Sequence record: ON113170.1
Source of the DNA: Enterococcus phage vB_OCPT_CCS1
Length of the DNA stretch: 64,000 nt
Strand: one strand, 5' to 3'
Shown: positions 1-64,000 of the stretch, one piece after another
How positions within the stretch are numbered: position 1 is the stretch's first letter
How the letters are laid out: each line of letters begins with the position of its first letter
Position numbers and translations under genes: made by a program
Notes under the pieces: model-generated
What the model was told of the DNA's origin: nothing
Seen by the model: only the letters and a program-made list of their open reading frames with translations
Databases searched by the model: none

Positions 1-92
1 TAGGGTCTTACTATTGAGTACTCACCGTTAGTATTGTTTTCATCAAAATAGTCCAAGAATTTTTGTTTACTTTTCTCAATATTTTTTGTCAT
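1..92 (-). CDS. partial CDS (C-terminus outside window), hypothetical; downstream of nrdD, could be the NrdG activase but the visible N-terminus is uninformative
   Basis: ATG at 92 preceded by AGGAGG at 8 nt spacing; reads MTKNIEKSKQKFLDYFDENNTNGEYSIVRP... to the window edge. Confidence 0.35.
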   Translation of the reverse strand, partial: MTKNIEKSKQKFLDYFDENNTNGEYSIVRP

Positions 93-149
93 GTTCACAA
101 CCTCCTGTACATAAATAATATAGCACAAGACGTTGTGAACCGACAGCGA

Positions 150-2321
150 CTACATATGTTTTGCTCTGTGGTCGATTTCTACTTTTCTTCCGTGTGGCAT
201 AGGTCTAGCTTGTGGATTTCCGAGATAGCCACATGTTCGTTTAACGACATCGCATGTTGCGGGGTCATTATTCCCACATTGTGGACATTCGTAGCCATCT
301 GATGTGGGGTTAAACTCTCCGTCAAAACCACATTCATGACATTTATCAATTGGAGTGTTTGTTCCTAAGTAACCAACTTTATCATAGCTGTAGTCCCAAA
401 CAGCTTCTAACGCCTTAAGGTTATGAACTAGTTTAGGATACTCTACATAGTGAATAAAACCACCAGAAGCATATTTTGGAAACTCTTTCTCAAAGTCAAT
501 CTTTTCAAAAGGTGTTGGAGCTTTACGAACATCATAGTGGAAACTATTTGTATAGTATTCTTTGTCTGTAATGTTCTCGATGATTCCATATTTTTCTGTG
601 TCCATACGACAGAATCTATCGGTTAGACTTTCACTTGGTGTTGAGTAGATAGAGAACCAGATGCCTGTCTCTTTTGTCCATTCATCCTTTTTATCATAAA
701 GCTTACGTAGAACGTCTAAAGCAAACTCTTTTGCTTCTTCATGTCTTGGGTCTGTTTTATCTTGCCAGTCACCACCATAGAACATGCTAGCAACCTCGTA
801 CAGCCCGATATAGCCCATAGAAACCGTTGCACGGTTATTTATGAACAATTGTTTTACATCGTCATCATCGGTTAAATTAGCCCCAAAAGCACCATGTTTG
901 TACAAGATAGGAGCATTCTTTGGTTGAGCTTCGTAAGTACGTTCAATTCGATAAACCAAAGCATCATGTAATACCTTAGCTCGTTCTTCAAAAATTTCCC
1001 AGAAGACTTCTTTATCCCCTTCTGATTCAATAGCAATACGTGGTAAGTTAAGGGTTACTACTCCTAAATTCATACGACCAGAGTTTACTTCGTTTCCATG
1101 TTCATCTTTCCATCCTTGTAAGAATGAACGACAACCCATAGGACATTTAAATGAACCTGTTAGCTCAACAATTTTGTCATAGTTCAAAATATCAGGGTAC
1201 ATACGTTTAGCTGAACATTCTAATGCTAACTGTTTTACTTCATAGTTAGGGTCTTCTGGTTTACGGTTAACTCCGTCTTTAATAGTGAATAATAATTTAG
1301 GGAAGATTGCTGTACGTCCTTCTGTTCCTAGACCTTGGATACGTACTTTAAAAATAGCTTTTTGGATTTCTCTTTCCCAACGACCTGTACCTAAACCAAA
1401 GCCAATAGAGGTGAAAGGAGTTTGACCATTCGATGTAAATAACGTATTGATTTCATACTCTAGGCTTTGCATTGCATCGTAAATATCTTTGTTTGTTTTC
1501 TCGATTGCATATGTTTCTGGTTCAGGAATACGGTAACGTTTAGCATCCGCCATATGTTTTTGGTAATTCATTTCAGCATAAGGGGCTAATACTTCATCAA
1601 TGCGGTCAAACGAACAACCACCATATTGACTGGAAGCCACATTCGCAATAATTTGTGCTGTTTGTGCTGTAGCTGTTTGAATGGAATGAGGTGAACCAAT
1701 TTCTGCATTACCCATTTTAAACCCGTTCTTCAACATATATTCAAAGTCAATCAAACAACAATTAGTCATTGGACGGTAAGGTTGGTAGTCTAAATCGTGA
1801 TAATGAATATCTCCACGTAAATGTGCGTTAGCTACATGAGGAGGGAGCATTTTAAGACCCTCAACTTTGTTAACTGTACCTGCTGTAAGGTCTCGTTCTG
1901 TTGCAAAGGTATTTGAGTCCTTATTTGCATTCTCATTGACAATAGTTTTGTCCTTTTCTTGTAGCTTACGTAATCTTACATTAATATCTGTATCACCTGC
2001 ACGTTCAGCATCACGTAAAGAACGAAACTCAATATAGTTTCTAGCTACGTTTTTAGCAAAAGATTTCATTAATTCCTGCTCTACAATACTTTGGAGTTTT
2101 GCAATATCGACACGTCCTGTATCGCTGTAATGCTTCACTACAAAGCGTTTAACACGTTCAGCTATAATCTCTCCTAAATCTGTTTTAGCGCCCGTAGCAT
2201 CCTTCTCAGCTCGTCCTACGGCACGTACAATCCTTCCTTCATTAAACTTGACAGTTCTTCCATCTCGTTTAACTACAAAAATCTGTTTTGTCTTAACATC
2301 TACATCTTGTGTTTCTTGCAC
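150..2321 (-). CDS. nrdD: anaerobic ribonucleoside-triphosphate reductase, class III
   Basis: 723 aa; N-terminal ATP-cone (VVKRDGRTVKFNEGRIV); C-terminal glycyl-radical motif RTCGYLG; Zn site CHECG...CPQCG; GTG start with AAAGGTGG RBS. Confidence 0.9.
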   Translation of the reverse strand: MQETQDVDVKTKQIFVVKRDGRTVKFNEGRIVRAVGRAEKDATGAKTDLGEIIAERVKRFVVKHYSDTGRVDIAKLQSIVEQELMKSFAKNVARNYIEFRSLRDAERAGDTDINVRLRKLQEKDKTIVNENANKDSNTFATERDLTAGTVNKVEGLKMLPPHVANAHLRGDIHYHDLDYQPYRPMTNCCLIDFEYMLKNGFKMGNAEIGSPHSIQTATAQTAQIIANVASSQYGGCSFDRIDEVLAPYAEMNYQKHMADAKRYRIPEPETYAIEKTNKDIYDAMQSLEYEINTLFTSNGQTPFTSIGFGLGTGRWEREIQKAIFKVRIQGLGTEGRTAIFPKLLFTIKDGVNRKPEDPNYEVKQLALECSAKRMYPDILNYDKIVELTGSFKCPMGCRSFLQGWKDEHGNEVNSGRMNLGVVTLNLPRIAIESEGDKEVFWEIFEERAKVLHDALVYRIERTYEAQPKNAPILYKHGAFGANLTDDDDVKQLFINNRATVSMGYIGLYEVASMFYGGDWQDKTDPRHEEAKEFALDVLRKLYDKKDEWTKETGIWFSIYSTPSESLTDRFCRMDTEKYGIIENITDKEYYTNSFHYDVRKAPTPFEKIDFEKEFPKYASGGFIHYVEYPKLVHNLKALEAVWDYSYDKVGYLGTNTPIDKCHECGFDGEFNPTSDGYECPQCGNNDPATCDVVKRTCGYLGNPQARPMPHGRKVEIDHRAKHM

Positions 2322-2471
2322 TCAAAGTTCCACCTTTCTTACAATATCTAGTATACTTAGTATAGCATAACAATACTTACAGTGCAAGATGTAATTGTTA
2401 ACAAAAAATAAAAGACTACAAACTAAGTTGTAGTCTTTTTCAACAAATATTACAAATTGATTAATTTTTTC

Positions 2472-2741
2472 TCAGATTAGTTCACCTAAGAAATCCTCAC
2501 CATCATCTGGTTTCTTGTTCTTATACTCGTCTGTTTTAAGCATTAAATACTTATTACCAGTTTCTACCTGTAATCTCTCAAATGCTCTACGGTACTCTTC
2601 GGCACTAGATGTAGCATCTAGTAAGAACTTAGCATTAAGAATAGCTAACACTGCTAGTAAGTCTTCTCTACTACCAGACATCTGTACCTTGACTGCACCA
2701 TCCTCAGTTGTATAAGCTCCGATTTTATTCTTAATTGCCAC
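2472..2741 (-). CDS. hypothetical protein (89 aa)
   Basis: ORF in the minus-strand early gene block. Confidence 0.45.
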   Translation of the reverse strand: MAIKNKIGAYTTEDGAVKVQMSGSREDLLAVLAILNAKFLLDATSSAEEYRRAFERLQVETGNKYLMLKTDEYKNKKPDDGEDFLGELI

Positions 2742-2760
2742 AGTTACACCTCTTAATCTT

Positions 2761-3588
2761 TTAATTTAATTTAATTTTAGGCATAGCTTCAAGAAGTTTA
2801 TTATTGAACTTTCCAGAAATAACAGCTTCCCCAAGTTCATTCGTTACCACGGAAATCCAGTAAGGAGACTTCGGTTTCAAACGATTATTGTTAACATCTA
2901 AAAATGCTCGGAACAATCGAGGGAAAGAGGTCACCCCTACTAGTTTACTAGCAAGGTCATGTGCAATAACTTTCTTAGTGAAACGCTCTGCATTAAATGA
3001 GTCTAGCGTATATAACAAGAAATAAACTCCCTGCAACTGTGTGTTTGACCTAAAATCTGTTGAATCAATAAACTTTTGATAGGACTGAGCAAACTTGACA
3101 TATTCTTTATAGTTACGGAAACGGAATGCACCATCACGTACAACATCTGTTTTTCTTCCTGCTGTACTACTATAGCCTAGCGCAGTAGCAATAGTAGAGG
3201 ACACCCGTAATGCCGGATACGTGGACATCAAGTTCAATAGTTGTTTATAACTTTGGTATCCTGATTCGGCATACTTATGGATGTAGTCTTCGACCTTCCA
3301 TGATTTACTTGTACTATTCAATTCTGCAACGTCAATGTCACTGTCATCGAACGTATAAGTAATAGGTAACCCAAGCTCACGAGCTACAGCTAAACGGTGT
3401 TGTCCGTCAATAACTTCCATCTTTCGATTTACTTTAATCTCGGTAAGAACCCCACGTTTCGCAATTGAGTCTCGTAAAGCCTTAGAAATTTTAACTGGTC
3501 TGTTTCCTTTTAGTTGTTTGAACTTAGACAAGTCTGCTGTTTCATAGACCTGTTTTACTGCTTTATCTTGCTTCTTTTCTTTAGACAC
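2761..3588 (-). CDS. ParB-like nuclease domain protein
   Basis: N-terminal ParB/Srx fold motifs: GNRPVKISKALRDSIAKRGVLTEIKV ... EVIDGQHRLAVARELGL (DGxHR). Confidence 0.6.
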   Translation of the reverse strand: MSKEKKQDKAVKQVYETADLSKFKQLKGNRPVKISKALRDSIAKRGVLTEIKVNRKMEVIDGQHRLAVARELGLPITYTFDDSDIDVAELNSTSKSWKVEDYIHKYAESGYQSYKQLLNLMSTYPALRVSSTIATALGYSSTAGRKTDVVRDGAFRFRNYKEYVKFAQSYQKFIDSTDFRSNTQLQGVYFLLYTLDSFNAERFTKKVIAHDLASKLVGVTSFPRLFRAFLDVNNNRLKPKSPYWISVVTNELGEAVISGKFNNKLLEAMPKIKLN

Positions 3589-3606
3589 CTGTCATCTCTC
3601 CCTTAA

Positions 3607-3918
3607 TTATTTTTTGTATTGAATGCTTTGACTTACCTCAGTAATCTTCTTAACCTTTTTAAATACATTAGGATAGCATTTTTCTAAGGTATTTCGGTCT
3701 ACACCAATGCGTTCATAGGCGCTAATAAGTTTGAAAGTTCCGTATTGAGATTCAACTTTTGTTTTCTTAAGTTGAATCATTTGTTCAAGAATTTCTTTTC
3801 TAAGTTCATCTCTTTGCTCGTTTAAAGAATCGAGCAATTCCTGAACACGTTTGTATTCCTTAAAGTTGCGCTCTAATTCTTTTTCTTTTACTTCTGTAGT
3901 TGTTAGTCTCATGACCAT
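3607..3918 (-). CDS. hypothetical coiled-coil protein (103 aa)
   Basis: ORF downstream of a TTGACT-17-TATACT promoter. Confidence 0.5.
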   Translation of the reverse strand: MVMRLTTTEVKEKELERNFKEYKRVQELLDSLNEQRDELRKEILEQMIQLKKTKVESQYGTFKLISAYERIGVDRNTLEKCYPNVFKKVKKITEVSQSIQYKK

Positions 3919-3943
3919 CTCTCCCTTTATTTACTATACTCAA

Positions 3944-3972
3944 AGTATATCATTACATATTATAAAAGTCAA
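3944..3972 (-). promoter_or_regulatory. sigma70-type promoter TTGACT-17-TATACT
   Basis: Motif and spacing. Confidence 0.5.
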
Positions 3973-4012
3973 CACCTATCTTACAAAAAATTGCCAAAAA
4001 AATATTTGGCAA

Positions 4013-4243
4013 TCAGTTTTTGTCATCAGGTTCTAATAGCTTGTCCGCAGGCATATCAAAAATCCGAGCTAATTTAGCTTGATTATTTGCTCTGGGTTTT
4101 TTGATTCCATGCTCCCAATAGGATACAGTTGACCAGTGTACACCTAGTTTTTTAGCTACAGAACGCAAGGATTCATGCTTTTCTTCACGAACACGTTTCA
4201 GCACCAAGGGTTTTGGCTTGCTTTCCACGATTCTCCCCTCCAT
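4013..4243 (-). CDS. HTH XRE-family (Cro/CI-type) transcriptional regulator
   Basis: 76 aa; helix-turn-helix LRSVAKKLGVHWSTVSYWEHG. Confidence 0.7.
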   Translation of the reverse strand: MEGRIVESKPKPLVLKRVREEKHESLRSVAKKLGVHWSTVSYWEHGIKKPRANNQAKLARIFDMPADKLLEPDDKN

Positions 4244-4286
4244 TCTATATGTAACTACAGCCCTAGGAAATCCTAGGGCAAACAGA

Positions 4287-5822
4287 TTATTTAAGTGCTT
4301 CTTTTACAAAGTCGTATTCTGGTTTATTTAACACAGACAACATCATTTCTTCTGGGGAAGTAACTTCTCCACCTAGTACTTGCGATAAAATATTTGTGGA
4401 GAATCCAGAAACTAACGCAACATTATCTTCGTTAAACCGTACTGGTAGATTATCATGACGAGATTGTACATTCCAGAAAATAATAGCAGGTAACTCGTAG
4501 CCATGATTTGCAAACTCCTGTTTTGCTTGCTCAAAGTTTGTTCTTTGTCCTCGTTCACAAGCAGTATTAAATTCCATATCACTGATAATAATAATCTTGG
4601 ATGGTAGTTCTTCTTGCGGTGTGTTATGCTTAACCGCAGTATCAAGAATCAATCGGAACACTGCTTGAATATTAGTAGAATAGCCAACTCTTGCACGGTT
4701 ATATACTCTCATACGGTCATACACAGTATCCTGTGGATTCAAATATACTAAACTAGGTTCTGATGCAAATGTAATGAAGTGATTAGCGAAAGTACCGTTT
4801 AATTTTTCAGCCGTGTATAATGCCAAACCTTGCGCAACATCCCAAGGGTAAACCCCGTTCGTTTCTGTCCAAGTCATTGAACTAGAAGAATCAGCAACTA
4901 CAATTGCGTTATCTTCCACATCCTTAATAACATCATCTAAAGACTGCCAAGTAGCTTCTAAAGAACGATTTACACCCTGACCTGCACGTGCTTTACGGTA
5001 TGCTCCTGTAATCTCGTGAGGTAATACCAAACTTGCATTAAGCTTTCCTTCACCCGACTCCACCTTTTCCATAAGCGCTTCATATTCATCTGGCATGTGT
5101 AATTGCAAAGCTTTACGGTATTTGAATAATGCTTTAGAGGATACTTGGTTCAAATCAATCTTATGGTATTCCTTGCTTGCTAACCGAACTTCAATTACAT
5201 TTAAGTAATCACGTAATTTAGCAATCATTTTACGATAACGAGTTAGACCTGCTTTGCCTTCAAAACCTAAATAGTTAGCAATACGAGCACCTTGATTACG
5301 TTTCTTACTATTTGGAGAACTTACATTAGCTAACCATTTACCTAGTAATGAAACAGGTTTACCCTCTGACATATTTTTAATATCTGATGTTAGTTGGTTC
5401 CCGATGATACGTGCACCTTCTGTATCCACAAAGTGGATACTACGTTTGTGTGCGTATTCCATAGTTTCAAATAAGTCTGTCCAACGACCAACATATGCCA
5501 TGTACTCCATTAAAGTAACGATTACTTGCTTGTTTTGGTTACGACCATCCACTAAGTATTTGATTGCTTCTAGGTAAGCGGAACGTTCACCCAATCCACC
5601 TAAACGGATATTACGTAAGTGTACCAAATTGCGTAATGCTAACTCTGGGTTTTCAGCATAAGCTTTAGAAAACATGTTTCGTACATCTTCTAAACGACCA
5701 CGCATAGCCCCTGCTTGTGCAAAGAAGTCTAAGTTAGCGTTTAAAGTTGATGTGTAAGTTTTAGCTCCATTTTCTGTATGTCCAACAGTTGTTTCTTCTT
5801 TTAGGTTGTCTAAAAATGACAT
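4287..5822 (-). CDS. Ro60/TROVE-like protein with C-terminal von Willebrand factor A domain (Rsr-like; DUF2828-type vWA protein is the alternative)
   Basis: 511 aa; N-terminal TENGAKTY resembles the Ro60 SEGGTYY region; C-terminal vWA MIDAS DSSSSM...T...IIIISDME; sits immediately downstream of tRNA-mimic (Y RNA-like) ncRNAs. Confidence 0.6.
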   Translation of the reverse strand: MSFLDNLKEETTVGHTENGAKTYTSTLNANLDFFAQAGAMRGRLEDVRNMFSKAYAENPELALRNLVHLRNIRLGGLGERSAYLEAIKYLVDGRNQNKQVIVTLMEYMAYVGRWTDLFETMEYAHKRSIHFVDTEGARIIGNQLTSDIKNMSEGKPVSLLGKWLANVSSPNSKKRNQGARIANYLGFEGKAGLTRYRKMIAKLRDYLNVIEVRLASKEYHKIDLNQVSSKALFKYRKALQLHMPDEYEALMEKVESGEGKLNASLVLPHEITGAYRKARAGQGVNRSLEATWQSLDDVIKDVEDNAIVVADSSSSMTWTETNGVYPWDVAQGLALYTAEKLNGTFANHFITFASEPSLVYLNPQDTVYDRMRVYNRARVGYSTNIQAVFRLILDTAVKHNTPQEELPSKIIIISDMEFNTACERGQRTNFEQAKQEFANHGYELPAIIFWNVQSRHDNLPVRFNEDNVALVSGFSTNILSQVLGGEVTSPEEMMLSVLNKPEYDFVKEALK

Positions 5823-5863
5823 CTGACATCTCTCCTTTGTATGATAGTATTTTATCTAACACC

Positions 5864-5892
5864 ACTATAACATGTAATATTATGTAAGTCAA
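5864..5892 (-). promoter_or_regulatory. promoter TTGACT-17-TATAGT for the Ro60-like gene
   Basis: Motif and spacing. Confidence 0.5.
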
Positions 5893-5989
5893 CGCCTTTT
5901 ATAAATAAAAAACCCATCCATTTAAGAATGAGTTTTTTCATCTTAACCAGTAGTTAAGCGGGGGGGGCGCAACACCTTTTATTTAACTT

Positions 5990-6130
5990 GTCATTATAAT
6001 ATCAAGAACCACAGGCTTAATAATTAGATTTGAAAGGTTTAGTCTATTAGTAGTTGATTGCTGTAGGGTTCTTTATGCTCTGGCAACCTAGTAGGTTAGA
6101 GCTATGGCAAATTGCCAAAACCTTTTTATT
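5990..6130 (-). repeat. third, degenerate copy of the Y-unit 5' module (R1) lacking a tRNA-like domain
   Basis: R1, R2 (6236-6312) and R3 (6418-6500) align as ATAAAA(A/C)GGTTTT-variable palindrome-ATAG-GTTCC/GCTCT...GGAAC/AGAGC-ATAAAGAAC..ACAGC; the outer stem shows two compensatory base-pair changes. Confidence 0.5.
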
Positions 6131-6312
6131 ATGTACAAGAATCTATTTTATACGTTGCTCTAACCAAACTGAGCTACGGGAGGATGATTCCTCCCGGCAG
6201 GACTCGAACCTGCGACCCACGGCTCCATAGGCAATAAAAATCGCTGTTAGATTCTTTATGTTCCGGCACCCATTAAGGATGGAACTATAGCTATGCTAAA
6301 ACCGTTTTATTT
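6131..6312 (-). ncRNA. Y RNA-like ncRNA unit A: permuted tRNA-like domain clamped by a 15-bp helix with a 7-nt bulge
   Basis: Minus strand reads AAGAAUCU[AACAGCG]AUUUUUAU...GCAGGTTCGAGTCCTGC-CGGGAGG-ATCA-TCCTCCCG-TA-GCTCAGTTTGGTTAGAGC-AACG-UAUAAAAUAGAUUCUU. The acceptor strands are perfectly complementary across a 4-nt loop. The 3'-half lying before the 5'-half rules out a normal or intron-containing tRNA. Confidence 0.55.
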
Positions 6313-6500
6313 ATGTAACAAGAACGCATTAACTTTAAGCTTTACCAATTAAGCTATACCACCAATGGTGGCAGTTGGATTCGAACCAACAACTCACATT
6401 TTTCAGATGTATTAGTTTTAAAAATTTGCTGTGGCGTTCTTTATGTTCCGGCTACCTGTTAGGTTGGAACTATGACATATGTCAAAACCTTTTTATCTTG
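6313..6500 (-). ncRNA. Y RNA-like ncRNA unit B: conserved 5' stem-loop module plus a circularly permuted tRNA-like domain (anticodon-like hairpin, T-arm, closed acceptor hairpin, D-arm), closed by a bulged long stem
   Basis: Minus strand reads TACATCTGAAAAATGTG-AGTTG-GTTGGTTCGAATCCAAC-TGCCACC-ATT-GGTGGTA-TA-GCTTAATTGGTAAAGC. The 3' strand GCGTTCTT pairs with AAGAACGC located 5' of the domain. TTGACA-17-TATTAT promoter at 6506-6534. Confidence 0.55.
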
Positions 6501-6505
6501 TCTTT

Positions 6506-6534
6506 ATAATAGCATAAGCTATTTAAACTGTCAA
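6506..6534 (-). promoter_or_regulatory. promoter TTGACA-17-TATTAT driving the Y RNA-like cluster
   Basis: Motif and spacing. Confidence 0.5.
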
Positions 6535-6558
6535 GTATTAATTTAAATATATTGAAAC

Positions 6559-6783
6559 TTATTTAAAAGCTCCAATATATTTAACAGTACCTTTGCATTT
6601 ACGTGCAAAAGCTTCTAGCTCTTTACGAGCACCTAAACGGTCTGGTTGAGAAGACTGTACTGTAACTTCTTTTGGCACAGTAATTTCACGAGTTTTCTTA
6701 ACTGTCTTTCCGTTTTTTAACTTTTGTTCATACTCTTCTGTACGAGTAGAAGTTGTTGAAATAATTCCATAAAATTTAGACAT
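6559..6783 (-). CDS. hypothetical basic protein (74 aa)
   Basis: GGAGG RBS 9 nt upstream of the ATG. Confidence 0.45.
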   Translation of the reverse strand: MSKFYGIISTTSTRTEEYEQKLKNGKTVKKTREITVPKEVTVQSSQPDRLGARKELEAFARKCKGTVKYIGAFK

Positions 6784-6813
6784 GTTATGTGACCTCCGGT
6801 CATTTTATTTTAA

Positions 6814-6895
6814 TGGGGAGTGATGGAGTTGCACCACCCGAGCTTTCGCAACTGATTTACAGTCAGCCCCGCTACTACTTACGGTATAACTCCCC
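6814..6895 (-). tRNA. tRNA-Tyr(GTA), class II
   Basis: Acceptor GGGGAGT/ACTCCCC; anticodon arm GCTGA-CTGTAAA-TCAGT; long variable arm; atypical T-loop TGCAACT. Confidence 0.5.
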
Positions 6896-7091
6896 GTATA
6901 AGTATGTATATATCAATACAATGTACAAGAACTTTTAGTGAGGTAGCTCTCATAGTGTATTAATGGGGTACATTGTGTAACTTCAACTAGTATTGCCTCA
7001 CACGTGACTAGTCTTATATACACAATGCCTACATACAACCCGATAGACCACCCTTGGTACGCATATTAAGAGGCGCAGGGTGGTACGAATA

Positions 7092-7162
7092 TATGGATTG
7101 CAGGATTTGAACCCGCACCTTTTTGACGGAAGCCAAAAATACTACCCTTATATTAAATCCAC
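7092..7162 (-). tRNA. tRNA-Gly(TCC), probable
   Basis: Acceptor GTGGATT/AATCCAT; loop CTTCCGT; T-arm GCGGGTTCAAATCCTGC. Confidence 0.45.
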
Positions 7163-7282
7163 ATAGTGTTAATAGGCGGGTACCCGACAGCGAAGTATCA
7201 TTCCTGTCTTGTCATTCTCCTATTAACTCCATAATACCTTGCCTAGAGTTGAGCTAGGTCTCACATTTATCGAAGGTACTAA

Positions 7283-7355
7283 TCGGGAAAGCAGGACTTG
7301 AACCTGCGACCCCACGCTCCCAAAGCGTGTGCGCTACCAACTGCGCTATTTCCCG
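7283..7355 (-). tRNA. tRNA-Pro(TGG)
   Basis: CGGGAAA-TA-GCGCAGTTGGTAGCGC-CACGC-TTTGGGA-GCGTG-GGGTC-GCAGGTTCAAGTCCTGC-TTTCCCG. Confidence 0.75.
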
Positions 7356-7370
7356 TTAACTTATACATAC

Positions 7371-7420
7371 ATTATAACACAAACTTACATGCTGTAAACA
7401 ACTATTTGTAAGTTTTTTTA
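7371..7420 (-). promoter_or_regulatory. promoter module: A-tract, hairpin, -35 TTTACA, 17 nt, extended -10 TGTTATAAT, upstream of tRNA-Pro
   Basis: Related copies at 15925-15975 and 16436-16470. Confidence 0.45.
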
Positions 7421-7433
7421 ATTTATCCATTCG

Positions 7434-7510
7434 GGACAGTGTGCTTTAACCATTCAGCCACCCGCAGGGGCAACCCGCAGGACGGGAATCGAACCCGTAT
7501 AACACTGTCC
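7434..7510 (-). ncRNA. tRNA-mimic (Y RNA-like) module: 9-bp closing stem, T-arm, closed acceptor-like hairpin, D-arm
   Basis: GGACAGTGT-TAT-ACGGGTTCGATTCCCGT-CCTGCGGG-TTGCC-CCTGCGGG-T-GGCTGAATGGTTAAAGC-ACACTGTCC. No anticodon arm; 5' and 3' ends base-pair. Confidence 0.55.
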
Positions 7511-7675
7511 TATTGGATAGGCTTGTGTACCTGTCATCTTCCGATTACACACACCTAGTCTAGTTACCGTACCAATAGATTTGACAGGAATCTAGGGTAA
7601 CGCCCAATATGGTGTTAATTCACCTCGTATTCTGTTACAGGTTTGCAACCCTGAACAAGGATGACCAATCCTAAT

Positions 7676-7742
7676 GATATGCGAGGGGATTTGAACCCCT
7701 ATCTACTTCATAGGTCACTTTATCCACTTAAGCTACGCATAC
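7676..7742 (-). ncRNA. truncated tRNA-like element (67 nt; acceptor, D-arm and T-arm present; anticodon arm reduced to about 16 nt)
   Basis: GTATGCG-TA-GCTTAAGTGGATAAAGT-GACCTATGAAGTAGAT-AGGGGTTCAAATCCCCT-CGCATAT. Confidence 0.4.
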
Positions 7743-7799
7743 CTATTTAATTTCTAGCTAGGTAACTAAATTCACTGCACCTTGCGCAGAGTACAGCTA

Positions 7800-7872
7800 T
7801 GGAGCATAGCGGACTTGAACCGCTGACATCTACCTTGCAAGGGTAGCGCTCTCCCAACTGAGCTAATGCCCC
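7800..7872 (-). tRNA. tRNA-Ala(TGC)
   Basis: GGGGCAT...CTACC-CTTGCAA-GGTAG...AGCGGTTCAAGTCCGCT-ATGCTCC. Confidence 0.75.
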
Positions 7873-7877
7873 GAAAA

Positions 7878-7950
7878 CACCTCCGCTGAGATTTGAACTC
7901 AGAATGCGGGATTAGAAATCCTGTGGTTTATCCAATTAGCCTACGGAGAT
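7878..7950 (-). tRNA. tRNA-Arg(TCT)
   Basis: Acceptor ATCTCCG/CGGAGGT; loop TTTCTAA; T-arm CTGAGTTCAAATCTCAG. Confidence 0.65.
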
Positions 7951-7954
7951 ATAC

Positions 7955-8119
7955 TTACTTAAACGGAAGATAAATTGTTTGACCAATTCTAATTTTATTA
8001 GGGTCTTTAATATTCCTATTCTGACCATGTAACCAAATTAGTCTCCATAACCAAGGCTTGCCATAATATTTTCTAGCAATAGAATACAATGTGTCACCTT
8101 TTTTAACTGTGTATTTCAT
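7955..8119 (-). CDS. stand-alone LysM-domain mini-protein (54 aa)
   Basis: Not in the ORF track (under 60 aa). ATG at 8119 with GGGGGT RBS; translates MKYTVKKGDTLYSIARKYYGKPWLWRLIWLHGQNRNIKDPNKIRIGQTIYLPFK, the classic LysM pattern. Confidence 0.5.
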   Translation of the reverse strand: MKYTVKKGDTLYSIARKYYGKPWLWRLIWLHGQNRNIKDPNKIRIGQTIYLPFK

Positions 8120-8148
8120 AACAATTACCCCCTAATTTATAAATATGG

Positions 8149-8517
8149 CTATATATAGGATACTCCTGTAAACAATTCAATTGCTTCAATTTCAGTATGG
8201 AAGTTTTCCCATTCTAAACATTCATAGAAATCTTGTAAGATATGCTTGTCTTTCCTGTAAACAGTCTCACCTTTATGGGCTTTCTCACAGATTTCTCTAA
8301 CAGCATCCACATTATATTTACCACCAGTTTTATACTGTTCTAAACCAGAATCTAGTAAAACTCGTTGTACTTCTTCACTCTTATCTCCTGCTTTCCAAGA
8401 GTCAAAAGCTTTATCATACAATGTATCTTCCATGTTTTCACCTTCTACTTCCATGATTGATTGAATAAATCTTTGCCACTTAGAAGGCTCTTTGTGTTTA
8501 CCTTTACGAAAACTCAT
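8149..8517 (-). CDS. hypothetical protein (122 aa)
   Basis: GGAGG RBS. Confidence 0.5.
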   Translation of the reverse strand: MSFRKGKHKEPSKWQRFIQSIMEVEGENMEDTLYDKAFDSWKAGDKSEEVQRVLLDSGLEQYKTGGKYNVDAVREICEKAHKGETVYRKDKHILQDFYECLEWENFHTEIEAIELFTGVSYI

Positions 8518-8544
8518 TATTAGCCTCCATTATCTTTAATGAAC

Positions 8545-8631
8545 CGAGGAGGAGGGACTCGAACCCCCAAACGCTTTTACACGTCTACATGATTTCAAAT
8601 CACGCTGAATACCAGTTATGATACTCCCCGA
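8545..8631 (-). tRNA. tRNA-Ser(TGA), class II, atypical D-arm
   Basis: Acceptor CGGGGAG/CTCCTCG; anticodon arm CGTGA-TTTGAAA-TCATG; long variable arm. Confidence 0.5.
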
Positions 8632-8741
8632 AAAAGAAACTGATTGACTAGTACTGTTAGTTGACTAGTCAACCGGAACTACTTAAACCGAACTCTTTAA
8701 ACAGCTTTAGTAGTTATTATTTAGGTTTTTAAATAAACAAC

Positions 8742-9002
8742 TTACCAAAACCAAACTAGATTTAATGCTAGTCGTTTACTAATAATAGGTGATTTTCTAT
8801 GTCTAACCGATTTAAACTTACGTACATTCCCCTTATATGGTGTAAAGTCAATCTTACAAGGTTCAACATAATTAAATTTACGGTTAGCTCGTTTAATTAC
8901 TGCTTGCTTTTGTTTAGAAGCTTTAATTTCTTTTTCAAATGCTTCTTTTTCAATGTTGTTAGCTATGGTTGCTAAATGTTCAGTCATAAAGCTCATGTCC
9001 AT
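8742..9002 (-). CDS. hypothetical basic protein (86 aa)
   Basis: AAGGAG RBS; lies just downstream of tRNA-Ser(GGA). Confidence 0.4.
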   Translation of the reverse strand: MDMSFMTEHLATIANNIEKEAFEKEIKASKQKQAVIKRANRKFNYVEPCKIDFTPYKGNVRKFKSVRHRKSPIISKRLALNLVWFW

Positions 9003-9021
9003 CTCTCCTTACACGTTCTAT

Positions 9022-9108
9022 GGAAGGCATGGGATTCGAACCCACACATGCTGTTACACATCTACTTGGTTTCCAACCAAGCCTCTTTACCGTTTGAGTA
9101 ACCTTCCG
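9022..9108 (-). tRNA. tRNA-Ser(GGA), class II
   Basis: GGAAGGT-TA-CTCAAACGGTAAAGAG-CTTGG-TTGGAAA-CCAAG, long variable arm, GTGGGTTCGAATCCCAT-GCCTTCC. Confidence 0.7.
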
Positions 9109-9202
9109 TCTTGGGAGCAGGCGGGTTTGTGTCAAGTACACAATACCTAATCTTCTGTGCATGTTGTTCCCTAGGCTTTATGCACACCCTACTATCTGCA
9201 TA

Positions 9203-9388
9203 CTAACAGACCTGCCAATTTTCTAACACTTTTTCTAATGCTTCGTATGGACACATTACTGTCTTACCGTGAACACCATGTATTCTCAAAATAATATAAT
9301 GTTCATTTATCTCAGAGGTAACAAAGTATATCTTGTCTTTCACTAAACCTAAACTTCCGTTTAAACCAATGAATTTTAAATACATCAT
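9203..9388 (-). CDS. hypothetical protein (61 aa)
   Basis: AAGGAGG RBS. Confidence 0.4.
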   Translation of the reverse strand: MMYLKFIGLNGSLGLVKDKIYFVTSEINEHYIILRIHGVHGKTVMCPYEALEKVLENWQVC

Positions 9389-9539
9389 GTTACCTCCTTA
9401 TTATGTATAACCCATGAAGCATCATGGGGGGACTGTAGTATGCCCAACCTGCGGGGATGCTCCGCTCTGAATCCGTAGAAATCAGCCACAATTCGATATT
9501 TATTTAATGAAAAAATTAGATAGGATTCGACTGCTTGAC

Positions 9540-9640
9540 AAAGGCAGTCTATGGAGTAGACGGGACTCGAACCCGTGTCCTAACGTAGAACCATACAAAA
9601 TTCTACGGGCGTAGTTACTAGTTTTAATCTACGTTAAGGT
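9540..9640 (-). ncRNA. tRNA-like/Y-like structured element: canonical T-arm (ACGGGTTCGAGTCCCGT) followed by a closed hairpin GACTGC-CTTTGTCAA-GCAGTC, preceded by a 7-bp hairpin CGTAGAA...TTCTACG; no matching 5' acceptor strand
   Basis: Hand folding; the 3' acceptor CTACTCC has no GGAGTAG partner anywhere upstream. Confidence 0.35.
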
Positions 9641-10132
9641 TACAACTAATAACTGAAATTACCTTAACTGAGTGGTAAAGCCTCTCCTGAGTTATCCACT
9701 TTTACCTCAGCGTTGTCGGTTGATGAGTCCTCTAGGTAGAACCGACCCTAGTCTAGAGGGGTAAGTGTGTAGCTAGTCTAAAACTAGGCTACAGCTAATA
9801 ATTCTTCGTTTTTAGCAGTTATATTTACTGCGATGATTAAGTCATCACTCTGCCCGCTATTCATATACTCCTTACGCCAGTCGAAACCAAAACTACCCCA
9901 ACATAAGAATTTCTTTTGACTAACCCTACCCTTCCGGCAGGGTCTAATCAAAAGTATACAATTAAAAAAATGAAAATGAGTTACGGAAAATGTAACGTCT
10001 CCACCACCGGACTATAAGGGTAAGTTGTTCCGGTCTTTAACCTAAGTACTTTACTTAAATCTAACAGGACAGCCTTCATTACGTAAACTACTTAACCATG
10101 TAAAACGTAAAGGTCAATTTCCGTTGACCTAA

Positions 10133-10206
10133 TGCAAGAGGGGGGATTCGAACCCCCACTGAATAGATTCTAAGTCTACTTCCTCTGCCAGTTGGGATAC
10201 TCTCGC
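10133..10206 (-). tRNA. tRNA with anticodon TAG (Leu-type anticodon) but a short 5-nt variable arm; atypical
   Basis: GCGAGAG...GTAGA-CTTAGAA-TCTAT-TCAGT-GGGGGTTCGAATCCCCC-CTCTTGC. Confidence 0.45.
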
Positions 10207-10290
10207 ATAATAACAGCCCTACCCAACCGCTGTTCTGCTAGCATATAGCTTGCAGGCTTTTTATCTGTGTTATAAAAACCAGAAAGGCTA

Positions 10291-10374
10291 TACGGGTAAC
10301 AGGAGTCGAACCTGCATGTCACAAGGGACAATGGATTTTAAGTCCACAGCGTATACCAGTTCCGCCATACCCGC
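10291..10374 (-). tRNA. tRNA-Leu(TAA), class II
   Basis: GCGGGTA...GTGGA-CTTAAAA-TCCAT, long variable arm, GCAGGTTCGACTCCTGT-TACCCGT. Confidence 0.7.
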
Positions 10375-10552
10375 ATAATCACTTTTTAAACTAGATTATT
10401 TATGATTTCCCACTTCTGAAAAAAATACCACTTTATATATCAACATTTTTCTTATGAATGGGTTAAGATATGTTTTAACGAAAAAGAGGCTAAAAGAGTA
10501 TTTCCTCAAAATTTTTTGTCAAGTTAATCTAGTAAGGAAAAGTGTAACCTTA

Positions 10553-10623
10553 TGTGACTGCTCAGAATCGAACTGAGATTCATGTTTCCACAGAACACTG
10601 CCTTACCGTTAGGCTACAGTCAC
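10553..10623 (-). tRNA. tRNA-His(GTG) with encoded G-1
   Basis: (G)GTGACTG-TA-GCCTAACGGTAAGGC-GTGTT-CTGTGGA-AACAT...TCAGTTCGATTCTGA-CAGTCAC. Confidence 0.75.
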
Positions 10624-10637
10624 CATCATGTGTTCCT

Positions 10638-10676
10638 TACAAGAATTACTATACAGCATCTTGTAAGGAAAGTCAA
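10638..10676 (-). promoter_or_regulatory. promoter TTGACT-17-TATAGT with the -10 box embedded in a 10-bp palindrome CCTTACAAGA/TCTTGTAAGG (operator-like), upstream of tRNA-His
   Basis: Motif, spacing and dyad symmetry. Confidence 0.45.
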
Positions 10677-10695
10677 CACTTAAATGTAATTTTAT

Positions 10696-10917
10696 TTAAA
10701 AAAGTTTTGATGAATCTAATTGAGAGAAACTTTCAGGTAGAGAACCTAGTTCTTCCATATACTCTTGGTCAATCTCATAAACAGATAACTCGGTTACTTC
10801 GTTTTCAATAGTAAGTTTCATTGCTTCTGCTGTTTGTATACTGTGTCCTTCTATTTGAAGTTTATCATCAAGATAAATACCTTCCCAGTCTTCTGCAACT
10901 ACATAGTCTGCTTTCAA
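10696..10917 (-). CDS. hypothetical acidic protein (73 aa; TTG start as in the ORF track)
   Basis: Frame offset by one from the upstream ORF, which stops 9 nt away. Confidence 0.35.
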   Translation of the reverse strand: MKADYVVAEDWEGIYLDDKLQIEGHSIQTAEAMKLTIENEVTELSVYEIDQEYMEELGSLPESFSQLDSSKLF

Positions 10918-10925
10918 GATATTAC

Positions 10926-11177
10926 CTACTTTCTTCTCAATTTCTGATAAAAATTATTATTCTTGTAATCATCCTCGTGGGCATAGAATTTTTTCATGTC
11001 ATATGTCCAACAAGTTTCTTCTACTCGTTTATGATGTGTCAATGTTACTTCGTCATCAAAACAACCTTGATTTAATTTATGCCTGTAATTTCTATTAACC
11101 ATTCTTTTTATATCTCGAACAGTTGAATCTTTCATACAAACATAACGGTAATAGGGTTTTCTGTAACTTCTACTCAT
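10926..11177 (-). CDS. hypothetical basic protein (83 aa)
   Basis: AAGGAGG RBS. Confidence 0.45.
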   Translation of the reverse strand: MSRSYRKPYYRYVCMKDSTVRDIKRMVNRNYRHKLNQGCFDDEVTLTHHKRVEETCWTYDMKKFYAHEDDYKNNNFYQKLRRK

Positions 11178-11331
11178 TGTAAGTCCTCCTTAATAGATAC
11201 TTACAATTTAGACAATACTTTCTTCACAGGAACCACTCCTTATTAATAAAAGCTACCTCCCGAAAAACGTTTCTTCACCAAAGTGTAAGACGTAAACTAA
11301 CGACAGGTCATAGTTTTCCAATTAAGGCAAA

Positions 11332-11405
11332 TACCAGTGAGAGGATTTGAACCTCTGACACCCGCCTTATCAAGACGATGCTCTAACCAACTGAGCTACA
11401 CTGGT
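11332..11405 (-). tRNA. tRNA-Ile(GAT)
   Basis: ACCAGTG-TA-GCTCAGTTGGTTAGAGC-TCGTC-TTGATAA-GGCGG-AGAGGTTCAAATCCTCT-CACTGGT. Confidence 0.7.
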
Positions 11406-11558
11406 GTGACCCATGTGTCAGGACTTTCACCTGTTCTCGGGGTGCCCCGCCTCTCTACTAATCTCCTCATTCGGTGCCCCTACTAGAGTGACTAGAGATA
11501 GTTAGCAATAAAAATTATATATCATGAATCAAATTTTTACTGCATCCTATATACACGA

Positions 11559-11630
11559 TACCGTCTACAGGATTTGAACCTGTGACATCCACCTTGTAAG
11601 GGTGACGTTCTCCCACTGAACTAAGACGGT
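11559..11630 (-). tRNA. tRNA-Val(TAC)
   Basis: ACCGTCT-TA-GTTCAGTGGGAGAAC-TCACC-CTTACAA-GGTGG-ACAGGTTCAAATCCTGT-AGACGGT. Confidence 0.7.
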
Positions 11631-11699
11631 GAAATATGGAACCCTACCAGAGGATTTCTTTCGGTATTACAGTCACCTCGGCATGAACAAAGCCAGATA

Positions 11700-11760
11700 T
11701 TGAGGTCTGGACTTCTCACGCCCCGGGAGTCGAACCCAGTATAGACAAACCATATTTTAT
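11700..11760 (-). ncRNA. tRNA-like fragment (T-arm CTGGGTTCGACTCCCGG plus 3' acceptor GGCGTGA without a 5' partner)
   Basis: Hand folding. Confidence 0.3.
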
Positions 11761-11854
11761 ACGGAAGACAGGATTCGAACCTGCGATATAGGAGTTTTAG
11801 TGCACTTATTGTCTCCACGGTATCCGTTGCGTATGCCCTACACGCCACTTCCGT
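11760..11854 (-). ncRNA. long (95 nt) atypical tRNA-like gene: acceptor ACGGAAG/CTTCCGT, D-arm and T-arm canonical, but no resolvable anticodon arm (contains GGAG...CTCC with a 20-nt insert)
   Basis: Hand folding; could be an unusual class II tRNA or a decoy. Confidence 0.35.
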
Positions 11855-11861
11855 ATGTTAA

Positions 11862-11934
11862 CCGACAGTAAAGGAATCGAACCTCTATCACTAGATTCGT
11901 AGTCTAGTATCCTATCCAATTGAACGAACTGTCG
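11862..11934 (-). tRNA. tRNA-Arg(ACG)
   Basis: CGACAGT...CTAGA-CTACGAA-TCTAG...AGAGGTTCGATTCCTTT-ACTGTCG. Confidence 0.6.
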
Positions 11935-12036
11935 CTCTAGGCTAGCAATTACGCAGACTGACTATGGGCACCTTCGTCCCGTCCCCTGTAAGTGCCCTCC
12001 TACAGGTTGTCCGTGGCACCGCAATGTACTAACCGA

Positions 12037-12110
12037 TGTCCCCACAGGGATTTGAACCCCGAACCTCCCGATTAAAAGTCGGGTGCTCTAGCCGATTGAG
12101 CTATGAAGAC
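12037..12110 (-). tRNA. tRNA-Lys(TTT)
   Basis: GTCTTCA-TA-GCTCAATCGGCTAGAGC-CCCGA-CTTTTAA-TCGGG-CGGGGTTCAAATCCCTG-TGGGGAC. Confidence 0.7.
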
Positions 12111-12159
12111 AGTTGTGTTTTTCAAGATAACCCTCTCGAAAAACCGTTACTAATAGAAA

Positions 12160-12242
12160 AACTAAGGGTCTCGACTGACAGATTTGAACTGCCTGCTCCT
12201 CCTAAGAGGCGTGTTACCAAAGCCATACACCAACTCTTCGAG
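12160..12242 (-). ncRNA. aberrant tRNA-like element (good T-arm GGCAGTTCAAATCTGTC, weak acceptor pairing 5/7, no standard anticodon arm)
   Basis: Hand folding; overlaps the 3' end of tRNA-Lys(CTT). Confidence 0.3.
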
Positions 12243-12243
12243 A

Positions 12244-12318
12244 ATATCCCCTACAGGATTCGAACCTGTGACCCCCTGATTAAGAGTCAGGTGCTACCAC
12301 CAACTGAGCTAAGGAGAT
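12244..12318 (-). tRNA. tRNA-Lys(CTT)
   Basis: ATCTCCT...CCTGA-CTCTTAA-TCAGG-ACAGGTTCGAATCCTGT-AGGGGAT. Confidence 0.65.
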
Positions 12319-12334
12319 AAGATTACCAATAGCT

Positions 12335-12412
12335 AGTTAAGCCTTACGGAATCGAACCGCCATGAGGTTATGAAGCTCACATAGACCACTAGACACAAAA
12401 CTAGCTTATTGA
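12335..12412 (-). ncRNA. aberrant tRNA-like element (T-loop TTCGATT; acceptor 5/7)
   Basis: Hand folding. Confidence 0.3.
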
Positions 12413-12510
12413 TAAAATTCTATATAGATAATTGTATGCAATGTTCGCACTAACTAACCAGATAACTAGCCAATCATTCAAAACATTAATTTGTGAGTTT
12501 CCGCTCACAA

Positions 12511-12582
12511 TGCTGATTGAGAGAATCGAACTCCCATTCCCGGGTTACAAAGCCGGAGTAATAGCCGTTATACTAAATCAGC
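12511..12582 (-). tRNA. tRNA-Thr(TGT)
   Basis: GCTGATT-TA-GTATAACGGCTATTAC-CCGGC-TTTGTAA-CCCGG-GGGAGTTCGATTCTCTC-AATCAGC. Confidence 0.65.
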
Positions 12583-12584
12583 GT

Positions 12585-12604
12585 AACCCCTCAATAGAGG
12601 GGAA
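12585..12604 (-). terminator. hairpin CCCCTC-AATA-GAGGGG after the AAA ATPase stop codon
   Basis: Stem-loop. Confidence 0.3.
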
Positions 12605-12607
12605 TTA

Positions 12608-13699
12608 TTATACTAGGTTACCATACCCGTAGGTATTTGTTTGAGCTTGTTTAAACATGATGCTCTTGATAGTTAAGTCGTTGTACTTTTCATCGTCTTC
12701 ATCATCAAGGTACACATCAACGTTAACGTTCTTACCGGAAATACCGATTGTTTCGTCTTTACCAACTGTTAAGTCTTTACTGTTGAATGATACATCAAAG
12801 TAGATGCTATCTTCTTTTGTACGACTACCGAACGAAACTCTGTCACCGAATAAATCTAAGCTTCGAGAGTTGATTACAACAGGTTGTAACCCACCTTCGA
12901 ATTGAATAGTTACTGTGTAATATTGATTTTCAATATTAAGGATGTTTAAGTCAGCAATAGCTTCACCAAATGGGATACCAAAGTTTAATTCCAACGCAAT
13001 AGCTCGTAAGCAGTCATAATTTAACTTAATTCTACGGCTAAACTTAACAACACTGTCAATTTCACCATAGTAAGCTTCGTCTAACTTATCTTGCAAGTAA
13101 GTACGAATTTCATCTGCATCAGGATATTCGAAACGTAAATGGTAATGAAAACGTCCCGGACGGTTAAGCATAAAGTCATTTACACGATTTAAGCTATTAA
13201 CAGTAAGAGCGTAGATACGTTTACGTTGTGATAAACCATCGAATAAGCTCAATAGTTTTTCTTGTGGTTCACGACCGTCACGGTCATTGAATACTTTTTC
13301 AAACTCATCGAACAGGATAAGAGACTCTTGGTCAATACTGTCAATAAATTCTGCAATCCCCGGATAAGCTTCTGTAATTAAGATAACAGGCATACCCTCT
13401 TCAATAGCTCGTTGAGATAAGATTTGAGTAAATAGTGATTTACCAATCCCTTTGTCTCCACTTAAAATGATTCCTAAGCTACGATTAATTGTTTTAAATG
13501 TGTGTAGCACTTTTTCAATTTTAGCTAAACGGTCACCGTAAACTTTAGGTTCTTTCAAATCAAAATCGTCTGTTACTACTAGCGAGAACCCTGACATTTG
13601 ATTGAACCGAACTTTATAAGTTTGCGCAGGTAACTTATCATAAGTTTTAAGGTCGTTTGCATAAATTTCATAGTTACTACCATAGTTGATTACTTTCAT
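12608..13699 (-). CDS. AAA+ family ATPase (classical AAA clade)
   Basis: Start taken at MKVINYG (AAGGGG RBS). Walker A GDKGIGKS, Walker B LILFDEFE, second region of homology NRPGRFHYHLRF. Embedded in the tRNA operon. Confidence 0.75.
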   Translation of the reverse strand: MKVINYGSNYEIYANDLKTYDKLPAQTYKVRFNQMSGFSLVVTDDFDLKEPKVYGDRLAKIEKVLHTFKTINRSLGIILSGDKGIGKSLFTQILSQRAIEEGMPVILITEAYPGIAEFIDSIDQESLILFDEFEKVFNDRDGREPQEKLLSLFDGLSQRKRIYALTVNSLNRVNDFMLNRPGRFHYHLRFEYPDADEIRTYLQDKLDEAYYGEIDSVVKFSRRIKLNYDCLRAIALELNFGIPFGEAIADLNILNIENQYYTVTIQFEGGLQPVVINSRSLDLFGDRVSFGSRTKEDSIYFDVSFNSKDLTVGKDETIGISGKNVNVDVYLDDEDDEKYNDLTIKSIMFKQAQTNTYGYGNLV

Positions 13700-13738
13700 A
13701 AATATTCCCCTTATTCGTGTTTTACTAGCATTTGCTAA

Positions 13739-13812
13739 TGGAGAGGGGTGGAATTGAACCACCGACCCCTAGGGTTTCAATCTAGTGCTCTAACCTACTG
13801 AGCTACCTCTCC
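13739..13812 (-). tRNA. tRNA-Phe(GAA)
   Basis: GGAGAGG-TA-GCTCAGTAGGTTAGAGC-CTAGA-TTGAAAC-CCTAG-GGTGGTTCAATTCCACC-CCTCTCC. Confidence 0.6.
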
Positions 13813-13933
13813 GTGTCAATTTGGACTTATCCCCCACGTGGTTACTAAGATAAGTCCTATGCCTTTGAAGTGTGGATACTCAAAAATGAGTACAGGTACT
13901 AAAAATCTGATGACAAGTCAGATTTATATCATA

Positions 13934-14004
13934 AGCAGAAGGTGAGATTCGAACTCACATTCAGGGGTTTGCAATCCCTAGCCTTAACCACTTGGCTACT
14001 TCCG
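13934..14004 (-). tRNA. tRNA-Cys(GCA)
   Basis: GCGGAAG-TA-GCCAAGTGGTTAAGGC-AGGGA-TTGCAAA-CCCCT-GTGAGTTCGAATCTCAC-CTTCTGC-T. Confidence 0.7.
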
Positions 14005-14017
14005 CAATATCAAAATA

Positions 14018-14089
14018 CACGCTGTGAAGGATTCGAACCCCCGTCTTCCGGGTTGGAGCCGGAAATGATAGCCACTACACCAACAGCGC
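14018..14089 (-). tRNA. tRNA-Trp(CCA)
   Basis: GCGCTGT...TCCGG-CTCCAAC-CCGGA...GGGGGTTCGAATCCTTC-ACAGCGT. Confidence 0.65.
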
Positions 14090-14164
14090 AAGATTCGGAG
14101 GGGAGGGACTAGCAACCCTCCGAAAGATGTAAGATAATGAGAGATTAAAACATACCACTATTAA

Positions 14165-14215
14165 AAGTGGAATAGGTAATTAAGGATTCGAACCTTACAA
14201 GCCCTTACTGCTTAC
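14165..14215 (-). ncRNA. mini tRNA-like remnant (acceptor plus T-arm only, about 48 nt) immediately downstream of a promoter
   Basis: AGGTAAG-CAGTAAGGGCTTG-TAAGGTTCGAATCCTTA-ATTACCT. Confidence 0.3.
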
Positions 14216-14226
14216 CTTGTAAACTT

Positions 14227-14255
14227 ATAGTATCATGTGTTGTACCGAAAGTCAA
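14227..14255 (-). promoter_or_regulatory. promoter TTGACT-17-TACTAT
   Basis: Motif and spacing; a CTTGTAA motif lies nearby. Confidence 0.4.
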
Positions 14256-14274
14256 CACTTTTTATAAAAATAAT

Positions 14275-14294
14275 AGGGAGAAATATTTCTCCCT
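14275..14294 (-). terminator. perfect palindrome AGGGAGAAATATTTCTCCCT followed by a U-rich tract (minus sense), between tRNA-Met and the upstream promoter
   Basis: Hairpin plus AUUAUUUUUAUAAAA. Confidence 0.45.
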
Positions 14295-14300
14295 AAAAAA

Positions 14301-14373
14301 TGGACTACTTGGGAATCGAACCCAAACCTGTCAGTTATGAGCTGACGGCTCTGACCTACTGAGCTAATAGTCC
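14301..14373 (-). tRNA. tRNA-Met(CAT) (Met or lysidine-Ile cannot be distinguished)
   Basis: GGACTAT-TA-GCTCAGTAGGTCAGAGC-GTCAG-CTCATAA-CTGAC-TGGGTTCGATTCCCA-GTAGTCC. Confidence 0.75.
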
Positions 14374-14406
14374 GTGTAATAATACCACGAAATAAACCTT
14401 AGTAAG

Positions 14407-14508
14407 TCATACAGTCCCAGAAAGGGAGGCATATGATACTAGTGTTGAGTGCCATAATCGTTTAATAAATGTGACTGAGAGAGTAATAAATTTCTTAGGC
14501 ATGTCCAT
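14407..14508 (-). CDS. possible 33-aa peptide MDMPKKFITLSVTFIKRLWHSTLVSYASLSGTV
   Basis: AAAGGAGG RBS 5 nt before the ATG; flanked by a 14-bp inverted repeat (GGGAGGCATATG / CATATGCCTCC). Confidence 0.3.
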   Translation of the reverse strand: MDMPKKFITLSVTFIKRLWHSTLVSYASLSGTV

Positions 14509-14580
14509 ATGCCTCCTTTCCAATAATGATAGTTTTAAGATATAAACAGAATAAATAAAAGAGAAAATAATAATGAATAA

Positions 14581-14652
14581 TAGCGCATGAGAGAGTCGAA
14601 CTCTCGATTCCGGTTCGAAAGACCGGTGTCTTGACCGCTTGACCAATGCGCC
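14581..14652 (-). tRNA. tRNA-Glu(TTC)
   Basis: GGCGCAT-TG-GTCAAGCGGTCAAGAC-CCGGT-CTTTCGA-ACCGG-GAGAGTTCGACTCTCTC-ATGCGCT. Confidence 0.75.
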
Positions 14653-14657
14653 ATAAA

Positions 14658-14732
14658 CGAGCTATATGGGACTTGAACCCATGACCTTCTCCGTGACAGG
14701 GAGACGAGCACTCCTGACTGCTCCAATAGCCC
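14658..14732 (-). tRNA. tRNA-Asp(GTC)
   Basis: GGGCTAT-TG-GAGCAGTCAGGAGTGCTC-TCTCC-CTGTCAC-GGAGA-ATGGGTTCAAGTCCCAT-ATAGCTC. Confidence 0.75.
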
Positions 14733-14769
14733 AATGTTTCCCCAACCACCGCCACCTAGGGGATTCGTA

Positions 14770-14890
14770 CGTCTACGTGAGTTTTTTGGTTATAGTTCCT
14801 TGTTTAAGACAAGGAAGTACGAGTGGACTACCAATTTACCACTCTGCGGTTCTGATTGCGGTAGGTGGGATATGTAAGATAAAAAGACCA
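14770..14890 (-). pseudogene. degenerate tRNA-like sequence (mutated T-loop GTACGAATCC; 7-bp anticodon-like stem TTCCTTG-TCTTAAA-CAAGGAA)
   Basis: Hand folding. Confidence 0.3.
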
Positions 14891-14899
14891 CTCTTAGAA

Positions 14900-15917
14900 T
14901 GATTTAATCTGTAAAAAACACATCGCATAAACGAGATGCAGTTATAGCTCTATCAAGCAACCTACACCGATTCCGTCGATTACTACCGACATCGCCTTGC
15001 TCGTGTACTTTGAGCGCCCATTTCCAACCCTCGGTTGCTAATGTTTCTCTCCTAACCTACACCTGAGAGTGGCACACGTCTGTGCTAGTATTTTATGCCT
15101 ATTAACTGATTCGCAGGCACACTGCTTAATTCAGCCAACCAATCGGCATCCGATAAGATTGATTGTTTCCGTAGGTTCTTTAAGTCACTGGAGTGGTACT
15201 GCCCCACTCACGCCTATTAAAGTGTTAACTTAATAGATAAAAACTACTCATAACAGGTTTACTACCATAGCATTCTCTACTTCCGCCACAGTGACATGTT
15301 TAAAAACTCAAAACTTAATAGATTAAGGGCTTTTCTTCCTGCTTCATATACACTCACTGCATTCGGTCACATACTCAGAGAGGCTGAACCATCGGGAGCT
15401 ACCCGATAGCTTCTCTCTGCCTTTAATGTATGGTCTAGCACGGTGGCTAACAACGTTCACCTAAACATTCAGCTATTAAAAGTATTAATTAACATATATC
15501 CTTATGTCTTCTATAATATTTTCATCAAAAGCTGACTTAGGCTACTTGTACCAAGGTCTCTTGTTAAACCTGTATTTCTACAGTTCTCGTCAAAGGGAGT
15601 CTTTTGAGTTTTCCAAGGTCTGCCAAGCTTCTCACACTTCCACCTAACTTGGATTCTTTTCCACAGGAACGTCTATTGTATCCCCCAAGAGTCTTGTACC
15701 TTACAATCCATGTATACTCCACATAACGCTTAACTGATATTAGCTTTTACTAATAGTTACTCCTATGTTACCATAAGACCTACCTGCAACCCAAAGCACT
15801 ATCGCACCTTCGGTTACATTCAGATTCACGCCACGCTATCCTAGCAAGCTGTTCAAACTTTCTGCACTAGGTTCAAAATCTATTAAGTTTTCAATTTTTA
15901 ACCACTAACTTGTGGTG
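14900..15917 (-). ncRNA. candidate large structured ncRNA (about 1 kb ORF-free, GC-balanced, hairpin-rich); GOLLD/ROOL-like is the suggested class from context only
   Basis: No ORF of 60 aa or more on either strand across roughly 1 kb inside the tRNA array; local stems such as GAGTGG-tactgcc-CCACTC and nested CAGAGAG..ATCGGG-AGCTA-CCCGAT..CTCTCTG; dedicated promoter at 15925-15953. Confidence 0.35.
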
Positions 15918-15924
15918 TAATACT

Positions 15925-15975
15925 AATATAGCATAACATTACAAAGTTGTAAACACCTTTTTGTAAGTTTTTTTG
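15925..15975 (-). promoter_or_regulatory. promoter module: A-tract, -35 TTTACA, 17 nt, TGCTATATT, driving the ORF-free 1 kb segment
   Basis: Motif and spacing; near-identical to the module at 7371-7420. Confidence 0.45.
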
Positions 15976-15987
15976 ATTTTTTTTTGA

Positions 15988-16075
15988 TGGAAGGTAAGGG
16001 GGTCGAACCCTTACACCGGATTTCTCCGACCTAACTGATTAGCAATCAGCCCTATTACCATTTGAGTAACCTTCC
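15988..16075 (-). tRNA. tRNA-Ser(GCT), class II
   Basis: GGAAGGT...GCTGA-TTGCTAA-TCAGT, long variable arm, AAGGGTTCGACCCCCTT-ACCTTCC. Confidence 0.65.
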
Positions 16076-16085
16076 AAAAACAAAA

Positions 16086-16108
16086 AGGGAACCCCTGTAA
16101 TTAAACAG
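16086..16108 (-). terminator. hairpin CCCCTGT-AATTAA-ACAGGGG followed by UUCCCUUUUUGUUUUUGG
   Basis: Minus-sense terminator just upstream of tRNA-Ser(GCT). Confidence 0.4.
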
Positions 16109-16184
16109 GGGTAAGAGAGATGTCTCTAAAAGCCTACAACCATTATAACATAGAAACATAGTTTGTACAGCCGTAACTGTACAA

Positions 16185-16256
16185 CTGTCAGGACAGGGTT
16201 CGAACCTGTATCGTAACTTCCAAAGAGTTATGTCCTACCTATTAGACGACCTGACA
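16185..16256 (-). tRNA. tRNA-Gln(TTG)
   Basis: TGTCAGG-TC-GTCTAATAGGTAGGAC-TAACT-CTTTGGA-AGTTA-ACAGGTTCGAACCCTGT-CCTGACA. Confidence 0.75.
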
Positions 16257-16347
16257 AAAGGTGGAACCTCCCTAAATTTGGGGAAGAGGGAGGTTATCAT
16301 GCTATTAACAAACACGAATCTGCTAACCAAGTAATCTTGACTAGCAA

Positions 16348-16418
16348 CTCACCTAGCAGGACTTGAACCTACAAGAACTGGTTAACAGCCAGTCATGATA
16401 CCGTTTCATCATAGGTGA
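16348..16418 (-). tRNA. tRNA-Asn(GTT)
   Basis: TCACCTA-TG-ATGAAACGGTATCAT-ACTGG-CTGTTAA-CCAGT-GTAGGTTCAAGTCCTGC-TAGGTGA. Confidence 0.75.
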
Positions 16419-16435
16419 ATTTTAGTTCTATCAAC

Positions 16436-16470
16436 ATTATAACACAAAAGCTGATAGAACTAGCAACTTT
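16436..16470 (-). promoter_or_regulatory. extended -10 promoter TGTTATAAT within the loop of an inverted repeat, upstream of tRNA-Asn (first gene of the array)
   Basis: Motif. Confidence 0.4.
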
Positions 16471-16658
16471 TTTACAAACTTAACAACTTTTTTCTTAACT
16501 ACTGATTCAGCAACTTACTCAATAGTTAAAGACTTAAAGAAAGAGGAAGTAATTGAGGTATGTCAATCACTAACTAAAGTATACAACATTTTTATCATCC
16601 TGACAACAACTAAATACAAAAAGTTCAAAAAAGATTATAAATAGTTAAATTATCAGAA

Positions 16659-16803
16659 TATTCAAATTAATGTCCTATTTTAAATTTTTGACCTCCTTAT
16701 ATACTTAATACTATATATTAAATATATATATCTAAATTATATAAATATTAGACTATATATTATTAATATATATAAGACTTGCAAAAAATTAAAATAGGAC
16801 ATT
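16659..16803. repeat. AT-rich element E1 bounded by perfect 15-bp terminal inverted repeats AATGTCCTATTTTAA / TTAAAATAGGACATT
   Basis: Second copy at 20853-20981 with shared internal CCTTATATA...TAATACTATATAT motifs; both sit between transcription units. Confidence 0.6.
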
Positions 16804-16852
16804 TTTCTGACAATTCACTTTTAGATAAAAAGAAAGAGAGCAAAATGCCCTC

Positions 16853-17191
16853 TTACCGTGTTTCAAAGTATTCCTTGATTGTATACTCTCTAGCTTCTTT
16901 AGCTTCATCAGTTTCATCTTTAGGAGCTAAATACAAGTCAGTAATTGTAGCAGGTACCTCTACCATCTTGTAGTCAATAAAAGTAGCTTGACGTAGATTT
17001 AAGTATCGAATACCTGTTGTTCTATCAGTACCTGTATGAACAGGCAAGAAAGTTAATTCTTTACCTCTGACAGAGCCATTAGCTTGTGTTAGTGCATCAA
17101 CTACAGTTCCGCCCATATAGCGTGGAAATAGGTAAACCTTGTCAGTACCTACTGTAATTTCTGCGACCTTTTCGTGTGTTGGATAGTTCAC
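16853..17191 (-). CDS. hypothetical protein (112 aa, GTG start)
   Basis: ORF track. Confidence 0.45.
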   Translation of the reverse strand: MNYPTHEKVAEITVGTDKVYLFPRYMGGTVVDALTQANGSVRGKELTFLPVHTGTDRTTGIRYLNLRQATFIDYKMVEVPATITDLYLAPKDETDEAKEAREYTIKEYFETR

Positions 17192-17245
17192 TTATAATTT
17201 CTCCTTTCAGAATATGCTATAATTACAGTATAAGTATAACATATT

Positions 17246-17593
17246 CTATGGTTTAAAAATGCTGAACACGTAAGTCACAACCGCACCGAGAACAATCATG
17301 AAGATGTTCTCCACGATGTCTCTTTTATGGTCAAACTCTTTATCGTTTACACCTTCGAGAGCATCAATGGTTTCTTCCAGTTTTGTAATCTGGTACGTAA
17401 GATGTGAATATTTCTCTTCATGAACAGCTAACCTTTTATCAAGACTGTTAACGATGTCCTTCAATTCACTAACTGCATTATTCAGTTCTGTGTTGTCCTG
17501 TTTAATGCCCTTCTCAGTTAGTTCTCCATGTTGGAGCTTGTCTTCCAATCGTTGCAGTCTTAATACTAGGTCACCTATTTGGTAATCGTTCAT
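17246..17593 (-). CDS. coiled-coil protein with C-terminal transmembrane anchor (115 aa)
   Basis: GGGGGAG RBS; C-terminal IFMIVLGAVVTYVFSIF. Confidence 0.5.
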   Translation of the reverse strand: MNDYQIGDLVLRLQRLEDKLQHGELTEKGIKQDNTELNNAVSELKDIVNSLDKRLAVHEEKYSHLTYQITKLEETIDALEGVNDKEFDHKRDIVENIFMIVLGAVVTYVFSIFKP

Positions 17594-17632
17594 TTGTGCT
17601 CCCCCTCTCGGTTGTATAGCTCAATCTCCCGG

Positions 17633-17890
17633 TCAGTTAGAAAACCACATGTAACCGCCTATGCCCAGAATACATCCGACAAGGTAAATAATTGGAGTAT
17701 ACAGCCCAATGAAGAGCATAACCACGCTACCAACACTAAGTCCGTATAATATCAAAAGATACTTATACGATGCCAAAGGACTTAAATCTGCTTGCAGTTT
17801 TTTGTACTGTATAGCTCGGGTGACATAGTAGGATGCTGAGTAAACGAACAACTGTAGTAATAACATAGCAATAAATGCTAGTCGGTACAT
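17633..17890 (-). CDS. small membrane protein (85 aa, two predicted TM helices)
   Basis: Hydrophobic segments LAFIAMLLLQLFVY and LSVGSVVMLFIGLY... Confidence 0.5.
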   Translation of the reverse strand: MYRLAFIAMLLLQLFVYSASYYVTRAIQYKKLQADLSPLASYKYLLILYGLSVGSVVMLFIGLYTPIIYLVGCILGIGGYMWFSN

Positions 17891-18008
17891 TCTATCGCCT
17901 CTCTTCTTTCCTAGAGCTATCTTTAATATAGTACACCAAAGCCTTTATAATCAGGTGTGCTAGATTAAATATGTAGGCTAAAAAATACAAACGGAAGAGT
18001 GAGAAAAA

Positions 18009-18278
18009 GTGAAGGTACGGAAAAAACTATTATACAAATCAATTTTTATCACCATCTCTGTTATCATCATGATTTGTGCAAGCAAGCTGATTGCAGATGT
18101 GCTAGGCTTAGAACAACATTTTACAGCAACAATGCTTGTAGGAGGTTCTTTGTGGGCTTGGATAGCTAGTATTGTCTTTGATTCTTATGAGAAGAGAAAA
18201 AAGAAGGACAATCTACAGCAACAGCTTAATGAAGCACTGCGTGATTTAAAAGAGATAAAAGCGTTAATCAAAAAATAA
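18009..18278 (+). CDS. membrane-anchored coiled-coil protein (89 aa, GTG start)
   Basis: N-terminal TM ITISVIIMICASKLIADVL. Confidence 0.45.
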   Translation: MKVRKKLLYKSIFITISVIIMICASKLIADVLGLEQHFTATMLVGGSLWAWIASIVFDSYEKRKKKDNLQQQLNEALRDLKEIKALIKK

Positions 18279-18297
18279 TTAATAAGGGGTGGAGGAT

Positions 18298-18576
18298 ATG
18301 TCCCTTACAAGAGAAGAAATAAAGCAAAAAAGGCAGTATATTTTTAGCAAAGCTCAAAAGACGACAAATATACGAAAAGGGGATAAACGCATAGCAAGTG
18401 CTACACGGATGTGTGCAGTATGTGGAAGACCGTTGTCTAGACTTGTTCTTACTAATGGTTCTGCAATAGTTACTACAGCACATGTAAGCTGTAAGATGTC
18501 AGATTTAGTACGATTGAACATGTGTGAAGACATACGGTCTTGCTATGCGTATACAAGTAAAAAGGGGGAGGAATAG
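18298..18576 (+). CDS. small Cys-containing protein (possible zinc ribbon)
   Basis: ATG at 18298 with GGGGTGGAGG RBS; CAVCGRP...HVSCKM. Confidence 0.4.
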   Translation: MSLTREEIKQKRQYIFSKAQKTTNIRKGDKRIASATRMCAVCGRPLSRLVLTNGSAIVTTAHVSCKMSDLVRLNMCEDIRSCYAYTSKKGEE

Positions 18577-18580
18577 CCAC

Positions 18581-19009
18581 ATGAGTATGGCAGACCGTAT
18601 TAAAGAAAATGCTGAACAAAAGAAAATGGAACGTACATCCGAACAACGATTACGTGACACATTTAATAATGCTTCTCTCACGTTAATTAACCAGTTCATG
18701 GCTAAAGTTATGGCAGGTTCAATAGATATAGATGACGTTGGAGATTTAACCCGTCTATTCCAAATCTACATGCAGATTAATAATATCAATGCAGGAATGC
18801 AAGAGGGAACTGGTCAGTTACCTGCTCTTAGTGCTACGCAAAAAGATATTATTGCAGACAAGGTAAGCACTGAAAAGGCTACCATAGATGGAGAGGAGGA
18901 GGAAGTTGTTTCGTTGGAGGAATTAGCTAAATTATCGGATGAAGAAATTGATAAGATGCTATTGGATAAGGAAATCCAAATGAACAAAGAAAACGAAGCA
19001 ACGTTTTAA
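18581..19009 (+). CDS. putative terminase small subunit
   Basis: ATG 18581 with GGGGGAGG RBS; about 140 aa; stop overlaps the start of the large terminase (TAATG). Confidence 0.35.
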   Translation: MSMADRIKENAEQKKMERTSEQRLRDTFNNASLTLINQFMAKVMAGSIDIDDVGDLTRLFQIYMQINNINAGMQEGTGQLPALSATQKDIIADKVSTEKATIDGEEEEVVSLEELAKLSDEEIDKMLLDKEIQMNKENEATF

Positions 19010-20844
19010 TGACAAATAAAGCACAACATATTGCTAAAATGGCAAAAGAAATGTATGGGACGGACAAAATAACAACTGCACAGCTTGCCTACATCACAGA
19101 CATGTTAACTCCGTCCACATATTTACTAAGAAACCACTCCGTTCGTAATCATCCGATTACATTTATGATTTCCGGACGTGACCAACAAAAAGCCCAAGCG
19201 CATAGACCTTGGCAAGTAAAAATTATTAATGACCAACATCGAACAAAGGCAGTTATTAAATCACGGCAATTAGGGCTTTCAGAAATGGGAGTAGGAACCA
19301 TGCTACACTTTGCAGATACACATAGTTACGATGCAGTTAAGTGTTTGTATACCTTCCCAACAAATGAACAAATGACTAAATTTGTACAAACACGTCTTGA
19401 CCCAGTATTACAACGTGGTTACTACAGTACGATTATTGACCCAGAAGTAGACTCATTAAAGGCTAAGAAGATTCGTAATAGCTTTTTATACTTCCGTTCA
19501 AGTTCTAAACCGGGAGCTGTAGAAGGGGTCGATATTGATTACCTGTCTATGGATGAGTACGACCGTGTTCCTGCATTAGCCGAAGCTTCTGCATTGGAAT
19601 CTATGTCATCTTCTCCATATAAGATTGTTACTCGTTGGTCTACTCCATCAGCTCCTGATGTAGGTATCCATGCTTTGTTTGAACAGTCTGACCAATACTG
19701 GTATCTACACAAATGTGACAAGTGCAATCATTATAACCAAATGAACTATGAAGACTATGTACCGGAGGCACCAGTGGAACGCAGAGGGAATATTCTTTGT
19801 GTAAACCCTAAAGGGGTAGACCCAATTGCCAAAACAGTTGTGGATGGCTCCTTCCAATTCGTTTGTCAAAAATGTGGAGAACCATTAGACCGTTGGTACA
19901 ATGGTATATGGGTTCCTAAATACCCAGACCGTACTAAAAATGGTCTAGGTATTCGAGGATACATGATTTCTCAAATGAATGCTGTTTGGGTATCTGCTGA
20001 CCAATTAAAAACAAAAGAATTAACATCACTATCAAAACAAGCGTTCTATAACTATACATTGGGTTACCCTTATGCTGACCAGAAACTTACAGTTAATGCT
20101 AGTGACGTAGAACGTAATAGACGTGGAGACCTCCCAGAATCTCCTAGAGACCGTGGAGATTACAAGTTTATCTCTGTAGGTATTGACTGGGGAAACAGAC
20201 ACTGGGTGTCCATTCATGGCGTTAGAACGAATGGTCAAGTAGATTTAATTAAATTGTTCTCTGTAGGTAAAGCTAACCCGTTAAACCCTGATGCAATTGA
20301 TACAGATATTCAGTCAATTCGATTACAATTAGCACCATATGAACCTGATATTATCGTTGCTGATGTTGGTGACTCTGGTGATAAAGTTGCTAAACTGATT
20401 CAGATTTATGGTAAAGACCGTGTATTTGGTTGTGTATACCCATCTACACCTAAATCTACAGGTAACTTAGTGCCTAGTTGGAATGTTCAAGGTAACAAGG
20501 TATCTGCTGATAAGCTAATGCAGAATAAACGATACATCTCAAACATGAAAGATGGAGTTATTGGTTTCTACCATAAAATGGATAGTGAACTAATGCTTTA
20601 CATTGAACACTGGGGAAATGTAGTAATTCGTGATGAAGAGGATGAAAAATCTCCTACAGGATTCCGACAAACTATTGGACGTAAAGGTGATGACCACTAT
20701 TCACAAGCTAGTGTTTATTCCATGTTAGGTTATGAACATTTGATGAACGTATTTACAGGGGCAGATGACTACGGGTTTAACTCTGATTGGATTTCTACTC
20801 AATTGAACCCTACACCTCCTGATATTTTTACTCAATTTACTTAA
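19009..20844 (+). CDS. terminase large subunit (T4 gp17-like)
   Basis: 611 aa; deviant Walker A KSRQLGLSE (T4-type SRQxGKT); C-terminal RNaseH-like nuclease motifs ISVGIDWG and IIVADVGDSGD; Zn-ribbon insert CDKCN...CQKCG; positioned upstream of the portal. Confidence 0.75.
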   Translation: MTNKAQHIAKMAKEMYGTDKITTAQLAYITDMLTPSTYLLRNHSVRNHPITFMISGRDQQKAQAHRPWQVKIINDQHRTKAVIKSRQLGLSEMGVGTMLHFADTHSYDAVKCLYTFPTNEQMTKFVQTRLDPVLQRGYYSTIIDPEVDSLKAKKIRNSFLYFRSSSKPGAVEGVDIDYLSMDEYDRVPALAEASALESMSSSPYKIVTRWSTPSAPDVGIHALFEQSDQYWYLHKCDKCNHYNQMNYEDYVPEAPVERRGNILCVNPKGVDPIAKTVVDGSFQFVCQKCGEPLDRWYNGIWVPKYPDRTKNGLGIRGYMISQMNAVWVSADQLKTKELTSLSKQAFYNYTLGYPYADQKLTVNASDVERNRRGDLPESPRDRGDYKFISVGIDWGNRHWVSIHGVRTNGQVDLIKLFSVGKANPLNPDAIDTDIQSIRLQLAPYEPDIIVADVGDSGDKVAKLIQIYGKDRVFGCVYPSTPKSTGNLVPSWNVQGNKVSADKLMQNKRYISNMKDGVIGFYHKMDSELMLYIEHWGNVVIRDEEDEKSPTGFRQTIGRKGDDHYSQASVYSMLGYEHLMNVFTGADDYGFNSDWISTQLNPTPPDIFTQFT

Positions 20845-20852
20845 AAAAGCAA

Positions 20853-20981
20853 AATGTCCTATTTTAATTTTTCTACGTCCTTATATATTAATACTATATA
20901 TCTATATACCTATATCTAGTTATTAAGTATATATAGTATAATATATTATATAAGGGAGACAAAAATTTAAAATAGGACATT
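20853..20981. repeat. AT-rich element E2 with the same 15-bp terminal inverted repeats
   Basis: See E1. Confidence 0.6.
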
Positions 20982-21087
20982 TTTATCAAATTAGCTATTG
21001 ATTGACAAAAAATAATATGCTATTATACTACTTGTCAATAATAGCACTAGTTATTTTTCTTGTCATAACAATAAAGGAGACGTTTAC

Positions 21088-21933
21088 ATGAATGACAATC
21101 AAGAATACCAAGCTCTTGTTGATAATCTTCTTAGTTCTGTTCCAGAGATTAAACCTGTAGAAGCTACAGTTAGTAAGTCCTTTTTAGAAGGTATGCTAGG
21201 TAAGAAGTTAAACTACGGGTACGTTATATCAGAAAATGAAAAATTATCAAAAGACTATTCACATATTGTGAAGGCTTATGGTTTTAACTCCTTTTATGAC
21301 CTATACTGCTACGCTGATAGTTGTGATTCACTAAATGACTATTTAATTAAAGGCGGTCAAAAAGATTTATCAAAGTTGAAGCCAGTTAAAAGACGAGTAA
21401 TGAGAAATGGTAAAATGATGACAACTACTATCTACGAAGACAGTTCCGGAGAAAACGATGATAAAAACCCACTAGATAAGGACACTCAAACAGAGGAAAA
21501 TGTTGAACCAAGAAATGCTAGAGATTTAAGCAAAACAATTATTGGGGATGACCATAATGGTATAGACCCAAAACAAATTGCTAAACTTAAAACTGAGGCA
21601 GGCAGGTTAAACGGGACATTTTCAACTGATTGTTCTTCATACTTAGTTCTTCAAGGAGAAACCGGAGAACTTGGTGGTGTGGCAGGTTATCGTAAAGAGG
21701 GTAGCTATTTATATCTAGCTTTCTATCAATCAGACGACCTTACAAGTGGAGTGGCTTATGTAGCATTTACACAACTATTGTTACGTGCTCGTAAACTTGG
21801 CTTAGGTGCTAAGATTGATGCTACTGATGACCCGTTAGCACTAGAATTATTTAAAGAATACGGACTTAAAAAAAGTGGTAGTTGTTATATAATTTCCAAG
21901 AGTTCCCTACTGGAAGCGCTTGGGGAGCCATGA
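21088..21933 (+). CDS. hypothetical protein (281 aa)
   Basis: ORF track; AAGGAG RBS. Confidence 0.5.
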   Translation: MNDNQEYQALVDNLLSSVPEIKPVEATVSKSFLEGMLGKKLNYGYVISENEKLSKDYSHIVKAYGFNSFYDLYCYADSCDSLNDYLIKGGQKDLSKLKPVKRRVMRNGKMMTTTIYEDSSGENDDKNPLDKDTQTEENVEPRNARDLSKTIIGDDHNGIDPKQIAKLKTEAGRLNGTFSTDCSSYLVLQGETGELGGVAGYRKEGSYLYLAFYQSDDLTSGVAYVAFTQLLLRARKLGLGAKIDATDDPLALELFKEYGLKKSGSCYIISKSSLLEALGEP

Positions 21934-22757
21934 TTTCAACTTTTGAGTTATTTTTAATTTTAGCCTTCTCAACAACTGTGTTTATATGCTATAATCTTTT
22001 TGTAGCTCAAACAGTCAAGACAATTTTTGATTTGAGAAAAAAGGCACAAGTTGTGCTAACTGAAAGAGCAACTGAGCTAACGAAGAAGTTAACAAACATA
22101 CTGAAAGGGGATGTACAGGAGTTGCCAGAGAAAGAAAACGTAATTATTAACGAACAAACACTCTCTGACTTGTTAGTCGAAAAAGCAAGCGATGCCGACT
22201 ACAAATTGTTCATTGAGAAACTGACAGAGATTGTAAAGGACTTATATTCAAATTATCAATTTCTTCGTCAAGACCCACAGCCCGATGACTTCATGTCAGG
22301 TTATTTTTTAGGGTTCCAAGTTTTTAGAGAGGAATACCCTGTCGAATACGAGTATTTATTCCGATTAGCTATTGACCGTGGGTTAGACGATATTAAAATC
22401 AATAAACTCTTTGTCGAAGCTTTACAAAACGGAGAGGTATTACCATTAGGGGATGCCATTGTTGACCCTAACTTGTCCGGATGCAGTTCTATCCTTCAAG
22501 CACAAGAAGTACGTGTAAACATTGTATTCGCACCTAAAGCATACATGGAGCGTAAAGAAGAGTTGATTGAAGAGAAAACTGCTGAAATGGAAAAGCAGAA
22601 GAAAGAGCAACAAGAACTAGCAATCCAAAAAGACAACGTGGTTAAATCTGCACGTCTTGCTGAGGCTGTCATTAACGAATTAGTGGATGAAGTCGCAGAA
22701 AAACACGAACTACAAGAACTCGTTAAACAAATTAAAGAAAGCATGAGGTATTTCTAA
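21930..22757 (+). CDS. membrane-anchored coiled-coil protein
   Basis: ATG 21930 overlapping the upstream stop (ATGA); N-terminal TM MISTFELFLILAFSTTVFICYNLFVAQ. Confidence 0.5.
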   Translation: MISTFELFLILAFSTTVFICYNLFVAQTVKTIFDLRKKAQVVLTERATELTKKLTNILKGDVQELPEKENVIINEQTLSDLLVEKASDADYKLFIEKLTEIVKDLYSNYQFLRQDPQPDDFMSGYFLGFQVFREEYPVEYEYLFRLAIDRGLDDIKINKLFVEALQNGEVLPLGDAIVDPNLSGCSSILQAQEVRVNIVFAPKAYMERKEELIEEKTAEMEKQKKEQQELAIQKDNVVKSARLAEAVINELVDEVAEKHELQELVKQIKESMRYF

Positions 22758-23114
22758 ATGGCAAACCCTACAACCAAAGTAACATTAAATCAAGCATTAA
22801 TCAAAGAATTGCGTGCACTTCAAGGAAAAAGAGAGTCCTTGATTGCAAGCAATCTACATGTACCAGAACCTCAGTCAGTTATGATTCCAATTCCTAATGT
22901 TTTAGTAACAGATGGTGACAAAGAGGTACTAAAATTTATTAAAAATATCGGTTTAATTCGAGCTGATAAATCTTTTGGGTTAGATGTGGCAATTGAAGCA
23001 GGAGAAAAAGTAACCCTTACAGATGGACGGTCTTCCACTATCTTGGAATGTATTTTCTATTACACAGGAGATACAAAAATTGATGAAATTGAGCAATTCT
23101 TAGAACAAAACTAA
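22758..23114 (+). CDS. hypothetical protein (118 aa)
   Basis: Translationally coupled (TAAATG). Confidence 0.5.
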   Translation: MANPTTKVTLNQALIKELRALQGKRESLIASNLHVPEPQSVMIPIPNVLVTDGDKEVLKFIKNIGLIRADKSFGLDVAIEAGEKVTLTDGRSSTILECIFYYTGDTKIDEIEQFLEQN

Positions 23115-23146
23115 TATTTCCTGATTAAAAAGAGTCTTTTTTACTT

Positions 23147-23156
23147 GTGCTATATT
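23147..23156 (+). promoter_or_regulatory. TGCTATATTA extended -10 motif (recurrent structural-module promoter)
   Basis: Same decamer, each preceded by a terminator hairpin, at 24582, 25327, 26352, 28548, 30432, 38190, 38209, 45684, 53690 and 57179. Confidence 0.4.
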
Positions 23157-23226
23157 AACATTGCACAAGGAAAGAGAACTCTTTTTTTTGTGACTTTTTT
23201 TACAGGAGGTTGCAAGATGGCAGGCG

Positions 23227-24485
23227 AAGTATTTAGTAGTTTAATTACAAGCGTTAACCCTAAACTGATGAACTCTGGTAGTCGTAATGGTATTGCTATT
23301 GACCGCATTGTTCTACATCACAACGCAACAACAAACAAGGATGTTGCTATGAACACATGGGTAGTAGGTGGTAGTGCAGGTACATCTGCTCACTATGAGG
23401 TTACTCCAACAGAGATTATCGGTTGTGTAGGTGAGCAGTACTCAGCATTCCATGCCGGAGGAACTGGTGGTGCAGATATTCCTAAGATGGCTAACCCTAA
23501 CCAACGCTCAATCGGTATCGAAAACTTAAATTCAAGTGGTGCTCCTAACTGGTCAATTGACCCTCGTACGGTTACAAACTGTGCTCGATTAGTAGCAGAT
23601 ATTTGTAAACGTTACGGTATCCCATGTGACCGCCAACATGTCTTAGGTCATAACGAAGTGACTGCAACAGCATGTCCCGGAGGTATGAACGTAGACGAAG
23701 TTGTACGCCAAGCAAAACAATTTATGGCAGGTGGAAATAACAGCGCACCTAAGCCTAGTCAAACAAACGGTCGTCAAGCATTCTTTGATATTGTGAATGT
23801 AAACTCTGGTGCATTTAACGTACAAGGATGGTTCATTCCTAGCAAGTCTACAAAAGGGCAATCTATCTGGTTATACTTTATGGATAAAGCTACAAACAAA
23901 GAAATTGGGCGTTTCCAAGGTAAACGTGTAGTTCGTGAAGACGTTAAAAAAGTATACCCATCTAACCCTAACGGGGCAGAAGTTGGTTTTAATGTTAATG
24001 GCTTAACCCCACAAAATCTTATGGGTAAAGAGTATTACTTCTTGTTACGTTATAACAACGATAGCAAAGAAGAGCTTTACGTAAAAGATAAAGTCTTTAA
24101 AGCCCCTGCATTAATTAACCGTGGTTGTTTAGACGTAATCAGAGGCGACAAAGGTCAGGTAACACTACACGGATGGCACTTATCTTCTAAACGTAGAGAT
24201 ACTGACAAACACTTCTTATTCATCATGGATAAGAAAACGAATAAAGAAATTGTACGTTTTGACGTTACAAAATCTTCATTCAAGGCTTCTCCTGATATTC
24301 AAAAACTATATGACGGAACGATTGCGCAACGAGGAAACTGTAGATTTGCTTTTGCTCATGCACTAGATGCTAAATCTCCTGCACGTGGTAAAGACATCTA
24401 TATCCTAAGTCGTTATTGCTCCGACCCATTAGGGAATACAGGAATTTCTGACCAGTTACAACTTGGTGGAACTAACAAATTGTAA
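23227..24485 (+). CDS. N-acetylmuramoyl-L-alanine amidase (Amidase_2/PGRP) with two C-terminal cell-wall-binding repeats; endolysin candidate
   Basis: ATG 23227 with AGGAGG RBS; IVLHHNATTN...HYEV...ACPG motifs; duplicated roughly 110-aa module (GWFIPSKSTKGQSIWLYFMDKATNKEI / GWHLSSKRRDTDKHFLFIMDKKTNKEI). Confidence 0.8.
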
Positions 24486-24494
24486 CAGTACAAT

Positions 24495-24520
24495 GACCTA
24501 CCTTCGGGTGGGTCTTTTTT
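24495..24520 (+). terminator. rho-independent terminator after the amidase gene
   Basis: GACCTACC-TTCG-GGTGGGTC plus T6. Confidence 0.55.
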
Positions 24521-24642
24521 ATTACTGTAATAATATGTAATAGAACTGTAATGATTTAGGACTACCTTTGTAATACTAATTTGCTATATTAGTTCCTGTA
24601 AGCAACACATAAAACTAAAACAACCCAAAGGAGAACGACAAC

Positions 24643-25269
24643 TTGAAGAAAACGACAATTGCAACATTAGGACTTTTAGGACTAGGACTATCATTAGGAT
24701 TGGGAGCTAAAGCTCACGCAGACGAAATCCAAGAAAATGGACAAACTTACTGGCAAGTAGAATCCGGAGATACATTATCAGCTATTGGTAATCGTTACGG
24801 AATTGATTTTAACCTAATTCACCAAGCAAACTCAGACAAAGTTTCAGATGCTAACTTGATTTATGTTGGAGACAAACTATTATTACCATTAAACGGTGAA
24901 GTTCAAGCTCCTGTAGCTCAACCAGTGCAAGAAGCACCAGTTGTAGAACAAGCGCCTGTAGTAGAAGAAACACCTGTAGTAGAACAGGCACCTGTAGTTG
25001 AACAGGCACCCGTTGTTCAAGAACCAGTAGAACAAGCTCCTGCCGTTACATCTAACTCAGCAAAAGAATGGATTGCACAAAAAGAATCTAGCGGTTCTTA
25101 CTCAGCAACTAACGGACGTTACATTGGACGTTACCAATTAGATGCTTCATACTTAAACGGTGACTACTCACCAGAAAACCAAGAACGTGTAGCAGATGCT
25201 TATGTTGCAGGACGTTATGGTTCATGGGAAAATGCACAAGCTTTCTGGTTAGCTAACGGTTGGTACTAA
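24643..25269 (+). CDS. secreted LysM protein with Pro/Val-rich linker and C-terminal transglycosylase-like (Apf-like) domain
   Basis: Signal peptide MKKTTIATLGLLGLGLSLGLGAKAHA; LysM (GDTLSAIGNRYGI...VGDKLLLP); QAPVVE repeats; C-terminal GRYQLDASY...AFWLANGWY. Confidence 0.7.
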   Translation: MKKTTIATLGLLGLGLSLGLGAKAHADEIQENGQTYWQVESGDTLSAIGNRYGIDFNLIHQANSDKVSDANLIYVGDKLLLPLNGEVQAPVAQPVQEAPVVEQAPVVEETPVVEQAPVVEQAPVVQEPVEQAPAVTSNSAKEWIAQKESSGSYSATNGRYIGRYQLDASYLNGDYSPENQERVADAYVAGRYGSWENAQAFWLANGWY

Positions 25270-25326
25270 AATAATAAATACTAACAGATTAAAAAAAGAC
25301 TCTCTTTTTAGGGGGTCTTTTTCTTA

Positions 25327-25336
25327 TGCTATATTA
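25327..25336 (+). promoter_or_regulatory. TGCTATATTA motif
   Basis: Recurrent decamer. Confidence 0.35.
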
Positions 25337-25371
25337 TAACTGTAACTTAAAACAAACAGGAAGTGATAGCT

Positions 25372-26316
25372 ATGAGTAACATTAACATGGAAACCGCAAT
25401 TGCGAACATGTACGCTCTAAAAGCAAGAGGTATTACTTACTCAATGAACTACTCCCGAACAGGTGCAGATGGCACAGGGGATTGCTCTGGTACTGTCTAT
25501 GATTCTTTACGTAAGGCAGGGGCTAGTGATGCAGGTTGGGTACTTAACACAGATAGTATGCACAGTTGGCTAGAAAAAAATGGTTTTAAACTGATTGCAC
25601 AAAATCAGGAATGGTCAGCTAAACGTGGAGACGTTGTTATCTTTGGTAAAAAAGGTGCAAGTGGTGGTTCCGCAGGTCACGTGGTTATCTTCATTAGTAG
25701 CACACAGATTATTCACTGTACATGGAAATCCGCAACAGCTAACGGTGTTTACGTAGATAACGAAGCAACTACTTGCCCATATAGCATGGGTTGGTATGTG
25801 TATCGTTTAAATGGTGGAAGTACTCCTCCAAAACCAAACACTAAGAAAGTAAAAGTACTTAAACATGCTACCAACTGGTCTCCATCAAGTAAAGGTGCAA
25901 AAATGGCAAGTTTTGTCAAAGGCGGTACATTTGACGTTAAACAACAACGACCAATTTCTTATTCTTACTCTAATCAAGAATACTTGATTGTAAATAAAGG
26001 AACAGTACTTGGATGGGTTCTTTCCCAAGACATTGAAGGTGGATATGGTTCAGATAGAGTTGGGGGAAGCAAACCTAAACTACCTGCCGGATTTACGAAG
26101 GAAGAAGCTACGTTTATTAATGGTAATGCTCCTATTACTACTCGTAAGAATAAACCAAGCTTATCTTCTCCAACAGCTACACCATTGTATCCGGGACAAT
26201 CTGTAAGATACCTTGGTTGGAAGTCTGCTGAGGGATACATCTGGATTTATGCAAACGATGGACGTTACATCCCTGTACGACCTGTAGGTAAGAAAGCATG
26301 GGGTACATTTAAGTAA
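25372..26316 (+). CDS. CHAP-domain peptidoglycan peptidase with C-terminal binding domain
   Basis: ATG 25372; catalytic Cys in DCSGTVYD and His in GHVVIF. Confidence 0.7.
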   Translation: MSNINMETAIANMYALKARGITYSMNYSRTGADGTGDCSGTVYDSLRKAGASDAGWVLNTDSMHSWLEKNGFKLIAQNQEWSAKRGDVVIFGKKGASGGSAGHVVIFISSTQIIHCTWKSATANGVYVDNEATTCPYSMGWYVYRLNGGSTPPKPNTKKVKVLKHATNWSPSSKGAKMASFVKGGTFDVKQQRPISYSYSNQEYLIVNKGTVLGWVLSQDIEGGYGSDRVGGSKPKLPAGFTKEEATFINGNAPITTRKNKPSLSSPTATPLYPGQSVRYLGWKSAEGYIWIYANDGRYIPVRPVGKKAWGTFK

Positions 26317-26326
26317 CATGACTTAA

Positions 26327-26352
26327 GAGGGCTATTTAGCCCTCTTTTTTGT
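26327..26352 (+). terminator. rho-independent terminator after the CHAP gene
   Basis: AGAGGGC-TATTTA-GCCCTCT plus T6. Confidence 0.55.
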
Positions 26353-26361
26353 GCTATATTA
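26352..26361 (+). promoter_or_regulatory. TGCTATATTA motif
   Basis: Recurrent decamer. Confidence 0.35.
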
Positions 26362-26444
26362 AATTAGTAGACAGTGATGAAAAATTGTTACAGGGCTACC
26401 TGTGGTATACTTAAACTAGTACAAATGCTTGGGGGTAAGAATAC

Positions 26445-26789
26445 GTGGCATACTTACAGGACGATACATGGCAAGCAGTAAAACAGTTAGCTAAACAAAA
26501 CGGTTTTGTAGGAGACTGGATTCTAATTATTCACCTCTACTATGAAAACGGTGGAAACAATGTACAAGTTCATACTGCTATAGATAATAAAAATTACCGC
26601 ATACTACGAATCTTAGATAACAAACAGGTTTTATTAGTTGATAGAGAAGGAAACGTTGCTGTAGAGGACTATGAAGTAGTCAATGACAGTCAGAAAGGTT
26701 TCTTTTATAGTGATATGCACAAAGTCGAACTAACACTTCCGGAAGGTTGTAGCTTCAACGGTAAACAAAGAATAAAAATTTATATATGA
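26445..26789 (+). CDS. hypothetical protein (114 aa)
   Basis: ORF track. Confidence 0.5.
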   Translation: MAYLQDDTWQAVKQLAKQNGFVGDWILIIHLYYENGGNNVQVHTAIDNKNYRILRILDNKQVLLVDREGNVAVEDYEVVNDSQKGFFYSDMHKVELTLPEGCSFNGKQRIKIYI

Positions 26790-26805
26790 GGTAGGTGTAA
26801 TCAAG

Positions 26806-28494
26806 TTGCCAAAATGGTTAGATAAAGTGTTGGGTGTAGAAGAAGATACTGACATCGTTAAAAGCGAAGAAGTCTACCAAACCTTGCTTAAAGAAATTCA
26901 AGCACAGCCGTTAACAGAAACGGTAGAGAAAGGTATGAATGGTAAACCAGTAGCATACATGCAACCTATAATTGGTGACATGTCAGTAAACCCCGGATTT
27001 AAGACAAAACCTTCTATTAGAAATTCTCAGGATTTACACAAAATGTTGAAGAAGTTTGGTAACAATATCATTCTTAATTCAATTATTAATACACGGTCAA
27101 ATCAGGTATCTATGTATTGTAAACCTGCAAGAAACTCTGAGACAGGTGTAGGTTACGAGGTTCGGCTGAAAGATATTGAACAAGAGCCATCCACACATGA
27201 CATTGCAAATATTAAAAGAATTGAAAGCTTTTTAGAAAATACCGCAGTATTCAAAGACCAAAATAGGGATAATTTTACTGCTTTTTGTAAGAAGATGGTA
27301 CGTGCAACTTATATGTATGACCAAGTTAACTTTGAGAAGGTATTCGATAAAGATGGTAACTTTATTAAATTTGATACTGTAGACCCCACAACAATCTTCT
27401 TAGCTACTAACGGTAAAGGAAAAATTATTGAAAAGGGAGAACGATTTGTACAAGTACTAGACAATCGAATCGTAGCCAAATTTAATGAACGTGAGATGGC
27501 TTTTGCTGTTCGTAACCCACGTGCTGATATTGAAGTAGGTCAGTACGGTTATCCAGAACTAGAGATTGCCTTGAAGCAGTTTATTGCACATGAAAACACC
27601 GAGACGTTTAATGACCGATTTTTCTCTCACGGAGGAACAACACGTGGTATCTTACATGTTAAAGCAGGACAACAACAAAGTCAGCAAGCATTAGATATTT
27701 TCCGTAGAGAATGGAGAAGCTCCTTATCAGGTATTAATGGTTCATGGCAAATCCCAGTAGTATCCGCAGAAGACGTTAAGTTCGTTAACATGACACCATC
27801 TGCTAATGATATGCAGTTTGAAAAATGGTTGAACTATTTAATCAATGTAATTTCTGCGTTGTATGGGATTGACCCCGCTGAAATTAACTTCCCGAATAAT
27901 GGGGGAGCAACTGGTTCTAAAGGTGGTTCTTTAAACGAGGGTAACTCAAAAGAGAAAATGCAAGCTTCCCAAAATAAAGGGTTACAACCATTATTACGCT
28001 TTATTGAAGATACTGTAAATACTTTCATTATTGCTGAGTTTGGAGACAAGTATCAATTCCAATTTAGAGGCGGAGACTTAAGTGCTCAATTAGACAAGAT
28101 TAAGATTCTTGAAGCAGAAGTTAAGGTATTTAAAACAGTTAACGAAGCACGTGCTGAAAAAGGGTTGGAACCAATTAAAGGTGGAGACGTAATCTTAGAC
28201 GGTGTTCTAATTCAATCTATCGGTCAGTTAATGCAACAAGAACAATTTAACTATCAAAGACAACAGGATAAGCTTAACAGGCTCTTAGAGATTTCTGGTG
28301 GCGAAGCAGATGATTCTAATGGAATTAGCTTCCAAGACAAACAACAAGGCTTAGATGGCACCTCAGCTAGCGTAAATGGTAAAGGAGAGTCATCTGTTGG
28401 TAAAGATGGTCAAATTAAAGGTAAAGGCGTAACTAACACCAATTCTGCTAAACAAGGTATGAAAGGTGATAAACCTAACGACTGGCAAAAATAA
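26806..28494 (+). CDS. portal protein (TTG start)
   Basis: 562 aa; precedes prohead protease, scaffold and capsid; Gly/acid-rich C-terminus. Confidence 0.6.
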   Translation: MPKWLDKVLGVEEDTDIVKSEEVYQTLLKEIQAQPLTETVEKGMNGKPVAYMQPIIGDMSVNPGFKTKPSIRNSQDLHKMLKKFGNNIILNSIINTRSNQVSMYCKPARNSETGVGYEVRLKDIEQEPSTHDIANIKRIESFLENTAVFKDQNRDNFTAFCKKMVRATYMYDQVNFEKVFDKDGNFIKFDTVDPTTIFLATNGKGKIIEKGERFVQVLDNRIVAKFNEREMAFAVRNPRADIEVGQYGYPELEIALKQFIAHENTETFNDRFFSHGGTTRGILHVKAGQQQSQQALDIFRREWRSSLSGINGSWQIPVVSAEDVKFVNMTPSANDMQFEKWLNYLINVISALYGIDPAEINFPNNGGATGSKGGSLNEGNSKEKMQASQNKGLQPLLRFIEDTVNTFIIAEFGDKYQFQFRGGDLSAQLDKIKILEAEVKVFKTVNEARAEKGLEPIKGGDVILDGVLIQSIGQLMQQEQFNYQRQQDKLNRLLEISGGEADDSNGISFQDKQQGLDGTSASVNGKGESSVGKDGQIKGKGVTNTNSAKQGMKGDKPNDWQK

Positions 28495-28547
28495 ATAGAG
28501 GGGTAACACCCTCTATTTACAATTGTCCAACTGTTTAGTGGTAGTTC

Positions 28548-28557
28548 TGCTATATTA
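28548..28557 (+). promoter_or_regulatory. TGCTATATTA motif
   Basis: Recurrent decamer. Confidence 0.35.
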
Positions 28558-28593
28558 AAAACAGATGTAAGTTTAGGTGGTGAATGAACAAGA

Positions 28594-29382
28594 ATGCAAG
28601 AAAAGTATAATATTTTCGTTCCCATTGACGTAGCAGGTTCTGTAGAGAAATCTGAACAGGCAAACGATGGTGAATGGTACGTACAGGGTTACGCTACAAC
28701 GCCTGACCTTGACTTGCAAGGAGACATTATTTTACCACAGGGAATTGACATTTCTTACTTTGTTACTAAAGGGTGGGTAAACTACGAACATAAACAAGAT
28801 GCGGAATACATCATCGGTGTACCAACTGACAACTGTTATGTAGACCTTAATAAAGGCTTATTCGTAGAAGCTAAACTTATGAAAGAAAGCAAGTATGCTC
28901 AATCAATGTGGCAGTTAGCTAATACCATTCAAAAATCAGGAATCTCACGTCAGTTAGGTTTCTCAATTGAAGGGGCAGTTACAAGTCGAAATGCAAGAGA
29001 CAATCGTATTATTGAGGGTGTGGCTATCAGAAACGTAGCATTAACTACACATCCTGCTAACCCACAAGCTACGTGGGAAACACTTGTTAAGTCTTGGACA
29101 ACAGGGTATGGAATTACTCCTGAGACACAGACAGATGCAGGGGCATTACGTAGAGAAATGTTTAAAGAAGACATTACAAACTTAACGTATGCAGTTAAAA
29201 CAGTAGCTAAGTTATATGGTAAAAAGCCCGAAGATAAAGAGTTTATATTGCGTGAAGTTGCTAAGAGTTTTGACCAAGAAACCTCTGAACCAGAGTTAAG
29301 TGCATTTATGTTACAATTAACTAGAGGGGTTTCCTTACAAGAAGCTAACAACTTCATTGAAAGTAGAAAGGAGCTAAAATAG
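28594..29382 (+). CDS. prohead maturation protease (putative)
   Basis: 262 aa between portal and scaffold-like gene. Confidence 0.5.
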   Translation: MQEKYNIFVPIDVAGSVEKSEQANDGEWYVQGYATTPDLDLQGDIILPQGIDISYFVTKGWVNYEHKQDAEYIIGVPTDNCYVDLNKGLFVEAKLMKESKYAQSMWQLANTIQKSGISRQLGFSIEGAVTSRNARDNRIIEGVAIRNVALTTHPANPQATWETLVKSWTTGYGITPETQTDAGALRREMFKEDITNLTYAVKTVAKLYGKKPEDKEFILREVAKSFDQETSEPELSAFMLQLTRGVSLQEANNFIESRKELK

Positions 29383-30398
29383 TGTCTAAAACAATCAATG
29401 ACATTATCGAAGATTTCGATTCAAAAGTGAATGTACAGGAAGTTTCTAAATCTATTGAAGACGAACAAGTAGAACCTGTACAGGAAGAAGCAGTTGAAGC
29501 ACCAGAAACAGTTGAAGAAGGTGTGGAAAGTGACAAGCCGGAAGAACAGCCTGTTGAAGCTGAGGAAGTTAAAGAGGATGCTAAACCAGAATCCGAACCT
29601 GCTGAGTCAGTTGAGAAGTCAGAACCAGAGTCCGAAGTCGCAGAAGAAGCTACGGAACCAGAAGTGGAAGAAGTAGAAAAATCTGATAAGGAATCCGATG
29701 AAGAAGAAAAGAAATCTTCTGACAAAGAGGACGACAAAGAGGACGACAAAGACGATAAAAAGGCTAAAAAAGATAAAGAAGATAAAAAAGAAGATAAAGA
29801 CAAGGAAGATGAAGACAAAGAAGATGTTAAAAAATCTGATGAGTCCGAAGTCTCAGAACCTGTAGAGAAATCTACTATTTCTCCACAAGATATTCTTGGT
29901 GGATTTGAAGCAGTATTCAAAAATATGGCAGGTCTTGTTGATGTCCAAAAATCTTTAACAGATACTATTACAGAATTAAAATCTGAAATTGTAAGCTTAC
30001 GTGAAGCTAGAGAAGCAATTTCTATTGAACCTGAGGAAGTTAATAAATCTATTCTTTTAGATAAAACTAGTGAAGTAACTGTAGAAGGTAAAGCAGTAGG
30101 ATTTGTTACTAAATCTGTAGATGTGCAACCAGATGTAACTTCTGAACAAGAAGACGTTGTTGAAGTAGTAGTAGAAGGTGCTGAACAACAAGAAGAAGCT
30201 CCTGATAAATCTGATGAAGAACAATTGTTTGACAGTGTTCGTGGAATCCGTGACGACTTAATGAGCACATATACTCGTGTTGCAAGTACCGGACAAGCTC
30301 CTCGTGGTGAGTTAGAGGAAATTCGTCAATTATGGGGACGTATTAAATCCCAAGACGAACTAGCTCGTGCACAAGCATTCATTGATAAATACAAATAA
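29382..30398 (+). CDS. acidic scaffold-like protein
   Basis: 338 aa, extreme E/D/K low complexity (EEVEEVEKSDKESDEEEKK...), coiled-coil C-terminus; classic scaffold position. Confidence 0.5.
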   Translation: MSKTINDIIEDFDSKVNVQEVSKSIEDEQVEPVQEEAVEAPETVEEGVESDKPEEQPVEAEEVKEDAKPESEPAESVEKSEPESEVAEEATEPEVEEVEKSDKESDEEEKKSSDKEDDKEDDKDDKKAKKDKEDKKEDKDKEDEDKEDVKKSDESEVSEPVEKSTISPQDILGGFEAVFKNMAGLVDVQKSLTDTITELKSEIVSLREAREAISIEPEEVNKSILLDKTSEVTVEGKAVGFVTKSVDVQPDVTSEQEDVVEVVVEGAEQQEEAPDKSDEEQLFDSVRGIRDDLMSTYTRVASTGQAPRGELEEIRQLWGRIKSQDELARAQAFIDKYK

Positions 30399-30431
30399 AT
30401 TTACTAAAATGTAAATTTTTTTAAGGTGTAC

Positions 30432-30441
30432 TGCTATATTA
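30432..30441 (+). promoter_or_regulatory. TGCTATATTA motif upstream of the capsid gene
   Basis: Recurrent decamer. Confidence 0.35.
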
Positions 30442-30520
30442 TAGTCAGAACCAATGAGAGACCTGACATTTCCCCCCTGAACCTCCACAGGGTCAGGTCT
30501 CATCTTTGAGAGGAATAAAA

Positions 30521-31942
30521 ATGAAAGGTGATTTATATATAATGCCAGAAGACAAAAAACAAGAAGCTAAATTAAATCCCGTTCAGGAACAAGTAATCAA
30601 AGGATTTACAACTGGTTATGGTATTACTCCTGACACGCAAACTGATGCAGCGGCTTTAAGACGAGAATTTCTAGATGACCAAATTACTATGCTTACATGG
30701 GCAGAAGGAGACTTGTCATTCTATCGTGACATCACAAAACGCCCTGCTACATCTACAGTAGCTAAATATGACGTATACTTAGCACATGGTAAAGTAGGAC
30801 ATACACGTTTCGTTCGTGAAATCGGTGTAGCTCCAATTTCTGACCCAAGCTTACGTCAAAAAACTGTTAACATGAAATACGTTTCTGATACTAAGAACAT
30901 GAGTATCGCATCTGGTTTAGTTAACAACATCGAAGACCCAATGCAAATCTTAACAGACGATGCTATCTCTGTTGTTGCTAAAACAATTGAATGGGCTTCT
31001 TTCTATGGAGATGCTGACTTATCTGAAAACCCAGAACGTGACTCCGGTCTAGAATTTGACGGTTTAGTTAAATTAATTGACAAACATAACGTTATTGATG
31101 CTAAAGGTGAAAGCTTAACAGAAGCATTGCTTAACCAAGCTTCCGTATTAATCGGTAAAGGTTATGGTACTCCAACTGATGCTTACATGCCAATCGGTGT
31201 ACAAGCTGACTTCGTTAACCAACAACTTGACAAACAAGTTCAAGTTATCCGTGACAACGGTCAAAATGTAACAATGGGATTCAACGTTCAAGGGTTCAAC
31301 TCTGCACGTGGATTCATTAAATTACATGGTTCAACAGTAATGGAATTAGAACAAATCTTGGATGAATACCAAATGGTTAGCCCTAATGCTCCACAAAAAG
31401 CTACTGTTCAAACAGCTGTAGAAACTAACAAGAAAGGTACATTCCGTCCAGAAGACATTGCTACTCCTGCTGAGTATAAAGTAGTTGTAGTATCTGACGA
31501 TGCAGAATCTGCTCCATCTGACGTAGCTACTGCTACAATTGCTAATGCTACTGACGGTGTTAAATTATCAATCACTATCAACAGCATGTACCAAGCTCGT
31601 CCTCAATACGTAGCTATCTACCGTAAAGGACATCAAACAGGATTGTTCTACCAAATCGCACGTGTACCTGCAAGTAAAGCAGAAGGCAACGTAATCACTT
31701 TCTACGATTTGAACCAACAAATCCCTGAAACTGCTGACGTATTCGTAGGTGAATTGACTCCATCTGTAGTTCACTTGTTCGAATTACTACCAATGATGCG
31801 TTTACCATTAGCTCAAATGAACGCTTCTGTAACATTCGCAGTTCTATGGTATGGTGCTTTAGCTCTTCGTGCACCTAAGAAATGGGCACGAATCAAGAAC
31901 GTTAAATACATTCCATCTGGAAACGTAATTAACGAACGCTAA
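30521..31942 (+). CDS. major capsid protein
   Basis: ATG 30521 (GAGAGGAATAAAAATG); about 473 aa; position after protease and scaffold; high codon-usage gene. Confidence 0.65.
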   Translation: MKGDLYIMPEDKKQEAKLNPVQEQVIKGFTTGYGITPDTQTDAAALRREFLDDQITMLTWAEGDLSFYRDITKRPATSTVAKYDVYLAHGKVGHTRFVREIGVAPISDPSLRQKTVNMKYVSDTKNMSIASGLVNNIEDPMQILTDDAISVVAKTIEWASFYGDADLSENPERDSGLEFDGLVKLIDKHNVIDAKGESLTEALLNQASVLIGKGYGTPTDAYMPIGVQADFVNQQLDKQVQVIRDNGQNVTMGFNVQGFNSARGFIKLHGSTVMELEQILDEYQMVSPNAPQKATVQTAVETNKKGTFRPEDIATPAEYKVVVVSDDAESAPSDVATATIANATDGVKLSITINSMYQARPQYVAIYRKGHQTGLFYQIARVPASKAEGNVITFYDLNQQIPETADVFVGELTPSVVHLFELLPMMRLPLAQMNASVTFAVLWYGALALRAPKKWARIKNVKYIPSGNVINER

Positions 31943-31979
31943 TCTTAGTTAAACTAAGAAAAATTGAATAGAAAACGGA

Positions 31980-32012
31980 ATAGGGAACGGTCTAACTGTT
32001 CCCTATTTTTAT
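31980..32012 (+). terminator. rho-independent terminator after the capsid gene
   Basis: ATAGGGAAC-GGTCTAACT-GTTCCCTAT plus T5. Confidence 0.55.
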
Positions 32013-32039
32013 TATAACGAATTAAATGGAGGAATACAA

Positions 32040-32291
32040 ATGTTAAAATCTACAGTATTACAAAATAAAAAAGTGGCAACATCTTTTGGAGAAGCTGAAT
32101 TTAACCATTTAGGAGAAAGTCATAACTTGCCAGAGGAACATCAAAAAGCTTTAGCTGAAAAGGTACCTTATTTGACACACATTCCTGATAAGAAAGAAAA
32201 ACCTAAAGAGGAAAAAGAAGTAAAAGAAGAAAAACCAAAAGCTAAAAAAGCACCTGCTAAAGCTAAAACAGCCAAAAAAGATAAAGAGTAG
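32040..32291 (+). CDS. small Lys/Glu-rich protein (83 aa)
   Basis: ORF track. Confidence 0.4.
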   Translation: MLKSTVLQNKKVATSFGEAEFNHLGESHNLPEEHQKALAEKVPYLTHIPDKKEKPKEEKEVKEEKPKAKKAPAKAKTAKKDKE

Positions 32292-32302
32292 GAGGTCATC
32301 AT

Positions 32303-33199
32303 ATGTACCCAGATTACGGTTATGATGATGGTGGAAACCAAGATGTATACCAACCATATGCACATGGTAACCCAAAACATATTGACATTGCAGACCTAGA
32401 TAAGATTACTCCTGCTGATTACGGTTGGACTCCTGACACGTTAAAGGCTTATATGTTTGGGGTATCTGTAGTTAACCCTGAAACAGGTGAACCATTAGGA
32501 GATACATTCTATGAGCATGTAATTGACACAGCAATTGCTAAAGCCGAAAAGAAACTGGATATTGCGATTTTACCTCGTTTAATTCAAGGGGAACATCACG
32601 ATTTTCACCAATCGGATTTCAACTCTTACTTATACACGCATGTGTTTAAACGACCACTAATTCAAGCTGAAAAGCTACAATTAGAAATTAATGGACGAGG
32701 AATTTATCGTTACCCTGCAAACTGGTGGAAAGTATATACCCTAGCGGGGCATATCCAAATGTACCCAACAGCAATGATGCAAACAGGTACACAATTTGCC
32801 TATGATTTTGCATTCTCTGGCTACCCACAATTAGCAGGTATGCCACCTTCATCTGGTCAAGTAGATGCTCCACAAATGATTCATATTGACTACGTAGCGG
32901 GTATGTTACCTCGTAAGAATCGTGGATACAATGCTGAGTGGGAGTGTCCTGCTGATTTAGAGCAATTAGTAATCAAATATGCTATTAAGGAAATCTTCCA
33001 ACAATGGGGACGTTTGATTATTGGTGCCGGTATTGCAGGAAAATCCTTGTCAATTGACGGTGTAACTGAAAGTATACAAACAACACAATCTGCTATGTAT
33101 GGTGGTGCTTCTGCCGACATTAAACAGATTGACGAAGATATTGATAGACTAGAACGTGACCTAGCTTCCTACTTCGGAATGAACCTAGGAATTATTTAA
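32303..33199 (+). CDS. head-tail joining region structural protein (298 aa)
   Basis: GGAGG RBS; position. Confidence 0.5.
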   Translation: MYPDYGYDDGGNQDVYQPYAHGNPKHIDIADLDKITPADYGWTPDTLKAYMFGVSVVNPETGEPLGDTFYEHVIDTAIAKAEKKLDIAILPRLIQGEHHDFHQSDFNSYLYTHVFKRPLIQAEKLQLEINGRGIYRYPANWWKVYTLAGHIQMYPTAMMQTGTQFAYDFAFSGYPQLAGMPPSSGQVDAPQMIHIDYVAGMLPRKNRGYNAEWECPADLEQLVIKYAIKEIFQQWGRLIIGAGIAGKSLSIDGVTESIQTTQSAMYGGASADIKQIDEDIDRLERDLASYFGMNLGII

Positions 33200-33212
33200 G
33201 GAGGGATGACTC

Positions 33213-34085
33213 ATGGCTAATGAACCAACACGTTTCAGCAGTTCAGGTTCTACAGGTAACCCTAAGCAATATATGAATGTAAGTAGACTAGAGTTTGAAA
33301 CAAAAGGTATGGATACCTTTGTAATGAACCGTGGTATAAACATTCTGTGGGAACGAGCTTGGCTTTGTACATGCCGAAATCCGATGACTCTTGCTCCTGA
33401 CTCTAATTGCCCTATTTGTAGGGGAAGAGGTATTGCCTATCAACCTGCTGTTAAGGACATAATGATTATCCAAAGTCAAGAAAAAGGTGTATCAAACCAA
33501 GATTTGGGGTTGTTCGATTCTGGTACAGCTATTGGTACAACTCCAATTGACTCTAAAATTACTTTCCGAGACAGAGTTACTGTCCCAGATGTGGAAATAT
33601 ACCAAAGTTTCATTTTTAATGTAAATAGTCGTAGATTAGAGACAGGTATGTTTTTAAGCTATGATGTTAAACGGCTAGAGGATGTGTATGGTGACAAAGG
33701 GCAAGTCCTTGTGGAGGGTAAAGACTTTACGATGGACTATAGCACGAATACTTTTTATCCTAAACAACATTTGTTAAACACGAACATCTCTATCAACATG
33801 GCAGTAACATTACGTTATCTGGTTATTGATTTACTCAAAGAAAGTCGTTACCAGTACACGAAATTTGGTGTAAAAGAACCGCTGTTTGAGAACCTTCCTA
33901 GAAAGCTCCTATTGAAGCGTGAGGACATCTTTGTTGATAGTGAACCTTTTGTATTAGAAGTAGATACGAAGTCTCGTCTAGAGGCACTAGAGAAAGAAAA
34001 AGAAATAACAGAATCTAAGATGGTAGACCCTAAACGTACAGGTTCAAGTGCGGGAGGATTCTTTGGAGGTAAACTAAATGGCTAA
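33213..34085 (+). CDS. structural protein (290 aa)
   Basis: GGAGGG RBS. Confidence 0.5.
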   Translation: MANEPTRFSSSGSTGNPKQYMNVSRLEFETKGMDTFVMNRGINILWERAWLCTCRNPMTLAPDSNCPICRGRGIAYQPAVKDIMIIQSQEKGVSNQDLGLFDSGTAIGTTPIDSKITFRDRVTVPDVEIYQSFIFNVNSRRLETGMFLSYDVKRLEDVYGDKGQVLVEGKDFTMDYSTNTFYPKQHLLNTNISINMAVTLRYLVIDLLKESRYQYTKFGVKEPLFENLPRKLLLKREDIFVDSEPFVLEVDTKSRLEALEKEKEITESKMVDPKRTGSSAGGFFGGKLNG

Positions 34086-34701
34086 GAAAGGACAACGACC
34101 TGCACTGTTCACCAGTCCTAAAGAAATGTTAGGTAATCTGACACGAGCAATGGTAGATGAGATTCTATCTGATGCACAAGACCAAGCATTACGTGCAGGT
34201 GCTGATGTCCAAAGAATGCCTAATTATTTACAGGTAACAGAATCAAGAATGGCTAAGAGCGGTGTAATTGATTTAAAACCGTTCTTCGCTCGTTCTAGTA
34301 AGAAGAAGTACAATAAAAAAGGTGAATGGTACTTATATATTCCTATTCAAATTAAGACAAGAAAGATGTCTAGAAGATTATATGACGATTTAAGGTCTTT
34401 TCCTACAAATGGTCGTCCTGTAACAGTTAAGATGGACTATCTTTATGATAGAAGAAAACAAAGTCCCGCTGTACAAAGTATCAACTATAGCCCTAAGTCC
34501 AAAAATGTTACAATTATACCAAGAGAGTGGGGAGAAGGTACACGGAATACATATGTTACATTCCGTACAGTAAATGCCAATTCTCCGGCTAACAGTTGGA
34601 TAATCAATCGTAGTAAAGTGAACTCGGACGATATGAGTAAAACAATGTTAGCTAACATCGACAGGTTAATGAAGTGGAAATTGAAGAATTTAGGAGGGTA
34701 A
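34078..34701 (+). CDS. structural protein (207 aa)
   Basis: Overlapping start. Confidence 0.5.
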   Translation: MAKKGQRPALFTSPKEMLGNLTRAMVDEILSDAQDQALRAGADVQRMPNYLQVTESRMAKSGVIDLKPFFARSSKKKYNKKGEWYLYIPIQIKTRKMSRRLYDDLRSFPTNGRPVTVKMDYLYDRRKQSPAVQSINYSPKSKNVTIIPREWGEGTRNTYVTFRTVNANSPANSWIINRSKVNSDDMSKTMLANIDRLMKWKLKNLGG

Positions 34702-34704
34702 AAG

Positions 34705-35550
34705 ATGATACCAAGTTTAGACACTTACTTGTATAAAGAATTTGAAGAAAGACTGAGAATTATCTTAGAAGAGTGCTATATTATAGACGAAGCTTTGAAG
34801 GAGATAGATTCCCAAGCTTTAGAGACATTTAAAAACACTTACTGTTCAATTGACGGTAAGGCTCCAAAGAAAGAAATCGAAATGTCGTATTCTTTCCCAC
34901 AGGAGAAGCAGAACTTTAATGCTCGTTATGTGATTACACTAGGTGGGAGTGATGAGGAGAATAAGTCAATGGGTGGTATACAGGGAGGCTATACTTACCG
35001 AGAAGGTGATATAGTTAATGAAGCTGTTCAACTTGTCCGTAATGGAAAAGATTTAATTATGAACACAACAAAGCCTGTAGCTGATTTTTTGAATAGCCCA
35101 GATATTAGTTTTTCAGAAAGCGACCATTTCAGAATTGAAAACAACAAGCCTGTATTTGATTATTCCGGTAATGAACATTTAGAAGGTAAATCTTTTAATA
35201 TTGTTTATACTGTGAAAGAGTCTGATGAGGATGTAGCAGGTGTTTACAAAGGGTACCAATCCTCCGATACCGTAAACATTGTCGGAATTAGTACAAATAT
35301 GGACACTGCCCGCTGTCTAGATGCCATCGCAAGATTAATTCTTATTACGATGCGTGACAGCTTAGATGAGAAAACAGGATACATGCTACAGACATTACAC
35401 TTTGGAGACATGCAACCTGTAATTGAATCAGGTGAGACAGTAGTATTTGGTAGACCTTGTACAATCGGGTATAAAGTGACTAATTCTATTAGTTTTGATT
35501 TAAACCGACAAATACGAGAAATTATTACCAAAAGGAGGATGAAAGCCTAA
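34705..35550 (+). CDS. structural protein (281 aa)
   Basis: ORF track. Confidence 0.5.
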   Translation: MIPSLDTYLYKEFEERLRIILEECYIIDEALKEIDSQALETFKNTYCSIDGKAPKKEIEMSYSFPQEKQNFNARYVITLGGSDEENKSMGGIQGGYTYREGDIVNEAVQLVRNGKDLIMNTTKPVADFLNSPDISFSESDHFRIENNKPVFDYSGNEHLEGKSFNIVYTVKESDEDVAGVYKGYQSSDTVNIVGISTNMDTARCLDAIARLILITMRDSLDEKTGYMLQTLHFGDMQPVIESGETVVFGRPCTIGYKVTNSISFDLNRQIREIITKRRMKA

Positions 35551-35789
35551 TGGCAAAAGAAACAACAAAGACTAAACAAGAGAGTCCAAAGGAACAACCT
35601 AAAAAGGTTCCAAAGCCTAAAGGGTACGTTCATGTAGATACATTTTTGGGCTATGCACAAGTACTTTACGGATTGAGTAAGTATCAAGTAGCAGGCTTCA
35701 AAGCATTCATGGCAGGGAGAGAGTATCAGCACGATGATGCCGACTTTGTTCCGTTTTTGGAAAAGTATATAGGAAAGGAAGTTAAATAA
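35550..35789 (+). CDS. small structural protein (79 aa)
   Basis: Coupled ATGs. Confidence 0.45.
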   Translation: MAKETTKTKQESPKEQPKKVPKPKGYVHVDTFLGYAQVLYGLSKYQVAGFKAFMAGREYQHDDADFVPFLEKYIGKEVK

Positions 35790-35792
35790 TAA

Positions 35793-37502
35793 ATGGCTGT
35801 AGAACAATTCCCAAGAAAAAAAGTGTCCCGTCCACATACTGAAATTACTGTAGATACTTCTGGTATCGGTGGTGCATCTAACAGTTCTGAAAAAACATTA
35901 ATGTTAGTAGGTTCTGCTAAAGGTGGTAAACCTAATACAGTTTATCGTTTCCGTAACTACCAACAAGCTAAAGCTACATTACGTAGTGGTGAACTATTGG
36001 ATGCTATTGAATTAGCATGGAACGCTTCTGATGTGAACACTGCATCCGCAGGTGACATTTTAGCATTGCGTGTAGAAAATGCTACTAACGCAAAAATCAA
36101 AAAAGGTGGTTTAACCATCGCATCTACTATTTATGGTTTAGATGCAAACGAAATGCAAGTTGCTTTGGAAGACAATAGTTTAACAAATACTAAACGTCTG
36201 ACAATTGCATTTGCAAAAGACGGATACAACAAAGTATTCGATAACTTAGGTAAAATCTTCTCTATCAAGTATAAAGGAGACCAAGCACAAGCTTCCTTCT
36301 CTATTACAGAAGATAACATTACTAAGAAAGCAAATAAACTTATTCTAAGTGCAGGTGCTGAGGCTGATTCCCAAACTCCTGTAATGGAATATAGTTTAGG
36401 ACAAGGTGTTTACTCTGATACAAACGTATTAGTAAGTGCAATTAACAGTCTACCTGACTGGGAAGCTAAATTGTTCCCTATCGGAGATAAAAATGTACCT
36501 ACTGAAACATTTGATAAAGTAGAAAAAGCTGATGTTAAAACAGGTGAGAAATATGTTGAAGCTCTAGGCGGAGACATTGCTAAACAATTGGAATACAATG
36601 ACTATGTAACAGTAGAAATTGACCGTGCAACTCCAATTCAAGACTTTGCGTTAACTAACCTTTCTGGTGGTACAGATGGAACAGTTCCAGAATCTTGGGC
36701 TGACAAATTCCCTCTACTAGCTAATGAAGGTGGTTACTACTTAGTACCATTGACAGACAAACAAGCTGTTCATTCAGAAGCTTTAGCATTCGTTAAAGAC
36801 CGTACAGACAATGGAGACCCTATGCGTATCGTTGTTGGTGGTGGAACGAATGAAACAGTTGAAGAAAGCATTGCACGTGCTACAAACTTACGTGACCCAA
36901 GAGCTTCTGTAGTAGGATTCTCTGGAACTCGTAAAATGGATGATGGACGTTTGCTTAAATTACCGGGCTACATGATGGCTTCACAAATTGCAGGTATTGC
37001 AAGTGGGCTTGAAATCGGTGAAGCAATTACGTTTAAACACTTCACAGTAACAAGTGTAGACCGTATCTACGAAAGTGGTCAGTTAGACATGCTTAATGAA
37101 AGTGGTGTTATCGCTGTTGAGTATGTACGTAACCGTTCCTTAACTGCATTCCGTATCGTTCAAGACGTTACAACTTACAACGATAAAACAGACCCAGTTA
37201 AGAATGAAATGTCTGTTGGTGAAGCAAACGACTTCCTAGTATCTGAATTGAAGATTGAACTAGATAACAACTTCATTGGAACTAAAGTTGTAGATACAAG
37301 CGCAAGCTTGATTAAAAACTTCATCCAATCATTCCTAGATAAGAAAAAACGTGCTCGTGAAATCCAAGATTACACACCAGAAGAAGTACAAGTTGTTCTT
37401 GAAGGGGATGTAGCATCTATCAGCTTGACTGTAATGCCAATCCGTAGCTTGAACAAGATTACTGTACAACTAGTGTACAAACAACAAATCTTGACAGCAT
37501 AA
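35793..37502 (+). CDS. tail sheath protein
   Basis: 569 aa, immediately upstream of the tube gene. Confidence 0.7.
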   Translation: MAVEQFPRKKVSRPHTEITVDTSGIGGASNSSEKTLMLVGSAKGGKPNTVYRFRNYQQAKATLRSGELLDAIELAWNASDVNTASAGDILALRVENATNAKIKKGGLTIASTIYGLDANEMQVALEDNSLTNTKRLTIAFAKDGYNKVFDNLGKIFSIKYKGDQAQASFSITEDNITKKANKLILSAGAEADSQTPVMEYSLGQGVYSDTNVLVSAINSLPDWEAKLFPIGDKNVPTETFDKVEKADVKTGEKYVEALGGDIAKQLEYNDYVTVEIDRATPIQDFALTNLSGGTDGTVPESWADKFPLLANEGGYYLVPLTDKQAVHSEALAFVKDRTDNGDPMRIVVGGGTNETVEESIARATNLRDPRASVVGFSGTRKMDDGRLLKLPGYMMASQIAGIASGLEIGEAITFKHFTVTSVDRIYESGQLDMLNESGVIAVEYVRNRSLTAFRIVQDVTTYNDKTDPVKNEMSVGEANDFLVSELKIELDNNFIGTKVVDTSASLIKNFIQSFLDKKKRAREIQDYTPEEVQVVLEGDVASISLTVMPIRSLNKITVQLVYKQQILTA

Positions 37503-37567
37503 CAGGTCGGGGGCTTTTAGCCCCCTATACCTTACTAAAAATAATCTAAAATAGGAGTGAAACATAG

Positions 37568-37990
37568 ATGGCTAGCGTTGGAAATCAAACAGTCCACACA
37601 GGTAACACAGTTTACTTGATGATTGGTAACAAAATTATCGGACGTGCACAATCTGCATCTGGTGAACGTCAATACGGTACACAAGGTGTATACGAAATTG
37701 GTAGTATCATGCCACAAGAACACGTATACTTGAAATATGAAGGTACAATCAACCTTGAACGTATGCGTATGAAGAAAGAAGACTTAGCAAGCTTAGGTAT
37801 TACTGCTCTAGGTGAAGATATTCTTCAACGTGACATTATCGACATCGTAATGATGGATAACTTGACTAAAGAAATCGTTGTTGCTTACCGTGGATGCTCA
37901 GCTGTATCTTATAGTGAATCATTCACAGCTAACGAAATCACTAGTGAGTCCACTCAGTTCACGTACCTAACATCAGCGAAGGTAAAATAA
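37568..37990 (+). CDS. tail tube protein
   Basis: 140 aa after the sheath gene; strong RBS. Confidence 0.6.
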   Translation: MASVGNQTVHTGNTVYLMIGNKIIGRAQSASGERQYGTQGVYEIGSIMPQEHVYLKYEGTINLERMRMKKEDLASLGITALGEDILQRDIIDIVMMDNLTKEIVVAYRGCSAVSYSESFTANEITSESTQFTYLTSAKVK

Positions 37991-38002
37991 GTAGTGTAAA
38001 GT

Positions 38003-38033
38003 AGACCCTGTTTATTTGGGGTCTATTTTTTTT
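38003..38033 (+). terminator. rho-independent terminator after the tube gene
   Basis: AGACCC-TGTTTATTTG-GGGTCT plus T9. Confidence 0.55.
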
Positions 38034-38043
38034 ATTTTAGGTA

Positions 38044-38072
38044 TTGACAATTTGTATATGTATCTATATAAT
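38044..38072 (+). promoter_or_regulatory. consensus promoter TTGACA-17-TATAAT
   Basis: Perfect hexamers and spacing. Confidence 0.5.
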
Positions 38073-38247
38073 TAGTATTGTAGTTGGTATACATTTTCGA
38101 ACTTAATCTTTCTTATCTTTATCTTACACATGACCTAGCAGGAGTGCTAGGTCTATTTTTTTTGCTATCATAGAGCCAACTAACTAGTGTGCTATAATAA
38201 GTATAGAATGCTATATTAACTTATGAAAGACATAGGAGGAATAAGTA

Positions 38248-38721
38248 ATGACTGAAAAAGAAAACAAGGTTGACTTCCCTCAGCTTAACATGACTCGTGA
38301 ACAGCTTATTGAAAAGATTAACCGTGGGGAAAACCTAACAGATGAAGAAATTAATTTACTTAAATATCATAATGCAGAAGCAGAACATAAAGAACTTAAC
38401 CGAATTATTCCGGGAGTTAACAATGTGTTCTCAAAACACTATGATTTTAAAGAATTTGGATTGGAATTTGATATTAAAATCAAAGCCCCTAACGTTGTAC
38501 AACAAGGTAAAATTCAAGCAATGCGTGAGGCTTACCTAGAAGGTATGGGTATGGCAGTAAGTAACTTTATCTTCCAATGCTATCACACGTTAGCTACTAT
38601 ACGTGTCTGTGGTGTAGAGGTTCCAAAAGAGCTAGAAAGAGATGAAGATATTTATAACATCTATATCCTAAATGTAATCGGAAAGGACTTTGCGGAGTGG
38701 TTAAACTCCTTTCGATTCTAA
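38248..38721 (+). CDS. hypothetical protein (157 aa)
   Basis: Downstream of a consensus sigma70-type promoter. Confidence 0.5.
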   Translation: MTEKENKVDFPQLNMTREQLIEKINRGENLTDEEINLLKYHNAEAEHKELNRIIPGVNNVFSKHYDFKEFGLEFDIKIKAPNVVQQGKIQAMREAYLEGMGMAVSNFIFQCYHTLATIRVCGVEVPKELERDEDIYNIYILNVIGKDFAEWLNSFRF

Positions 38722-38776
38722 TTTAGAAAGTTTAGGGGGTATAAAAACCCTTGTTAGAAACAACTATAGCCGTAAC

Positions 38777-39370
38777 ATGTGGGCTATTATGAAGAAGTTT
38801 AATGTGTTACCTAGTGACCCTGCATGGCAAAATCTGACACATGAACAAATAGAATGGATTCTGTATAACATGGAAAGAGATGTTGAGGAAGAACAACGTA
38901 GAGCTAAAGGTCTTGCTCTTGAAGGTGAATACGAAGACTTAGATGCTTCTTGGTATGAAGTGCCTCATGAAGAGTTTAACCCTATACGTGAAGGTCATGA
39001 CGAAGCCGAGATTGCTCGTAAGCTTAATGAAATCACTACAGAAGAAGACATGGCTAAACTTAAAGCTCGTTGGGAAGCTAGTCAAGAAGTCGATGCAATC
39101 CGTGCCGAAGGTGGTACAACGATTGAAGAAGATACAATCAATGAACTTATTGCTAACAACGTGCAGAAAGCTATTGAAGAAGCTAAACGTATTGAGAAAC
39201 ATGGTGGTAATAAGTGGGGAGATAAAACCCCAATTGAATTAGAGGAAGAGCGTAAGAATTTAGAGTTTAAATCCCAACTTAAGCAAGATGATATTCAAGA
39301 TGCAATTGCTCTGTTCAATGGTGAGAAAGAAATTGAACCAACATCATTAGATGATGATTTTGTAATATAG
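38777..39370 (+). CDS. acidic protein, possible tail assembly chaperone
   Basis: Position immediately before the tape measure gene. Confidence 0.4.
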   Translation: MWAIMKKFNVLPSDPAWQNLTHEQIEWILYNMERDVEEEQRRAKGLALEGEYEDLDASWYEVPHEEFNPIREGHDEAEIARKLNEITTEEDMAKLKARWEASQEVDAIRAEGGTTIEEDTINELIANNVQKAIEEAKRIEKHGGNKWGDKTPIELEEERKNLEFKSQLKQDDIQDAIALFNGEKEIEPTSLDDDFVI

Positions 39371-39419
39371 GAGGGTAGGGTAAAACCCTACCTTTTCTTT
39401 GTAAAGGAAGTGTGGAAAT

Positions 39420-42400
39420 ATGGCTAACAACTATCGGTTTTATGTTGATGCAATGACTGGGGATGCCATTGCAAAATTAGAAGAAGTTAACAAGTTGATG
39501 GATAAAATTGACTCTAAAAGTGCAAAGGGTACCCAGAAGTTTTTCCATACAACTCAACGGGAAATAGACGAAGCAGTAGCCGATATGCAACGTCTTATCC
39601 AAATGAAAAAGGAACTAGATAGAAACTTTGAAAAACAAAGTTCTATGGCGGAAGCTACAGGTAGCATGACAGACTTTAAACGTGCACGTGCAAACCTAGA
39701 ACAGTTACAAAGTGAGTTCCAAAAAACACAAAATGAGTTCCAAAAGTTAGCAAGCATGAAAGCTAACCCGAACTTTACGAATAAAACAGCTTTAAAAGAA
39801 CAAAGAGCATATAGAGAAGAGTTAACCGAGCAAGAAAAAGCCCTCCAAGCAATCAAGAAAGCTCAACAAGAATTAAACCATGTAAACTCTCGTGTAAACT
39901 ATAGAGCACGCCAAGCTACCTCCACAGGAAGAATGACCCACAATCAATCTGAAAGTATGAAGAAGGATTTAGGTGGTGTTGGTCTATATTCAGATACACA
40001 ACGAGAAAACAAGGAACGACAAGCTCAATTAAGAGAACAATACCGTAGACGACAAGAAGAACTATCGCAAGTACGTTCTGACACAAACTTAGATAGACAG
40101 GTTCGTAAGAACAGAGAGACATCTATTTTAGAGGAAATCAAAGGTATTGAACAAGAGATTGAAGCTCGTAAGAAATTTAATCAGACCTTGAATGATACTA
40201 TTGAGAACTTAAAAGCTAAAACAGAACAGTTAAACAATAGCAATGTCAAAGTAGAGGCGGATAGGAACTCCACTGCGGGCGTTATAGCTTCTCGTGCTCC
40301 ATCTATAGCCATTGCAGGTATAGGCTCTGCTATGGCGGCAATGGGAGGCTTATACGCTAAAGGAGCTACTGCTAATGCGGGTATGCGTGATTCAACTATC
40401 TCTTTAGGGCAACGTACAGGTAATGGTGACTTCCGTGCTATCCGTAAAGAAGCTCAAACGATGGGTATTGAGAAGCAACTTGGATATAAAGGGGCTGATA
40501 TGCTTCAATTCCAAGAAGATGCGTTAAGTAATATCGGATTTACCAACAAAGAAGACTTAACATCCAATACTAGAGCTTTAGCAGAAGGTTCACGTGCAGT
40601 TCCTGTTGATTCTGAAACCTTAAGCGGGTTTATGAACGACCAAATGCGTAGAGGCGCTGTGAGCGGTAAAGACCAAATTAAAGCGATTCAAGAAGGTTTC
40701 TTAGGGGCTATCCAAAAATCTGGTATGGTAGGTCGTGAAAAAGAGCAGTTAAATGCTTTGAAAACATTAAGTGACCAATCATTTAGTGGACGTAACGGTA
40801 GCAATGAGGAACTTAAACAACAAATGGCTATGCTTACGTTGTTGAATAAAACTGGTTCTCGTGCCGTTCAAGGTGAAGAGGGTGCTGAATTGATGACTAG
40901 CTTATCAGCAGGTATCCAAAACAGTATCTGGAATAACAAAGCCTCCCTACTTTTGGGTAAAGGTACAAAATACCAAGGTGGCGAGGGTATGTACGCTTTA
41001 AAAGGCAAAGTTGAAGAAGGAGCTACTGCGGAAAATGTAGGAGCTATTATTGGAAGTGTACAGCAATCTGGAGGTAGTGAGGACTATCAAAAATTTACAT
41101 TTGCTTCGGCTCTCCATGAATTGTTTGGAACTGATGCGAAAAACGACCAGATAGATGCTATGTGGAAAGCCTATGCAAATGGCAATCTAAATGAAGAAAA
41201 TATCAATAAGATTATGAATGAAAGCCAGTCTACTGGTAAGGACAAGTACAAGAAGAATGCAGATGACTATGCTAACTCTAAAGAGGGTATGGCTAACCGT
41301 TCCGAAGCAGTAACTGAGAAACAAGCTTCTGGTATTAATGATTATGGTGATGCTCTACGAGGAATTAACTCTAAACTAGGAGGAATCCCACCGGGTATGT
41401 ATGCTCTAGGCGCAGGTATGGGTGCCTTAGCAACTGCCTTGATTACTTCTGGTGGTATGTCTTTATTCTCTGGTAAAATAAAACAGGGTATAGGTACGAT
41501 GTTCTCAACAGGAACTACAACAGCCGGAGCAGGCAGTGCAGGCGGTTCATTCTTCAAAGGTGTAGGGCAAGCCTTTAAATCAGGTAAGGCTACTGGTGGA
41601 TGGTCAGCAGGTCTTAAGAATGCAGGTAGTACAGCTAAGGACTTAGCAGGTGCAAATATTGCTAGTGCTGATAGTATCGCAGGAGTTACTAAAGCAGGCT
41701 CTATGGCAGGTAAAGTCGGTAAAGTGGCGGGTAAGGTAGCTTTACCACTTGCTTTAGTAGGTTCCGCAATTGATATTGCAAGCTCAGATGACAAAGTAAA
41801 ATCTGTCGGAGAGAATGCCGGAGGTTTAGCAGGTGGGTTTGCCGGAGCTAAACTAGGTGCTTTAGCAGGTACAGCTATTATGCCGGGTGTTGGTACAGTT
41901 ATCGGTGGTGCTATAGGTGCTATCGGAGGTAGCTTAATTGGTAATAAAGCCGGTGGTGGTTTAGTAGATGGCGTTCGTAAGTTCTTTGGTGGAGAGGAAG
42001 CTTATGCAGACGAAGTAGATACAGGTACTTCCGCAGGTGGACAAAAAACGCTTAAGGGACAAGAGAACAAATCTGGTAAACAGGAAGAACGAGACATGGC
42101 AAACAAACATGTCCTTTCTGAAAAAACACGTGCTGAAAATAATGCTGAGGAAGCAACCAACTTGTCTATTTACTCAAAATTACTTGACAGAGCACAACGA
42201 ATATTAAACCAAGCTAGAAATCAAAATGGTATCTTTGGTAACTCTAAAGGTGCTAATAGTTCTAGTGATAGTGGTGGTATCGGTGATGACCCTGCAAGTA
42301 AAGATTTTGGTGGAGACTGGGAAAAAGCCATCCGTCAAGCTTCTAAGCAACTTGGGGTAGACGTTACTGACCAAGATGTGGACACATTACTTAAACTGAT

Positions 42401-43064
42401 TCAAGCAGAGTCTAATGGTGATGAAAAAGCTGTCCAACAAATCATTGATGAGAATAACTTCAATGGCTCTGGTGGTGCTAAAGGACTTCTACAATATATC
42501 CAATCTACATTCGATGCTTACAAAGTAAACGGACACGATGACATCATGAGTGGTTATGACCAACTACTAGCGTTCTTTAACAATAGTAACTGGCAAAAAG
42601 ACCTAAGCTCATGGAATAATCGTTACCAAAATGGTAGTACGGGCTGGGGTCCAACGGGTAGTAAGACTCACGCAATGGGTGGACATATCACTTCTCCGGA
42701 ACATGCCTTACTTGGTGAGGTACCGGGACAAGATGAATATGTTATTAACCCGCACCAACCTACAGCTCCTAGACTATTAGCAGAAGCTACTCGTAAAACT
42801 GCACAGAAATTCCGTTTGTTTGGTAATGGTTCTGGGGATAACTGGTCTTCTCGTGTAGGTGGAATTAGCCTATCAGGTTCCGGTAATTCAGCGCAGTCAC
42901 CAACATTAAACAATACGAACGAAGTTAAGGTTAATGTAACTGTTCAAGGTGGCGGAACTTCTGAAAGTATTGCTAATGAAATTGGTAATAAGACAGCAGG
43001 TAAGATTCTGCAATCAGTCGATGATGCAATGAGTTTCTTTACAAAAGAAATGAAACGAGTTTAA
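39420..43064 (+). CDS. tail tape measure protein with C-terminal lytic transglycosylase (SLT) domain
   Basis: 1214 aa; coiled-coil N-terminus; Gly-rich TM region; SLT motifs AESNGDEK...GAKGLLQYIQSTF. Confidence 0.8.
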   Translation: MANNYRFYVDAMTGDAIAKLEEVNKLMDKIDSKSAKGTQKFFHTTQREIDEAVADMQRLIQMKKELDRNFEKQSSMAEATGSMTDFKRARANLEQLQSEFQKTQNEFQKLASMKANPNFTNKTALKEQRAYREELTEQEKALQAIKKAQQELNHVNSRVNYRARQATSTGRMTHNQSESMKKDLGGVGLYSDTQRENKERQAQLREQYRRRQEELSQVRSDTNLDRQVRKNRETSILEEIKGIEQEIEARKKFNQTLNDTIENLKAKTEQLNNSNVKVEADRNSTAGVIASRAPSIAIAGIGSAMAAMGGLYAKGATANAGMRDSTISLGQRTGNGDFRAIRKEAQTMGIEKQLGYKGADMLQFQEDALSNIGFTNKEDLTSNTRALAEGSRAVPVDSETLSGFMNDQMRRGAVSGKDQIKAIQEGFLGAIQKSGMVGREKEQLNALKTLSDQSFSGRNGSNEELKQQMAMLTLLNKTGSRAVQGEEGAELMTSLSAGIQNSIWNNKASLLLGKGTKYQGGEGMYALKGKVEEGATAENVGAIIGSVQQSGGSEDYQKFTFASALHELFGTDAKNDQIDAMWKAYANGNLNEENINKIMNESQSTGKDKYKKNADDYANSKEGMANRSEAVTEKQASGINDYGDALRGINSKLGGIPPGMYALGAGMGALATALITSGGMSLFSGKIKQGIGTMFSTGTTTAGAGSAGGSFFKGVGQAFKSGKATGGWSAGLKNAGSTAKDLAGANIASADSIAGVTKAGSMAGKVGKVAGKVALPLALVGSAIDIASSDDKVKSVGENAGGLAGGFAGAKLGALAGTAIMPGVGTVIGGAIGAIGGSLIGNKAGGGLVDGVRKFFGGEEAYADEVDTGTSAGGQKTLKGQENKSGKQEERDMANKHVLSEKTRAENNAEEATNLSIYSKLLDRAQRILNQARNQNGIFGNSKGANSSSDSGGIGDDPASKDFGGDWEKAIRQASKQLGVDVTDQDVDTLLKLIQAESNGDEKAVQQIIDENNFNGSGGAKGLLQYIQSTFDAYKVNGHDDIMSGYDQLLAFFNNSNWQKDLSSWNNRYQNGSTGWGPTGSKTHAMGGHITSPEHALLGEVPGQDEYVINPHQPTAPRLLAEATRKTAQKFRLFGNGSGDNWSSRVGGISLSGSGNSAQSPTLNNTNEVKVNVTVQGGGTSESIANEIGNKTAGKILQSVDDAMSFFTKEMKRV

Positions 43065-43072
43065 GAAAACTA

Positions 43073-43099
43073 GGGGGACTCGTTCCCCCTTTATTTATT
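43073..43099 (+). terminator. terminator after the tape measure gene
   Basis: GGGGGA-CTCGT-TCCCCC plus TTTATTTATT. Confidence 0.45.
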
Positions 43100-43113
43100 G
43101 AAGGAGGTAAACT

Positions 43114-45633
43114 ATGGCGGTAGAATTACGTTATCCTAGATTTAACCTAGCGTTTTATACAGAAAAAGACGAATACCATATTACGTATGATGCACAGACA
43201 GGTGAATCTAATACTTCTGTAGTAAACAAAGATAACGATTCAGAAGTTTCTAATAACTTTATGATTGAGTCTGTTATTAGTTTAACAACAAAAAATGCAA
43301 TGGAAGACGATAGTGCGGTCTTTTCTTTTGTTCTAGCCGGAGATGTATACTGGGACAGAATTTTAAAAGCTAACGATGCAGTTGTACTACGACTTTATCC
43401 TGATATAACCAGTGACCTACCTGTTAACCCAGTCTTACTAGTCGGGTTAATTTCAGAAGTGCGACTTGAAGGAGACTATGGGGAGAACTCTAAGATGTAT
43501 CGTATCACAGGTCAATCCTTTGCTAAGGCTTTAATGCAGTTTGACTTAGGTGTTATCCAAGAAGTAAGTGTTGTATTAACTGATATTGGTTGGCTCCCTG
43601 ATGATGCCCAAGAAGGGGTTAAAATGACAGGTAGAAGCGCCAGTCAGCTAGCAGAAGGAATGATGAACCGTTTCTTGCAATACATGAAATTCGATTTTAA
43701 TGGTAAAGGGTTAGAACGATTTTTAGAGTGGGAGCTGGATAGTTGGACAGAAGCTGAGCGTTTGATAGATAATACCCCGTATATTAACTATGAGGGTTCT
43801 CTAAAACAACTGTTAGATGACATCACAGCTAAACCATTCAATGAGCTATTCTTTGATGCTACACCAGAAAACAGATGTCGAATGGTTATGCGTAGAACAC
43901 CATTTGATAAAGCAGACTGGGAAAACTTGACTACGTATACTGTAACGTCTAAAGAAGTTATTTCTGAGTCAGTAGCAACAAATGATACAGAAGCCTATTC
44001 TATCTTTAATATTTCTATAAATAACCTTTATGGTACAGACTCTATGATGCTTGGTTCTAAACCACAGGTATTCCCCGCTTTAGTTAACAAATATGGCTAT
44101 AAGAAGCTAGAAGTTGATAACAAATATTTACAGGGTGCAATTGTAGATAGTGGGGATAATGCAGATAGTGCTGATACAAATACAGATGGGGATACAGAAA
44201 CTAACGAAGATACCGCTACAGAAAGACGTACAACTAGAGACAAAGATACGAATGAATCTAGTGCGTTTGATACGACTTATGGCACAGTAATGAACTATCT
44301 ACGTGGTTACCCATTAGACATCTTAAGGGTGAAACGTGGTAATGTGCGAGCTAAGATACTTCAAGTAGACAGACGTATCACAGGGACAATGGCAGACAAA
44401 ATCATTGACCAGTATATCATGACACAGAGCTTGACAAAAGAGCAGTTCACGGATATAACTGGTATCAACGAAAAGAATGCTAGCAAAGGTAACGGGAAAG
44501 AAAAACCTACCTACAAAAAAATTGTAAAATTCTTAGAAGATTACAAGGATGAAGCGGATAATAAGGAAACTACTACTATTAAGAATGAGCTTATGAATAA
44601 GTTCAACTTAACAGACAATCAAGCTACATCCATTGCTAGTGAATTTGTAGGTCAAAAAAGTTTACGTAAAACTAGATACGATGAAATCATGAAAAATAAC
44701 CCAAGTGATAGTACAACAGTTTCTGGTTCTGATACAAAGTATGTAAAAGAGTTTACAAAACGGTTGGCTAACTGGTACTGTGAGAATCCTAACTTTTATA
44801 GTGGAGATATTGTAGTTAAGGGTAGCCCAGACTATCGTTTAGGTGGAAGACTATTCGTAGTAGATGAACAGAATAACGAATTGTGGGAATATTACATTGA
44901 ATCCGTAGAGCACACTTTCTCCTACACACAAGGTTACACGACAACTTTAGGAGTTACTCGTGGTCTTAAAAATGGTGGTAAAGACCGTTTCACCCATCTT
45001 TGGGGCAAGTCAGAAGACTTCTCAGGAGGTATGTTAGGTGAAAAGACTTTAGAAGCTTTACTAGAAGACCAAGAAAAGAAAAACAATGAAAACAATAGTA
45101 ATTCTGGCTCTAGCGGTGGTTCAAGTGGTAGCACAAACCCATCGAATATCCCGGGTGGTACAGTAGCTATGAAAGCTGTAAACTGGGGACGTTCTCATTC
45201 TAAGACGGAATCTTCCTTTAGGTCTGCATACGACTGGGGAGGCGGACGTACAGGTAGAGACCCATTTGAAAGCTCTCCTATTGCCACTGACTGTTCTTCA
45301 TTTGTATGGTGGTGTTTTAAACATGCAGGTGTAGAATTAAATGGTGGGGCAACTGGGATGACTACATGGAGTATTATTGCGGATACGAAACTTGAAACAA
45401 TAGCTACCCGTGGTCAAAAGAACTCTGCTATTTTTGATAAGATGAAAGCAGGAGACATTATCTGGTTCCGTAACTGTGAGCATATTGGAATTTACTGTGG
45501 TGAAGGAAAAATGGTTGCATGTAATGGTTCAGGTAATATGAATGAAAGCCCTACAGCCGGTATTATTGTGTCAGACATGACAAGTGGATACTGGTGGGAC
45601 ACATTCGATGGAGACGTAAAAAGATACAACTAA
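43114..45633 (+). CDS. tail-associated lysin with C-terminal NlpC/P60 cysteine peptidase domain
   Basis: 839 aa; DCSSFVWWCF...EHIGIYCGEGKMV (Cys/His catalytic pair). Confidence 0.7.
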   Translation: MAVELRYPRFNLAFYTEKDEYHITYDAQTGESNTSVVNKDNDSEVSNNFMIESVISLTTKNAMEDDSAVFSFVLAGDVYWDRILKANDAVVLRLYPDITSDLPVNPVLLVGLISEVRLEGDYGENSKMYRITGQSFAKALMQFDLGVIQEVSVVLTDIGWLPDDAQEGVKMTGRSASQLAEGMMNRFLQYMKFDFNGKGLERFLEWELDSWTEAERLIDNTPYINYEGSLKQLLDDITAKPFNELFFDATPENRCRMVMRRTPFDKADWENLTTYTVTSKEVISESVATNDTEAYSIFNISINNLYGTDSMMLGSKPQVFPALVNKYGYKKLEVDNKYLQGAIVDSGDNADSADTNTDGDTETNEDTATERRTTRDKDTNESSAFDTTYGTVMNYLRGYPLDILRVKRGNVRAKILQVDRRITGTMADKIIDQYIMTQSLTKEQFTDITGINEKNASKGNGKEKPTYKKIVKFLEDYKDEADNKETTTIKNELMNKFNLTDNQATSIASEFVGQKSLRKTRYDEIMKNNPSDSTTVSGSDTKYVKEFTKRLANWYCENPNFYSGDIVVKGSPDYRLGGRLFVVDEQNNELWEYYIESVEHTFSYTQGYTTTLGVTRGLKNGGKDRFTHLWGKSEDFSGGMLGEKTLEALLEDQEKKNNENNSNSGSSGGSSGSTNPSNIPGGTVAMKAVNWGRSHSKTESSFRSAYDWGGGRTGRDPFESSPIATDCSSFVWWCFKHAGVELNGGATGMTTWSIIADTKLETIATRGQKNSAIFDKMKAGDIIWFRNCEHIGIYCGEGKMVACNGSGNMNESPTAGIIVSDMTSGYWWDTFDGDVKRYN

Positions 45634-45657
45634 CCTCGTTAATAGCGAGGTTTTTTT
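45634..45657 (+). terminator. rho-independent terminator after the tail lysin gene
   Basis: CCTCG-TTAATAG-CGAGG plus T7. Confidence 0.55.
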
Positions 45658-45683
45658 ACTGTAAAAAACAAAACTAGTATGTG

Positions 45684-45693
45684 TGCTATAATA
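45684..45693 (+). promoter_or_regulatory. TGCTATAATA motif upstream of the giant tail gene
   Basis: Recurrent decamer. Confidence 0.35.
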
Positions 45694-45732
45694 TTAAGTA
45701 GAGACACATACAAGAGAAAGGATGGTATCAAC

Positions 45733-48700
45733 TTGGCAGGAGGACGTAGATTTCAGGCAGGGTTAGGTTCCGAACATAAAAGATTATACAAAGAAGGACA
45801 ACAAATTAATACTTTGTTGCTAGCCCAAGTTATCCAAGTTAATTATAAATATAATACAGTTGATTTATTAGCATTACAGCATAAAGAAGTTTTCCAAAAC
45901 TCATATGCCAATGAAGGTAGATTCTCTGCTCGTTTACCAATGGAGTTTGGTGGACGAAACCTTGCAGGACAACCATATGGTCAAGTAAACCCCATTGCCG
46001 TTGGTACTGTTGTCCTAGTAGGTTTTATTAACTCTGATAAAGATATGCCGATTGTTATTAGTGTATACAATAACAACGATGTAAATAAACAATTATCTCG
46101 TACACGTTTTGCTAATGCAGAGCCTACAGATATGGCTTTAGCAGGACAAATGTACCAAAAATTTAGTTTGTACCCATCACTGACTTACGATAGCATTGAT
46201 GGAGATGGTAACCGAATAGTTACATTCTCAGGTAAATCCTTTATCGCATTTGATACAAAAGACATGCAAAACTCTCCAATGACGGATGCTAGCTACGGTT
46301 CTCGTTATGAAGACCTAGGAACATCTTATTACAATGACGGGGAACTAATTGAACCGATGAAAGGTCGAGCACCTAATGTGTTATTCAAACACCAAGGTAT
46401 TCTTGACGATGACAATAAACCTGACACACATAACTTCATGATTCACATTAACCCAGATGGAACATACCGTACATCTATGATGGATACGGAACAAGACTGG
46501 CGGACAATGTTTGAAATGACACCAGAAGGTAAAATACGTTTACGTAGACAGGGAGATACTGTACGCTTAAACGATGGTTTTGAGATTGGTGAGCTAGGTA
46601 TTAATGAAGAAGGTATCGTTTACCTACGTAATGGGGATATGGACTTAGAAGTTCGTGAAGACGGTATCTATTCCCAAGGTAAACTAATTACAGAAAGTAT
46701 CAATCTTGATGATATTTATGAAAAGTTAGCTAATGTTACTTTTGAAATTAATAAGACAAATGAGTCCTTGCAAATTTTAGCTGGTAAATCAGAAGTCCAA
46801 GACGGTAAAATTGTAAATCTAGAAACAGAAATTACAATTGTAGCCGGTAAAGTAGAGTCTAAAGTAAGTGCAACAGAAGTACAAGACATGATTGACAGTT
46901 CTATCGTAGACATGGCAGAGGCTATTAAACAAGCCCAAGAAGATGCAGACAGAGCAAATCAAATTATTTCTGATATGGCTAGTGATAACCGTTTGACTCC
47001 TAGTGAGAAGCTAGACTTACTAAAAGAGTGGGACATTGTTAAAAATGAATACCCAACTTATTTAGCACAAGCTGAATTATACGAAGTAGACAGCACGACA
47101 TATACTGCTAAGTACAAAGCTTTAGAAACATTTGTTACTCCTTTATTGGAAGACATGGAAGCTACTAGTGTAGTAGACGGCTCTATTATGCGTAAAACAT
47201 TTAGCGCATATTACACAGAACGAATCAATTTACTAAATGCAATCACTAAAGGGTTAAAAGACGGTTTAGAAGAGGCAATGAAGAAAGCTTCTCAGGCTTC
47301 TGTAGATGCTACACAAGCTTTAGCTGATTCTGCACAGGCACAAATTGATGCAAACAATGCAAAGCAATTGATTGCAGATATTGCTAGTGACGGTAAGCTG
47401 ACTGCTTCTGAAAAGTACCAATTGAAAAAAGAATGGGATGTTATTGTTAAGGAGTATCCTACAACAATTGCCCAAGCAACAAAATACAAAGTAAATACAG
47501 ATAACTATACTGCTAAGTATAAAGCTTTAGAAACATTTGTTACTCCTTTGTTTGCGAACATGAATGAAACAAGCGTAGTTAACGGGGAACAACTACGTGC
47601 AGTATTTTCTGATTACTATGCTGTAAAGATTACTTTATTAAAAGAAATCACAGATATTGCTCGTGATGAACTGACTGATTATGGTAACCGTATTACTGTA
47701 GCAGAAACAAAAATCACACAAACATCCGAAGCTATCACGTTAATGGCTTCCCGAGTGGAAACTGTTGAAAATGATGTTAGAACAAACACAGCGCAATTGA
47801 AAGTACAAGCAGACCTAATTAGTCAGAAAGTAACTGCTAGTGAAGTAAAAGATGCTATTGATAATGCAATTGATAACATGTCTATTGGTGGTTCTAACTT
47901 ATTTGTAATCAATACTCAAACAGCAGGACTACTAAATGAAAATAATGGTACTGTAGGAACAGCCGTAGATAAATCTGTAGTATCTAACTATATCAAGGTA
48001 ACAGCTAGAATGCCTTATGTAGCTTCTTTATATGGAAACACAGGGACAAACAGTATCATCATTGCATGGTATGACACAAGCAAAACGTTTATCTCTGGTC
48101 AAGCTGTAGCTGATTCCGGAGATTTCCATAAAACGTATGTTGCACCAGAAAATGCAGTATACGCTCGTTTAAGCTATAAGAAATCTGATACTGTTAAGAT
48201 GAAATTCGAAGTAGGTACAAAACCAACTGATTACAGCCCTGCATGGGATGATATTAAGGGTGACCAAACTGCTTTAGAGGAATACATCAAACAAGTAGAA
48301 GAACAAGCTAAGCAAGCACAGCAAGAAGCGGAAAATGCTAAGAATGAGGCTGAGAATGCAAATAGTGCAATTGCTGACATGTCTAACGACAACATGTTAA
48401 CAGCAAATGAGAAACAACAAATATTACTGCAATGGGAAGAAATTAAGACGGAGTACCCAATTAATTTAGACCAAGCAACTAAATTTGGAGTTTCTGCTAC
48501 GCAATATACAACAGCGTATAATGCACTAAAAACATACTTAGACCCATTGTTGGCAGACATGACAACAACTTCTGTAATTATTGGCTCTACTATGCGCAGT
48601 ACATTCAATACGTACTATGACCGTAGAACAACATTGCTTAACCGTGTAGCTGAACTAGCTAAACAAGTAGCTGACCAAGCTAAGGATACAGCAGATAAAG

Positions 48701-51700
48701 TAGACGATGACTTAAACAACATTGGTGGATACAACTATATTGGGTTCTCTTCCGGAGACCATATGTATCCTCGTTTAATGATTAAGAATGTTGGTTACTA
48801 TTACATTCCTTCTACAACAAGCGCAGAATTTGTGAGTGACATGGTTTGTCTAAAACCAAAAACAGCAACAGTTACAAGCGTTCAGTATGACGTTGGTAAT
48901 GCCAATGCTAGTGTGGCTGATGTTGGGCTTGCTAACTATCGAATGAAAGAAGTTAAAACAGGTCAATGGCTGACTGCTTCTGCGAATTTAAAAGTTGTAG
49001 GAACAGGTACTGCGTATCTAACGATTTTTACACTTGAAAATGGTTCGTGGAAAGCTTCATATAGTGATAGAGTTAACGCAAGTCAAGGAGTAACTCGTGT
49101 AGTAGCTCAAAGACAAGTAACAGATGCAACCACAGGTATTTTAGTTCGAGTTGATGGTAGTAGCATAACCGAAGTTCATTTTGGAAATATGCAATTAGAA
49201 GTTGGTATTCGCTCTACCCCTTGGAAGAAATCAGACATTGACATTCAAGAAGACATCAATAATGTTGCGGACGATATTAAAGATTATATTGGTGCTCGTT
49301 CTGATAACTTAATCACAAATGGTTTTGGTGAACTAGGGAACAATACGAACATTGGTGGTATCTTTGATGGTGCTGATAGAATTGTAGGTAAAGGTTCCTT
49401 CCGTCAAGAAGAAGCAAATAAATCACTGCTATTTAGTGAACACATTGTTATTGATAATAAAAAAGTCTATAACTTTGACTACTACATGCACACATTAAAA
49501 GGTGTAGGTCGAAGTTTTGCAATGATTTGCCCTTATGACGTAGACGGTGTTCGTATTACTTACCCTTCTCTCGGGGGACGAAACTACAACTCTACTACCC
49601 CTGTTGAATTTACAAAACTGACAAAACCGCTGAAAGTCGGGGATACAGAGGTTTTTGTAGAAGATGTTAGTCTATGGAACGGACAGGCACCGCAAGACTA
49701 CCAACGTAGTATTATCATGTGGGGCTATAAAAACTCGTTCGGCTATACTTATCCCGATGGAACGTATAGTCAGCTAATGCAGATGAGGACATATGATATT
49801 GGTGCAGTTGACACCACAGCTAACAAGATTACGTTAAACAAGCCATGGGCAGTTGCAAATCCAAATAGTTCAGATGGGATTTTCCCAGTAGGGCATACAC
49901 TTAGCCCAACTTCTGACGGCTCCACATATTTGTATTTGAATGGTCACGTAAATATACAAGTACCTACTACGTACACCAAGTACAGCCATTTGATTAGTGG
50001 CTCTTCTGAGTTTGCTAATACAACGATTATCCCAGTAGAAACAGGTTCTATTCAACTTGGATTCTTATTGAACCGTGATACAACAGGTGAAAAATCTTGG
50101 CTAAACGGTTTACGTCTACGTGACTATACAGATACGTATAAACTAAACGATGACGTTAGAGAAACACAAGAAAACGTAGACAAAGCCCAAGCAGATGCTA
50201 ATAAAGCTAATCAGTCAATTGCCGACCTATCTAATGATAATCTAGTTACTCCGAATGAGAAATTAGACTTGAAAAAAGAATGGGAAATCATTGTTGCCGA
50301 AAAACCTAAGAATGATGCTCAGGCAGATAAGTTCGGGGTAAGCAAAGTAGCTTATGGTACTGCGTATACAGCTTTAAGTAACTACATCACACCTATCTTA
50401 GCAAGCACAACAACGAACTCAGCTATTGTAGGGCAAACTATGCGGGACACGTTTAAAGCATATTACACAGCTCGTACAGACCTTTTAAATGCTGTTGCTA
50501 CAAAAGCGAAAGACTTAGCTGATACAGCGCAGTCTGGGGTAGAACAAGTTAAAGCAAAGGCTGAAAAGGCACAAGCTGATGCTACTAAAGCTCAACAAGA
50601 TGCAAGTAAAGCACAACAAGATGCTACTAAAGCAAATCAGGCTATTACAGACTTATCTAATGATAATCTAGTTACTCCTAATGAAAAGCTAGACTTGAAA
50701 AAAGAATGGGAAATCATTGTAGCTGAAAAACCTATTAACGACACTCAAGCGGATAAATTCGGAGTAAGTAAAACGGACTACGGTACGAAGTACACAGCTT
50801 TAAGTAACTACATTACACCTATCTTGACTGATTTAACAACCAACTCTGCTATTGTAGGTCAGACTATGAGAGATACGTTCAGAGCATACTACACTGCAAG
50901 AACGAATCTACTAAACTCAATCAGTGTAAAAGCTAAGGAACTAGCAGATAAAGCCCAAACAGATGCTAACAATGCACAGAATAGTGCAAATAACGCACAA
51001 AGTTCAGCTAACCAAGCTCAAACGGATGCTACAAATGCACAAAACAGTGCAAACAAAGCTCAAGCAGATGCTACTAAGGCTAACCAATCAATTGCAGACT
51101 TATCTAATGATAATCTAGTTACTCCTAATGAGAAATTGGATTTGAAAAAAGAGTGGGAAATTATTGTAGCTGAAAAACCCAAGAACGATGCTCAAGCAGA
51201 TAAATTTGGTGTAAGTAAAACCACCTATGGTACTGCATATAATGCACTGAACACCTATCTAACTCCAATACTGGCAAATTTAACAACAAATTCTGCGATT
51301 GTTGGACAGACGATGAGGGATACGTTTAAGACGTACTACTCTGCTCGTACTGATTTATTAAATGCTATTGCATCTAAAGCTAAGGATTTAGCTGATAACG
51401 CACAAGATACAGCGGATAACATAGCTGTCGGTACTCGTAACCTTTTAATCGGGACACAGGACTTTTCCAAAGGTAAATATCCGGGGAATACGCATATTAC
51501 AATTACAGATGAAAAACTGTTTGGAAATGCAGTAATGAAAAATGACTTTACTACAGGTACAGGATACTCAGACATGTATCAACTGACTACCTCAATTATT
51601 CCAACAGGTACTCAGTATACGTTATCGTTCTATGCAAAAGCAGATATAGACAAAACAAAAATGTCTTGCTACTTCTACAACCCAAACACTACGGTAAATA

Positions 51701-53643
51701 GTGTAAACAATCAAGGAGGTAGGATTACCTCTAGTGATGGACGTTCTGTATTCGTTTTAAGTACAGAATGGACTAAATACTGGGTAACTTGGACACAGAC
51801 ACAAGCAGATAGACCTAAATCAGTAATTATTGGTCGTAAGACTGGTGGGGAAGAACCTAACTCTGCTTTCTACATGTCTTCTCCAATGCTAGTAGAAGGG
51901 AACAAACCACAAACGTGGATGAAAGCCCCAGAAGACATCGAAACGGCTATAAACGGTAAAGAAGGTGCTTGGGTTTACTCACCAACAGCACCAACAAATC
52001 CGGCTATTGGTTTAGTCTGGGTGGATTCTTCTAAGACTCCAAACCAACCAAAACGTTGGGTAGGAGGAGAAACTGGATGGGTTGCTCTAACCCCAGAAGA
52101 AGTAAAAGACTTGCCTTGGGGTGAAGACGGTTCTAACCTTGCTGACTGGGTGGCACAAGCAGAACAAAAGATTTCTTCTGATGCAATCATTAATACTGTA
52201 TTAGGTTCTGAGGACTTTACAGGTATCTTTGACAAGAAGGCTAACACAGAAGACTTGAACAACCTTGCTTCTTACGATGACTTAGATGCTATGCAAGCTG
52301 AGTATGAACGTTTGCTAAAAGAGGGTATTGCAGGAATTGACTTCTCACCATATGTAACTAATACGGAGTTAGAACAGTTGAAAGATAGCTTCACTTTCTC
52401 TGTTCAACAAGCCGGTGGGGTTAATATGTTGAAGAACTCTCTGGGATTCTCCGGACTAGATTTCTGGGATGATGACAGCGGACGAAATTTCTATCGTAAA
52501 AACAACTCCGTTACAGTTACTAACCCTAATGTTAAATTTGAGAGAACAGCCGACACACCTAATGGGTTCAAATTAACTGGCGCACAAGACCGTAGTGGTA
52601 CTGTTAGAATTAATAACGTCATCAACTCAAATGGTTATTGGACAGTTTCTTTCTGGTTAAGGGGAAGTCAAAGCGGAACTAGTAACTTCCAAATGGATAT
52701 TTGTGATTTGGGAGTTACAAATTTTGCGGTCACGGCTGATAATGACTGGCGAAAGGTATCGTTAACTGTGAATGTTACTAACTATAGTCAATCAACTTAT
52801 CACTTCGTTGATTTTCAAAACATCGCTTGGGCATACTTCTTTATAAAAGACTTCAAAGTTGAGAAGGGAATAACTGCAACTGACTGGACTCCTGCCCCAG
52901 AAGATGCTATTGTGTTTGACCCTATTGTCACCACTACACAGAACGACCAACTAGCTAAACTAGGATTTGGTTCTGGGTTTATGGTAAACCGAGCACAAAA
53001 TGCAATATTACGTCAGACAATCGAATTACCAGAAGCAAAACAAGGATTGCAATATGCCTTGTCCTTCTATATGAACGTAGCTACCTTTGGAGACACTACA
53101 GGTTTACAATGTGGGGCACGTATTTATGAAGAAGGTGTGTTGAAATACACAGTAGGAGTAACAGATGCTACACAAGGCATTCCAAGTGACTATCACTTGT
53201 ATAAACTTGTATTTGAACCGGAATCCCCAAATACTGTCATTGAGCTGTTTGTTATAAATGGGGCACAAGCAACTGTAATCATATCAGGGGTTATGTACAA
53301 CATTGGTAACATTGCGTTGAAATGGCAACCGTACCCAAGTGAAATCTATAATACGAACGTTAAGATTGATATTAACGGTATTACTGTTAAGAATAATCAA
53401 ACAGATGGTTATACAATGATTACTCCGCAAGAGTTTTCAGGTTATGCTAGGGTTAACGGGGAGATGGAACGTATCTTTACGTTAAATGGTCAGGTAACAG
53501 AGGTTAAGATGTTGAAGGCGGAAAAACGTATTACTATGGAACCTATTTCTGTGTTTGCGATGAACTCCAAGGAAACCAACACGATTGGTTGGGCGTTTGT
53601 AGCTTCCGGGGATGTTAGCCATACTACGGTGTCTAACACATAA
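45733..53643 (+). CDS. giant tail/baseplate protein (about 2636 aa) with six tandem roughly 135-aa repeats and CBM-like modules
   Basis: The track ORF starts at 45679 but overlaps the TGTGCTATAATA promoter; in-frame TTG at 45733 with AAAGGATGG RBS proposed as the start. Repeats ADLSNDNLVTPNEKLDLKKEWEIIVAEKP... Confidence 0.65.
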   Translation: MAGGRRFQAGLGSEHKRLYKEGQQINTLLLAQVIQVNYKYNTVDLLALQHKEVFQNSYANEGRFSARLPMEFGGRNLAGQPYGQVNPIAVGTVVLVGFINSDKDMPIVISVYNNNDVNKQLSRTRFANAEPTDMALAGQMYQKFSLYPSLTYDSIDGDGNRIVTFSGKSFIAFDTKDMQNSPMTDASYGSRYEDLGTSYYNDGELIEPMKGRAPNVLFKHQGILDDDNKPDTHNFMIHINPDGTYRTSMMDTEQDWRTMFEMTPEGKIRLRRQGDTVRLNDGFEIGELGINEEGIVYLRNGDMDLEVREDGIYSQGKLITESINLDDIYEKLANVTFEINKTNESLQILAGKSEVQDGKIVNLETEITIVAGKVESKVSATEVQDMIDSSIVDMAEAIKQAQEDADRANQIISDMASDNRLTPSEKLDLLKEWDIVKNEYPTYLAQAELYEVDSTTYTAKYKALETFVTPLLEDMEATSVVDGSIMRKTFSAYYTERINLLNAITKGLKDGLEEAMKKASQASVDATQALADSAQAQIDANNAKQLIADIASDGKLTASEKYQLKKEWDVIVKEYPTTIAQATKYKVNTDNYTAKYKALETFVTPLFANMNETSVVNGEQLRAVFSDYYAVKITLLKEITDIARDELTDYGNRITVAETKITQTSEAITLMASRVETVENDVRTNTAQLKVQADLISQKVTASEVKDAIDNAIDNMSIGGSNLFVINTQTAGLLNENNGTVGTAVDKSVVSNYIKVTARMPYVASLYGNTGTNSIIIAWYDTSKTFISGQAVADSGDFHKTYVAPENAVYARLSYKKSDTVKMKFEVGTKPTDYSPAWDDIKGDQTALEEYIKQVEEQAKQAQQEAENAKNEAENANSAIADMSNDNMLTANEKQQILLQWEEIKTEYPINLDQATKFGVSATQYTTAYNALKTYLDPLLADMTTTSVIIGSTMRSTFNTYYDRRTTLLNRVAELAKQVADQAKDTADKVDDDLNNIGGYNYIGFSSGDHMYPRLMIKNVGYYYIPSTTSAEFVSDMVCLKPKTATVTSVQYDVGNANASVADVGLANYRMKEVKTGQWLTASANLKVVGTGTAYLTIFTLENGSWKASYSDRVNASQGVTRVVAQRQVTDATTGILVRVDGSSITEVHFGNMQLEVGIRSTPWKKSDIDIQEDINNVADDIKDYIGARSDNLITNGFGELGNNTNIGGIFDGADRIVGKGSFRQEEANKSLLFSEHIVIDNKKVYNFDYYMHTLKGVGRSFAMICPYDVDGVRITYPSLGGRNYNSTTPVEFTKLTKPLKVGDTEVFVEDVSLWNGQAPQDYQRSIIMWGYKNSFGYTYPDGTYSQLMQMRTYDIGAVDTTANKITLNKPWAVANPNSSDGIFPVGHTLSPTSDGSTYLYLNGHVNIQVPTTYTKYSHLISGSSEFANTTIIPVETGSIQLGFLLNRDTTGEKSWLNGLRLRDYTDTYKLNDDVRETQENVDKAQADANKANQSIADLSNDNLVTPNEKLDLKKEWEIIVAEKPKNDAQADKFGVSKVAYGTAYTALSNYITPILASTTTNSAIVGQTMRDTFKAYYTARTDLLNAVATKAKDLADTAQSGVEQVKAKAEKAQADATKAQQDASKAQQDATKANQAITDLSNDNLVTPNEKLDLKKEWEIIVAEKPINDTQADKFGVSKTDYGTKYTALSNYITPILTDLTTNSAIVGQTMRDTFRAYYTARTNLLNSISVKAKELADKAQTDANNAQNSANNAQSSANQAQTDATNAQNSANKAQADATKANQSIADLSNDNLVTPNEKLDLKKEWEIIVAEKPKNDAQADKFGVSKTTYGTAYNALNTYLTPILANLTTNSAIVGQTMRDTFKTYYSARTDLLNAIASKAKDLADNAQDTADNIAVGTRNLLIGTQDFSKGKYPGNTHITITDEKLFGNAVMKNDFTTGTGYSDMYQLTTSIIPTGTQYTLSFYAKADIDKTKMSCYFYNPNTTVNSVNNQGGRITSSDGRSVFVLSTEWTKYWVTWTQTQADRPKSVIIGRKTGGEEPNSAFYMSSPMLVEGNKPQTWMKAPEDIETAINGKEGAWVYSPTAPTNPAIGLVWVDSSKTPNQPKRWVGGETGWVALTPEEVKDLPWGEDGSNLADWVAQAEQKISSDAIINTVLGSEDFTGIFDKKANTEDLNNLASYDDLDAMQAEYERLLKEGIAGIDFSPYVTNTELEQLKDSFTFSVQQAGGVNMLKNSLGFSGLDFWDDDSGRNFYRKNNSVTVTNPNVKFERTADTPNGFKLTGAQDRSGTVRINNVINSNGYWTVSFWLRGSQSGTSNFQMDICDLGVTNFAVTADNDWRKVSLTVNVTNYSQSTYHFVDFQNIAWAYFFIKDFKVEKGITATDWTPAPEDAIVFDPIVTTTQNDQLAKLGFGSGFMVNRAQNAILRQTIELPEAKQGLQYALSFYMNVATFGDTTGLQCGARIYEEGVLKYTVGVTDATQGIPSDYHLYKLVFEPESPNTVIELFVINGAQATVIISGVMYNIGNIALKWQPYPSEIYNTNVKIDINGITVKNNQTDGYTMITPQEFSGYARVNGEMERIFTLNGQVTEVKMLKAEKRITMEPISVFAMNSKETNTIGWAFVASGDVSHTTVSNT

Positions 53644-53652
53644 CAAATAGAG

Positions 53653-53680
53653 GGGAGCCTTTCCTGTAAGGCTCTCTTTT
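53653..53680 (+). terminator. terminator after the giant tail gene
   Basis: GGAGCC-TTTCCTGTAA-GGCTCT plus CTTTT. Confidence 0.45.
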
Positions 53681-53689
53681 GTTGTGTTG

Positions 53690-53699
53690 TGCTATAATT
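53690..53699 (+). promoter_or_regulatory. TGCTATAATT motif
   Basis: Recurrent decamer. Confidence 0.35.
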
Positions 53700-53732
53700 A
53701 TATTATGAGAAACAAAATAATGAGGTGAAAAA

Positions 53733-56147
53733 ATGGCTATAAGCGGTAGCAAGTATACAGCTTTTGCAAGACATAGACTTGTATTAGAATGGAGAGCTTC
53801 TCAAAATATTGCAGGTAACTATTCTGATGTAAGTATTTGGTTGTATTTGCAATCTATGGATGCCTATGGTGCAATGTATGCCTCCGCTGTAGGTCAAGCG
53901 CAGGTAACAGCCAATGGGCTAAGACAAACAGAAAATGCGACCTCGCAATTGAACGCATATCAGAAAAAATTATTATTAGCCAAAGTTTGGCGTGTCAACC
54001 ATGATGCAGATGGTAACAAATCATTTACTATTACCGGTAGCTACTTTGTAAACGTAACATTTGCAGGAGTTTATTATGGAACAATTACTATACCTGCATT
54101 TGCGGTCTATTTAGATAGAATCCCACGTAAGAGTTCTTTGAACCCTGTTCCGGATTTGAATATTCCAAACAAACTAAGTGTAAGTATTACTCGACAAAGT
54201 TCTAGTTTTAATCATAACCTAACTGTTTGGGTAGCTAACAGAGCAAGCCCTACTCTAACTAATGATGACCACTGGGTTTACCTAAATAGTATTGAGAATG
54301 TAGGAACAAGTGGTACGTTTACTTTTAGTGTAGCAAACTTTACTGAAATGTTCAAGAGGATGGGTACAAACACCGAATGGGTAGGTAAGGTGAAGCTCTG
54401 GACGAATGGTTTGAATGAGTCTGAGCCAAGCCAACAACGAACCTTCCGAATAAAACCTCCAATGAATGCGCAAGCTTCCGGTGGTAACTTAAAAGTTAAA
54501 GTAGGAGAAAAAATTACAGTTAACCTAAGTAATTTTCAATCTGATGCTAACTTTAAATATACTGGTGTATTCGACTATCGAGGAGTATCCATACCAGTAG
54601 CAACAAATGTACATGCTAATTCTATGACTCTTACATTAACCCAAGCAAACGTGGATTCTATCTTGAAAGAGTCTCCGGATGATGCAGGAACATGGGGGCA
54701 AGTACGAGTAACAAGTTACTATAATGGTGTACAATATCGTACTCCTTGGACTGGACAACATATTGATTGTACCATTCCTAAAGAAGATTATCTACCTGTA
54801 ATCAACGGGACACCGACTTATACTGATTTAAGTGCCGAAGCTACTAACGTTACCGGAAGTAATCAAGTAGCGTTACAAAGTAAGTCTAATATCCGTGTGA
54901 CTATTCCTGCTAACTTTGCCACAGGTCAAGGATTCTCAACGATTAAAACCGTTCAAGCCTCTTTAGGTGGTGCTACCAAGACAGCAAACTATGATGCTTC
55001 TGGATTTAATATTGATATTGGAGCACCAAATGAAGGAACAGCTTCTACATTAGTTGTTACTGTGTTAGATAGTCGTGGATTCAATACTTCATGGACAAAA
55101 ACAGTTCAAGTATATCCGTATACAAATCCGGATGTTGCTTACACGATTGCTCGTAGAAACAACTTTGAAGTAGACACGGAGTTAACAGTTTCAAGTAGTT
55201 GGGCACCCGTTACTATTAGTGGGGTAAACAAAAACGCAATTACTGCTGTAACTTACGCAACAAAACGAGCAGGTACTGATACTTGGGGTTCAGAAACACC
55301 CGTTACTTTTAGTACTGATGGTACAAAAGTTATTGTTCCTACCACTGTTGTTCAGATACCTAACGAATATAGTTGGAATTTCCGTCTAACTATTAAGGAT
55401 AAATTTGGTAGTTTTTCTAGGGAAGCAAATATTCCTGCCGGAAAGCCTATCATGTTCATTGATGCGGTTCGTGAATCTGTAGGTTTTGGTAATTTAACCG
55501 GTACAGGAGAAAGCCGTAATCTTAATGGTGTTATTGAGATTGAACCTGATAGATACCACAGCACAGGTAAAACTGGTATTCAGATGAATAATAGTGATAT
55601 TTCTGGTCTGAATGGTCTATTCTTCTCTAATGACGTAATGGATAATGACGGGGAAGGTCTTCACTTTATTAAGTCAGGTAAAAATATTAACTCCCCTAAT
55701 CAAAGTCAAGATTACGATCGTATGTACATGAGAGATAACGGATTCTATGTTAACCATGATGGCACTCCAATATTTAAAGTTACTGATAATGGTCGTATGT
55801 ACTATCCGGCTAACATGCTATGGTCAGGTGGTTGGTATATGTCAGCCAGTCAAGTTATAACACCATCTAAGCCTTTGTCTGAATGTAGAAATGGTTGGGT
55901 GCTTATGTGGGTTAAATACATGAATGGTGCTTCTTCATGGAACGACATGATTCAAACTTACATTGGAAAAGATATGGTAACTACTGCATCTACTTCGGGC
56001 GTTCGATTGTTGTTCGGTGGATATGGTGACGTTGTTGCTCATAAATATCTCTATGTTACTGATACGCAAATAAAAGGTAATGACAACAATTTTAAAGGTG
56101 AAAACTACGCTAACCGAGCGGTACTAGTAAGGGTACACGAATTTTAA
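53733..56147 (+). CDS. tail fibre/baseplate protein (804 aa)
   Basis: Position; Ser/Thr/Asn-rich beta-type composition. Confidence 0.55.
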   Translation: MAISGSKYTAFARHRLVLEWRASQNIAGNYSDVSIWLYLQSMDAYGAMYASAVGQAQVTANGLRQTENATSQLNAYQKKLLLAKVWRVNHDADGNKSFTITGSYFVNVTFAGVYYGTITIPAFAVYLDRIPRKSSLNPVPDLNIPNKLSVSITRQSSSFNHNLTVWVANRASPTLTNDDHWVYLNSIENVGTSGTFTFSVANFTEMFKRMGTNTEWVGKVKLWTNGLNESEPSQQRTFRIKPPMNAQASGGNLKVKVGEKITVNLSNFQSDANFKYTGVFDYRGVSIPVATNVHANSMTLTLTQANVDSILKESPDDAGTWGQVRVTSYYNGVQYRTPWTGQHIDCTIPKEDYLPVINGTPTYTDLSAEATNVTGSNQVALQSKSNIRVTIPANFATGQGFSTIKTVQASLGGATKTANYDASGFNIDIGAPNEGTASTLVVTVLDSRGFNTSWTKTVQVYPYTNPDVAYTIARRNNFEVDTELTVSSSWAPVTISGVNKNAITAVTYATKRAGTDTWGSETPVTFSTDGTKVIVPTTVVQIPNEYSWNFRLTIKDKFGSFSREANIPAGKPIMFIDAVRESVGFGNLTGTGESRNLNGVIEIEPDRYHSTGKTGIQMNNSDISGLNGLFFSNDVMDNDGEGLHFIKSGKNINSPNQSQDYDRMYMRDNGFYVNHDGTPIFKVTDNGRMYYPANMLWSGGWYMSASQVITPSKPLSECRNGWVLMWVKYMNGASSWNDMIQTYIGKDMVTTASTSGVRLLFGGYGDVVAHKYLYVTDTQIKGNDNNFKGENYANRAVLVRVHEF

Positions 56148-56161
56148 GAGGAGGTGCACAT

Positions 56162-56890
56162 GTGGTTATCTATGTTGAATTAGACGAAAACAACGTAGTT
56201 CTTGGGTGGAGTAGCAGTTACTCCGAAGGTTTAACGGAAGTAGAAATACCGGAAGACCACCCAATCATTGTTTTAAATGACTTCTTCGGAAACTACGTAT
56301 TTAAAGATGGTAAACTAATAAAAGACCCCTCCAAAGAACTAGCTAACTTAAAAGAATACGTTAAAGATACTTTAGCGGATTCTTGCTACCAAGAGACGTT
56401 AAAAGGTTTTGACTACCCATTTTCTGATAGTGAAACCTATCATGTCTCCTACTCTAAAAATAAACAACAATACTTCGAAGAGATTAAGTCGCTCTTCGAA
56501 CGTAAAGTTGTTACGCATATTAACTGGGAGTTTATTAATGCTGATGGGGGAACTATCTTAAAAGAATTAGATGAAATAAGTTTCTTAACGCTTTATACTT
56601 TTGCTAGTTTAGTAAAAACAGCTAAAATGAGCAAACTAAAAGAAAAGCTGTACCCATTAGTAGACAGTCAAACTGATAAGGACGAGCTACTTAAAATTAC
56701 GTGGGATTCTATTCCTGATGAACCGTTACCAGAAAAACCTGTAATTGATTTAGATGGAGACGGAGAAATCAGCCAAGAAGAGTTTGATGCACTGGCTAAA
56801 GAAAACAAAGAGTTAAAACAAAAAGTAGAATTAAATGAGTTAGCTCTAATGGATGCAATCAATATGCTGTCAAGCATGATTACAGGTTAA
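56162..56890 (+). CDS. hypothetical protein, possible fibre assembly/chaperone (242 aa)
   Basis: C-terminal coiled coil. Confidence 0.45.
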   Translation: MVIYVELDENNVVLGWSSSYSEGLTEVEIPEDHPIIVLNDFFGNYVFKDGKLIKDPSKELANLKEYVKDTLADSCYQETLKGFDYPFSDSETYHVSYSKNKQQYFEEIKSLFERKVVTHINWEFINADGGTILKELDEISFLTLYTFASLVKTAKMSKLKEKLYPLVDSQTDKDELLKITWDSIPDEPLPEKPVIDLDGDGEISQEEFDALAKENKELKQKVELNELALMDAINMLSSMITG

Positions 56891-56910
56891 CTTTAAAGGA
56901 GGTGATAACT

Positions 56911-57057
56911 GTGTATCCACATCTATCAATGCTATATGCAACGTATGTCATGAAAGACCCAACGGTATGGACAATGGACAAAGTTCCTGCTATGATTCGA
57001 GACGATGTACAAAGAATTGTAGACGAAATGGCAAAAAAAGAACAAACACCCGAGTAG
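56911..57057 (+). CDS. small protein (48 aa, GTG start)
   Basis: Not in the ORF track; AAAGGAGGTG RBS 7 nt upstream. Confidence 0.35.
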   Translation: MYPHLSMLYATYVMKDPTVWTMDKVPAMIRDDVQRIVDEMAKKEQTPE

Positions 57058-57178
57058 TCTTTCTAACACTGGGGATTTCCATTGGCTTAGTCGCAGGACT
57101 AGCTATTGGGTTCTTCCTATAATGCTCGGGGAGAGGAAGAGGGTGGCTTAGGCTGTCCTCTTTTTTCTTAGTTAATTG

Positions 57179-57188
57179 TACTATATTA
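57179..57188 (+). promoter_or_regulatory. TACTATATTA motif
   Basis: Recurrent decamer. Confidence 0.3.
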
Positions 57189-57211
57189 ATGGACGAAAGG
57201 ACGTGATAAGT

Positions 57212-57913
57212 GTGGGACAATCAGATGGAATGGGTGGAACATTAAAAAGAATTGCTATTCAAGTTGGGGACGACCCAAACACAGGTTGGTATAGATTTCA
57301 AGTTAACCCAACTCAATATAAATACAGCAAACCACACCGTGTAACAATCTTTAAAACAAAGTCTAACATTATCACTGAGGACTTTGGTAAAGATATTGAA
57401 ACCATTCAATTCTCTGGTACAACTGGATTTAGAAAAGACTCTAGAGGAATGAACGGTGCTGATAGATTAAGAGAACTATCAGATATGATAGACGACTACG
57501 CAAATAAAGGTGGGAATGGGAACCGTCCAAAAGTAGAAATGAAGTTCTATAATTTTACTGATGACCAGTACTTTGTGGTTCATTTAGCCCCAGAGGGTCT
57601 CATAATAGAACGTTCTGCGGAACAGCCATTACTATTTACTTATACATTAAGCTTAGTTGTATTAAGAAAAGCAGGGGAACCTGCTGAACGTGACCAAGTT
57701 AACCCAGAAATCGGAAATAAAAATCCTAGTGTAGGAGACAAAGACAAAGACACAAGAAGTGGTATAATTAGAACACCTGCACAGTTACTACATGAACAGT
57801 ATAAAAATTCTGTGTTGCCAAATATAGCAGTAAACCCTAGTGGTACATCTGGTGCCTATAACTACGGTTTAGTTGAGCTAAAAAGATTAATTGGTTACGG
57901 AGGTGGTCAATAA
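57212..57913 (+). CDS. baseplate/tail structural protein
   Basis: GTG 57212 downstream of a TACTATATTA promoter; the track ORF start overlaps that promoter. Confidence 0.45.
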   Translation: MGQSDGMGGTLKRIAIQVGDDPNTGWYRFQVNPTQYKYSKPHRVTIFKTKSNIITEDFGKDIETIQFSGTTGFRKDSRGMNGADRLRELSDMIDDYANKGGNGNRPKVEMKFYNFTDDQYFVVHLAPEGLIIERSAEQPLLFTYTLSLVVLRKAGEPAERDQVNPEIGNKNPSVGDKDKDTRSGIIRTPAQLLHEQYKNSVLPNIAVNPSGTSGAYNYGLVELKRLIGYGGGQ

Positions 57914-58449
57914 TGGCAACTGTATATCAATCTGCGGACTTGCTAAGATTCTTTCGTTACTTAAACGTAAACGTGCAAGGAGATGTCGTTAGTAATGTCA
58001 TAGACGACCAACCTAACTTTATTTCTAGATTTTACACACCGCACACAAGAGTGAATAAAATATCTAGTACCTTATTAGATATTGTGAAAGACAATAACAT
58101 TAGTGAAACAAATAAAGAGTTATCCAAGGATTCACTAACCTATAAGTTCTTGAAGAGTGGACTACGATTAACAGCTCCTGACATTTACCAGTTAGCTCAA
58201 ATCGTAGTACTTGAATCTTTTGCTTTAATTTATGCAATTGAAGAAAAACCTGAAATGTTCAAAATGATTAATGAATCAGATGTGAAACAAACACGTGAAA
58301 ACGTGAAGTATCTTGTGGACTACTTAGGGGAGAAAAAAGATTATACTGATATTGTAATGGATTTACACTCTATGGATATTGCCCTTGGTTATATTCAAGA
58401 ACAGATTCCATTAATTCAAGGAGGGTTACCAGTAAATGGCACGATATAA
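57913..58449 (+). CDS. baseplate structural protein (178 aa)
   Basis: Coupled (TAATG). Confidence 0.45.
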   Translation: MATVYQSADLLRFFRYLNVNVQGDVVSNVIDDQPNFISRFYTPHTRVNKISSTLLDIVKDNNISETNKELSKDSLTYKFLKSGLRLTAPDIYQLAQIVVLESFALIYAIEEKPEMFKMINESDVKQTRENVKYLVDYLGEKKDYTDIVMDLHSMDIALGYIQEQIPLIQGGLPVNGTI

Positions 58450-59140
58450 GAAACATACAATCGTTTATGGAGAAACCATGCAATCCATTGCTCAAATGGA
58501 GACAGGTTCTGTAAATGACTGGATAAAGATTGCTGAGTATAACTCCTTGGTTTATCCATACATAGTAGACACTATGCAGGAGAAGATGGCTAATATTGAA
58601 CACCTAGCAACACCGGGAGACACCTTAGTGATTCCTGTAGAAGCTAATCTGTTAGACATGGATATTAACCACTTAAACCAACGAGACATGGACTTCTTGC
58701 TTAGCCTCTCTTTAGGTAGAGATTTAGACATGACAAGTGAGACAGAGTACTACGAAAATCATGGTACAAGTGATGAGGTGTTCTCATTGACCCATAACGG
58801 GCACGGAGACCTTAAGACAGCCAGCGGAGCAGACAATATAAGGCAAGCTACTATCTCTCGTCTAATGACCGCTAAGGGGTCTTTAATGCTACACCCCGAA
58901 TACGGAAGTAATTTACATTTGCTTTTCGGTAAAACCACTATTGAGCAGATGAAACTAATCAGCTTAGAAGTGTGCGAAACGGTACTAAAAGATACTCGAG
59001 TAGCTGAGTGTGTATTAGTCAGTCACTACATCGAAGAAGACCATTATGTAGGGAACTACAGAGCAACCATACAATCTACAAAAGACCAGTTTGAATTTGT
59101 AGTACAAAATGATAGTGTGGGCGCAATTGTGATAGAGTAG
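58436..59140 (+). CDS. baseplate protein with N-terminal LysM-like domain (XkdP-like)
   Basis: YGETMQSIAQMETGSVNDWIKIAEYNSL. Confidence 0.45.
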   Translation: MARYKKHTIVYGETMQSIAQMETGSVNDWIKIAEYNSLVYPYIVDTMQEKMANIEHLATPGDTLVIPVEANLLDMDINHLNQRDMDFLLSLSLGRDLDMTSETEYYENHGTSDEVFSLTHNGHGDLKTASGADNIRQATISRLMTAKGSLMLHPEYGSNLHLLFGKTTIEQMKLISLEVCETVLKDTRVAECVLVSHYIEEDHYVGNYRATIQSTKDQFEFVVQNDSVGAIVIE

Positions 59141-59154
59141 AAAGGAGTATCCCT

Positions 59155-60207
59155 GTGAGACTAAAGAAAATTTCAGAAATTTTAGGTAGACTAATTGACG
59201 TAACCATGATTAACACTCATGAGTTAAACGACTTCTCTGTAGGGTCTACGATTCGTTCCATTTATGAAGCTGTATCAATGGAACTTGAACAATACTACAT
59301 TTTAGGAAGAGAAAATATTTTATGGGGGATTGAGCAGGGGGTACTAAATGCTTTCGACTTTAGAAAACGTGAAGCCAAACGAGCTTACGGTATGGTGACT
59401 CTAGAGTTCCATACTGTAACACAAACCCCTGTTTATGTCCCTACAGGTACAACTTTTGACTCTAGCTTGTCTGGTGCACCTAGTAACTTGACATTCCAAA
59501 CAATGCGAGACTATGTGATTCCTGCCGGAGTTGTTACAGCAAAAGTAGAAGTTTACTGTACGACAGTAGGTTCGAAAGGGAACATTGCTAAAGGTAGAAT
59601 CAATCGTGTTATTAACAACATCTCTAACCTGAAAAAAGTGTATAATGAATATGACATACTTACTGGTACAGATGAAGAAAGTATTGAATCTGTGAAGAAA
59701 AGGTTCCATGCTTTTGTTGAGTCCCGTGGTAGAGCTACGATTAAAGCTTTAGATTACGGTACACGACAAGTAGAAGAGGTATCCGGTGTGTATATCAAAG
59801 AGGAAGTTGGTTATGTACGTATTTACGCTCATGACTTGAACGGGGACTTAAAAGGTGAAACACTAGCTAAAATCAAAACAGCTATTGAAGACTATCGACC
59901 TGCGGGAATTAAACTAGATGTGTTCCCTGTAGTCAAACTTACAGTACCAATTGATGTAACAATCACAATTAATAATAAAAACAGAATTAACACTGCACTA
60001 GAAGAAAGAATTGAACTAACTATCAGAAACTATCTAAACAGTCGTACAGTATCTCAAACATTAGTGAAAGCTGACTTGTTACAGGCTATCATGAATATTG
60101 ATGATAACTTAATATATGACTGCGTAATTAATAACTTGGATGGTAACTTAGATATTAGAGACGAGGAAATCATTCGTGCAGGAGATGTAACAATAGAATT
60201 AATCTAG
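59155..60207 (+). CDS. baseplate J-like protein (putative)
   Basis: 350 aa; position after the LysM baseplate protein and before the fibre. Confidence 0.4.
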   Translation: MRLKKISEILGRLIDVTMINTHELNDFSVGSTIRSIYEAVSMELEQYYILGRENILWGIEQGVLNAFDFRKREAKRAYGMVTLEFHTVTQTPVYVPTGTTFDSSLSGAPSNLTFQTMRDYVIPAGVVTAKVEVYCTTVGSKGNIAKGRINRVINNISNLKKVYNEYDILTGTDEESIESVKKRFHAFVESRGRATIKALDYGTRQVEEVSGVYIKEEVGYVRIYAHDLNGDLKGETLAKIKTAIEDYRPAGIKLDVFPVVKLTVPIDVTITINNKNRINTALEERIELTIRNYLNSRTVSQTLVKADLLQAIMNIDDNLIYDCVINNLDGNLDIRDEEIIRAGDVTIELI

Positions 60208-60218
60208 GAGGTAAAATT

Positions 60219-63200
60219 GTGAGTAATTTTTTCAGAAACATACACCCACTCTTGCGAAGAAATAAACGTCCGGAGAAGTACGATGACACGAATTTCGCTG
60301 TGTTAAATGCGTTGAATTATGAATTAACACAGGCAGAGCAAGAAACCATTGCTAGTAAAATACAATCCTCCTTAGAGTCTGCTACAGATACGTACCTAGA
60401 CACTTGGGGAGATTGGTTCGGGGTGTACCGTAAGGACGGTTGGGACGATGAGTACTATCGTGCACGTATCATACGGGAACTACTTCTTAAGCGTGGTACA
60501 ATTCCTGCTATCATTGATGCACTAGTAGATTTTCTTAATGATAATGATGCAGTTGTTCAAATCTACGAACCATGGAGAAACATCTTCTATACAAATAAAT
60601 CTAAATTAAACGGTGATGACCACTTAATGGGTTATTACTACCGTTTTGCAATTATTGACATTTCAATTGACAGACCGTTTCCTCCTGAAATCGTAGAAAT
60701 TATCAAGGCTTTCAAACCTGCGGGTGTTTTATTCTATCTAAGACTAGATACAAGCTTAGACAAGAATAAAACAACTGTAGAAAGTCCTTATGTATACTTA
60801 GACGTAACAAATAAAACAGAATTAGAGTTCCTTAACGGTTTGTATTATGACCTACGAGGTAACATTAACCTGTCTGACCAACGAACACAAGTTGTGGGGA
60901 ACAACATCTTCCACACAAATAACTCTAAGCTAAACGGAGAAGACGTGCTTGCAGGGGCGTTTAACCATGGACGAGGCTATATTCACTTAGCAAGTACCAC
61001 ATTGCTTGATTACACACCAAAAGCTACTGATTCTATGAGTAACTTAAAAACAACTCTAGGTGAAGCAGGCTCTGACATGTACAATCAAACAAAAGAAAAA
61101 GACGGAAGAACAGCTTCTATTCAAGTACCTGCAACAAAAAATGTACACACCCTATACTCCAACAGTTTAGACTTTGGTGACTATGATTATTCAACCGCAC
61201 CAAACCTTTTGCCTACATTAGATTATTCTAAATTGAGTAAAAACGGCTCAGCTTTACAAACACCTTTACCATATATTAAAGACTATGGTGACTACTTTGT
61301 ACTTGACTCTAATGACGCATCAGCGGTTGGAACGTCTAGAAACTGTTTTGTACCGTTTCTAACACGTTTAACTAAAGGTAAAACGTATACACTAAGCGTT
61401 AGTATGATGGTTGATGATGAGTTTGCGAACAATCAAGGTTATTATAATTCACCATTAAATTATACAATATCCACAACAAACCCAGCTAAATCAGATATAA
61501 TAGCTAGTATATATTCGAGTGCTGATATGCGTAACCAATGGAAACGAGTGTCTAAAGTATTTACTGTACCAGCAAACCAAACAGACGGTGACTATGTATA
61601 TTTACAACTATATCAAACCGCAGGTGTCAAAGGTAAATTATACATTCGTTATGATATGATGATTCAAGAAGGAGACCAAACCAGTTCTCAAGCACCAGCT
61701 AACCAAATGCCAAAAGTCGCAACTGATGATTATATGTTTTCACACCAGAATGTTACTAAGACTGAGGAAGATGGTAATATAACTAGTTTTAATAATTTAC
61801 CAACTAGCGAACCTATTCGCAATATATACGTTAGGAACACAGAGGGTACTAAAAAACTAATTCCTTTGTTATCAGATAAAAAACAATATACCATGAGCGT
61901 TGAAATGTGGTCTGAAAAAGAAGTAACACCAGTAATAAGATACCGTGTTAATGATAGTAATAACACACCCAAGTTCCCTTTAGAAATAGCTAATAAAAAA
62001 ATACCAGCTAAACAATGGACTGAGGTGTCTGTTACGAACACGCTTGACTTACCAAGTAATCTCAATATGATTAAACCTGAGTCACAAAAACCAGTTACTA
62101 ATAGTAACTATCTTATTAAAATCTATAACATTGAACCAATGGTAAAAGGCAAGAAGTATACCATCACATTGAAAGGTACAAAGCCAGATACACAATCGTT
62201 TAGACCCTTCTTTACACGTGAAACTGGTACTCCGTGGGGTTTTGGTGATATGAAACTAGTTTCTGGTACTACAGACATTTATAGCGGAACATTCACCGCT
62301 GCTGCAGATGCTCACCCAACTAGTCCGCAAGTTCAAATATATCAAGTACCAAATACTACAGTAGATGAGTGTACGATAGAATGGTTAAAACTAGAAGAAG
62401 GTGAAACTTATACACCTGACTACCCTCAACACTGGTTGCACATTGCTATTCCACAAGCATATGAAGGTACTATTAAAATCAAAAATGATAGTATCAAAAT
62501 CCAAGAGGGAGCAACAACAACAAAACCGGCTTGGAAACCTAATTTACTAGACGCTCCATATTATTTGAGTAAGGTGCCTTTGGGTGAGAATATTGCTAAT
62601 AAAGATATTCAGTTTCCAATCAAAACCAGTGAATATCTTTCATATATCGCTAGAATGATAGAACCTTTTGTTGTAGGAGAAACTTATACAATTACCATAA
62701 AAGCAACAAAACCAACCAGTCAAACGTTTATGGTTTATAACAGCGGTGTAGGGACTACTTATTACGGAAACCTAAAACCAGTTGAGGGATTGACAGATGT
62801 ATGGTCACTAACATTCACACCAACGAATGTTTCGTCAGTTAATCCTAGCGATTTACGTATATTTCAGTATCCATCATCAACAGTAGGCGCTGTTCAAATT
62901 GATTGGTTAAAAATCGAAAAAGGAGATACAAGAACTCCTAACATTGATTCCTACGACTATGTAGGCTCTCTGATAGAAGATACGGAAACACCTACATTAG
63001 ACCCGACTAAGTATACATGGACGGTAAATGGGGATGTAACAAATAAAAAGGCATATATGATATTTGACATTAAAACATTTATCGAAGAAAATTATGCTAC
63101 AGAATTTGAAAAACTTGTTGCTGACCTAGGTGAAGACCAAGCGTTGAACGCTGTATTTGAAAATTTCAACATCTCTACAGCGCTTAAAGCTTTAGTGAGC

Positions 63201-63794
63201 CCAAGTTCACCAATTAATTTCTCAGTTGAGCTATACGACTTTTCTACAAGTGCATGGCACAAACTAAACACGGATAGTTTAGACCTACGTATGCGTACGT
63301 TTAACTTAGTAGCGAATCGTATTACAGACTATTTAAACGACTACAAGCTGTTATTTGTTCGTTACGTTTTTGATAACGAAACAGATAAAGATGTGACAGT
63401 TGAACTAGACATGCTAAACGTACTATGCAATTATCGTTTAGGTGACGGGTACAGCGTTGGTTTACAGAGCAAAGTAGAAACATTAACAGATATACCGGCA
63501 AGTAATGTAAGTTTGTCAAAAGAATCATTAGTACTAGGGATAGGCGAATCAGAGGCAGTAACTGCAACTCTTTTACCTGCTAATACAACTAATACTAATT
63601 TAGAATGGTTAATTCTAGACCCTAACATTGCTAAGGTATCCAGTTCGGGTAATATTACGGGGTTGTCCGAAGGGAAAACAAAACTTGTAGTTTACGGGGA
63701 TGACCGAAACGTAAGTGCTGAGTGTGATGTAAAAGTCGTAATTAGACCTACAGCAATTGCACTAGACAAGGAAACAATAAATATCAATATCTAG
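60219..63794 (+). CDS. tail fibre / receptor-binding protein with duplicated CBM-like modules and C-terminal Big_2 Ig-like domain
   Basis: GTG start with GGAGGT RBS; internal duplication (YTITLKGTKPDTQSF... / YTITIKATKPTSQTF...); Big_2 motif at the C-terminus. Confidence 0.7.
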   Translation: MSNFFRNIHPLLRRNKRPEKYDDTNFAVLNALNYELTQAEQETIASKIQSSLESATDTYLDTWGDWFGVYRKDGWDDEYYRARIIRELLLKRGTIPAIIDALVDFLNDNDAVVQIYEPWRNIFYTNKSKLNGDDHLMGYYYRFAIIDISIDRPFPPEIVEIIKAFKPAGVLFYLRLDTSLDKNKTTVESPYVYLDVTNKTELEFLNGLYYDLRGNINLSDQRTQVVGNNIFHTNNSKLNGEDVLAGAFNHGRGYIHLASTTLLDYTPKATDSMSNLKTTLGEAGSDMYNQTKEKDGRTASIQVPATKNVHTLYSNSLDFGDYDYSTAPNLLPTLDYSKLSKNGSALQTPLPYIKDYGDYFVLDSNDASAVGTSRNCFVPFLTRLTKGKTYTLSVSMMVDDEFANNQGYYNSPLNYTISTTNPAKSDIIASIYSSADMRNQWKRVSKVFTVPANQTDGDYVYLQLYQTAGVKGKLYIRYDMMIQEGDQTSSQAPANQMPKVATDDYMFSHQNVTKTEEDGNITSFNNLPTSEPIRNIYVRNTEGTKKLIPLLSDKKQYTMSVEMWSEKEVTPVIRYRVNDSNNTPKFPLEIANKKIPAKQWTEVSVTNTLDLPSNLNMIKPESQKPVTNSNYLIKIYNIEPMVKGKKYTITLKGTKPDTQSFRPFFTRETGTPWGFGDMKLVSGTTDIYSGTFTAAADAHPTSPQVQIYQVPNTTVDECTIEWLKLEEGETYTPDYPQHWLHIAIPQAYEGTIKIKNDSIKIQEGATTTKPAWKPNLLDAPYYLSKVPLGENIANKDIQFPIKTSEYLSYIARMIEPFVVGETYTITIKATKPTSQTFMVYNSGVGTTYYGNLKPVEGLTDVWSLTFTPTNVSSVNPSDLRIFQYPSSTVGAVQIDWLKIEKGDTRTPNIDSYDYVGSLIEDTETPTLDPTKYTWTVNGDVTNKKAYMIFDIKTFIEENYATEFEKLVADLGEDQALNAVFENFNISTALKALVSPSSPINFSVELYDFSTSAWHKLNTDSLDLRMRTFNLVANRITDYLNDYKLLFVRYVFDNETDKDVTVELDMLNVLCNYRLGDGYSVGLQSKVETLTDIPASNVSLSKESLVLGIGESEAVTATLLPANTTNTNLEWLILDPNIAKVSSSGNITGLSEGKTKLVVYGDDRNVSAECDVKVVIRPTAIALDKETININI

Positions 63795-63808
63795 ATAAGG
63801 AGTTACTC

Positions 63809-64000
63809 ATGATATATACAGCTTACGCAAATTCAGCCGATGGCACAAAAGACTTTACTAAAGTGAGACCTAAACCAAACCTGTATAATTCCAGTCTCCT
63901 AAATTCTGACTCCTCTATTATTGTAGAGGAGACAGGGTTTAAGCTTTTGGGAGGTTGGGCTAAAACAGTAATCAACCATGCAAATCTTCGGAAAATTCTG
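63809..64000 (+). CDS. partial CDS (N-terminus only), hypothetical tail protein
   Basis: ATG 63809 with AAGGAG RBS; runs to the window edge. Confidence 0.4.
   Translation, partial: MIYTAYANSADGTKDFTKVRPKPNLYNSSLLNSDSSIIVEETGFKLLGGWAKTVINHANLRKIL

What the first reader, a model, noticed from the sequence alone, without database searches (positions are those of the whole stretch)
4287..6534. Ro60/TROVE-vWA protein gene directly downstream of tandem Y RNA-like tRNA-mimic ncRNAs
The protein is 511 aa. Its N-terminus (TENGAKTY...) resembles the Ro60 TROVE region and its C-terminus is a complete vWA MIDAS (DSSSSM...T...SDME). Immediately upstream, from their own TTGACA-17-TATTAT promoter, lie two roughly 185-nt units whose cores are circularly permuted tRNA-like domains. 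In each, the T-arm with a canonical TTCGA(A/G)T loop is followed by a 7-bp acceptor-like stem closed by a 3-4 nt loop, then a canonical D-arm (G18G19). The whole domain is clamped by a long helix with a conserved ACAGC-containing bulge. This matches the reported YrlA-type bacterial Y RNA architecture, and Y RNAs are the known partners of Ro60/Rsr. A phage-encoded Rsr-like protein with Y RNA-like partners inside a tRNA operon would point to an RNA surveillance, decay or repair module, or to decoys for anticodon nucleases or tRNA-modifying enzymes.
Basis: partly seen in the sequence, partly recalled or inferred. Interest (0 to 1): 0.92.

Follow-up and report, generated by a model that had tools for sequence, protein, structure and literature searches.

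The report
Phage Ro60-like protein with Y-like RNAs
An Enterococcus phage encodes a ring-shaped Ro60-like protein next to three small structured RNAs, two of them tRNA mimics; together they represent a large, so far undescribed branch of the Ro60/Y-RNA particles used in RNA repair and quality control.

Summary

Upstream lie three RNA units, not two, between their own promoter-like and terminator-like sites. Each has a 5'/3' closing helix next to an invariant single-stranded ACAGC(A/G)A. Units 1 and 2 enclose a circularly permuted tRNA-like domain and match Rfam YrlA below its gathering score (47.1 and 34.3 bits against 69; E 4e-9 and 2e-5). Unit 3 has no tRNA-like domain, like YrlB.

The helix+ACAGCAA module recurs on the gene strand beside DUF2828 genes in 69 of 82 phage loci and in an independent set of 80 bacterial loci. 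Covariation is strong (96.9% of cells paired against about 43% in slid controls). The tRNA-like part is attached in at least three topologies. RtcB is the commonest downstream neighbour.

I read this as a divergent Ro60/Y-RNA particle. Binding and function are inferred, not shown. I found no paper describing the RNA partners.

The parts
4287..5822 (-). CDS, 511 aa: Ro60-like protein with an N-terminal helical-repeat ring domain (DUF2828) and a C-terminal vWA/MIDAS domain (DUF7788)
5864..5892 (-). Promoter-like site of the protein gene (TTGACT-17-TATAGT, TG-extended)
   Evidence: 10 of 12 matches; consensus match only
5907..5938 (-). Terminator-like hairpin plus U-run that closes the RNA array
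   Evidence: 13-bp hairpin in the MFE fold, followed by UUUUUU. Not flagged by the terminator scanner, whose rule requires at least 3 G-C pairs.
6000..6130 (-). RNA unit 3 (YrlB-like, no tRNA-like domain): two-hairpin leader 6076-6130, helix 5' strand AAGAACC 6067-6073, ACAGCAA 6058-6064, 47-nt A/U-rich insert, 3' strand GGTTCTT 6004-6010, then G
   Evidence: leader covariation; the same unit is present in L001
6133..6312 (-). RNA unit 2 (YrlA-like): leader 6262-6312; helix 5' strand 6248-6256; ACAGCGA 6241-6247; T-arm 6197-6213; acceptor-like hairpin 6177-6196; D-arm 6157-6174; helix 3' strand 6137-6145, then G
   Evidence: Rfam YrlA 47.1 bits, E 4.4e-9, model 1-114. Own model R1 92.3 bits. 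Fold z-score -3.5. Covariation.
6316..6500 (-). RNA unit 1 (YrlA-like): leader 6447-6500; helix 5' strand 6434-6441; ACAGCAA 6426-6432; V hairpin 6396-6410; T-arm 6374-6390; acceptor-like hairpin 6357-6373; D-arm 6339-6354; helix 3' strand 6320-6327, then G
   Evidence: Rfam YrlA 34.3 bits, E 2.3e-5. R1 112.6 bits. The MFE fold reproduces the whole architecture. Covariation.
6506..6534 (-). Promoter-like site of the RNA array (TTGACA-17-TATTAT, TG-extended)
   Evidence: 11 of 12 matches; consensus match only

Best explanation
This is a phage-encoded Ro60/Y-RNA-type ribonucleoprotein module of a divergent lineage.

The 511-aa protein folds like Ro60: a helical-repeat ring capped by a vWA/MIDAS domain. 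It belongs to the DUF2828/DUF7788 family rather than TROVE.

The three RNAs are made from their own promoter. Each carries the same handle: a 7-9-bp helix formed by its 5' and 3' parts (outer pairs A-U, A-U, G-C, flanked by A and G) with a single-stranded ACAGC(A/G)A at the inner end of the 5' strand. I infer that this handle is the protein's binding site, by analogy with the Ro60-binding stem and 5'-strand motif of Y RNAs.

The variable part enclosed by the handle is the effector. In units 1 and 2 it is a tRNA elbow (T-arm, closed 7-bp acceptor stem, D-arm) as in YrlA. In unit 3 it is an A/U-rich loop as in YrlB.

I further infer how it acts. The tRNA-like part may be cut in the acceptor loop by RNase P/Z-type processing to give a two-piece, CCA-ended mimic. 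It would couple the ring to tRNA-handling, repair or decay enzymes (RtcB-type ligase, exoribonucleases). The particle would then capture damaged or misfolded RNAs, probably tRNAs, during infection, or blunt a host defence that acts through RNA.

Shown: sequence features, fold, RNA structure by covariation, and genomic association. Inferred: protein-RNA binding, RNA processing and biological role.

For: RNA. Rfam YrlA matches both units full length. Across 14 units from diverse loci, 90.3% of cells are paired against 39-52% in slid controls, and 19 of 23 pairs show compensatory change. Across 33 units, 19 of them outside the seed, the figures are 96.9% against 38-45%, and 21 of 23 pairs.

Association. 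ACAGC[AG]A occurs 349 times on the gene strand against 46 on the other in 80 viral loci. In 80 independent bacterial loci it occurs 318 against 76 times, with 180 inside the 750 nt upstream of the gene. A unit-specific flanking helix of at least 7 WC pairs is found at 47% of sites against 5% for swapped partners. 69 of 82 loci have a unit beside the gene. All 118 and all 26 model hits lie on the gene strand. The module is present in FelixO1, Listeria LMTA-94 and mycobacteriophage Rumpelstiltskin. The TROVE-type phage ET08 has none beside its YrlA.

Functional context. RtcB is the commonest same-strand downstream neighbour (24 of 114), followed by RlaP, RNA ligase and Thg1.

Literature. M. smegmatis YrlA with a 7-bp acceptor stem is cut by RNase P and receives CCA (PMC4201824). 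Bas63 gp130 is a Ro60-like protein sitting directly before the tRNA genes of a Felixounavirus, and it counters the Ppl defence (PMC11482910). Here, 5 of 33 permuted units encode N-CCA right after the acceptor 3' strand, against about 0.5 expected.
Against: No sequence-level link to TROVE was found. Pfam gives no TROVE hit, PDB sequence searches give nothing, and hhalign against a TROVE-type phage Ro aligns only the MIDAS stretch (probability 21%).

The YrlA scores are below Rfam's gathering score, and the GNCGAA motif is absent.

No expression, processing or binding data exist for this phage, and I found no RNA-seq paper for it.

Bas63 gp130 protected T7 when expressed alone (PMC11482910), so the protein may act without its own RNAs.

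There is no RtcB in this 64-kb window.

13 of 82 loci lacked a recognisable unit.
Confidence: 0.72

Rival explanations
1. The repeated units are cis-acting elements, not stable partner RNAs. They would be autoregulatory operators or leader structures for the DUF2828 mRNA, or processing punctuation for the neighbouring tRNA operon.
For: In the bacterial loci the motif piles up in the 750 nt directly upstream of the gene, on the same strand. In the window the array is the last element of a long co-oriented tRNA/tmRNA cluster.
Against: In the window a terminator-like hairpin and a separate promoter-like site lie between the array and the gene. In FelixO1, Rumpelstiltskin and many metagenomic phages the units lie downstream of the gene or between tRNAs. 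Arrays of 3-7 units with full tRNA-like domains and YrlA architecture are not typical of leaders.
Confidence: 0.1
2. The particle is mainly an anti-defence decoy or inhibitor. The tRNA-like RNAs, or the protein alone, would sequester or block a host immune effector (a Ppl-type or tRNA-targeting nuclease), rather than take part in RNA repair or decay.
For: Bas63 gp130 is Ro60-like and sits just before the tRNA array of a Felixounavirus. Its loss sensitises the phage to Ppl, and it rescues T7 when transplanted (PMC11482910). Felixounaviruses carry a DUF2828 homologue at that position, with ACAGCAA units among the tRNAs. The family is far commoner in phages than canonical Ro: 706 against 358 records.
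Against: The tRNA-like domains lack an anticodon arm, so they cannot mimic substrates of anticodon nucleases. Homologues sit in bacterial contigs next to RtcB, RlaP and RNA ligases, which is a repair context. I did not verify by sequence that gp130 belongs to this family.
Confidence: 0.15
3. The co-location is incidental. The protein would be a generic vWA/MIDAS protein with a helical N-domain that does not bind RNA, and the units would be decayed or rearranged tRNA genes that accumulate in phage tRNA clusters.
For: Only DUF and weak vWA profile hits. A degenerate tRNA-Tyr-like sequence lies nearby at 6816-6893.
Against: The full-length Ro60 fold match is well above the vWA-only matches. Unit 3, and most units elsewhere, contain no tRNA-like sequence yet keep the helix plus ACAGCAA. 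Compensatory changes maintain every helix. The association holds in bacterial loci without tRNA arrays.
Confidence: 0.03

Closest known systems
Bacterial Ro60 (Rsr) with YrlA/YrlB Y RNAs (Salmonella rsr-yrlBA-rtcBA, M. smegmatis, D. radiodurans; Chen et al. 2014, PMC4201824)
   Same: A ring-plus-vWA protein encoded next to same-strand small RNAs. One RNA type has a 5'/3' stem plus a permuted tRNA-like domain (T-arm, closed acceptor stem, D-arm). A second, shorter type lacks that domain. RtcB is a frequent neighbour.
   Different: The protein has no TROVE or vWA_Ro60 Pfam match, only DUF2828/DUF7788. The conserved 5'-strand motif is ACAGC(A/G)A, not GNCGAA(N)G. The Rfam YrlA score is below gathering. 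In relatives the tRNA-like part is attached in other topologies.
TROVE-type phage Ro60 with Y-like RNAs (mycobacteriophage ET08/Bxz1 gp220; Thermus phage phiLo phiRo60 with Yrl1/Yrl2, PMC12135203)
   Different: ET08 gp220 matches TROVE (4.7e-49) and vWA_Ro60 (2e-54). Profile comparison with the DUF2828 family aligns only the MIDAS stretch. The ET08 YrlA has a GCCGAG-type 5' strand and no ACAGCAA, and my model matches only its tRNA-like part. The host range also differs: mostly actinophages (358 records) against a broad range (706 records).
Bas63 gp130 (Felixounavirus), a Ro60-like counter of the Ppl defence (PhageMaP preprint, PMC11482910)
   Same: Described as structurally Ro60-like and located directly upstream of the tRNA genes. 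FelixO1 ORF86 at that position is DUF2828+DUF7788 and about 30% identical to the window protein. The authors guessed that some neighbouring 'tRNAs' might be Y RNAs.
   Different: No RNA partner was identified there. Here the partners are defined and are not the annotated tRNAs: they lie between them. I infer from synteny, not from sequence, that gp130 belongs to the family. No Ppl-type phenotype is known for Enterococcus phages.
SEA-PHAGES 'Ro-like RNA binding protein' of cluster L mycobacteriophages (Rumpelstiltskin gp54, LeBron gp53; PMC13148394)
   Same: Same protein family (31-34% identity over 98% of the length, DUF2828+DUF7788). Rumpelstiltskin has three ACAGCAA units, one of them YrlA-like, just downstream of the gene.
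   Different: The label is an annotation only. The LeBron paper reports toxicity on overexpression and mentions no RNA partner.

Membership tests
Ro60 / TROVE protein family | Match to the Pfam TROVE (PF05731) and vWA_Ro60 (PF25045) profiles | tested here: not met
   No TROVE or vWA_Ro60 hit at E<=1; the hits are DUF2828 and DUF7788. A bona fide phage Ro (ET08 gp220) hits both in the same test. hhalign aligns only the MIDAS stretch.
Ro60 / TROVE protein family | Fold: alpha-helical (HEAT-like) repeat ring closed by a C-terminal vWA domain | tested here: met
Ro60 / TROVE protein family | MIDAS motif (DxSxS...T...D) in the vWA domain | tested here: met
   D311, S313, S315, T383 and D415 are invariant in 37 homologues.
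Ro60 / TROVE protein family | Binds Y RNA on the outer ring surface and single-stranded RNA ends in the central hole | not testable with these tools
   Needs EMSA, CLIP or an experimental structure.
YrlA (Rfam RF02553) | Covariance-model score at or above the gathering score (69 bits) | tested here: not met
   47.1 and 34.3 bits (E 4.4e-9 and 2.3e-5 in a 1.3-kb search), full model 1-114. No hit in the gathering-threshold scan. The YrlA region of phage ET08, the phage whose YrlA was published, scores 37.4 bits.
YrlA (Rfam RF02553) | Permuted tRNA-like domain: T-arm, acceptor-like stem closed by a loop, D-arm, enclosed by a 5'/3' helix | tested here: met
   Seen in the sequence and in MFE folds. 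Every helix is supported by compensatory changes in 14 and in 33 related units.
YrlA (Rfam RF02553) | GNCGAA(N0-1)G motif on the 5' strand (proposed Rsr contact; PMC4201824) | tested here: not met
   By reading the unit sequences I found no such motif on the 5' strands. The conserved element is ACAGC(A/G)A. ET08 YrlA has GCCGAG at that place and no ACAGCAA.
YrlA (Rfam RF02553) | Encoded within 4 kb of, and on the same strand as, the Ro-type gene | tested here: met
   The units lie 180-680 nt upstream of the gene on the same strand. All model hits in 163 loci are on the gene strand.
DUF2828/DUF7788 (phrog_850) protein family | Profile matches above the curated cut-offs, full length | tested here: met
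   DUF7788 154.7 bits (cut-off 27.1) and DUF2828 95.1 bits (cut-off 29). phrog_850 covers residues 1-505 at 5.8e-139. More than 4,700 homologous 90%-identity clusters.

The most novel reading that the evidence does not exclude
DUF2828 proteins and the helix+ACAGCAA RNAs form a distinct RNP class that I did not find described, and that is commoner in phages than canonical Ro60. In it, one conserved protein-binding handle is fused to interchangeable cargo: no domain, a T-arm only, a permuted tRNA body, a normal-topology tRNA body with the handle replacing the anticodon arm, or a tRNA body with the handle replacing the acceptor stem. After RNase P/Z cleavage and CCA addition, the tRNA-like forms would be protein-held tRNA mimics that phages and gut bacteria use to steer RtcB-type repair, or to defeat RNA-directed or Ppl-type immunity.
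Probability: 0.35. Interest if true: 0.85.

Novelty: new variant of a known kind. Interest (0 to 1): 0.72.

Why it matters
Ro60/Y-RNA particles are conserved from bacteria to humans. Their bacterial roles, and the purpose of the tRNA-like domain of YrlA, are still unclear.

This locus shows that a second Ro-fold family, unrecognisable by sequence, has its own Y-like RNAs with a different recognition motif. The family is present in 706 of 50,697 phage records, including FelixO1-like, P100-like and cluster L phages, and in many gut Clostridia.

That has three consequences:
- It roughly triples the known phage Ro-type systems.
- It gives hundreds of natural variants of the handle and cargo for dissecting recognition.
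- It links the family to RtcB repair genes and, through Bas63 gp130, to a tractable anti-defence phenotype.

It also flags a 700-nt stretch that is left unannotated in therapeutic-candidate Enterococcus phages such as phage 113.

Tried and rejected
- Sequence searches of the protein and of its family profile against PDB chains gave nothing relevant. The only hit was spectrin at E 0.05.
- Pfam TROVE gave no hit.
- hhalign of the family against ET08 gp220 aligned only the MIDAS stretch.
- The Rfam gathering-threshold scan found no Y RNA or YrlA in the region. Only the E-value scan did.
- Literature on 'DUF2828' covers plants and a tardigrade only. 'Ro-like' returned annotation mentions only. No RNA-seq paper for Enterococcus phages surfaced. 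The Annual Review on bacterial Ro60 and the supplements of Chen 2014 were not available.
- A first helix test that allowed G-U pairs and used the conserved AAAG arm did not separate real from swapped partners. I replaced it with a WC-only test on the variable arm.
- MAFFT mis-registered the inner closing helix and some D-stems. I handled this by giving the structure by hand and by realigning to the model.
- The idea that the 112-126-nt 'tRNA' hits in relatives are intron-containing tRNAs was rejected. Removing the insert leaves no anticodon loop, and the same module occurs with no tRNA at all.
- No RtcB is encoded in the window.
- I did not locate the Bas63 record, so I could not confirm gp130 by sequence.
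Full report
SOURCE AND SETTING

The window is 99% identical to Enterococcus phage phiSHEF16 and 97-98% identical to other Schiekvirus (Herelleviridae) phages. The finding lies at the downstream end of a long minus-strand cluster of 24 tRNA genes, a tmRNA and a ROOL RNA.

THE OBSERVATION

It is all there.
- ORF 4287-5822 (-) encodes 511 aa with the quoted N-terminal and MIDAS strings.
- The TTGACA-17-TATTAT site is at 6534-6506.
- On the minus strand, two units contain a T-arm with a TTCGA(A/G)T loop, then a 7-bp stem closed by a short loop, then a D-arm with GG. The whole domain is enclosed by an 8-9-bp helix with ACAGCAA or ACAGCGA just inside its 5' strand.

Three things were missed.
- A third unit (about 6000-6130) has the same leader, helix and ACAGCAA but only a 47-nt A/U-rich insert instead of a tRNA-like domain.
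- Each unit is preceded by a conserved two-hairpin leader. In 11 paralogous or orthologous units, 11 of its 14 pairs show compensatory changes.
- The array ends in a terminator-like hairpin (5907-5938), and the gene has its own promoter-like site (5892-5864).

Of 41 ACAGC[AGT]A sites scored on the two strands of the window, only these three have the flanking helix.

THE PROTEIN

Profile searches give DUF7788 (2.8e-45), DUF2828 (5.5e-27) and a sub-threshold VWA_2 hit, with no TROVE. PHROGs gives phrog_850 'RNA-binding protein' over the full length. Sequence searches against PDB chains find nothing.

An AlphaFold2 model built on 37 homologues is confident (pLDDT 90.3, pTM 0.89).
- Foldseek against the PDB returns Ro60/Rsr/TROVE chains as the 12 best hits, each aligned over roughly the whole protein. 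Generic vWA domains follow.
- The MIDAS residues and seven basic residues in the helical domain are invariant in the family.

The protein therefore has the Ro60 architecture but is not a TROVE member by sequence. A genuine TROVE-type phage Ro (ET08 gp220) hits TROVE and vWA_Ro60 in the same test. It aligns with the DUF2828 profile only at the MIDAS stretch.

Phages thus carry two families that annotators both call 'Ro-like'. The TROVE type is found in 358 records, mostly actinophages. The DUF2828 type is found in 706 records: Escherichia/Salmonella Felixounaviruses, Listeria P100-like phages, cluster L mycobacteriophages, and Vibrio, Staphylococcus, Campylobacter, Bacillus and Enterococcus phages.

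THE RNAs IN THE WINDOW

The Rfam YrlA model aligns end to end with unit 2 (47.1 bits, E 4.4e-9) and unit 1 (34.3 bits, E 2.3e-5). Both are below the gathering score of 69. For scale, the YrlA region of phage ET08, the phage whose YrlA was published, reaches 37.4 bits. MFE folding of unit 1 reproduces the leader hairpins, the closing helix, a V hairpin, the T-arm, the acceptor-like stem and the D-arm.

THE RNA FAMILY

I fetched 80 viral and 80 bacterial loci that encode DUF2828 homologues.
- ACAGC[AG]A occurs 349 times on the gene strand against 46 on the other in the viral set.
- In the bacterial set it occurs 318 against 76 times, with 180 inside the 750 nt upstream of the gene.
- The 9 nt before the motif find a perfect WC partner of at least 7 bp downstream in 47% of 303 sites. 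With partners swapped between units, the figure is 5%.
- From 423 units the consensus is 5'-A|AAGGC.C|nn|ACAGCAA-(insert 11-243 nt, median 54)-|G.GCCUU|G-3'. The inner pairs use all four WC types.
- Within a genome all units share the outer helix and its flanks: AAAGAA/UUCUUG here, AGACC/GGUCUGG in FelixO1, GUGGAC/GUCCAG in Rumpelstiltskin. The inner pairs differ. This is what a protein-recognition site would look like, but that reading is inference.

Fourteen permuted units from diverse loci support the YrlA-like structure. 90.3% of cells are paired against 39-52% when partners are slid, 19 of 23 pairs show double changes, and 0 of 500 shuffles reach the observed values.

A covariance model built from them found 118 hits in the viral set and 26 in the independent bacterial set, all on the gene strand. 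Thirty-three hits realigned to the model give 96.9% paired against 38-45%, and 21 of 23 pairs compensatory. That alignment is fitted to the model, so it leans towards the structure.

The handle carries different cargo in different units:
- nothing (the commonest case, like unit 3);
- a T-arm only;
- the permuted tRNA body;
- a normal-topology tRNA body, in which the handle is capped by a small loop and replaces the anticodon arm (these appear as 112-126-nt hits to the Rfam tRNA model);
- in a few loci, a D-arm, anticodon arm and T-arm with the handle in place of the acceptor stem.

Five of the 33 permuted units encode N-CCA immediately after the acceptor 3' strand, against about 0.5 expected. 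This fits the RNase P cleavage and CCA addition reported for M. smegmatis YrlA (PMC4201824).

The TROVE-type ET08 YrlA lacks ACAGCAA, and my model matches only its tRNA-like part.

CONTEXT AND FUNCTION

I took 114 distinct ORFs of at least 200 aa lying on the same strand within 1.6 kb downstream of DUF2828 genes. RtcB is the top family among them (24), followed by RlaP (5), RNA ligase (3), Metallophos (3) and Thg1 (2). Listeria phage LMTA-94 has RtcB 1.3 kb downstream of its DUF2828 gene. This parallels the rsr-yrlBA-rtcBA operon of Salmonella. The window itself has no RtcB.

The experimental data I found bearing on the family are few.
- Bas63 gp130 is described as Ro60-like and lies just before the tRNA genes of a Felixounavirus. 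It counters the Ppl defence and does so even when moved alone into T7 (PMC11482910). Its membership of the family is inferred from synteny with FelixO1 ORF86.
- LeBron gp53 is moderately toxic on overexpression (PMC13148394).
- For TROVE-type phiLo Ro60, binding to two Yrl RNAs and to host PNPase has been shown (PMC12135203).

VERDICT

The locus is a Ro60/Y-RNA-type module of a divergent lineage. It has the same protein architecture, the same RNA logic (a handle plus a tRNA-like or plain effector, in YrlA-like and YrlB-like forms) and the same repair-gene company. It differs in protein sequence family and RNA recognition motif, and its cargo topologies are modular.

The protein's Ro likeness is already reflected in database labels and in one preprint. 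I found no paper that describes the RNA partners, and the array is unannotated in a 97.7%-identical phage record.

Binding, processing and biological role are inferred.

Noticed in passing
window 15309-15895 (-): Full-length ROOL RNA (267.8 bits, gathering score 99.1) embedded in the phage tRNA cluster. The Listeria phage LMTA-94 locus has a ROOL-like sub-threshold hit (84.4 bits, L083:1458-2009) about 1 kb upstream of its DUF2828 gene. ROOL, tRNAs and the Ro-like module therefore travel together in two Herelleviridae lineages.
   Followed up: partly
window 9549-9899 (-): Phage-encoded tmRNA (142.7 bits) with tag peptide AKNEELLAVA*, inside the tRNA array.
   Followed up: no
window 6816-6893 (-): tRNA-Tyr-like sequence (anticodon loop CUGUAAA, long variable arm) with a non-canonical T-loop. 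It scores 27.7 bits, just under the Rfam tRNA gathering score of 29, and ARAGORN misses it. It is annotated as tRNA-Tyr in phage 113. It may be a functional odd tRNA or a decaying one.
   Followed up: partly
window 4013-4243 (-): A small XRE-family HTH gene directly follows the Ro-like gene. The same pairing (DUF2828 gene, then XRE HTH gene) occurs in Listeria phage LMTA-94 (L083:4613-4855). It could be a dedicated regulator.
   Followed up: no
window 6447-6500, 6262-6312, 6076-6130 (-): Each RNA unit has a conserved 5' leader (AAAAxGGUUUU, hairpin 1, AUAG, two-tier hairpin 2, AUAAAG). It is supported by compensatory changes in 11 units of the window, L001 and L002. I saw it in the window, L001 and L002 and did not search for it in the other loci. 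Its role (processing site, second protein contact) is unknown.
   Followed up: partly
L134:2693, L136:2651, L010:2692: Units in which the helix+ACAGCAA handle encloses a D-arm, an anticodon-like arm and a T-arm in normal order. Here the handle takes the place of the acceptor stem, a third way of fusing handle and tRNA body.
   Followed up: no
L003:2575-2927; L008:4586-4887; L014:2061-2714 and about 30 other loci: tRNA-like genes of 112-126 nt that hit the Rfam tRNA model end to end but are not called by ARAGORN. They have normal acceptor, D- and T-arms, some with encoded CCA. The anticodon arm is replaced by a capped helix plus ACAGCAA.
   Followed up: partly
L110:4504-5724, L083:5840-7051 and 22 further loci: RtcB ligase genes lie immediately downstream of DUF2828 genes. 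RlaP, RNA ligase and Thg1-like genes also recur, so the neighbourhood is one of RNA repair.
   Followed up: partly
window 150-2321 (-): Anaerobic ribonucleotide reductase NrdD (ATP-cone, NRDD, glycyl-radical domains; 8.8e-186) lies about 2 kb downstream of the Ro-like gene (its start at 2321, the Ro-like gene's end at 4287), with four small ORFs, including a ParB-like gene, in between.
   Followed up: no
L002:2682-2817: A fifth YrlA-like unit in a related phage carries ACAGCUA. Other units carry ACAGCAG or ACAGCAT. Only ACAGC is strictly conserved, so my regex-based counts slightly undercount units.
   Followed up: partly

What the first reader, a model, noticed from the sequence alone, without database searches (positions are those of the whole stretch)
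5990..6500. Three copies of an 80-nt structured repeat whose stem varies by compensatory base changes
R1 (6050-6130), R2 (6236-6312) and R3 (6418-6500) align well. On the minus strand they read ATAAAA(A/C)GGTTTT-small variable palindrome-ATAG-outer stem-AACCTNNNAGGT-(N)GCC-outer stem-ATAAAGAAC...ACAGC. The outer stem is GTTCC/GGAAC in two copies and GCTCT/AGAGC in the third, which is two compensatory base-pair changes. That argues for selection on RNA structure rather than a DNA-level repeat. Each repeat forms the 5' part of a Y-like unit; the most downstream copy (R1) has lost its tRNA-like domain.
Basis: seen in the sequence. Interest (0 to 1): 0.75.

Follow-up and report, generated by a model that had tools for sequence, protein, structure and literature searches.

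The report
Structured leader of phage Y-RNA repeats
The three repeats are real, base-pair-conserving RNA elements: each is the front end of one gene in a tandem array of Y-RNA-like small RNAs that an Enterococcus phage encodes just upstream of its Ro60-like RNA-binding protein, and each carries a two-hairpin leader that I found in no RNA family library or searchable paper.

Summary
Observation confirmed. Three minus-strand copies lie at 6443-6497, 6258-6311 and 6075-6130, each running on into about 20 more conserved bases.

Each copy has two parts:
- A 55-nt leader module: A-rich-GGUU, hairpin P1, then a long hairpin P2 with an invariant 3' GCC bulge.
- The 5' strand of a basal stem (AAGAA-NN), followed by an invariant ACAGCAA.

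Across 27 distinct modules from related phages, 92% of cells pair. P2's outer stem pairs in every sequence, with double changes at 4 of 5 pairs. The basal stem pairs with NN-UUCUUG 80-140 nt downstream in 27 of 27 distinct units.

Units A and B enclose tRNA-like domains that give sub-threshold Rfam YrlA hits. Unit C is a short hairpin type, conserved in relatives rather than degenerate.

The gene 240 nt downstream (DUF2828/DUF7788) folds like Ro60. ACAGCAA-type units accompany this protein family in Listeria, Bacillus, Staphylococcus, Mycobacterium and Salmonella phages. The leader module occurs only in Schiekvirus-like Enterococcus phages, once per unit.

Verdict: a new variant of the phage Ro/Y-RNA system. 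What the leader module does is inferred, not shown.

The parts
6506..6534 (-). Promoter of the array (TTGACA, 17 nt, TATTAT, with TG upstream)
   Evidence: 11 of 12 consensus match, the only strong minus-strand site upstream of the array. Conserved in all related loci. The start site about 7 nt downstream is inferred.
6443..6497 (-).
   Evidence: Model R1 hit of 67.8 bits (this copy is in the training set). Covariation. Coordinates.
6425..6444 (-). Unit A Y-core 5' strand: AUAAAGAACGC, then C-ACAGCAA
   Evidence: Pairs with GCGUUCUU at 6313-6327. ACAGCAA is invariant in the units found with an ACWGC-based pattern.
6312..6419 (-). Unit A tRNA-like domain (T arm, acceptor-like hairpin, D arm) and basal 3' strand GCGUUCUUGUUACAU (6313-6327)
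   Evidence: Rfam YrlA RF02553 at 34.3 bits, E = 2e-5, below the gathering score of 69. The MFE fold recovers the arms.
6258..6311 (-).
   Evidence: R1 hit of 75.5 bits. Coordinates.
6241..6259 (-). Unit B Y-core 5' strand: AUAAAGAAUCU, then A-ACAGCGA
   Evidence: Pairs with AGAUUCUU at 6131-6144.
6126..6241 (-). Unit B tRNA-like domain with a 7-bp acceptor-like stem, and basal 3' strand AGAUUCUUGUACAU (6131-6144)
   Evidence: Rfam YrlA at 47.1 bits, E = 4e-9, below the gathering score.
6075..6130 (-).
   Evidence: R1 hit of 68.0 bits. Coordinates.
5999..6076 (-). Unit C, the short hairpin-type Y-like RNA: AUAAAGAACC-CU-ACAGCAA, AU-rich loop, CUGU-GGUUCUUG
   Evidence: Basal stem AAGAACC/GGUUCUU plus ACAG/CUGU. 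The same unit type occurs in L002-L007 and in more distant loci.
5903..5935 (-). Terminator-like hairpin plus U run that ends the array
   Evidence: Read from the sequence. Relatives have a perfect AACUCAU/AUGAGUU stem followed by U6. It was not reported by the scan, which requires at least 3 G-C pairs.
5864..5892 (-). Separate promoter of the Ro-like gene (TTGACT, 17 nt, TATAGT)
4287..5822 (-). Ro60-like protein (Pfam DUF2828 + DUF7788), the presumed protein partner
   Evidence: Pfam. PHROG 850 'RNA-binding protein'. AlphaFold2 model with pLDDT 92, whose top Foldseek PDB matches are Ro60 (1yvr, TM 0.64) and Thermus phage phiLo Ro60.

Best explanation
The window comes from a Schiekvirus-like Enterococcus phage. 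One sigma-70-type promoter (6534-6506) drives a non-coding transcript that carries three tandem Y-RNA-like units and ends at a terminator (about 5935-5903). This lies just upstream of a separately promoted gene for a Ro60-fold protein (DUF2828).

Each 'repeat' is the conserved front of one unit and has two parts.

(a) A 55-nt leader module. It consists of a single-stranded A-rich-GGUU segment, hairpin P1, and directly abutting it a roughly 10-bp hairpin P2 interrupted by an invariant 3' GCC bulge.

(b) The purine-rich 5' strand of the unit's basal stem (AAGAA-NN), followed by an invariant ACAGCAA. The basal stem closes over a variable effector domain: tRNA-like in units A and B, an AU-rich loop in unit C. 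It does so by pairing with NN-UUCUU-G-(N)UACAU.

Inferred: the basal stem plus ACAGCAA is the docking site of the Ro-like protein, as the bulged terminal helix is for Ro60 on canonical Y RNAs. The variable domains recruit different partners.

Inferred, with less confidence: the leader module acts in cis on the unit that follows it. It would serve as a fast-folding 5' domain that marks and protects the unit's 5' end after cleavage in the A/U-rich linker, and keeps neighbouring near-identical AAGAA/UUCUU strands from mispairing. Its invariant GG and GCC residues may also offer a docking surface for a protein.
For: Shown:
- Three copies with compensatory changes.
- Covariation of P1 and P2 in 27 distinct modules, with independent RNAalifold agreement.
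- The first two variable basal-stem positions pair in 27 of 27 distinct units, with 2-4 pair types each. Overall 68 of 81 cells pair against 39.8 +/- 3.6 when 3' strands are shuffled among units.
- YrlA hits on units A and B, including alignment of the 3' CUUGU segment to the model's Ro-stem strand.
- A single strong promoter and no minus-strand promoter inside the modules.
- The partner protein has a Ro60 fold and is 31-35% identical to mycobacteriophage proteins annotated 'Ro-like RNA binding protein'.
- ACAGCAA preceded by a helix strand that covaries with a downstream partner occurs 3-4 times within 2 kb, on the same strand, next to this protein family in Listeria, Mycobacterium, Salmonella FelixO1, Bacillus and Staphylococcus phages.
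- The module model hits exactly once per unit in 13 module-bearing loci. It hits nowhere else in the 64-kb window or in about 0.8 Mb of other DNA.

Supporting a cis role for the module: it also precedes the first unit, right after the promoter, where nothing needs to be separated from it.

Literature:
- Bacterial and phage Y RNAs are encoded next to Ro60, often as polycistronic precursors that combine a tRNA-like type and a hairpin type (PMC4201824).
- Phage phiLo Ro60 binds two upstream Y-like RNAs and host PNPase (PMC12135203).
- A Listeria Herelleviridae phage has highly transcribed non-coding regions within 2 kb upstream of its Rsr-like gene (PMC12282133).
Against: - No expression or binding data exist for this phage. 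Transcription, processing sites and the protein-RNA contact are all inferred.
- The units fail two defining YrlA criteria: they lack the GNCGAAN0-1G motif and score below Rfam's gathering threshold.
- The module is dispensable for the system as a whole. Arrays next to Ro-like proteins of 42-56% identity lack it, including ones from Firmicutes phages. A general protective or insulating role therefore cannot be essential.
- Invariant unpaired residues (GG, GCC, A-rich tract) suggest a more specific recognition or tertiary fold than a simple protective hairpin.
Confidence: 0.7

Rival explanations
1. The module is only a processing spacer. A host or phage endonuclease recognises P1/P2 and the GCC bulge, cuts on both sides, and the module is discarded. 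Mature Y-like RNAs then start at the basal stem.
For: - The module sits between units in a single-promoter array.
- It is flanked by conserved single-stranded A/U-rich segments (UACAUAAUAAAAC and CAUAAAG).
- Module-less arrays use own promoters or short AU linkers instead.
- Bacterial Y RNAs are processed from polycistronic precursors (PMC4201824).
Against: - The module is kept in front of the first unit, directly after the promoter, and is absent after the last unit. So it belongs to the downstream unit rather than to the gap.
- Module-less polycistronic arrays are evidently processed without it.
Confidence: 0.25
2. The module is a small self-cleaving ribozyme of an undescribed class that cuts the array into unit lengths.
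For: - About 50 nt, with two helices and roughly a dozen invariant unpaired residues (GG, GCC bulge, A tract).
- One copy per unit of a tandem non-coding array.
- RtcB-type ligase genes, which act on cyclic-phosphate ends, lie downstream in two related loci.
Against: - No Rfam ribozyme family matches even at E up to 10.
- No supported pseudoknot or junction that would build an active site. The GG:GCC pairing is invariant and so untestable, and it looks sterically tight.
- Module-less arrays manage without it.
Confidence: 0.07
3. P2 with its 3-nt bulge is an additional or alternative docking site for the Ro-like protein or for a lineage-specific partner, making each unit bivalent.
For: - The sequence around the bulge is conserved inside a helix: A:U, U-G, C:G, then GCC.
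- From memory of Green et al. 1998 and Stein et al. 2005, canonical Ro60 recognises a helix distorted by bulges. PMC12135203 states the bulged-helix recognition.
- phiLo Ro60 binds its two Y-like RNAs with different stoichiometries and forms higher-order complexes (PMC12135203).
- Presence of the module is all-or-none by lineage.
Against: - The universally conserved element next to DUF2828 genes is the basal stem plus ACAGCAA, not P2.
- No gene in the immediate neighbourhood distinguishes module-bearing from module-less loci.
Confidence: 0.2
4. The repeats act at the DNA level, as operators, promoters or recombination sites, and the apparent RNA structure is incidental.
For: - AAAAC-G-GUUUU is a near-palindrome.
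- A helix-turn-helix gene lies downstream.
- Array copy number varies by recombination between repeats.
Against: - Stem sequences change freely while pairing is kept.
- About 21 G-U pairs would be A-C mismatches on the other strand.
- No minus-strand promoter match falls inside the modules.
Confidence: 0.03

Closest known systems
Bacterial and mycobacteriophage YrlA / YrlB Y RNAs (Rfam RF02553; Chen et al. 2014, PMC4201824)
   Same: - Encoded next to, and on the same strand as, a Ro60-type protein.
- Several units per locus in one precursor.
- One type encloses a permuted tRNA-like domain (T arm, acceptor-like hairpin, D arm) inside a stem formed by the 5' and 3' regions. Another type is a plain hairpin.
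- The 3' strand carries CUUG, as in the YrlA model.
   Different: - No GNCGAAN0-1G motif. An invariant ACAGCAA follows the basal-stem 5' strand instead.
- Scores of 34-47 bits against a gathering score of 69.
- The partner protein is Pfam DUF2828, not TROVE, by sequence.
- Each unit carries an extra 5' two-hairpin module that has no counterpart in YrlA.
Thermus phage phiLo Ro60 with Yrl1/Yrl2 (PMC12135203; PDB 9KOP, 9L5Y)
   Same: - A phage Ro60-fold protein with Y-like RNAs immediately upstream.
- It is among the top structural matches of the window protein.
- Proposed hijacking of host PNPase.
   Different: - phiLo's RNAs were picked by a CGAA motif and have a stem-bulge-stem shape.
- Only two units.
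- No leader module described.
Metazoan Y RNAs bound by Ro60
   Same: - A terminal stem with conserved bulges serves as the protein platform, with a variable loop as the effector part.
- CUUG on the 3' strand (recalled from memory for hY RNAs).
   Different: - Transcribed singly by RNA polymerase III.
- GGUCCGA motif.
- No tRNA-like domain and no 5' leader hairpins.
5'-terminal stabiliser stem-loops of Firmicutes RNAs, and two-hairpin cis-acting phage RNAs such as HK022 put (both recalled from memory, not tested here)
   Same: Compact hairpins at the 5' end of a transcript that act in cis on the RNA downstream.
   Different: - Stabilisers have no conserved bulge or invariant single-stranded residues.
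- put RNA acts on RNA polymerase and occurs once per operon, not once per unit.

Membership tests
YrlA (Rfam RF02553) | Reaches Rfam's gathering score (69 bits) | tested here: not met
   47.1 bits (6126-6241) and 34.3 bits (6312-6419). The E-values of 4e-9 and 2e-5 are significant, but the scores are below the cut-off.
YrlA (Chen et al. 2014) | Within 4 kb of a Ro60 orthologue, on the same strand | tested here: met
   The array ends about 80 nt upstream of the start codon, on the same strand. The protein has a Ro60 fold. Pfam calls it DUF2828/DUF7788, not TROVE.
YrlA (Chen et al. 2014) | tRNA-like domain: T arm, acceptor-like hairpin and D arm, in that order | tested here: met
   Units A and B align to these model elements (GGUUCGAAUCC-type T loop, AGCUCAGUUUGGUUAGAGC D arm). 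Unit C has none.
YrlA / bacterial Y RNAs | GNCGAAN0-1G motif near the 5' end (proposed Ro contact) | tested here: not met
   The only CGAA in each unit is in the T loop. The 5' region reads CAUAAAGAA-NNN-N-ACAGCAA.
Y RNA in the functional sense | Bound and stabilised by the Ro60-type protein | not testable with these tools
   Needs immunoprecipitation or gel-shift assays.
Ro60 / TROVE proteins (the partner) | HEAT-repeat ring plus von Willebrand A domain | tested here: met
   AlphaFold2 pLDDT 92.2, pTM 0.91. Foldseek matches: 1yvr at TM 0.64/0.63, 2i91, and 9l5y (phiLo Ro60), with probability 1.0. There is no sequence-level hit to PDB or to Pfam TROVE.
Known self-cleaving ribozymes, riboswitches and other Rfam 15 families (for the leader module) | Covariance-model match | tested here: not met
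   No ribozyme, riboswitch or other structured cis-element family matches a module on the RNA (minus) strand at E up to 10 over 5850-7080. The overlapping entries there are weak, far-below-threshold chance hits (MIR390, group-II-D1D4-4, a tRNA hit running out of unit A's tRNA-like domain).
Sigma-70 promoter or intrinsic terminator (for the module) | Consensus hexamers, or a GC-rich hairpin plus a U run, on the transcribed strand | tested here: not met
   No minus-strand promoter or terminator site falls inside 6075-6130, 6258-6311 or 6443-6497.

The most novel reading that the evidence does not exclude
The leader module (A-rich-GGUU, P1, P2 with the GCC bulge) is a new functional RNA class with activity of its own. 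One possibility is a small self-cleaving ribozyme that punctuates Y-RNA arrays. Another is a dedicated docking domain that brings a host nuclease or a defence component onto every Ro-like/Y-like particle. Separately, the ACAGCAA-type units would define a large unrecognised Y-RNA family that partners DUF2828 proteins in hundreds of phages, including FelixO1-like phages in which the protein counters the ppl defence system.
Probability: 0.15. Interest if true: 0.8.

Novelty: new variant of a known kind. Interest (0 to 1): 0.55.

Why it matters
Ro60/Y-RNA particles are known in animals, bacteria and a few phages. Which RNAs partner the very common phage DUF2828 'Ro-like' proteins (706 phage records) has hardly been described.

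This locus gives a clean, covariation-supported anatomy for such RNAs: a basal stem, an invariant ACAGCAA, and exchangeable effector domains. The same anatomy extends to Listeria, Bacillus, Staphylococcus, Mycobacterium and FelixO1-type phages.

It also reveals an extra 5' domain that is confined to one Enterococcus phage lineage and is present once per unit. That gives an experimentally tractable handle on how phage Y-like RNAs are matured or what they recruit, using comparisons of units with and without the module.

A FelixO1-type Ro60-like protein was reported to counter an anti-phage system (bioRxiv 10.1101/2024.10.10.617714). The RNAs may therefore be part of a counter-defence device in therapeutic Enterococcus phages.

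Tried and rejected
- **Closing helix GGUUUU with AAGAACC.** MFE folds of single repeats propose it. I rejected it because GG is invariant, while the bases after AAGAA covary with the downstream UUCUU strand instead.
- **Pairing of one leader's GUUUU with the next leader's AAAAC.** Variants GGUUCG and GGUUCU are not compensated in the next leader. Their C instead pairs with G inside an extended P1 (columns 13-27).
- **Pseudoknot GG(U) with the GCC bulge.** Both sides are invariant, so it cannot be tested by covariation. The geometry looks tight. Left open.
- **Promoter inside each module.** P1 often reads UUGACA, but there is no -10 box at the right distance and no hit in the scan.
- **CRISPR-repeat mimic.** AAAAC-G-GUUUUAG resembles type II repeat ends (from memory). 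P1 covaries freely, so its sequence is not conserved. Dropped without a formal test.
- **First collection pattern was off by one base.** GCC-N5-C was used instead of GCC-N4-C. The 24 genome-contig hits and 2 viral hits match none of the stricter module patterns p1-p3, and the three I scanned with the module model (L019, L022, L039) gave no hit. I treat all of them as chance.
- **Corrected pattern.** It gave mostly single chance hits in metagenomes. Only L043/L093, L061 and L142 are real arrays.
- **L004.** A phage with a 35%-identical protein has coding sequence, and no RNA family hit, directly upstream. Its downstream side was not examined for ACAGCAA units.
- **Terminal helix (AUGUA/UACAU) replaced by P2.** It is present in some module-less units (L011), but helix 1 is inconsistent there too, so I do not claim this.

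Full report
**Setting.** The window is 94-98% identical to Enterococcus phages of the genus Schiekvirus (Herelleviridae), such as phiSHEF16, EFDG1 and iF6. Genes in this part run on the minus strand. The window carries 25 tRNA genes, a tmRNA and a ROOL RNA.

**The observation.** The repeat finder returns one family of three 69-nt direct repeats at 6058-6126, 6241-6309 and 6426-6494. They are 61-77% identical and spaced 183 and 185 nt apart. The outer stem is GUUCC/GGAAC twice and GCUCU/AGAGC once, which is two pairs changed on both sides.

**Anatomy of one repeat unit.** Printing the array from this window and from relatives showed a strictly modular layout. A sigma-70-type promoter (TTGACA, 17 nt, TATTAT; 6534-6506) is followed by units. 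Each unit has five segments:
- an A-rich leader ending in GGUU;
- a short hairpin P1;
- directly abutting it, a longer hairpin P2, made of a 5-bp outer stem closed by an invariant G:C, a 4-7 bp inner stem, and an invariant GCC bulge on the 3' side;
- C(A/G)UAAAGAA-NNN-N-ACAGC(A/G)A;
- a variable domain, and then NNN-UUCUUG-(N)UACAU.

It joins a 55-nt leader module to the 5' strand of a long-range stem.

**The leader module is a conserved RNA structure.** I collected modules from related loci:
- isolates (L005-L007);
- viral contigs (L001-L003, L043);
- contigs carrying Ro-like proteins of 66-73% identity (L008-L010, L014);
- one metagenome contig (L061).

This gave 27 distinct sequences. On a plain MAFFT alignment, 92.1% of cells pair, against 78.4 +/- 0.9% in column shuffles (0 of 500 shuffles reach it). 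When partners are slid by 1-3 columns, only 27-47% pair. Nine of 14 pairs have changes on both sides. The P2 outer stem is paired in all 27 sequences, with two pair types at four of its five positions. RNAalifold predicts the same two hairpins without guidance.

About 21 cells are G-U, and about one is A-C, so the structure belongs to the minus-strand transcript. In four sequences, P1 extends through a C:G pair where the others have U-U (columns 13-27). This shows that P1 runs right up to P2.

Some residues are invariant and unpaired: GG(UU) before P1, the GCC bulge, and much of the A tract. The A:U, U-G and C:G pairs next to the bulge are also nearly fixed.

**The 3' third of the repeat is the 5' strand of a Y-type basal stem.** I chose each unit's 3' anchor only by the conserved UUCUUG, not by complementarity. 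With that choice, the two bases after AAGAA pair with the two bases before UUCUU in 27 of 27 distinct units (C:G, U:A, G:C, U-G at the first position; C:G, G:C at the second). Counting the third base as well, 68 of 81 cells pair, against 39.8 +/- 3.6 when 3' strands are shuffled among units (0 of 5000). In the window the stems are:
- unit A: AAGAACGC/GCGUUCUU;
- unit B: AAGAAUCU/AGAUUCUU;
- unit C: AAGAACC/GGUUCUU plus ACAG/CUGU.

An MFE fold of the whole presumed transcript recovers unit A completely.

**What the stems enclose.** Units A and B match Rfam YrlA (Y RNA-like, RF02553) at 34.3 and 47.1 bits (E = 2e-5 and 4e-9 in a 1.2-kb search). They show the T arm, acceptor-like hairpin and D arm in the YrlA order, and their CUUGU aligns to the model's 3' stem strand. 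Both scores are below the gathering score of 69.

Unit C encloses only an AU-rich loop. Short units of 70-86 nt are present in all relatives, and they are the only type seen upstream of the gene in a Listeria phage. Unit C is therefore a conserved class, comparable to the hairpin-type YrlB/Yrn2 RNAs described beside YrlA (PMC4201824). It is not a degenerate copy.

**The protein partner.** The gene starting at 5822 (511 aa) has its own promoter. It matches Pfam DUF2828 and DUF7788 and PHROG 850 'RNA-binding protein'. It has no sequence hit to PDB chains or to Pfam TROVE. An AlphaFold2 model built from 43 homologues (pLDDT 92, pTM 0.91) has Ro60 structures as its twelve best Foldseek PDB matches. 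These include Xenopus Ro60 (1yvr, TM 0.64) and Ro60 of Thermus phage phiLo. By tblastn the family occurs in 706 phage records. Among them are mycobacteriophage genes annotated 'Ro-like RNA binding protein', at 31-35% identity.

**Wider distribution of the two parts.** The Y core is general and the module is not.

Loci with Ro-like proteins of 43-56% identity (L011-L013, L015, L016) have arrays of AAGAA/UUCUU-type or AAGAG/CUCU-type units with ACAGCAA. They have no module, and some units have their own promoters.

Phages further afield carry three or four units each within 2 kb of the gene, on its strand. In these units the stem sequence differs completely between groups, while ACAGCAA is constant:
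- Listeria LMTA-94: AGGAAUC/GAUUCCU and others;
- Mycobacterium phage Jubie: GGACAC/GUGUCC and others, one unit carrying a YrlA hit;
- Salmonella phage FelixO1: AGACCAA/UUGGUCU and others;
- Bacillus Thrax2;
- a Staphylococcus phage.

These units were located by searching for an ACWGC[A/G/U]A-type pattern. The constancy of ACAGCAA is therefore partly a consequence of how they were found, and units without the motif would have been missed.

A covariance model of the module alone hits once per unit in 13 loci (window 3, L001 2, L002 4, L003 3, L005 3, L006 4, L007 3, L008 2, L009 6, L010 4, L014 2, L043 5, L061 3). It hits nowhere else in the window, in the distant DUF2828 loci, or in about 0.5 Mb of unrelated metagenomic DNA.

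Kochikohdavirus phages have the flanking small ORF and the HTH gene adjacent to each other, with neither array nor Ro-like gene between them. The array plus gene therefore behaves as a cassette.

**Mechanism.**
- Shown: a covarying two-hairpin leader, a covarying basal stem, tRNA-like inserts, one promoter, and a Ro60-fold neighbour.
- Inferred by analogy with Ro60/Y RNA systems (PMC4201824, PMC12135203): the protein binds the basal stem and ACAGCAA region, and the variable domains engage other factors such as exoribonucleases.
- Inferred for the module: it acts in cis on the unit downstream. It is retained in front of the first unit immediately after the promoter, and it is missing after the last unit.

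I favour a role for the module as a fast-folding 5' domain. It would define and protect the 5' end after cleavage in the A/U-rich linker. It would also keep neighbouring near-identical stem strands apart, and its invariant GG and GCC residues may serve as a docking surface. The rivals are a discarded processing spacer, a second protein-binding site, a self-cleaving ribozyme, and a DNA-level element. The last of these is disfavoured by the strand-specific G-U pairs and the free change of stem sequence. No Rfam ribozyme or riboswitch family matches the module at E up to 10.

**Literature context.**
- A Listeria Herelleviridae phage shows highly transcribed non-coding regions within 2 kb upstream of its Rsr-like gene. 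The authors suggested these may be Y RNAs (PMC12282133).
- In the FelixO1-like phage Bas63, the Ro60-like gp130 counters the ppl defence system. The authors guessed that neighbouring 'tRNA' genes might be Y RNAs (bioRxiv 10.1101/2024.10.10.617714).
- Searches for DUF2828 together with Y RNA, and for YrlA together with phage, returned nothing about such RNAs. I came across neither the ACAGCAA core nor the leader module in the papers I read or in Rfam 15.

**Verdict.** It is a new variant of a known kind (phage Ro/Y-RNA systems), with a new lineage-specific structured 5' domain of unproven function.

Noticed in passing
L180 2262-2530; L181 3487-3760; L182 3728-4520; L183 1448-1960; L184 3535-3760: Units with a constant ACAGCAA after a group-specific, covarying stem strand accompany DUF2828 Ro-like genes in Listeria, Mycobacterium, Salmonella FelixO1, Bacillus and Staphylococcus phages. 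This looks like a large Y-like RNA family that Rfam does not capture.
   Followed up: partly
window 15309-15895 (-): Full-length ROOL RNA (Rfam RF03087, 267.8 bits) inside the phage tRNA region.
   Followed up: no
window 9549-9899 (-): Phage-encoded tmRNA (142.7 bits; tag peptide AKNEELLAVA), among 25 tRNA genes spanning 7091-16419.
   Followed up: no
window 7420-7520 (-): A third weak YrlA-like hit (30.1 bits). It is a permuted tRNA-like element closed by GGACAGUGU/ACACUGUCC, with no ACAGCAA and no leader module. It contains a 12-nt tandem repeat (7457-7481).
   Followed up: partly
window 6816-6893 (-): Degenerate tRNA-like sequence with a long variable arm and a GUA anticodon-like loop. It scores 27.7 bits, just under Rfam's tRNA cut-off, and ARAGORN does not call it.
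   Followed up: no
window 5942-6001 (-): An insertion of about 55 nt that is absent from most relatives; L001 has a different insert at the same place. It duplicates the array promoter's -10 box and leader (UAUUAUAAUGACAAGUUAAAUAAAAGG) and is followed by a GCG-C6-CGC hairpin and a second hairpin. It may be a remnant of a lost unit.
   Followed up: partly
L001, L002, L006, L009, L010, L043 (arrays upstream of the Ro-like gene): Unit number varies from 2 to 6 between related phages. L001 carries a recombinant that joins unit B's module to unit C's core. L009 and L043 have an internal extended -10 box (UGAUAUUAU) before their fourth unit.
   Followed up: yes
L179 (Enterococcus phage EF1TV) 2701-3219: In Kochikohdavirus the 74-aa ORF and the HTH gene that flank the array in this window are adjacent, with no array and no Ro-like gene between them. 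The array plus gene therefore behaves as an insertable cassette.
   Followed up: partly
L013 5607-7512; L180 5440-6651; L009 and L010 from about 6431: RtcB-type RNA ligase genes lie downstream of the Ro-like gene in two related loci. A Gad2 (anti-Gabija) domain protein lies downstream in two others. This hints at an RNA-repair or counter-defence neighbourhood.
   Followed up: no

What the first reader, a model, noticed from the sequence alone, without database searches (positions are those of the whole stretch)
7434..7510. Isolated tRNA-mimic module with paired 5'/3' ends between tRNA-Pro and the next tRNA
The sequence GGACAGTGT-TAT-[ACGGG TTCGATT CCCGT]-[CCTGCGGG-TTGCC-CCTGCGGG]-T-[GGCTGAATGGTTAAAGC]-ACACTGTCC has a perfect T-arm and a D-arm with GG. 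Its acceptor-like helix is closed on itself with G-U pairs, and a 9-bp terminal stem replaces the anticodon arm. It cannot be aminoacylated since it has no free 3' end. It is a second kind of tRNA-like decoy or Y-like RNA embedded in the tRNA operon.
Basis: seen in the sequence. Interest (0 to 1): 0.7.

Follow-up and report, generated by a model that had tools for sequence, protein, structure and literature searches.

The report
Sealed tRNA-shaped RNA in phage
An Enterococcus phage carries, inside its tRNA gene cluster, a conserved ~100-base RNA that folds like a tRNA body with both ends sealed; it is an unannotated, stripped-down relative of the known tRNA-mimicking "Y RNAs" that partner with Ro60-type proteins, one of which the phage encodes 1.6 kb away.

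Summary
On the minus strand, 7510..7434 reads exactly as described. With an outer stem the element spans about 7519..7424. It folds into a four-way junction: a closing stem, a T-arm, an 8-bp acceptor-like hairpin and a D-arm. It is not the ends of two tRNAs.

Rfam's YrlA (Y RNA-like) model hits it below threshold (30.1 bits against a cut-off of 69). Two stronger YrlA-like RNAs lie at 6126-6419. The adjacent 511-aa DUF2828/DUF7788 protein is predicted to have a Ro60 fold.

The element differs from those neighbours. It lacks the ACAGCAA motif, the terminal CUUGU helix and the V hairpin that mark the RNAs next to DUF2828 genes in 72 of 80 phage loci. Its own stem with an internal loop closes it instead.

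Orthologues occur in Enterococcus Schiekvirus relatives and in all 54 matching Listeria (P100/A511-like) phage records. In the Enterococcus-phage alignment, 17 of 31 base pairs show compensatory change. None is annotated as an RNA feature.

Best reading: an independent, functional tRNA-body mimic derived from the YrlA lineage. Its partner protein is unknown. I rate it a new variant of a known kind, of moderate interest.

The parts
7424..7519 (-). Whole 'C-type' element: a sealed tRNA-body mimic (Rfam YrlA sub-threshold hit at 7420-7520; own model R2 at 7418-7522)
7514..7519 (-). Outer stem, 5' strand (UAUCCA); pairs with 7424-7429
   Evidence: MFE; pairs 8-101 and 9-100 covary
7511..7513 (-). 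Internal loop, 5' side (AUA; WUR in most orthologues, only UU in L084)
7502..7510 (-). Inner closing stem, 5' strand (GGACAGUGU); occupies the place of the tRNA anticodon stem
   Evidence: 5 of 9 pairs change on both sides
7499..7501 (-). Short variable-loop equivalent (UAU). U7499 (position 48) can pair with A15 of the D-loop (Levitt pair); the L002 orthologue has G15:C48
   Evidence: read directly from the sequences
7482..7498 (-). T-arm: ACGGG UUCGAUU CCCGU
   Evidence: 3 of 5 pairs covary
7461..7481 (-). Acceptor-like hairpin: CCUGCGGG UUGCC CCUGCGGG (8 bp, two G-U pairs)
   Evidence: 4 of 8 pairs covary; 10 bp in L081, absent in L085/L086
7443..7458 (-). D-arm: GCUG AAUGGUUA AAGC, preceded by U8-G9 equivalents at 7460-7459
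7434..7442 (-). Inner closing stem, 3' strand (ACACUGUCC)
7430..7433 (-). Internal loop, 3' side (CGAA; YGWA in most orthologues, GCAA in L081)
7424..7429 (-). Outer stem, 3' strand (UGGAUA)
6318..6442 (-). Context: YrlA-like unit B. Terminal helix AAGAACGC/GCGUUCUU, ACAGCAA at 6432-6426, V hairpin, T-arm, 7-bp acceptor-like hairpin, D-arm
   Evidence: Rfam YrlA 34.3 bits; R3 56.9 bits; fold
6135..6256 (-). Context: YrlA-like unit A. Terminal helix AAGAAUCU/AGAUUCUU, ACAGCGA at 6247-6241, V, T, 8-bp acceptor-like hairpin, D-arm
   Evidence: Rfam YrlA 47.1 bits; R3 54.0 bits; fold z = -3.97
6003..6073 (-). Context: third ACAGCAA unit (motif at 6064-6058) with terminal helix AAGAACC/GGUUCUU but no tRNA-like core (YrlB-like?)
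4287..5822 (-). Context: 511-aa DUF2828 + DUF7788 protein (PHROG 850, 'RNA-binding protein') with a predicted Ro60/TROVE + vWA fold

Best explanation
The element is an independently folding, selectively maintained small non-coding RNA of about 95-105 nt. It is a circularly permuted tRNA body of the YrlA (bacterial/phage Y RNA) type, reduced to the tRNA-like module alone.

Shown:
- It forms an L-shaped tRNA core: T-arm, D-arm, acceptor-like helix, and a short variable linker with the elbow-forming nucleotides.
- The acceptor end is capped by a 5-nt loop.
- The 'anticodon' end is replaced by a 9-bp stem, an asymmetric internal loop and a 5-6-bp stem formed by the RNA's own 5' and 3' ends.
- It is encoded in the tRNA array, on the same strand as a Ro60-fold protein gene and two canonical-looking YrlA-like RNAs, 1.6 kb upstream of that gene.

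Inferred mechanism:
- It is transcribed with, or next to, the tRNAs and is released by processing of its neighbours. In Listeria phage P100 its 3' end abuts a tRNA-Arg, so RNase P would trim it.
- Because both ends are sealed, it is stable and is neither decoded nor charged.
- It presents a tRNA elbow and acceptor-like helix to proteins that recognise tRNA shape. Candidates are modification or processing enzymes, tRNA-directed host factors, or the phage Ro60-like particle.
- It therefore acts as a tRNA-shaped ligand or competitor during infection.
- It lacks the ACAGCAA/terminal-helix module that marks the RNAs adjacent to DUF2828 genes. I therefore think it works as an 'effector-only' offshoot, not as the main Ro60-tethering Y RNA.
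For: - The structure is present and unusually stable.
- Rfam YrlA hits at 7420-7520 with 30.1 bits, E = 5e-4 in 1.8 kb and 3.6e-3 in 13 kb.
- Model R3, built only from tRNA-like modules next to DUF2828 genes in other phages, scores it 35.6 bits (E = 4e-8). That is above every tandem-tRNA junction in the window, the best of which is 30.3.
- If the acceptor loop is cut and the closing stem capped with an artificial anticodon loop, ARAGORN calls a tRNA. This holds for the window, L002 and P100 versions.
- Orthologues in L001, L002/L083, L081 and L084, and in Listeria phage P100, each fold on their own into the same junction. L085/L086 keep the closing stem, T-arm and D-arm but lack the acceptor hairpin.
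- On the 5-sequence alignment of Enterococcus-phage orthologues, 90.3% of cells are paired against 74.3% in shuffles (0 of 500 shuffles reach it). 17 of 31 pairs change on both sides. Slid controls give 37-50% paired.
- The element persists in three different contexts: before a WDGH gene, directly before tRNA-Arg (P100), and before a promoter plus tRNA-Pro (window).
- The neighbouring protein has a Ro60 fold. The top 11 PDB matches are all Ro60/TROVE, E = 1e-7 to 3e-5, TM 0.45-0.63, with 500-573 aligned columns.
- tRNA-like modules are systematically linked to DUF2828 genes: 56 non-tRNA hits, all on the gene's strand and mostly within 1 kb.
- It is present in 30 Enterococcus and 54 Listeria phage records.
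Against: - No expression or end-mapping data were available. The RNA's ends, stability and abundance are inferred.
- The Rfam score is under half the gathering cut-off.
- The R3 score is only about 5 bits above the best tandem-tRNA junction.
- The covariation rests on 5 sequences from about 4 lineages, and the alignment was partly guided by the window's fold.
- Conservation within Schiekvirus (96-100%) is no higher than that of the genomes overall.
- No binding partner is identified.
- The conserved internal loop (WUR/YGWA) could be a Ro60-like binding site, which would make it a true Y RNA and not an effector-only RNA.
- One orthologue (L187) carries two stem-disrupting changes.
Confidence: 0.55

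Rival explanations
1. It is a bona fide Y RNA. The phage Ro60-like (DUF2828) protein binds its closing stem with the internal loop, as Ro60 binds the bulged lower stem of animal Y RNAs. The tRNA-like head then tethers another factor, for example an exoribonuclease, as in the Ro60-Y RNA-PNPase particle.
For: - The Ro60-fold gene is 1.6 kb away on the same strand, which meets the <4 kb criterion of Chen et al. 2014 (PMC4201824).
- The closing stem has a sequence-conserved asymmetric internal loop (WUR / YGWA-U-RG) across Enterococcus and Listeria phages.
- In the window the 3' side reads CCCGAAUGG, which contains the CGAA core of the GNCGAA(N)G motif.
- The element co-occurs with the gene in every genome seen.
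- Phage phiLo Ro60 binds phage Y-like RNAs and host PNPase (PMC12135203).
Against: - ACAGCAA marks the RNAs next to DUF2828 genes in 72 of 80 loci: 374 copies on the gene strand, 52 on the opposite strand, 74.5 expected. It is missing from all C-type orthologues.
- CGAA is on the 3' strand, not the 5' strand, and is CGUA, UGUA or GCAA in the orthologues.
- The element sits in the tRNA array and not beside the gene.
Confidence: 0.2
2. It is a cis-acting element of the array transcript and not a trans-acting RNA. It could be a 5' leader or stabiliser for the downstream gene. It could instead be a double-stranded processing site (RNase III type) that punctuates the polycistronic tRNA precursor.
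For: - In L002/L083, L081, L084 and L085/L086 the element ends 10-20 nt before the ribosome-binding site of a WDGH-domain gene.
- The 15-bp interrupted terminal helix resembles phage RNase III sites (own knowledge).
Against: - The window and L001 keep the element although no WDGH gene exists in the 64-kb window or the 13.5-kb L001 locus (tblastn).
- In P100 it is followed directly by a tRNA.
- 78 of the 80 WDGH loci, from other phages, have no tRNA-like module upstream; L109/L110 have only a weak hit about 570 nt upstream.
- A mere processing helix would not need preserved T-loop, D-loop and Levitt-pair nucleotides.
Confidence: 0.12
3. It is cut by RNase P in the acceptor-like loop, trimmed and given CCA, as M. 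smegmatis YrlA is. This would yield a two-piece tRNA-like molecule with a free 3' end that could even be charged.
For: - The acceptor-like stem is 7 bp plus a -1:73 pair. Chen et al. report that a 7-bp stem is what makes M. smegmatis YrlA an RNase P substrate in vitro and in vivo (PMC4201824).
- The stem length of 8 bp is kept in most orthologues.
Against: - The loop is only 4-5 nt in most orthologues and is a UUCG tetraloop in P100. This leaves almost no single-stranded leader.
- L085/L086 have no acceptor hairpin at all, yet keep the rest.
- The loop contains no encoded CCA.
Confidence: 0.06
4. It is not a functional unit. It is either the T-arm end of one tRNA and the D-arm start of the next, or a decaying remnant of a tRNA rearrangement that folds by chance.
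For: - Tandem tRNA junctions do score with the core-only models at 20-45 bits. Chen et al. warn of this artefact (PMC4201824).
- The region is a tRNA array.
Against: - No tRNA is called on either side within the module.
- The two acceptor strands pair with each other, and the flanks pair with each other.
- There are compensatory changes in all five helices.
- The element is conserved between Enterococcus and Listeria phages whose Ro60-like proteins share about 42% identity.
Confidence: 0.03

Closest known systems
YrlA, the tRNA-mimicking bacterial/phage Y RNA (Rfam RF02553; Chen et al. 2014, PMC4201824)
   Same: - Same permuted order: 5' stem strand, variable region, T-arm, closed acceptor-like stem-loop, D-arm, 3' stem strand.
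- tRNA-invariant T-loop and D-loop nucleotides.
- 5' and 3' ends paired.
- Encoded on the same strand within 4 kb of a Ro60-type gene.
- Also found in phages.
   Different: - Scores 30.1 bits against a gathering cut-off of 69.
- No V hairpin; a 3-nt linker takes its place.
- No GNCGAA(N)G or ACAGCAA motif on the 5' strand.
- The closing stem abuts the tRNA core directly, with no large internal loop.
- Embedded among tRNA genes and not placed beside the Ro60 gene.
- The partner protein is a DUF2828 family member that is Ro60-like by predicted fold only.
The window's own ACAGCRA-type YrlA-like RNAs (units A 6135-6256 and B 6318-6442) and their relatives next to DUF2828 genes in other phages
   Same: - Same T-arm, closed acceptor hairpin and D-arm core (R3: 54.0, 56.9 and 35.6 bits).
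- Same strand and same phage.
   Different: - Units A and B have a terminal helix ending in CUUGU, an ACAGCRA internal-loop motif and a V hairpin.
- They form a separate unit behind a predicted promoter (6534-6506) directly upstream of the gene.
- The finding has none of these features.
Thermus phage phiLo Ro60 with Yrl1/Yrl2 (PMC12135203; PDB 9KOP, 9L5Y)
   Same: - A phage-encoded Ro60-fold protein with phage-encoded Y-like RNAs upstream of its gene.
- The predicted fold of the window's protein matches 9KOP and 9L5Y at E = 1e-7 to 4e-7.
   Different: - Yrl1 and Yrl2 were defined by a stem-bulge-stem with a CGAA motif, not by a tRNA-like module.
- No tRNA array context is reported.
Circularly permuted tRNA genes of Cyanidioschyzon merolae (own knowledge)
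   Same: The 3' half (T-arm, 3' acceptor strand) is encoded upstream of the 5' half (5' acceptor strand, D-arm).
   Different: - Joining the ends here would give a 6-7-nt loop (CGAAAUA, CGUAUUA, UGUAUU...) without U33 or R37, on an 8-9-bp stem.
- No bulge-helix-bulge motif.
- No anticodon.
- It is not a tRNA precursor.

Membership tests
YrlA / Y RNA-like (Rfam RF02553; Chen et al. 2014) | Score at or above the Rfam gathering cut-off (69 bits) | tested here: not met
   30.1 bits at 7420-7520(-), E = 5e-4. Units A and B are also sub-threshold at 47.1 and 34.3 bits.
YrlA / Y RNA-like | Near-invariant T and D stem-loops with tRNA-type nucleotides, separated by a closed acceptor-like (AS) stem-loop | tested here: met
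   T-loop UUCGAUU, G53-C61, G18G19, U8, A14, A15:U48.
YrlA / Y RNA-like | V stem-loop upstream of the T stem-loop | tested here: not met
   Only UAU lies between the closing stem and the T-arm. Units A and B do have a V hairpin.
YrlA / Y RNA-like | GNCGAA(N0-1)G motif near the 5' end (proposed Ro60 contact) | tested here: not met
   The 5' strand reads CUAUCCAAUAGG. The nearest match, CCCGAAUGG, is on the 3' strand and is not conserved. The local variant ACAGCRA occurs at 6432, 6247 and 6064 only.
YrlA / Y RNA-like | Long stem formed by the 5' and 3' ends | tested here: met
   9 bp + internal loop + 5-6 bp, with covariation in both parts.
YrlA / Y RNA-like | Encoded within 4 kb of, and on the same strand as, a Ro60 orthologue | tested here: met
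   1.6 kb upstream of ORF 5822..4287(-). The ORF is Ro60-like by predicted fold but is not hit by Pfam TROVE.
YrlA / Y RNA-like | Bound by Ro60; carries tRNA modifications (pseudouridine 55, dihydrouridine) | not testable with these tools
   Needs RIP/EMSA and modification mapping.
tRNA-like modules next to phage DUF2828 genes (own models R1/R3) | Core matches a model built without this element | tested here: met
   R3 gives 35.6 bits, E = 4e-8. This is weaker than units A and B and only about 5 bits above the best tandem-tRNA junction.
tRNA-like modules next to phage DUF2828 genes | ACAGCAA motif 5' of the core, and a 3' tail (CUUGU/CUAGU) that pairs with the strand preceding the motif | tested here: not met
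   Absent in the window, L001, L002, L081, L084, L085 and P100 versions.
Conventional tRNA (Rfam RF00005) | Acceptor stem formed by free 5' and 3' ends, an anticodon arm, and a score at or above 29 bits | tested here: not met
   There is no tRNA or ARAGORN hit over 7420-7520. It is recognised as a tRNA only after artificial un-permutation.
Permuted tRNA gene | Joining the termini restores a 7-nt anticodon loop (U33, R37) on a 5-bp stem | tested here: not met
   The joined internal-loop strands give CGAAAUA, CGUAUUA, UGUAUU, GCAAGUA or UGUAUUG on 8-9-bp stems (sequences).
Ro60/TROVE protein (for the neighbouring ORF) | HEAT-repeat ring plus a C-terminal vWA domain with a MIDAS motif | tested here: met
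   AF2 model with pLDDT 89.3 and pTM 0.89. The top 11 Foldseek PDB hits are all Ro60. D311-x-S313-x-S315 is invariant. Sequence-level searches fail.

The most novel reading that the evidence does not exclude
The element founds a phage-specific class of 'sealed tRNA bodies', so far seen only in Enterococcus and Listeria Herelleviridae. Members would act independently of the Ro60-like particle. They would use only the tRNA elbow and acceptor-like helix to titrate or redirect a host tRNA-recognising factor during infection. Candidates are a tRNA-directed defence nuclease or sensor, RNase P/Z, or the CCA-adding enzyme.
Probability: 0.2. Interest if true: 0.75.

Novelty: new variant of a known kind. 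Interest (0 to 1): 0.5.

Why it matters
tRNA-mimicking Y RNAs are known, but what their tRNA-like domain does is still open. This element offers that domain on its own, without the Ro60-binding-type module. It is conserved with compensatory changes in therapeutic-type Enterococcus and Listeria phages (Schiekvirus; P100/A511). That makes it a clean handle for asking which proteins read the tRNA shape.

The work also links a large phage protein family to Ro60 by fold. The family is DUF2828 / PHROG 850, found in 694 GenBank phage records and usually placed beside tRNA arrays. It also links the family to a strongly enriched RNA motif, ACAGCAA. None of these RNAs is annotated in the records I examined.

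Tried and rejected
- WDGH-gene leader. The element precedes a WDGH gene in six related contigs. The window and L001 have no such gene. 78 of the 80 WDGH loci, from other phages, have no such RNA; L109/L110 have only a weak hit about 570 nt upstream. Rejected as a general explanation.
- True permuted tRNA precursor. Rejected, because the joined ends give no valid anticodon loop.
- K-turn in the internal loop. The sequences do not fit the tandem G-A pattern (by inspection).
- Sequence-level link of the ORF to Ro60. Pfam TROVE, NCBIfam, and PDB phmmer and hmmsearch found nothing. Only the fold comparison worked.
- Wider relatives by pattern GGTTCGANTCC..GGTTA..YGWATRG:
  - Viral contigs returned only Enterococcus-type and P100 copies.
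  - 88 bacterial-genome loci gave no R2 hit.
  - Metagenome loci gave only close copies plus one weak hit (L296) with no closing stem and z of about 0.
- Core-only models R1 and R3 pick up many tandem-tRNA junctions (70 of the top 150 hits). They are not specific without an ARAGORN filter.
- Literature. No paper in the held library links YrlA or Y RNAs to Herelleviridae or to DUF2828. Burroughs & Aravind 2016 and the Sim et al. 2020 review could not be fetched. The supplementary phage list of Chen et al. 2014 is not held.

Full report
**What the window is.** The region 5800-8000 is 96-98% identical to Enterococcus phages of the genus Schiekvirus (Herelleviridae), such as phiSHEF16 and EfV12-phi1. 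The minus strand carries a tRNA array from 7091 to 16419. ARAGORN genes there, including a tmRNA. Rfam adds a ROOL RNA.

**The observation.**
- Alone it folds into a four-way junction at -34.7 kcal/mol, z = -3.27.
- With flanks, an outer stem UAUCCA/UGGAUA forms across an AUA/CGAA internal loop: -39.9 kcal/mol, z = -3.57. The unit is therefore about 7519..7424.
- ARAGORN and the Rfam tRNA model place no tRNA on it.
- The two acceptor strands pair with each other, and the flanks pair with each other. The 'ends of two adjacent tRNAs' reading does not hold.

**What it resembles.** Rfam in E-value mode gives three hits to YrlA (RF02553, 'Y RNA-like') on the minus strand. All are below the gathering score of 69:

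| Position | Bits |
|---|---|
| 6126-6241 | 47.1 |
| 6312-6419 | 34.3 |
| 7420-7520 | 30.1 |

Chen et al. 2014 (PMC4201824) define YrlA by these features:
- a 5'/3' stem;
- a GNCGAA(N)G motif;
- a V hairpin;
- near-invariant T and D stem-loops that flank a closed acceptor-like stem-loop;
- a location within 4 kb of a Ro60 gene, on the same strand.

They also show that M. smegmatis YrlA, which has a 7-bp acceptor-like stem, is cut by RNase P and receives CCA. And they warn that tandem tRNAs can mimic the core.

**The neighbouring protein.**
- The ORF 5822..4287(-) encodes 511 aa and matches Pfam DUF2828 + DUF7788 and PHROG 850, 'RNA-binding protein'.
- It has no sequence-level hit to TROVE, NCBIfam or PDB.
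- An AlphaFold2 model from a 37-sequence alignment is confident: pLDDT 89.3, pTM 0.89.
- Its 11 best Foldseek matches in the PDB are all Ro60/TROVE structures: Xenopus, human and Thermus phage phiLo. They have E = 1e-7 to 3e-5, TM 0.45-0.63 and 500-573 aligned columns. After them come only isolated vWA domains.
- A DxSxS MIDAS motif is invariant.
- tblastn finds relatives in 694 GenBank phage records. Some mycobacteriophage copies are annotated 'Ro-like RNA binding protein'.
- In Listeria phage P100 the gene lies a few genes upstream of genes annotated as a tRNA splicing ligase and an RNA ligase.

**RNAs around DUF2828 genes in general.**
- I fetched 80 viral loci with a DUF2828 relative. They hold 563 ARAGORN tRNA/tmRNA genes together with the window, nearly all on the gene's strand.
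- A hand-written descriptor (T-arm + closed hairpin + D-arm) found 51 matches against 1 in shuffled sequence.
- A covariance model of that core (R1) found 440 matches, many of them tandem-tRNA junctions. Of the top 150, 56 overlap no tRNA. All 56 are on the gene's strand, and most lie 200-850 nt from the gene.
- Their flanks share a motif, ACAGCAA. It is preceded by a strand that pairs with a 3' tail ending CUUGU or CUAGU.
- ACAGCAA occurs 374 times on the gene strand, 52 times on the other strand, with 74.5 expected. 178 copies lie within 1 kb upstream, and 72 of 80 loci have one within 1 kb.
- In the window it occurs (as ACAGCRA) at 6432, 6247 and 6064.
- The extended units B (6318-6442) and A (6135-6256) fold as terminal helix, ACAGCRA loop, V, T, acceptor-like hairpin and D. 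That is the full YrlA layout.
- A third unit (6003-6073) has the helix and the motif but no tRNA-like core.

**How the finding differs.** The element at 7424-7519 has no ACAGCAA, no CUUGU tail and no V hairpin. Its tRNA-like core is closed directly by its own stem. I call this the C-type.
- With R3, a model built without any window or C-type sequence, it scores 35.6 bits (E = 4e-8). Units A and B score 54.0 and 56.9. The best tandem-tRNA junction in the window scores 30.3.
- So it belongs with these modules but is the most divergent of the three.

**Orthologues and covariation.** C-type copies were found in contigs whose DUF2828 proteins are 80% to 56% identical to the window's. These are L001, L002 (= L083 = L088), L081, L084 and L085 (= L086).

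Each folds on its own into the same junction, with different stem sequences:

| Orthologue | Inner stem |
|---|---|
| window | GGACAGUGU / ACACUGUCC |
| L002 | GGAAACG / CGUUUCC |
| L081 | GGGAGAGU / ACUCUUCU |
| L085 | GGGUAGAG / CUCUACCC |

- L081 has a 10-bp acceptor hairpin. L085/L086 have none.
- On a MAFFT alignment of five sequences with the window's MFE structure, 90.3% of cells pair, against 74.3% in shuffles (0 of 500 reach it).
- 17 of 31 pairs change on both sides, spread over all five helices. Sliding the partners by 1-3 columns gives 37-50% pairing.
- The Levitt-pair positions read A15:U48 in the window and L081, and G15:C48 in L002 (read).
- A model of the whole element (R2) then found a copy in Listeria phage P100 at 36.8 bits, E = 6e-7. 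It has the same architecture, a UUCG-capped 8-bp acceptor hairpin, and a UUG/UGUA internal loop. It ends a few bases before tRNA-Arg.
- That sequence is present in all 54 matching Listeria phage records. The window's version is in 30 Enterococcus phage records.
- None is annotated as an RNA feature.
- A pattern scan confirmed with R2 found further copies only in Enterococcus-type and P100 contigs. It found none in 185,579 bacterial and archaeal species genomes.

**Is it a tRNA in disguise?** I cut the acceptor loop and capped the closing stem after 5 bp with an artificial anticodon loop. ARAGORN then calls a tRNA for the window, L002 and P100 versions. The geometry is therefore that of a tRNA body. 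Joining the real internal-loop strands would give 6-7-nt loops without U33 or R37, on 8-9-bp stems. It is not a permuted tRNA precursor.

**Context and expression signals.**
- A strong promoter-like site (TTTACA-16-TATAAT with TG, 7398-7371) lies just downstream of the element and ahead of tRNA-Pro.
- Only a weak one (7618-7589) lies upstream of the element.
- In six related contigs the element ends 10-20 nt before the ribosome-binding site of a WDGH-domain gene.
- The window has no such gene.
- 78 of the 80 WDGH loci, from other phages, have no such RNA; L109/L110 have only a weak hit about 570 nt upstream.
- The element is thus kept in three different downstream contexts. This argues for an autonomous RNA.

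**Interpretation.**
- Shown: a conserved structured RNA with tRNA-body geometry, of the YrlA type, in a phage that encodes a Ro60-fold protein and two fuller YrlA-like RNAs.
- Inferred: it is released from the array transcript, it is stable because both ends are sealed, and it acts through its tRNA elbow and acceptor-like helix on a tRNA-recognising partner.
- Undecided: whether the partner is the Ro60-like protein, through the conserved internal-loop stem, or a host factor.
- Not excluded: cleavage by RNase P followed by CCA addition, given the M. smegmatis precedent.

**Novelty.** Phage Ro60 homologues with Y-like RNAs are known from mycobacteriophages, CcrColossus, Bacillus phage G and Thermus phiLo (PMC4201824, PMC12135203, PMC7824862). 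What is new here:
- the sealed, module-only variant;
- its presence in Enterococcus and Listeria Herelleviridae;
- the ACAGCAA signature of RNAs next to DUF2828 genes.

I found no paper in the held library describing any of these. The library is incomplete and two key reviews could not be read.

**Verdict.** This is a real feature and a new variant of a known kind. Interest is 0.5.

Noticed in passing
window 6003-6445 (-); loci L001-L080: The heptamer ACAGCAA (ACAGCGA in one copy) marks tandem small-RNA units beside DUF2828 genes. In 80 loci there are 374 copies on the gene strand, 52 on the opposite strand and 74.5 expected. 72 of 80 loci have one within 1 kb. It looks like the family-specific counterpart of the GNCGAA Ro60-binding motif.
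   Followed up: partly
window ~6497-6446, ~6305-6257, ~6123-6074 (-): Each of the three ACAGCRA units is preceded by a repeated ~50-nt segment with two hairpins, for example GGUUUUGACAUAUGUCA and UAGUUCC...GGAACAU. There is no Rfam match. It may be a processing site or an extra domain of these RNAs.
   Followed up: no
window 6003-6073 (-): The third ACAGCAA unit has the terminal helix (AAGAACC/GGUUCUU) but an AU-rich, weakly structured interior and no tRNA-like core. It may be a YrlB-like partner RNA.
   Followed up: partly
window 15309-15895 (-): A full-length ROOL RNA (Rfam RF03087, 267.8 bits) sits inside the tRNA array.
   Followed up: no
window 9549-9899 (-): A phage-encoded tmRNA (tag AKNEELLAVA) lies in the same array. 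The same tag is seen in related contigs L002, L083 and L084.
   Followed up: no
window 7676-7742 (-): A 67-nt tRNA-like gene (Rfam tRNA, 41.7 bits) has a shortened anticodon stem. ARAGORN misses it. It is annotated tRNA-Arg in phiSHEF16.
   Followed up: no
window 6816-6893 (-): A tRNA-like sequence scores just under the Rfam cut-off (27.7 against 29 bits). It has a GUA anticodon, a long variable arm and an unusual T-loop (GUGCAAC). Related contigs have tRNA-Tyr at this position. A small ORF follows it (~6782-6560).
   Followed up: no
window 11716-11784 (-): Two orphan T-arm-like hairpins (GCAGG UUCGAAU CCUGU and CUGGG UUCGACU CCCGG) lie in the 231-nt gap between tRNA-Val and tRNA-Arg. No tRNA is called there.
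   Followed up: no
L085 8259-8342, L086 41-124: This orthologue of the element lacks the acceptor-like hairpin entirely. The T-arm joins the D-arm directly, while the closing stem and internal loop are kept. The elbow and stem may be the essential parts.
   Followed up: partly
L002, L081, L083-L086 (e.g. L083 6847-7242): A ~125-aa WDGH-domain protein gene (PF25311; PHROG 3392, function unknown) directly follows the element in relatives. It is absent from the window.
   Followed up: yes
L170 (Listeria phage P100) 8295-14858: Downstream of the DUF2828 gene lie genes annotated as a metal-dependent phosphohydrolase, a tRNA splicing ligase and an RNA ligase. This echoes the bacterial Ro60-RtcB RNA-repair operon.
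   Followed up: no
loci L001-L080: DUF2828 genes in very diverse phages sit next to tRNA arrays. There are 563 ARAGORN tRNA/tmRNA genes in 1.07 Mb (80 loci plus the window), nearly all on the gene's strand.
   Followed up: partly
window 7521-7675 (-): The 155-nt spacer upstream of the element is 83% identical in L081 and partly conserved in L002. It folds stably (-39.3 kcal/mol). Its function is unknown.
   Followed up: partly
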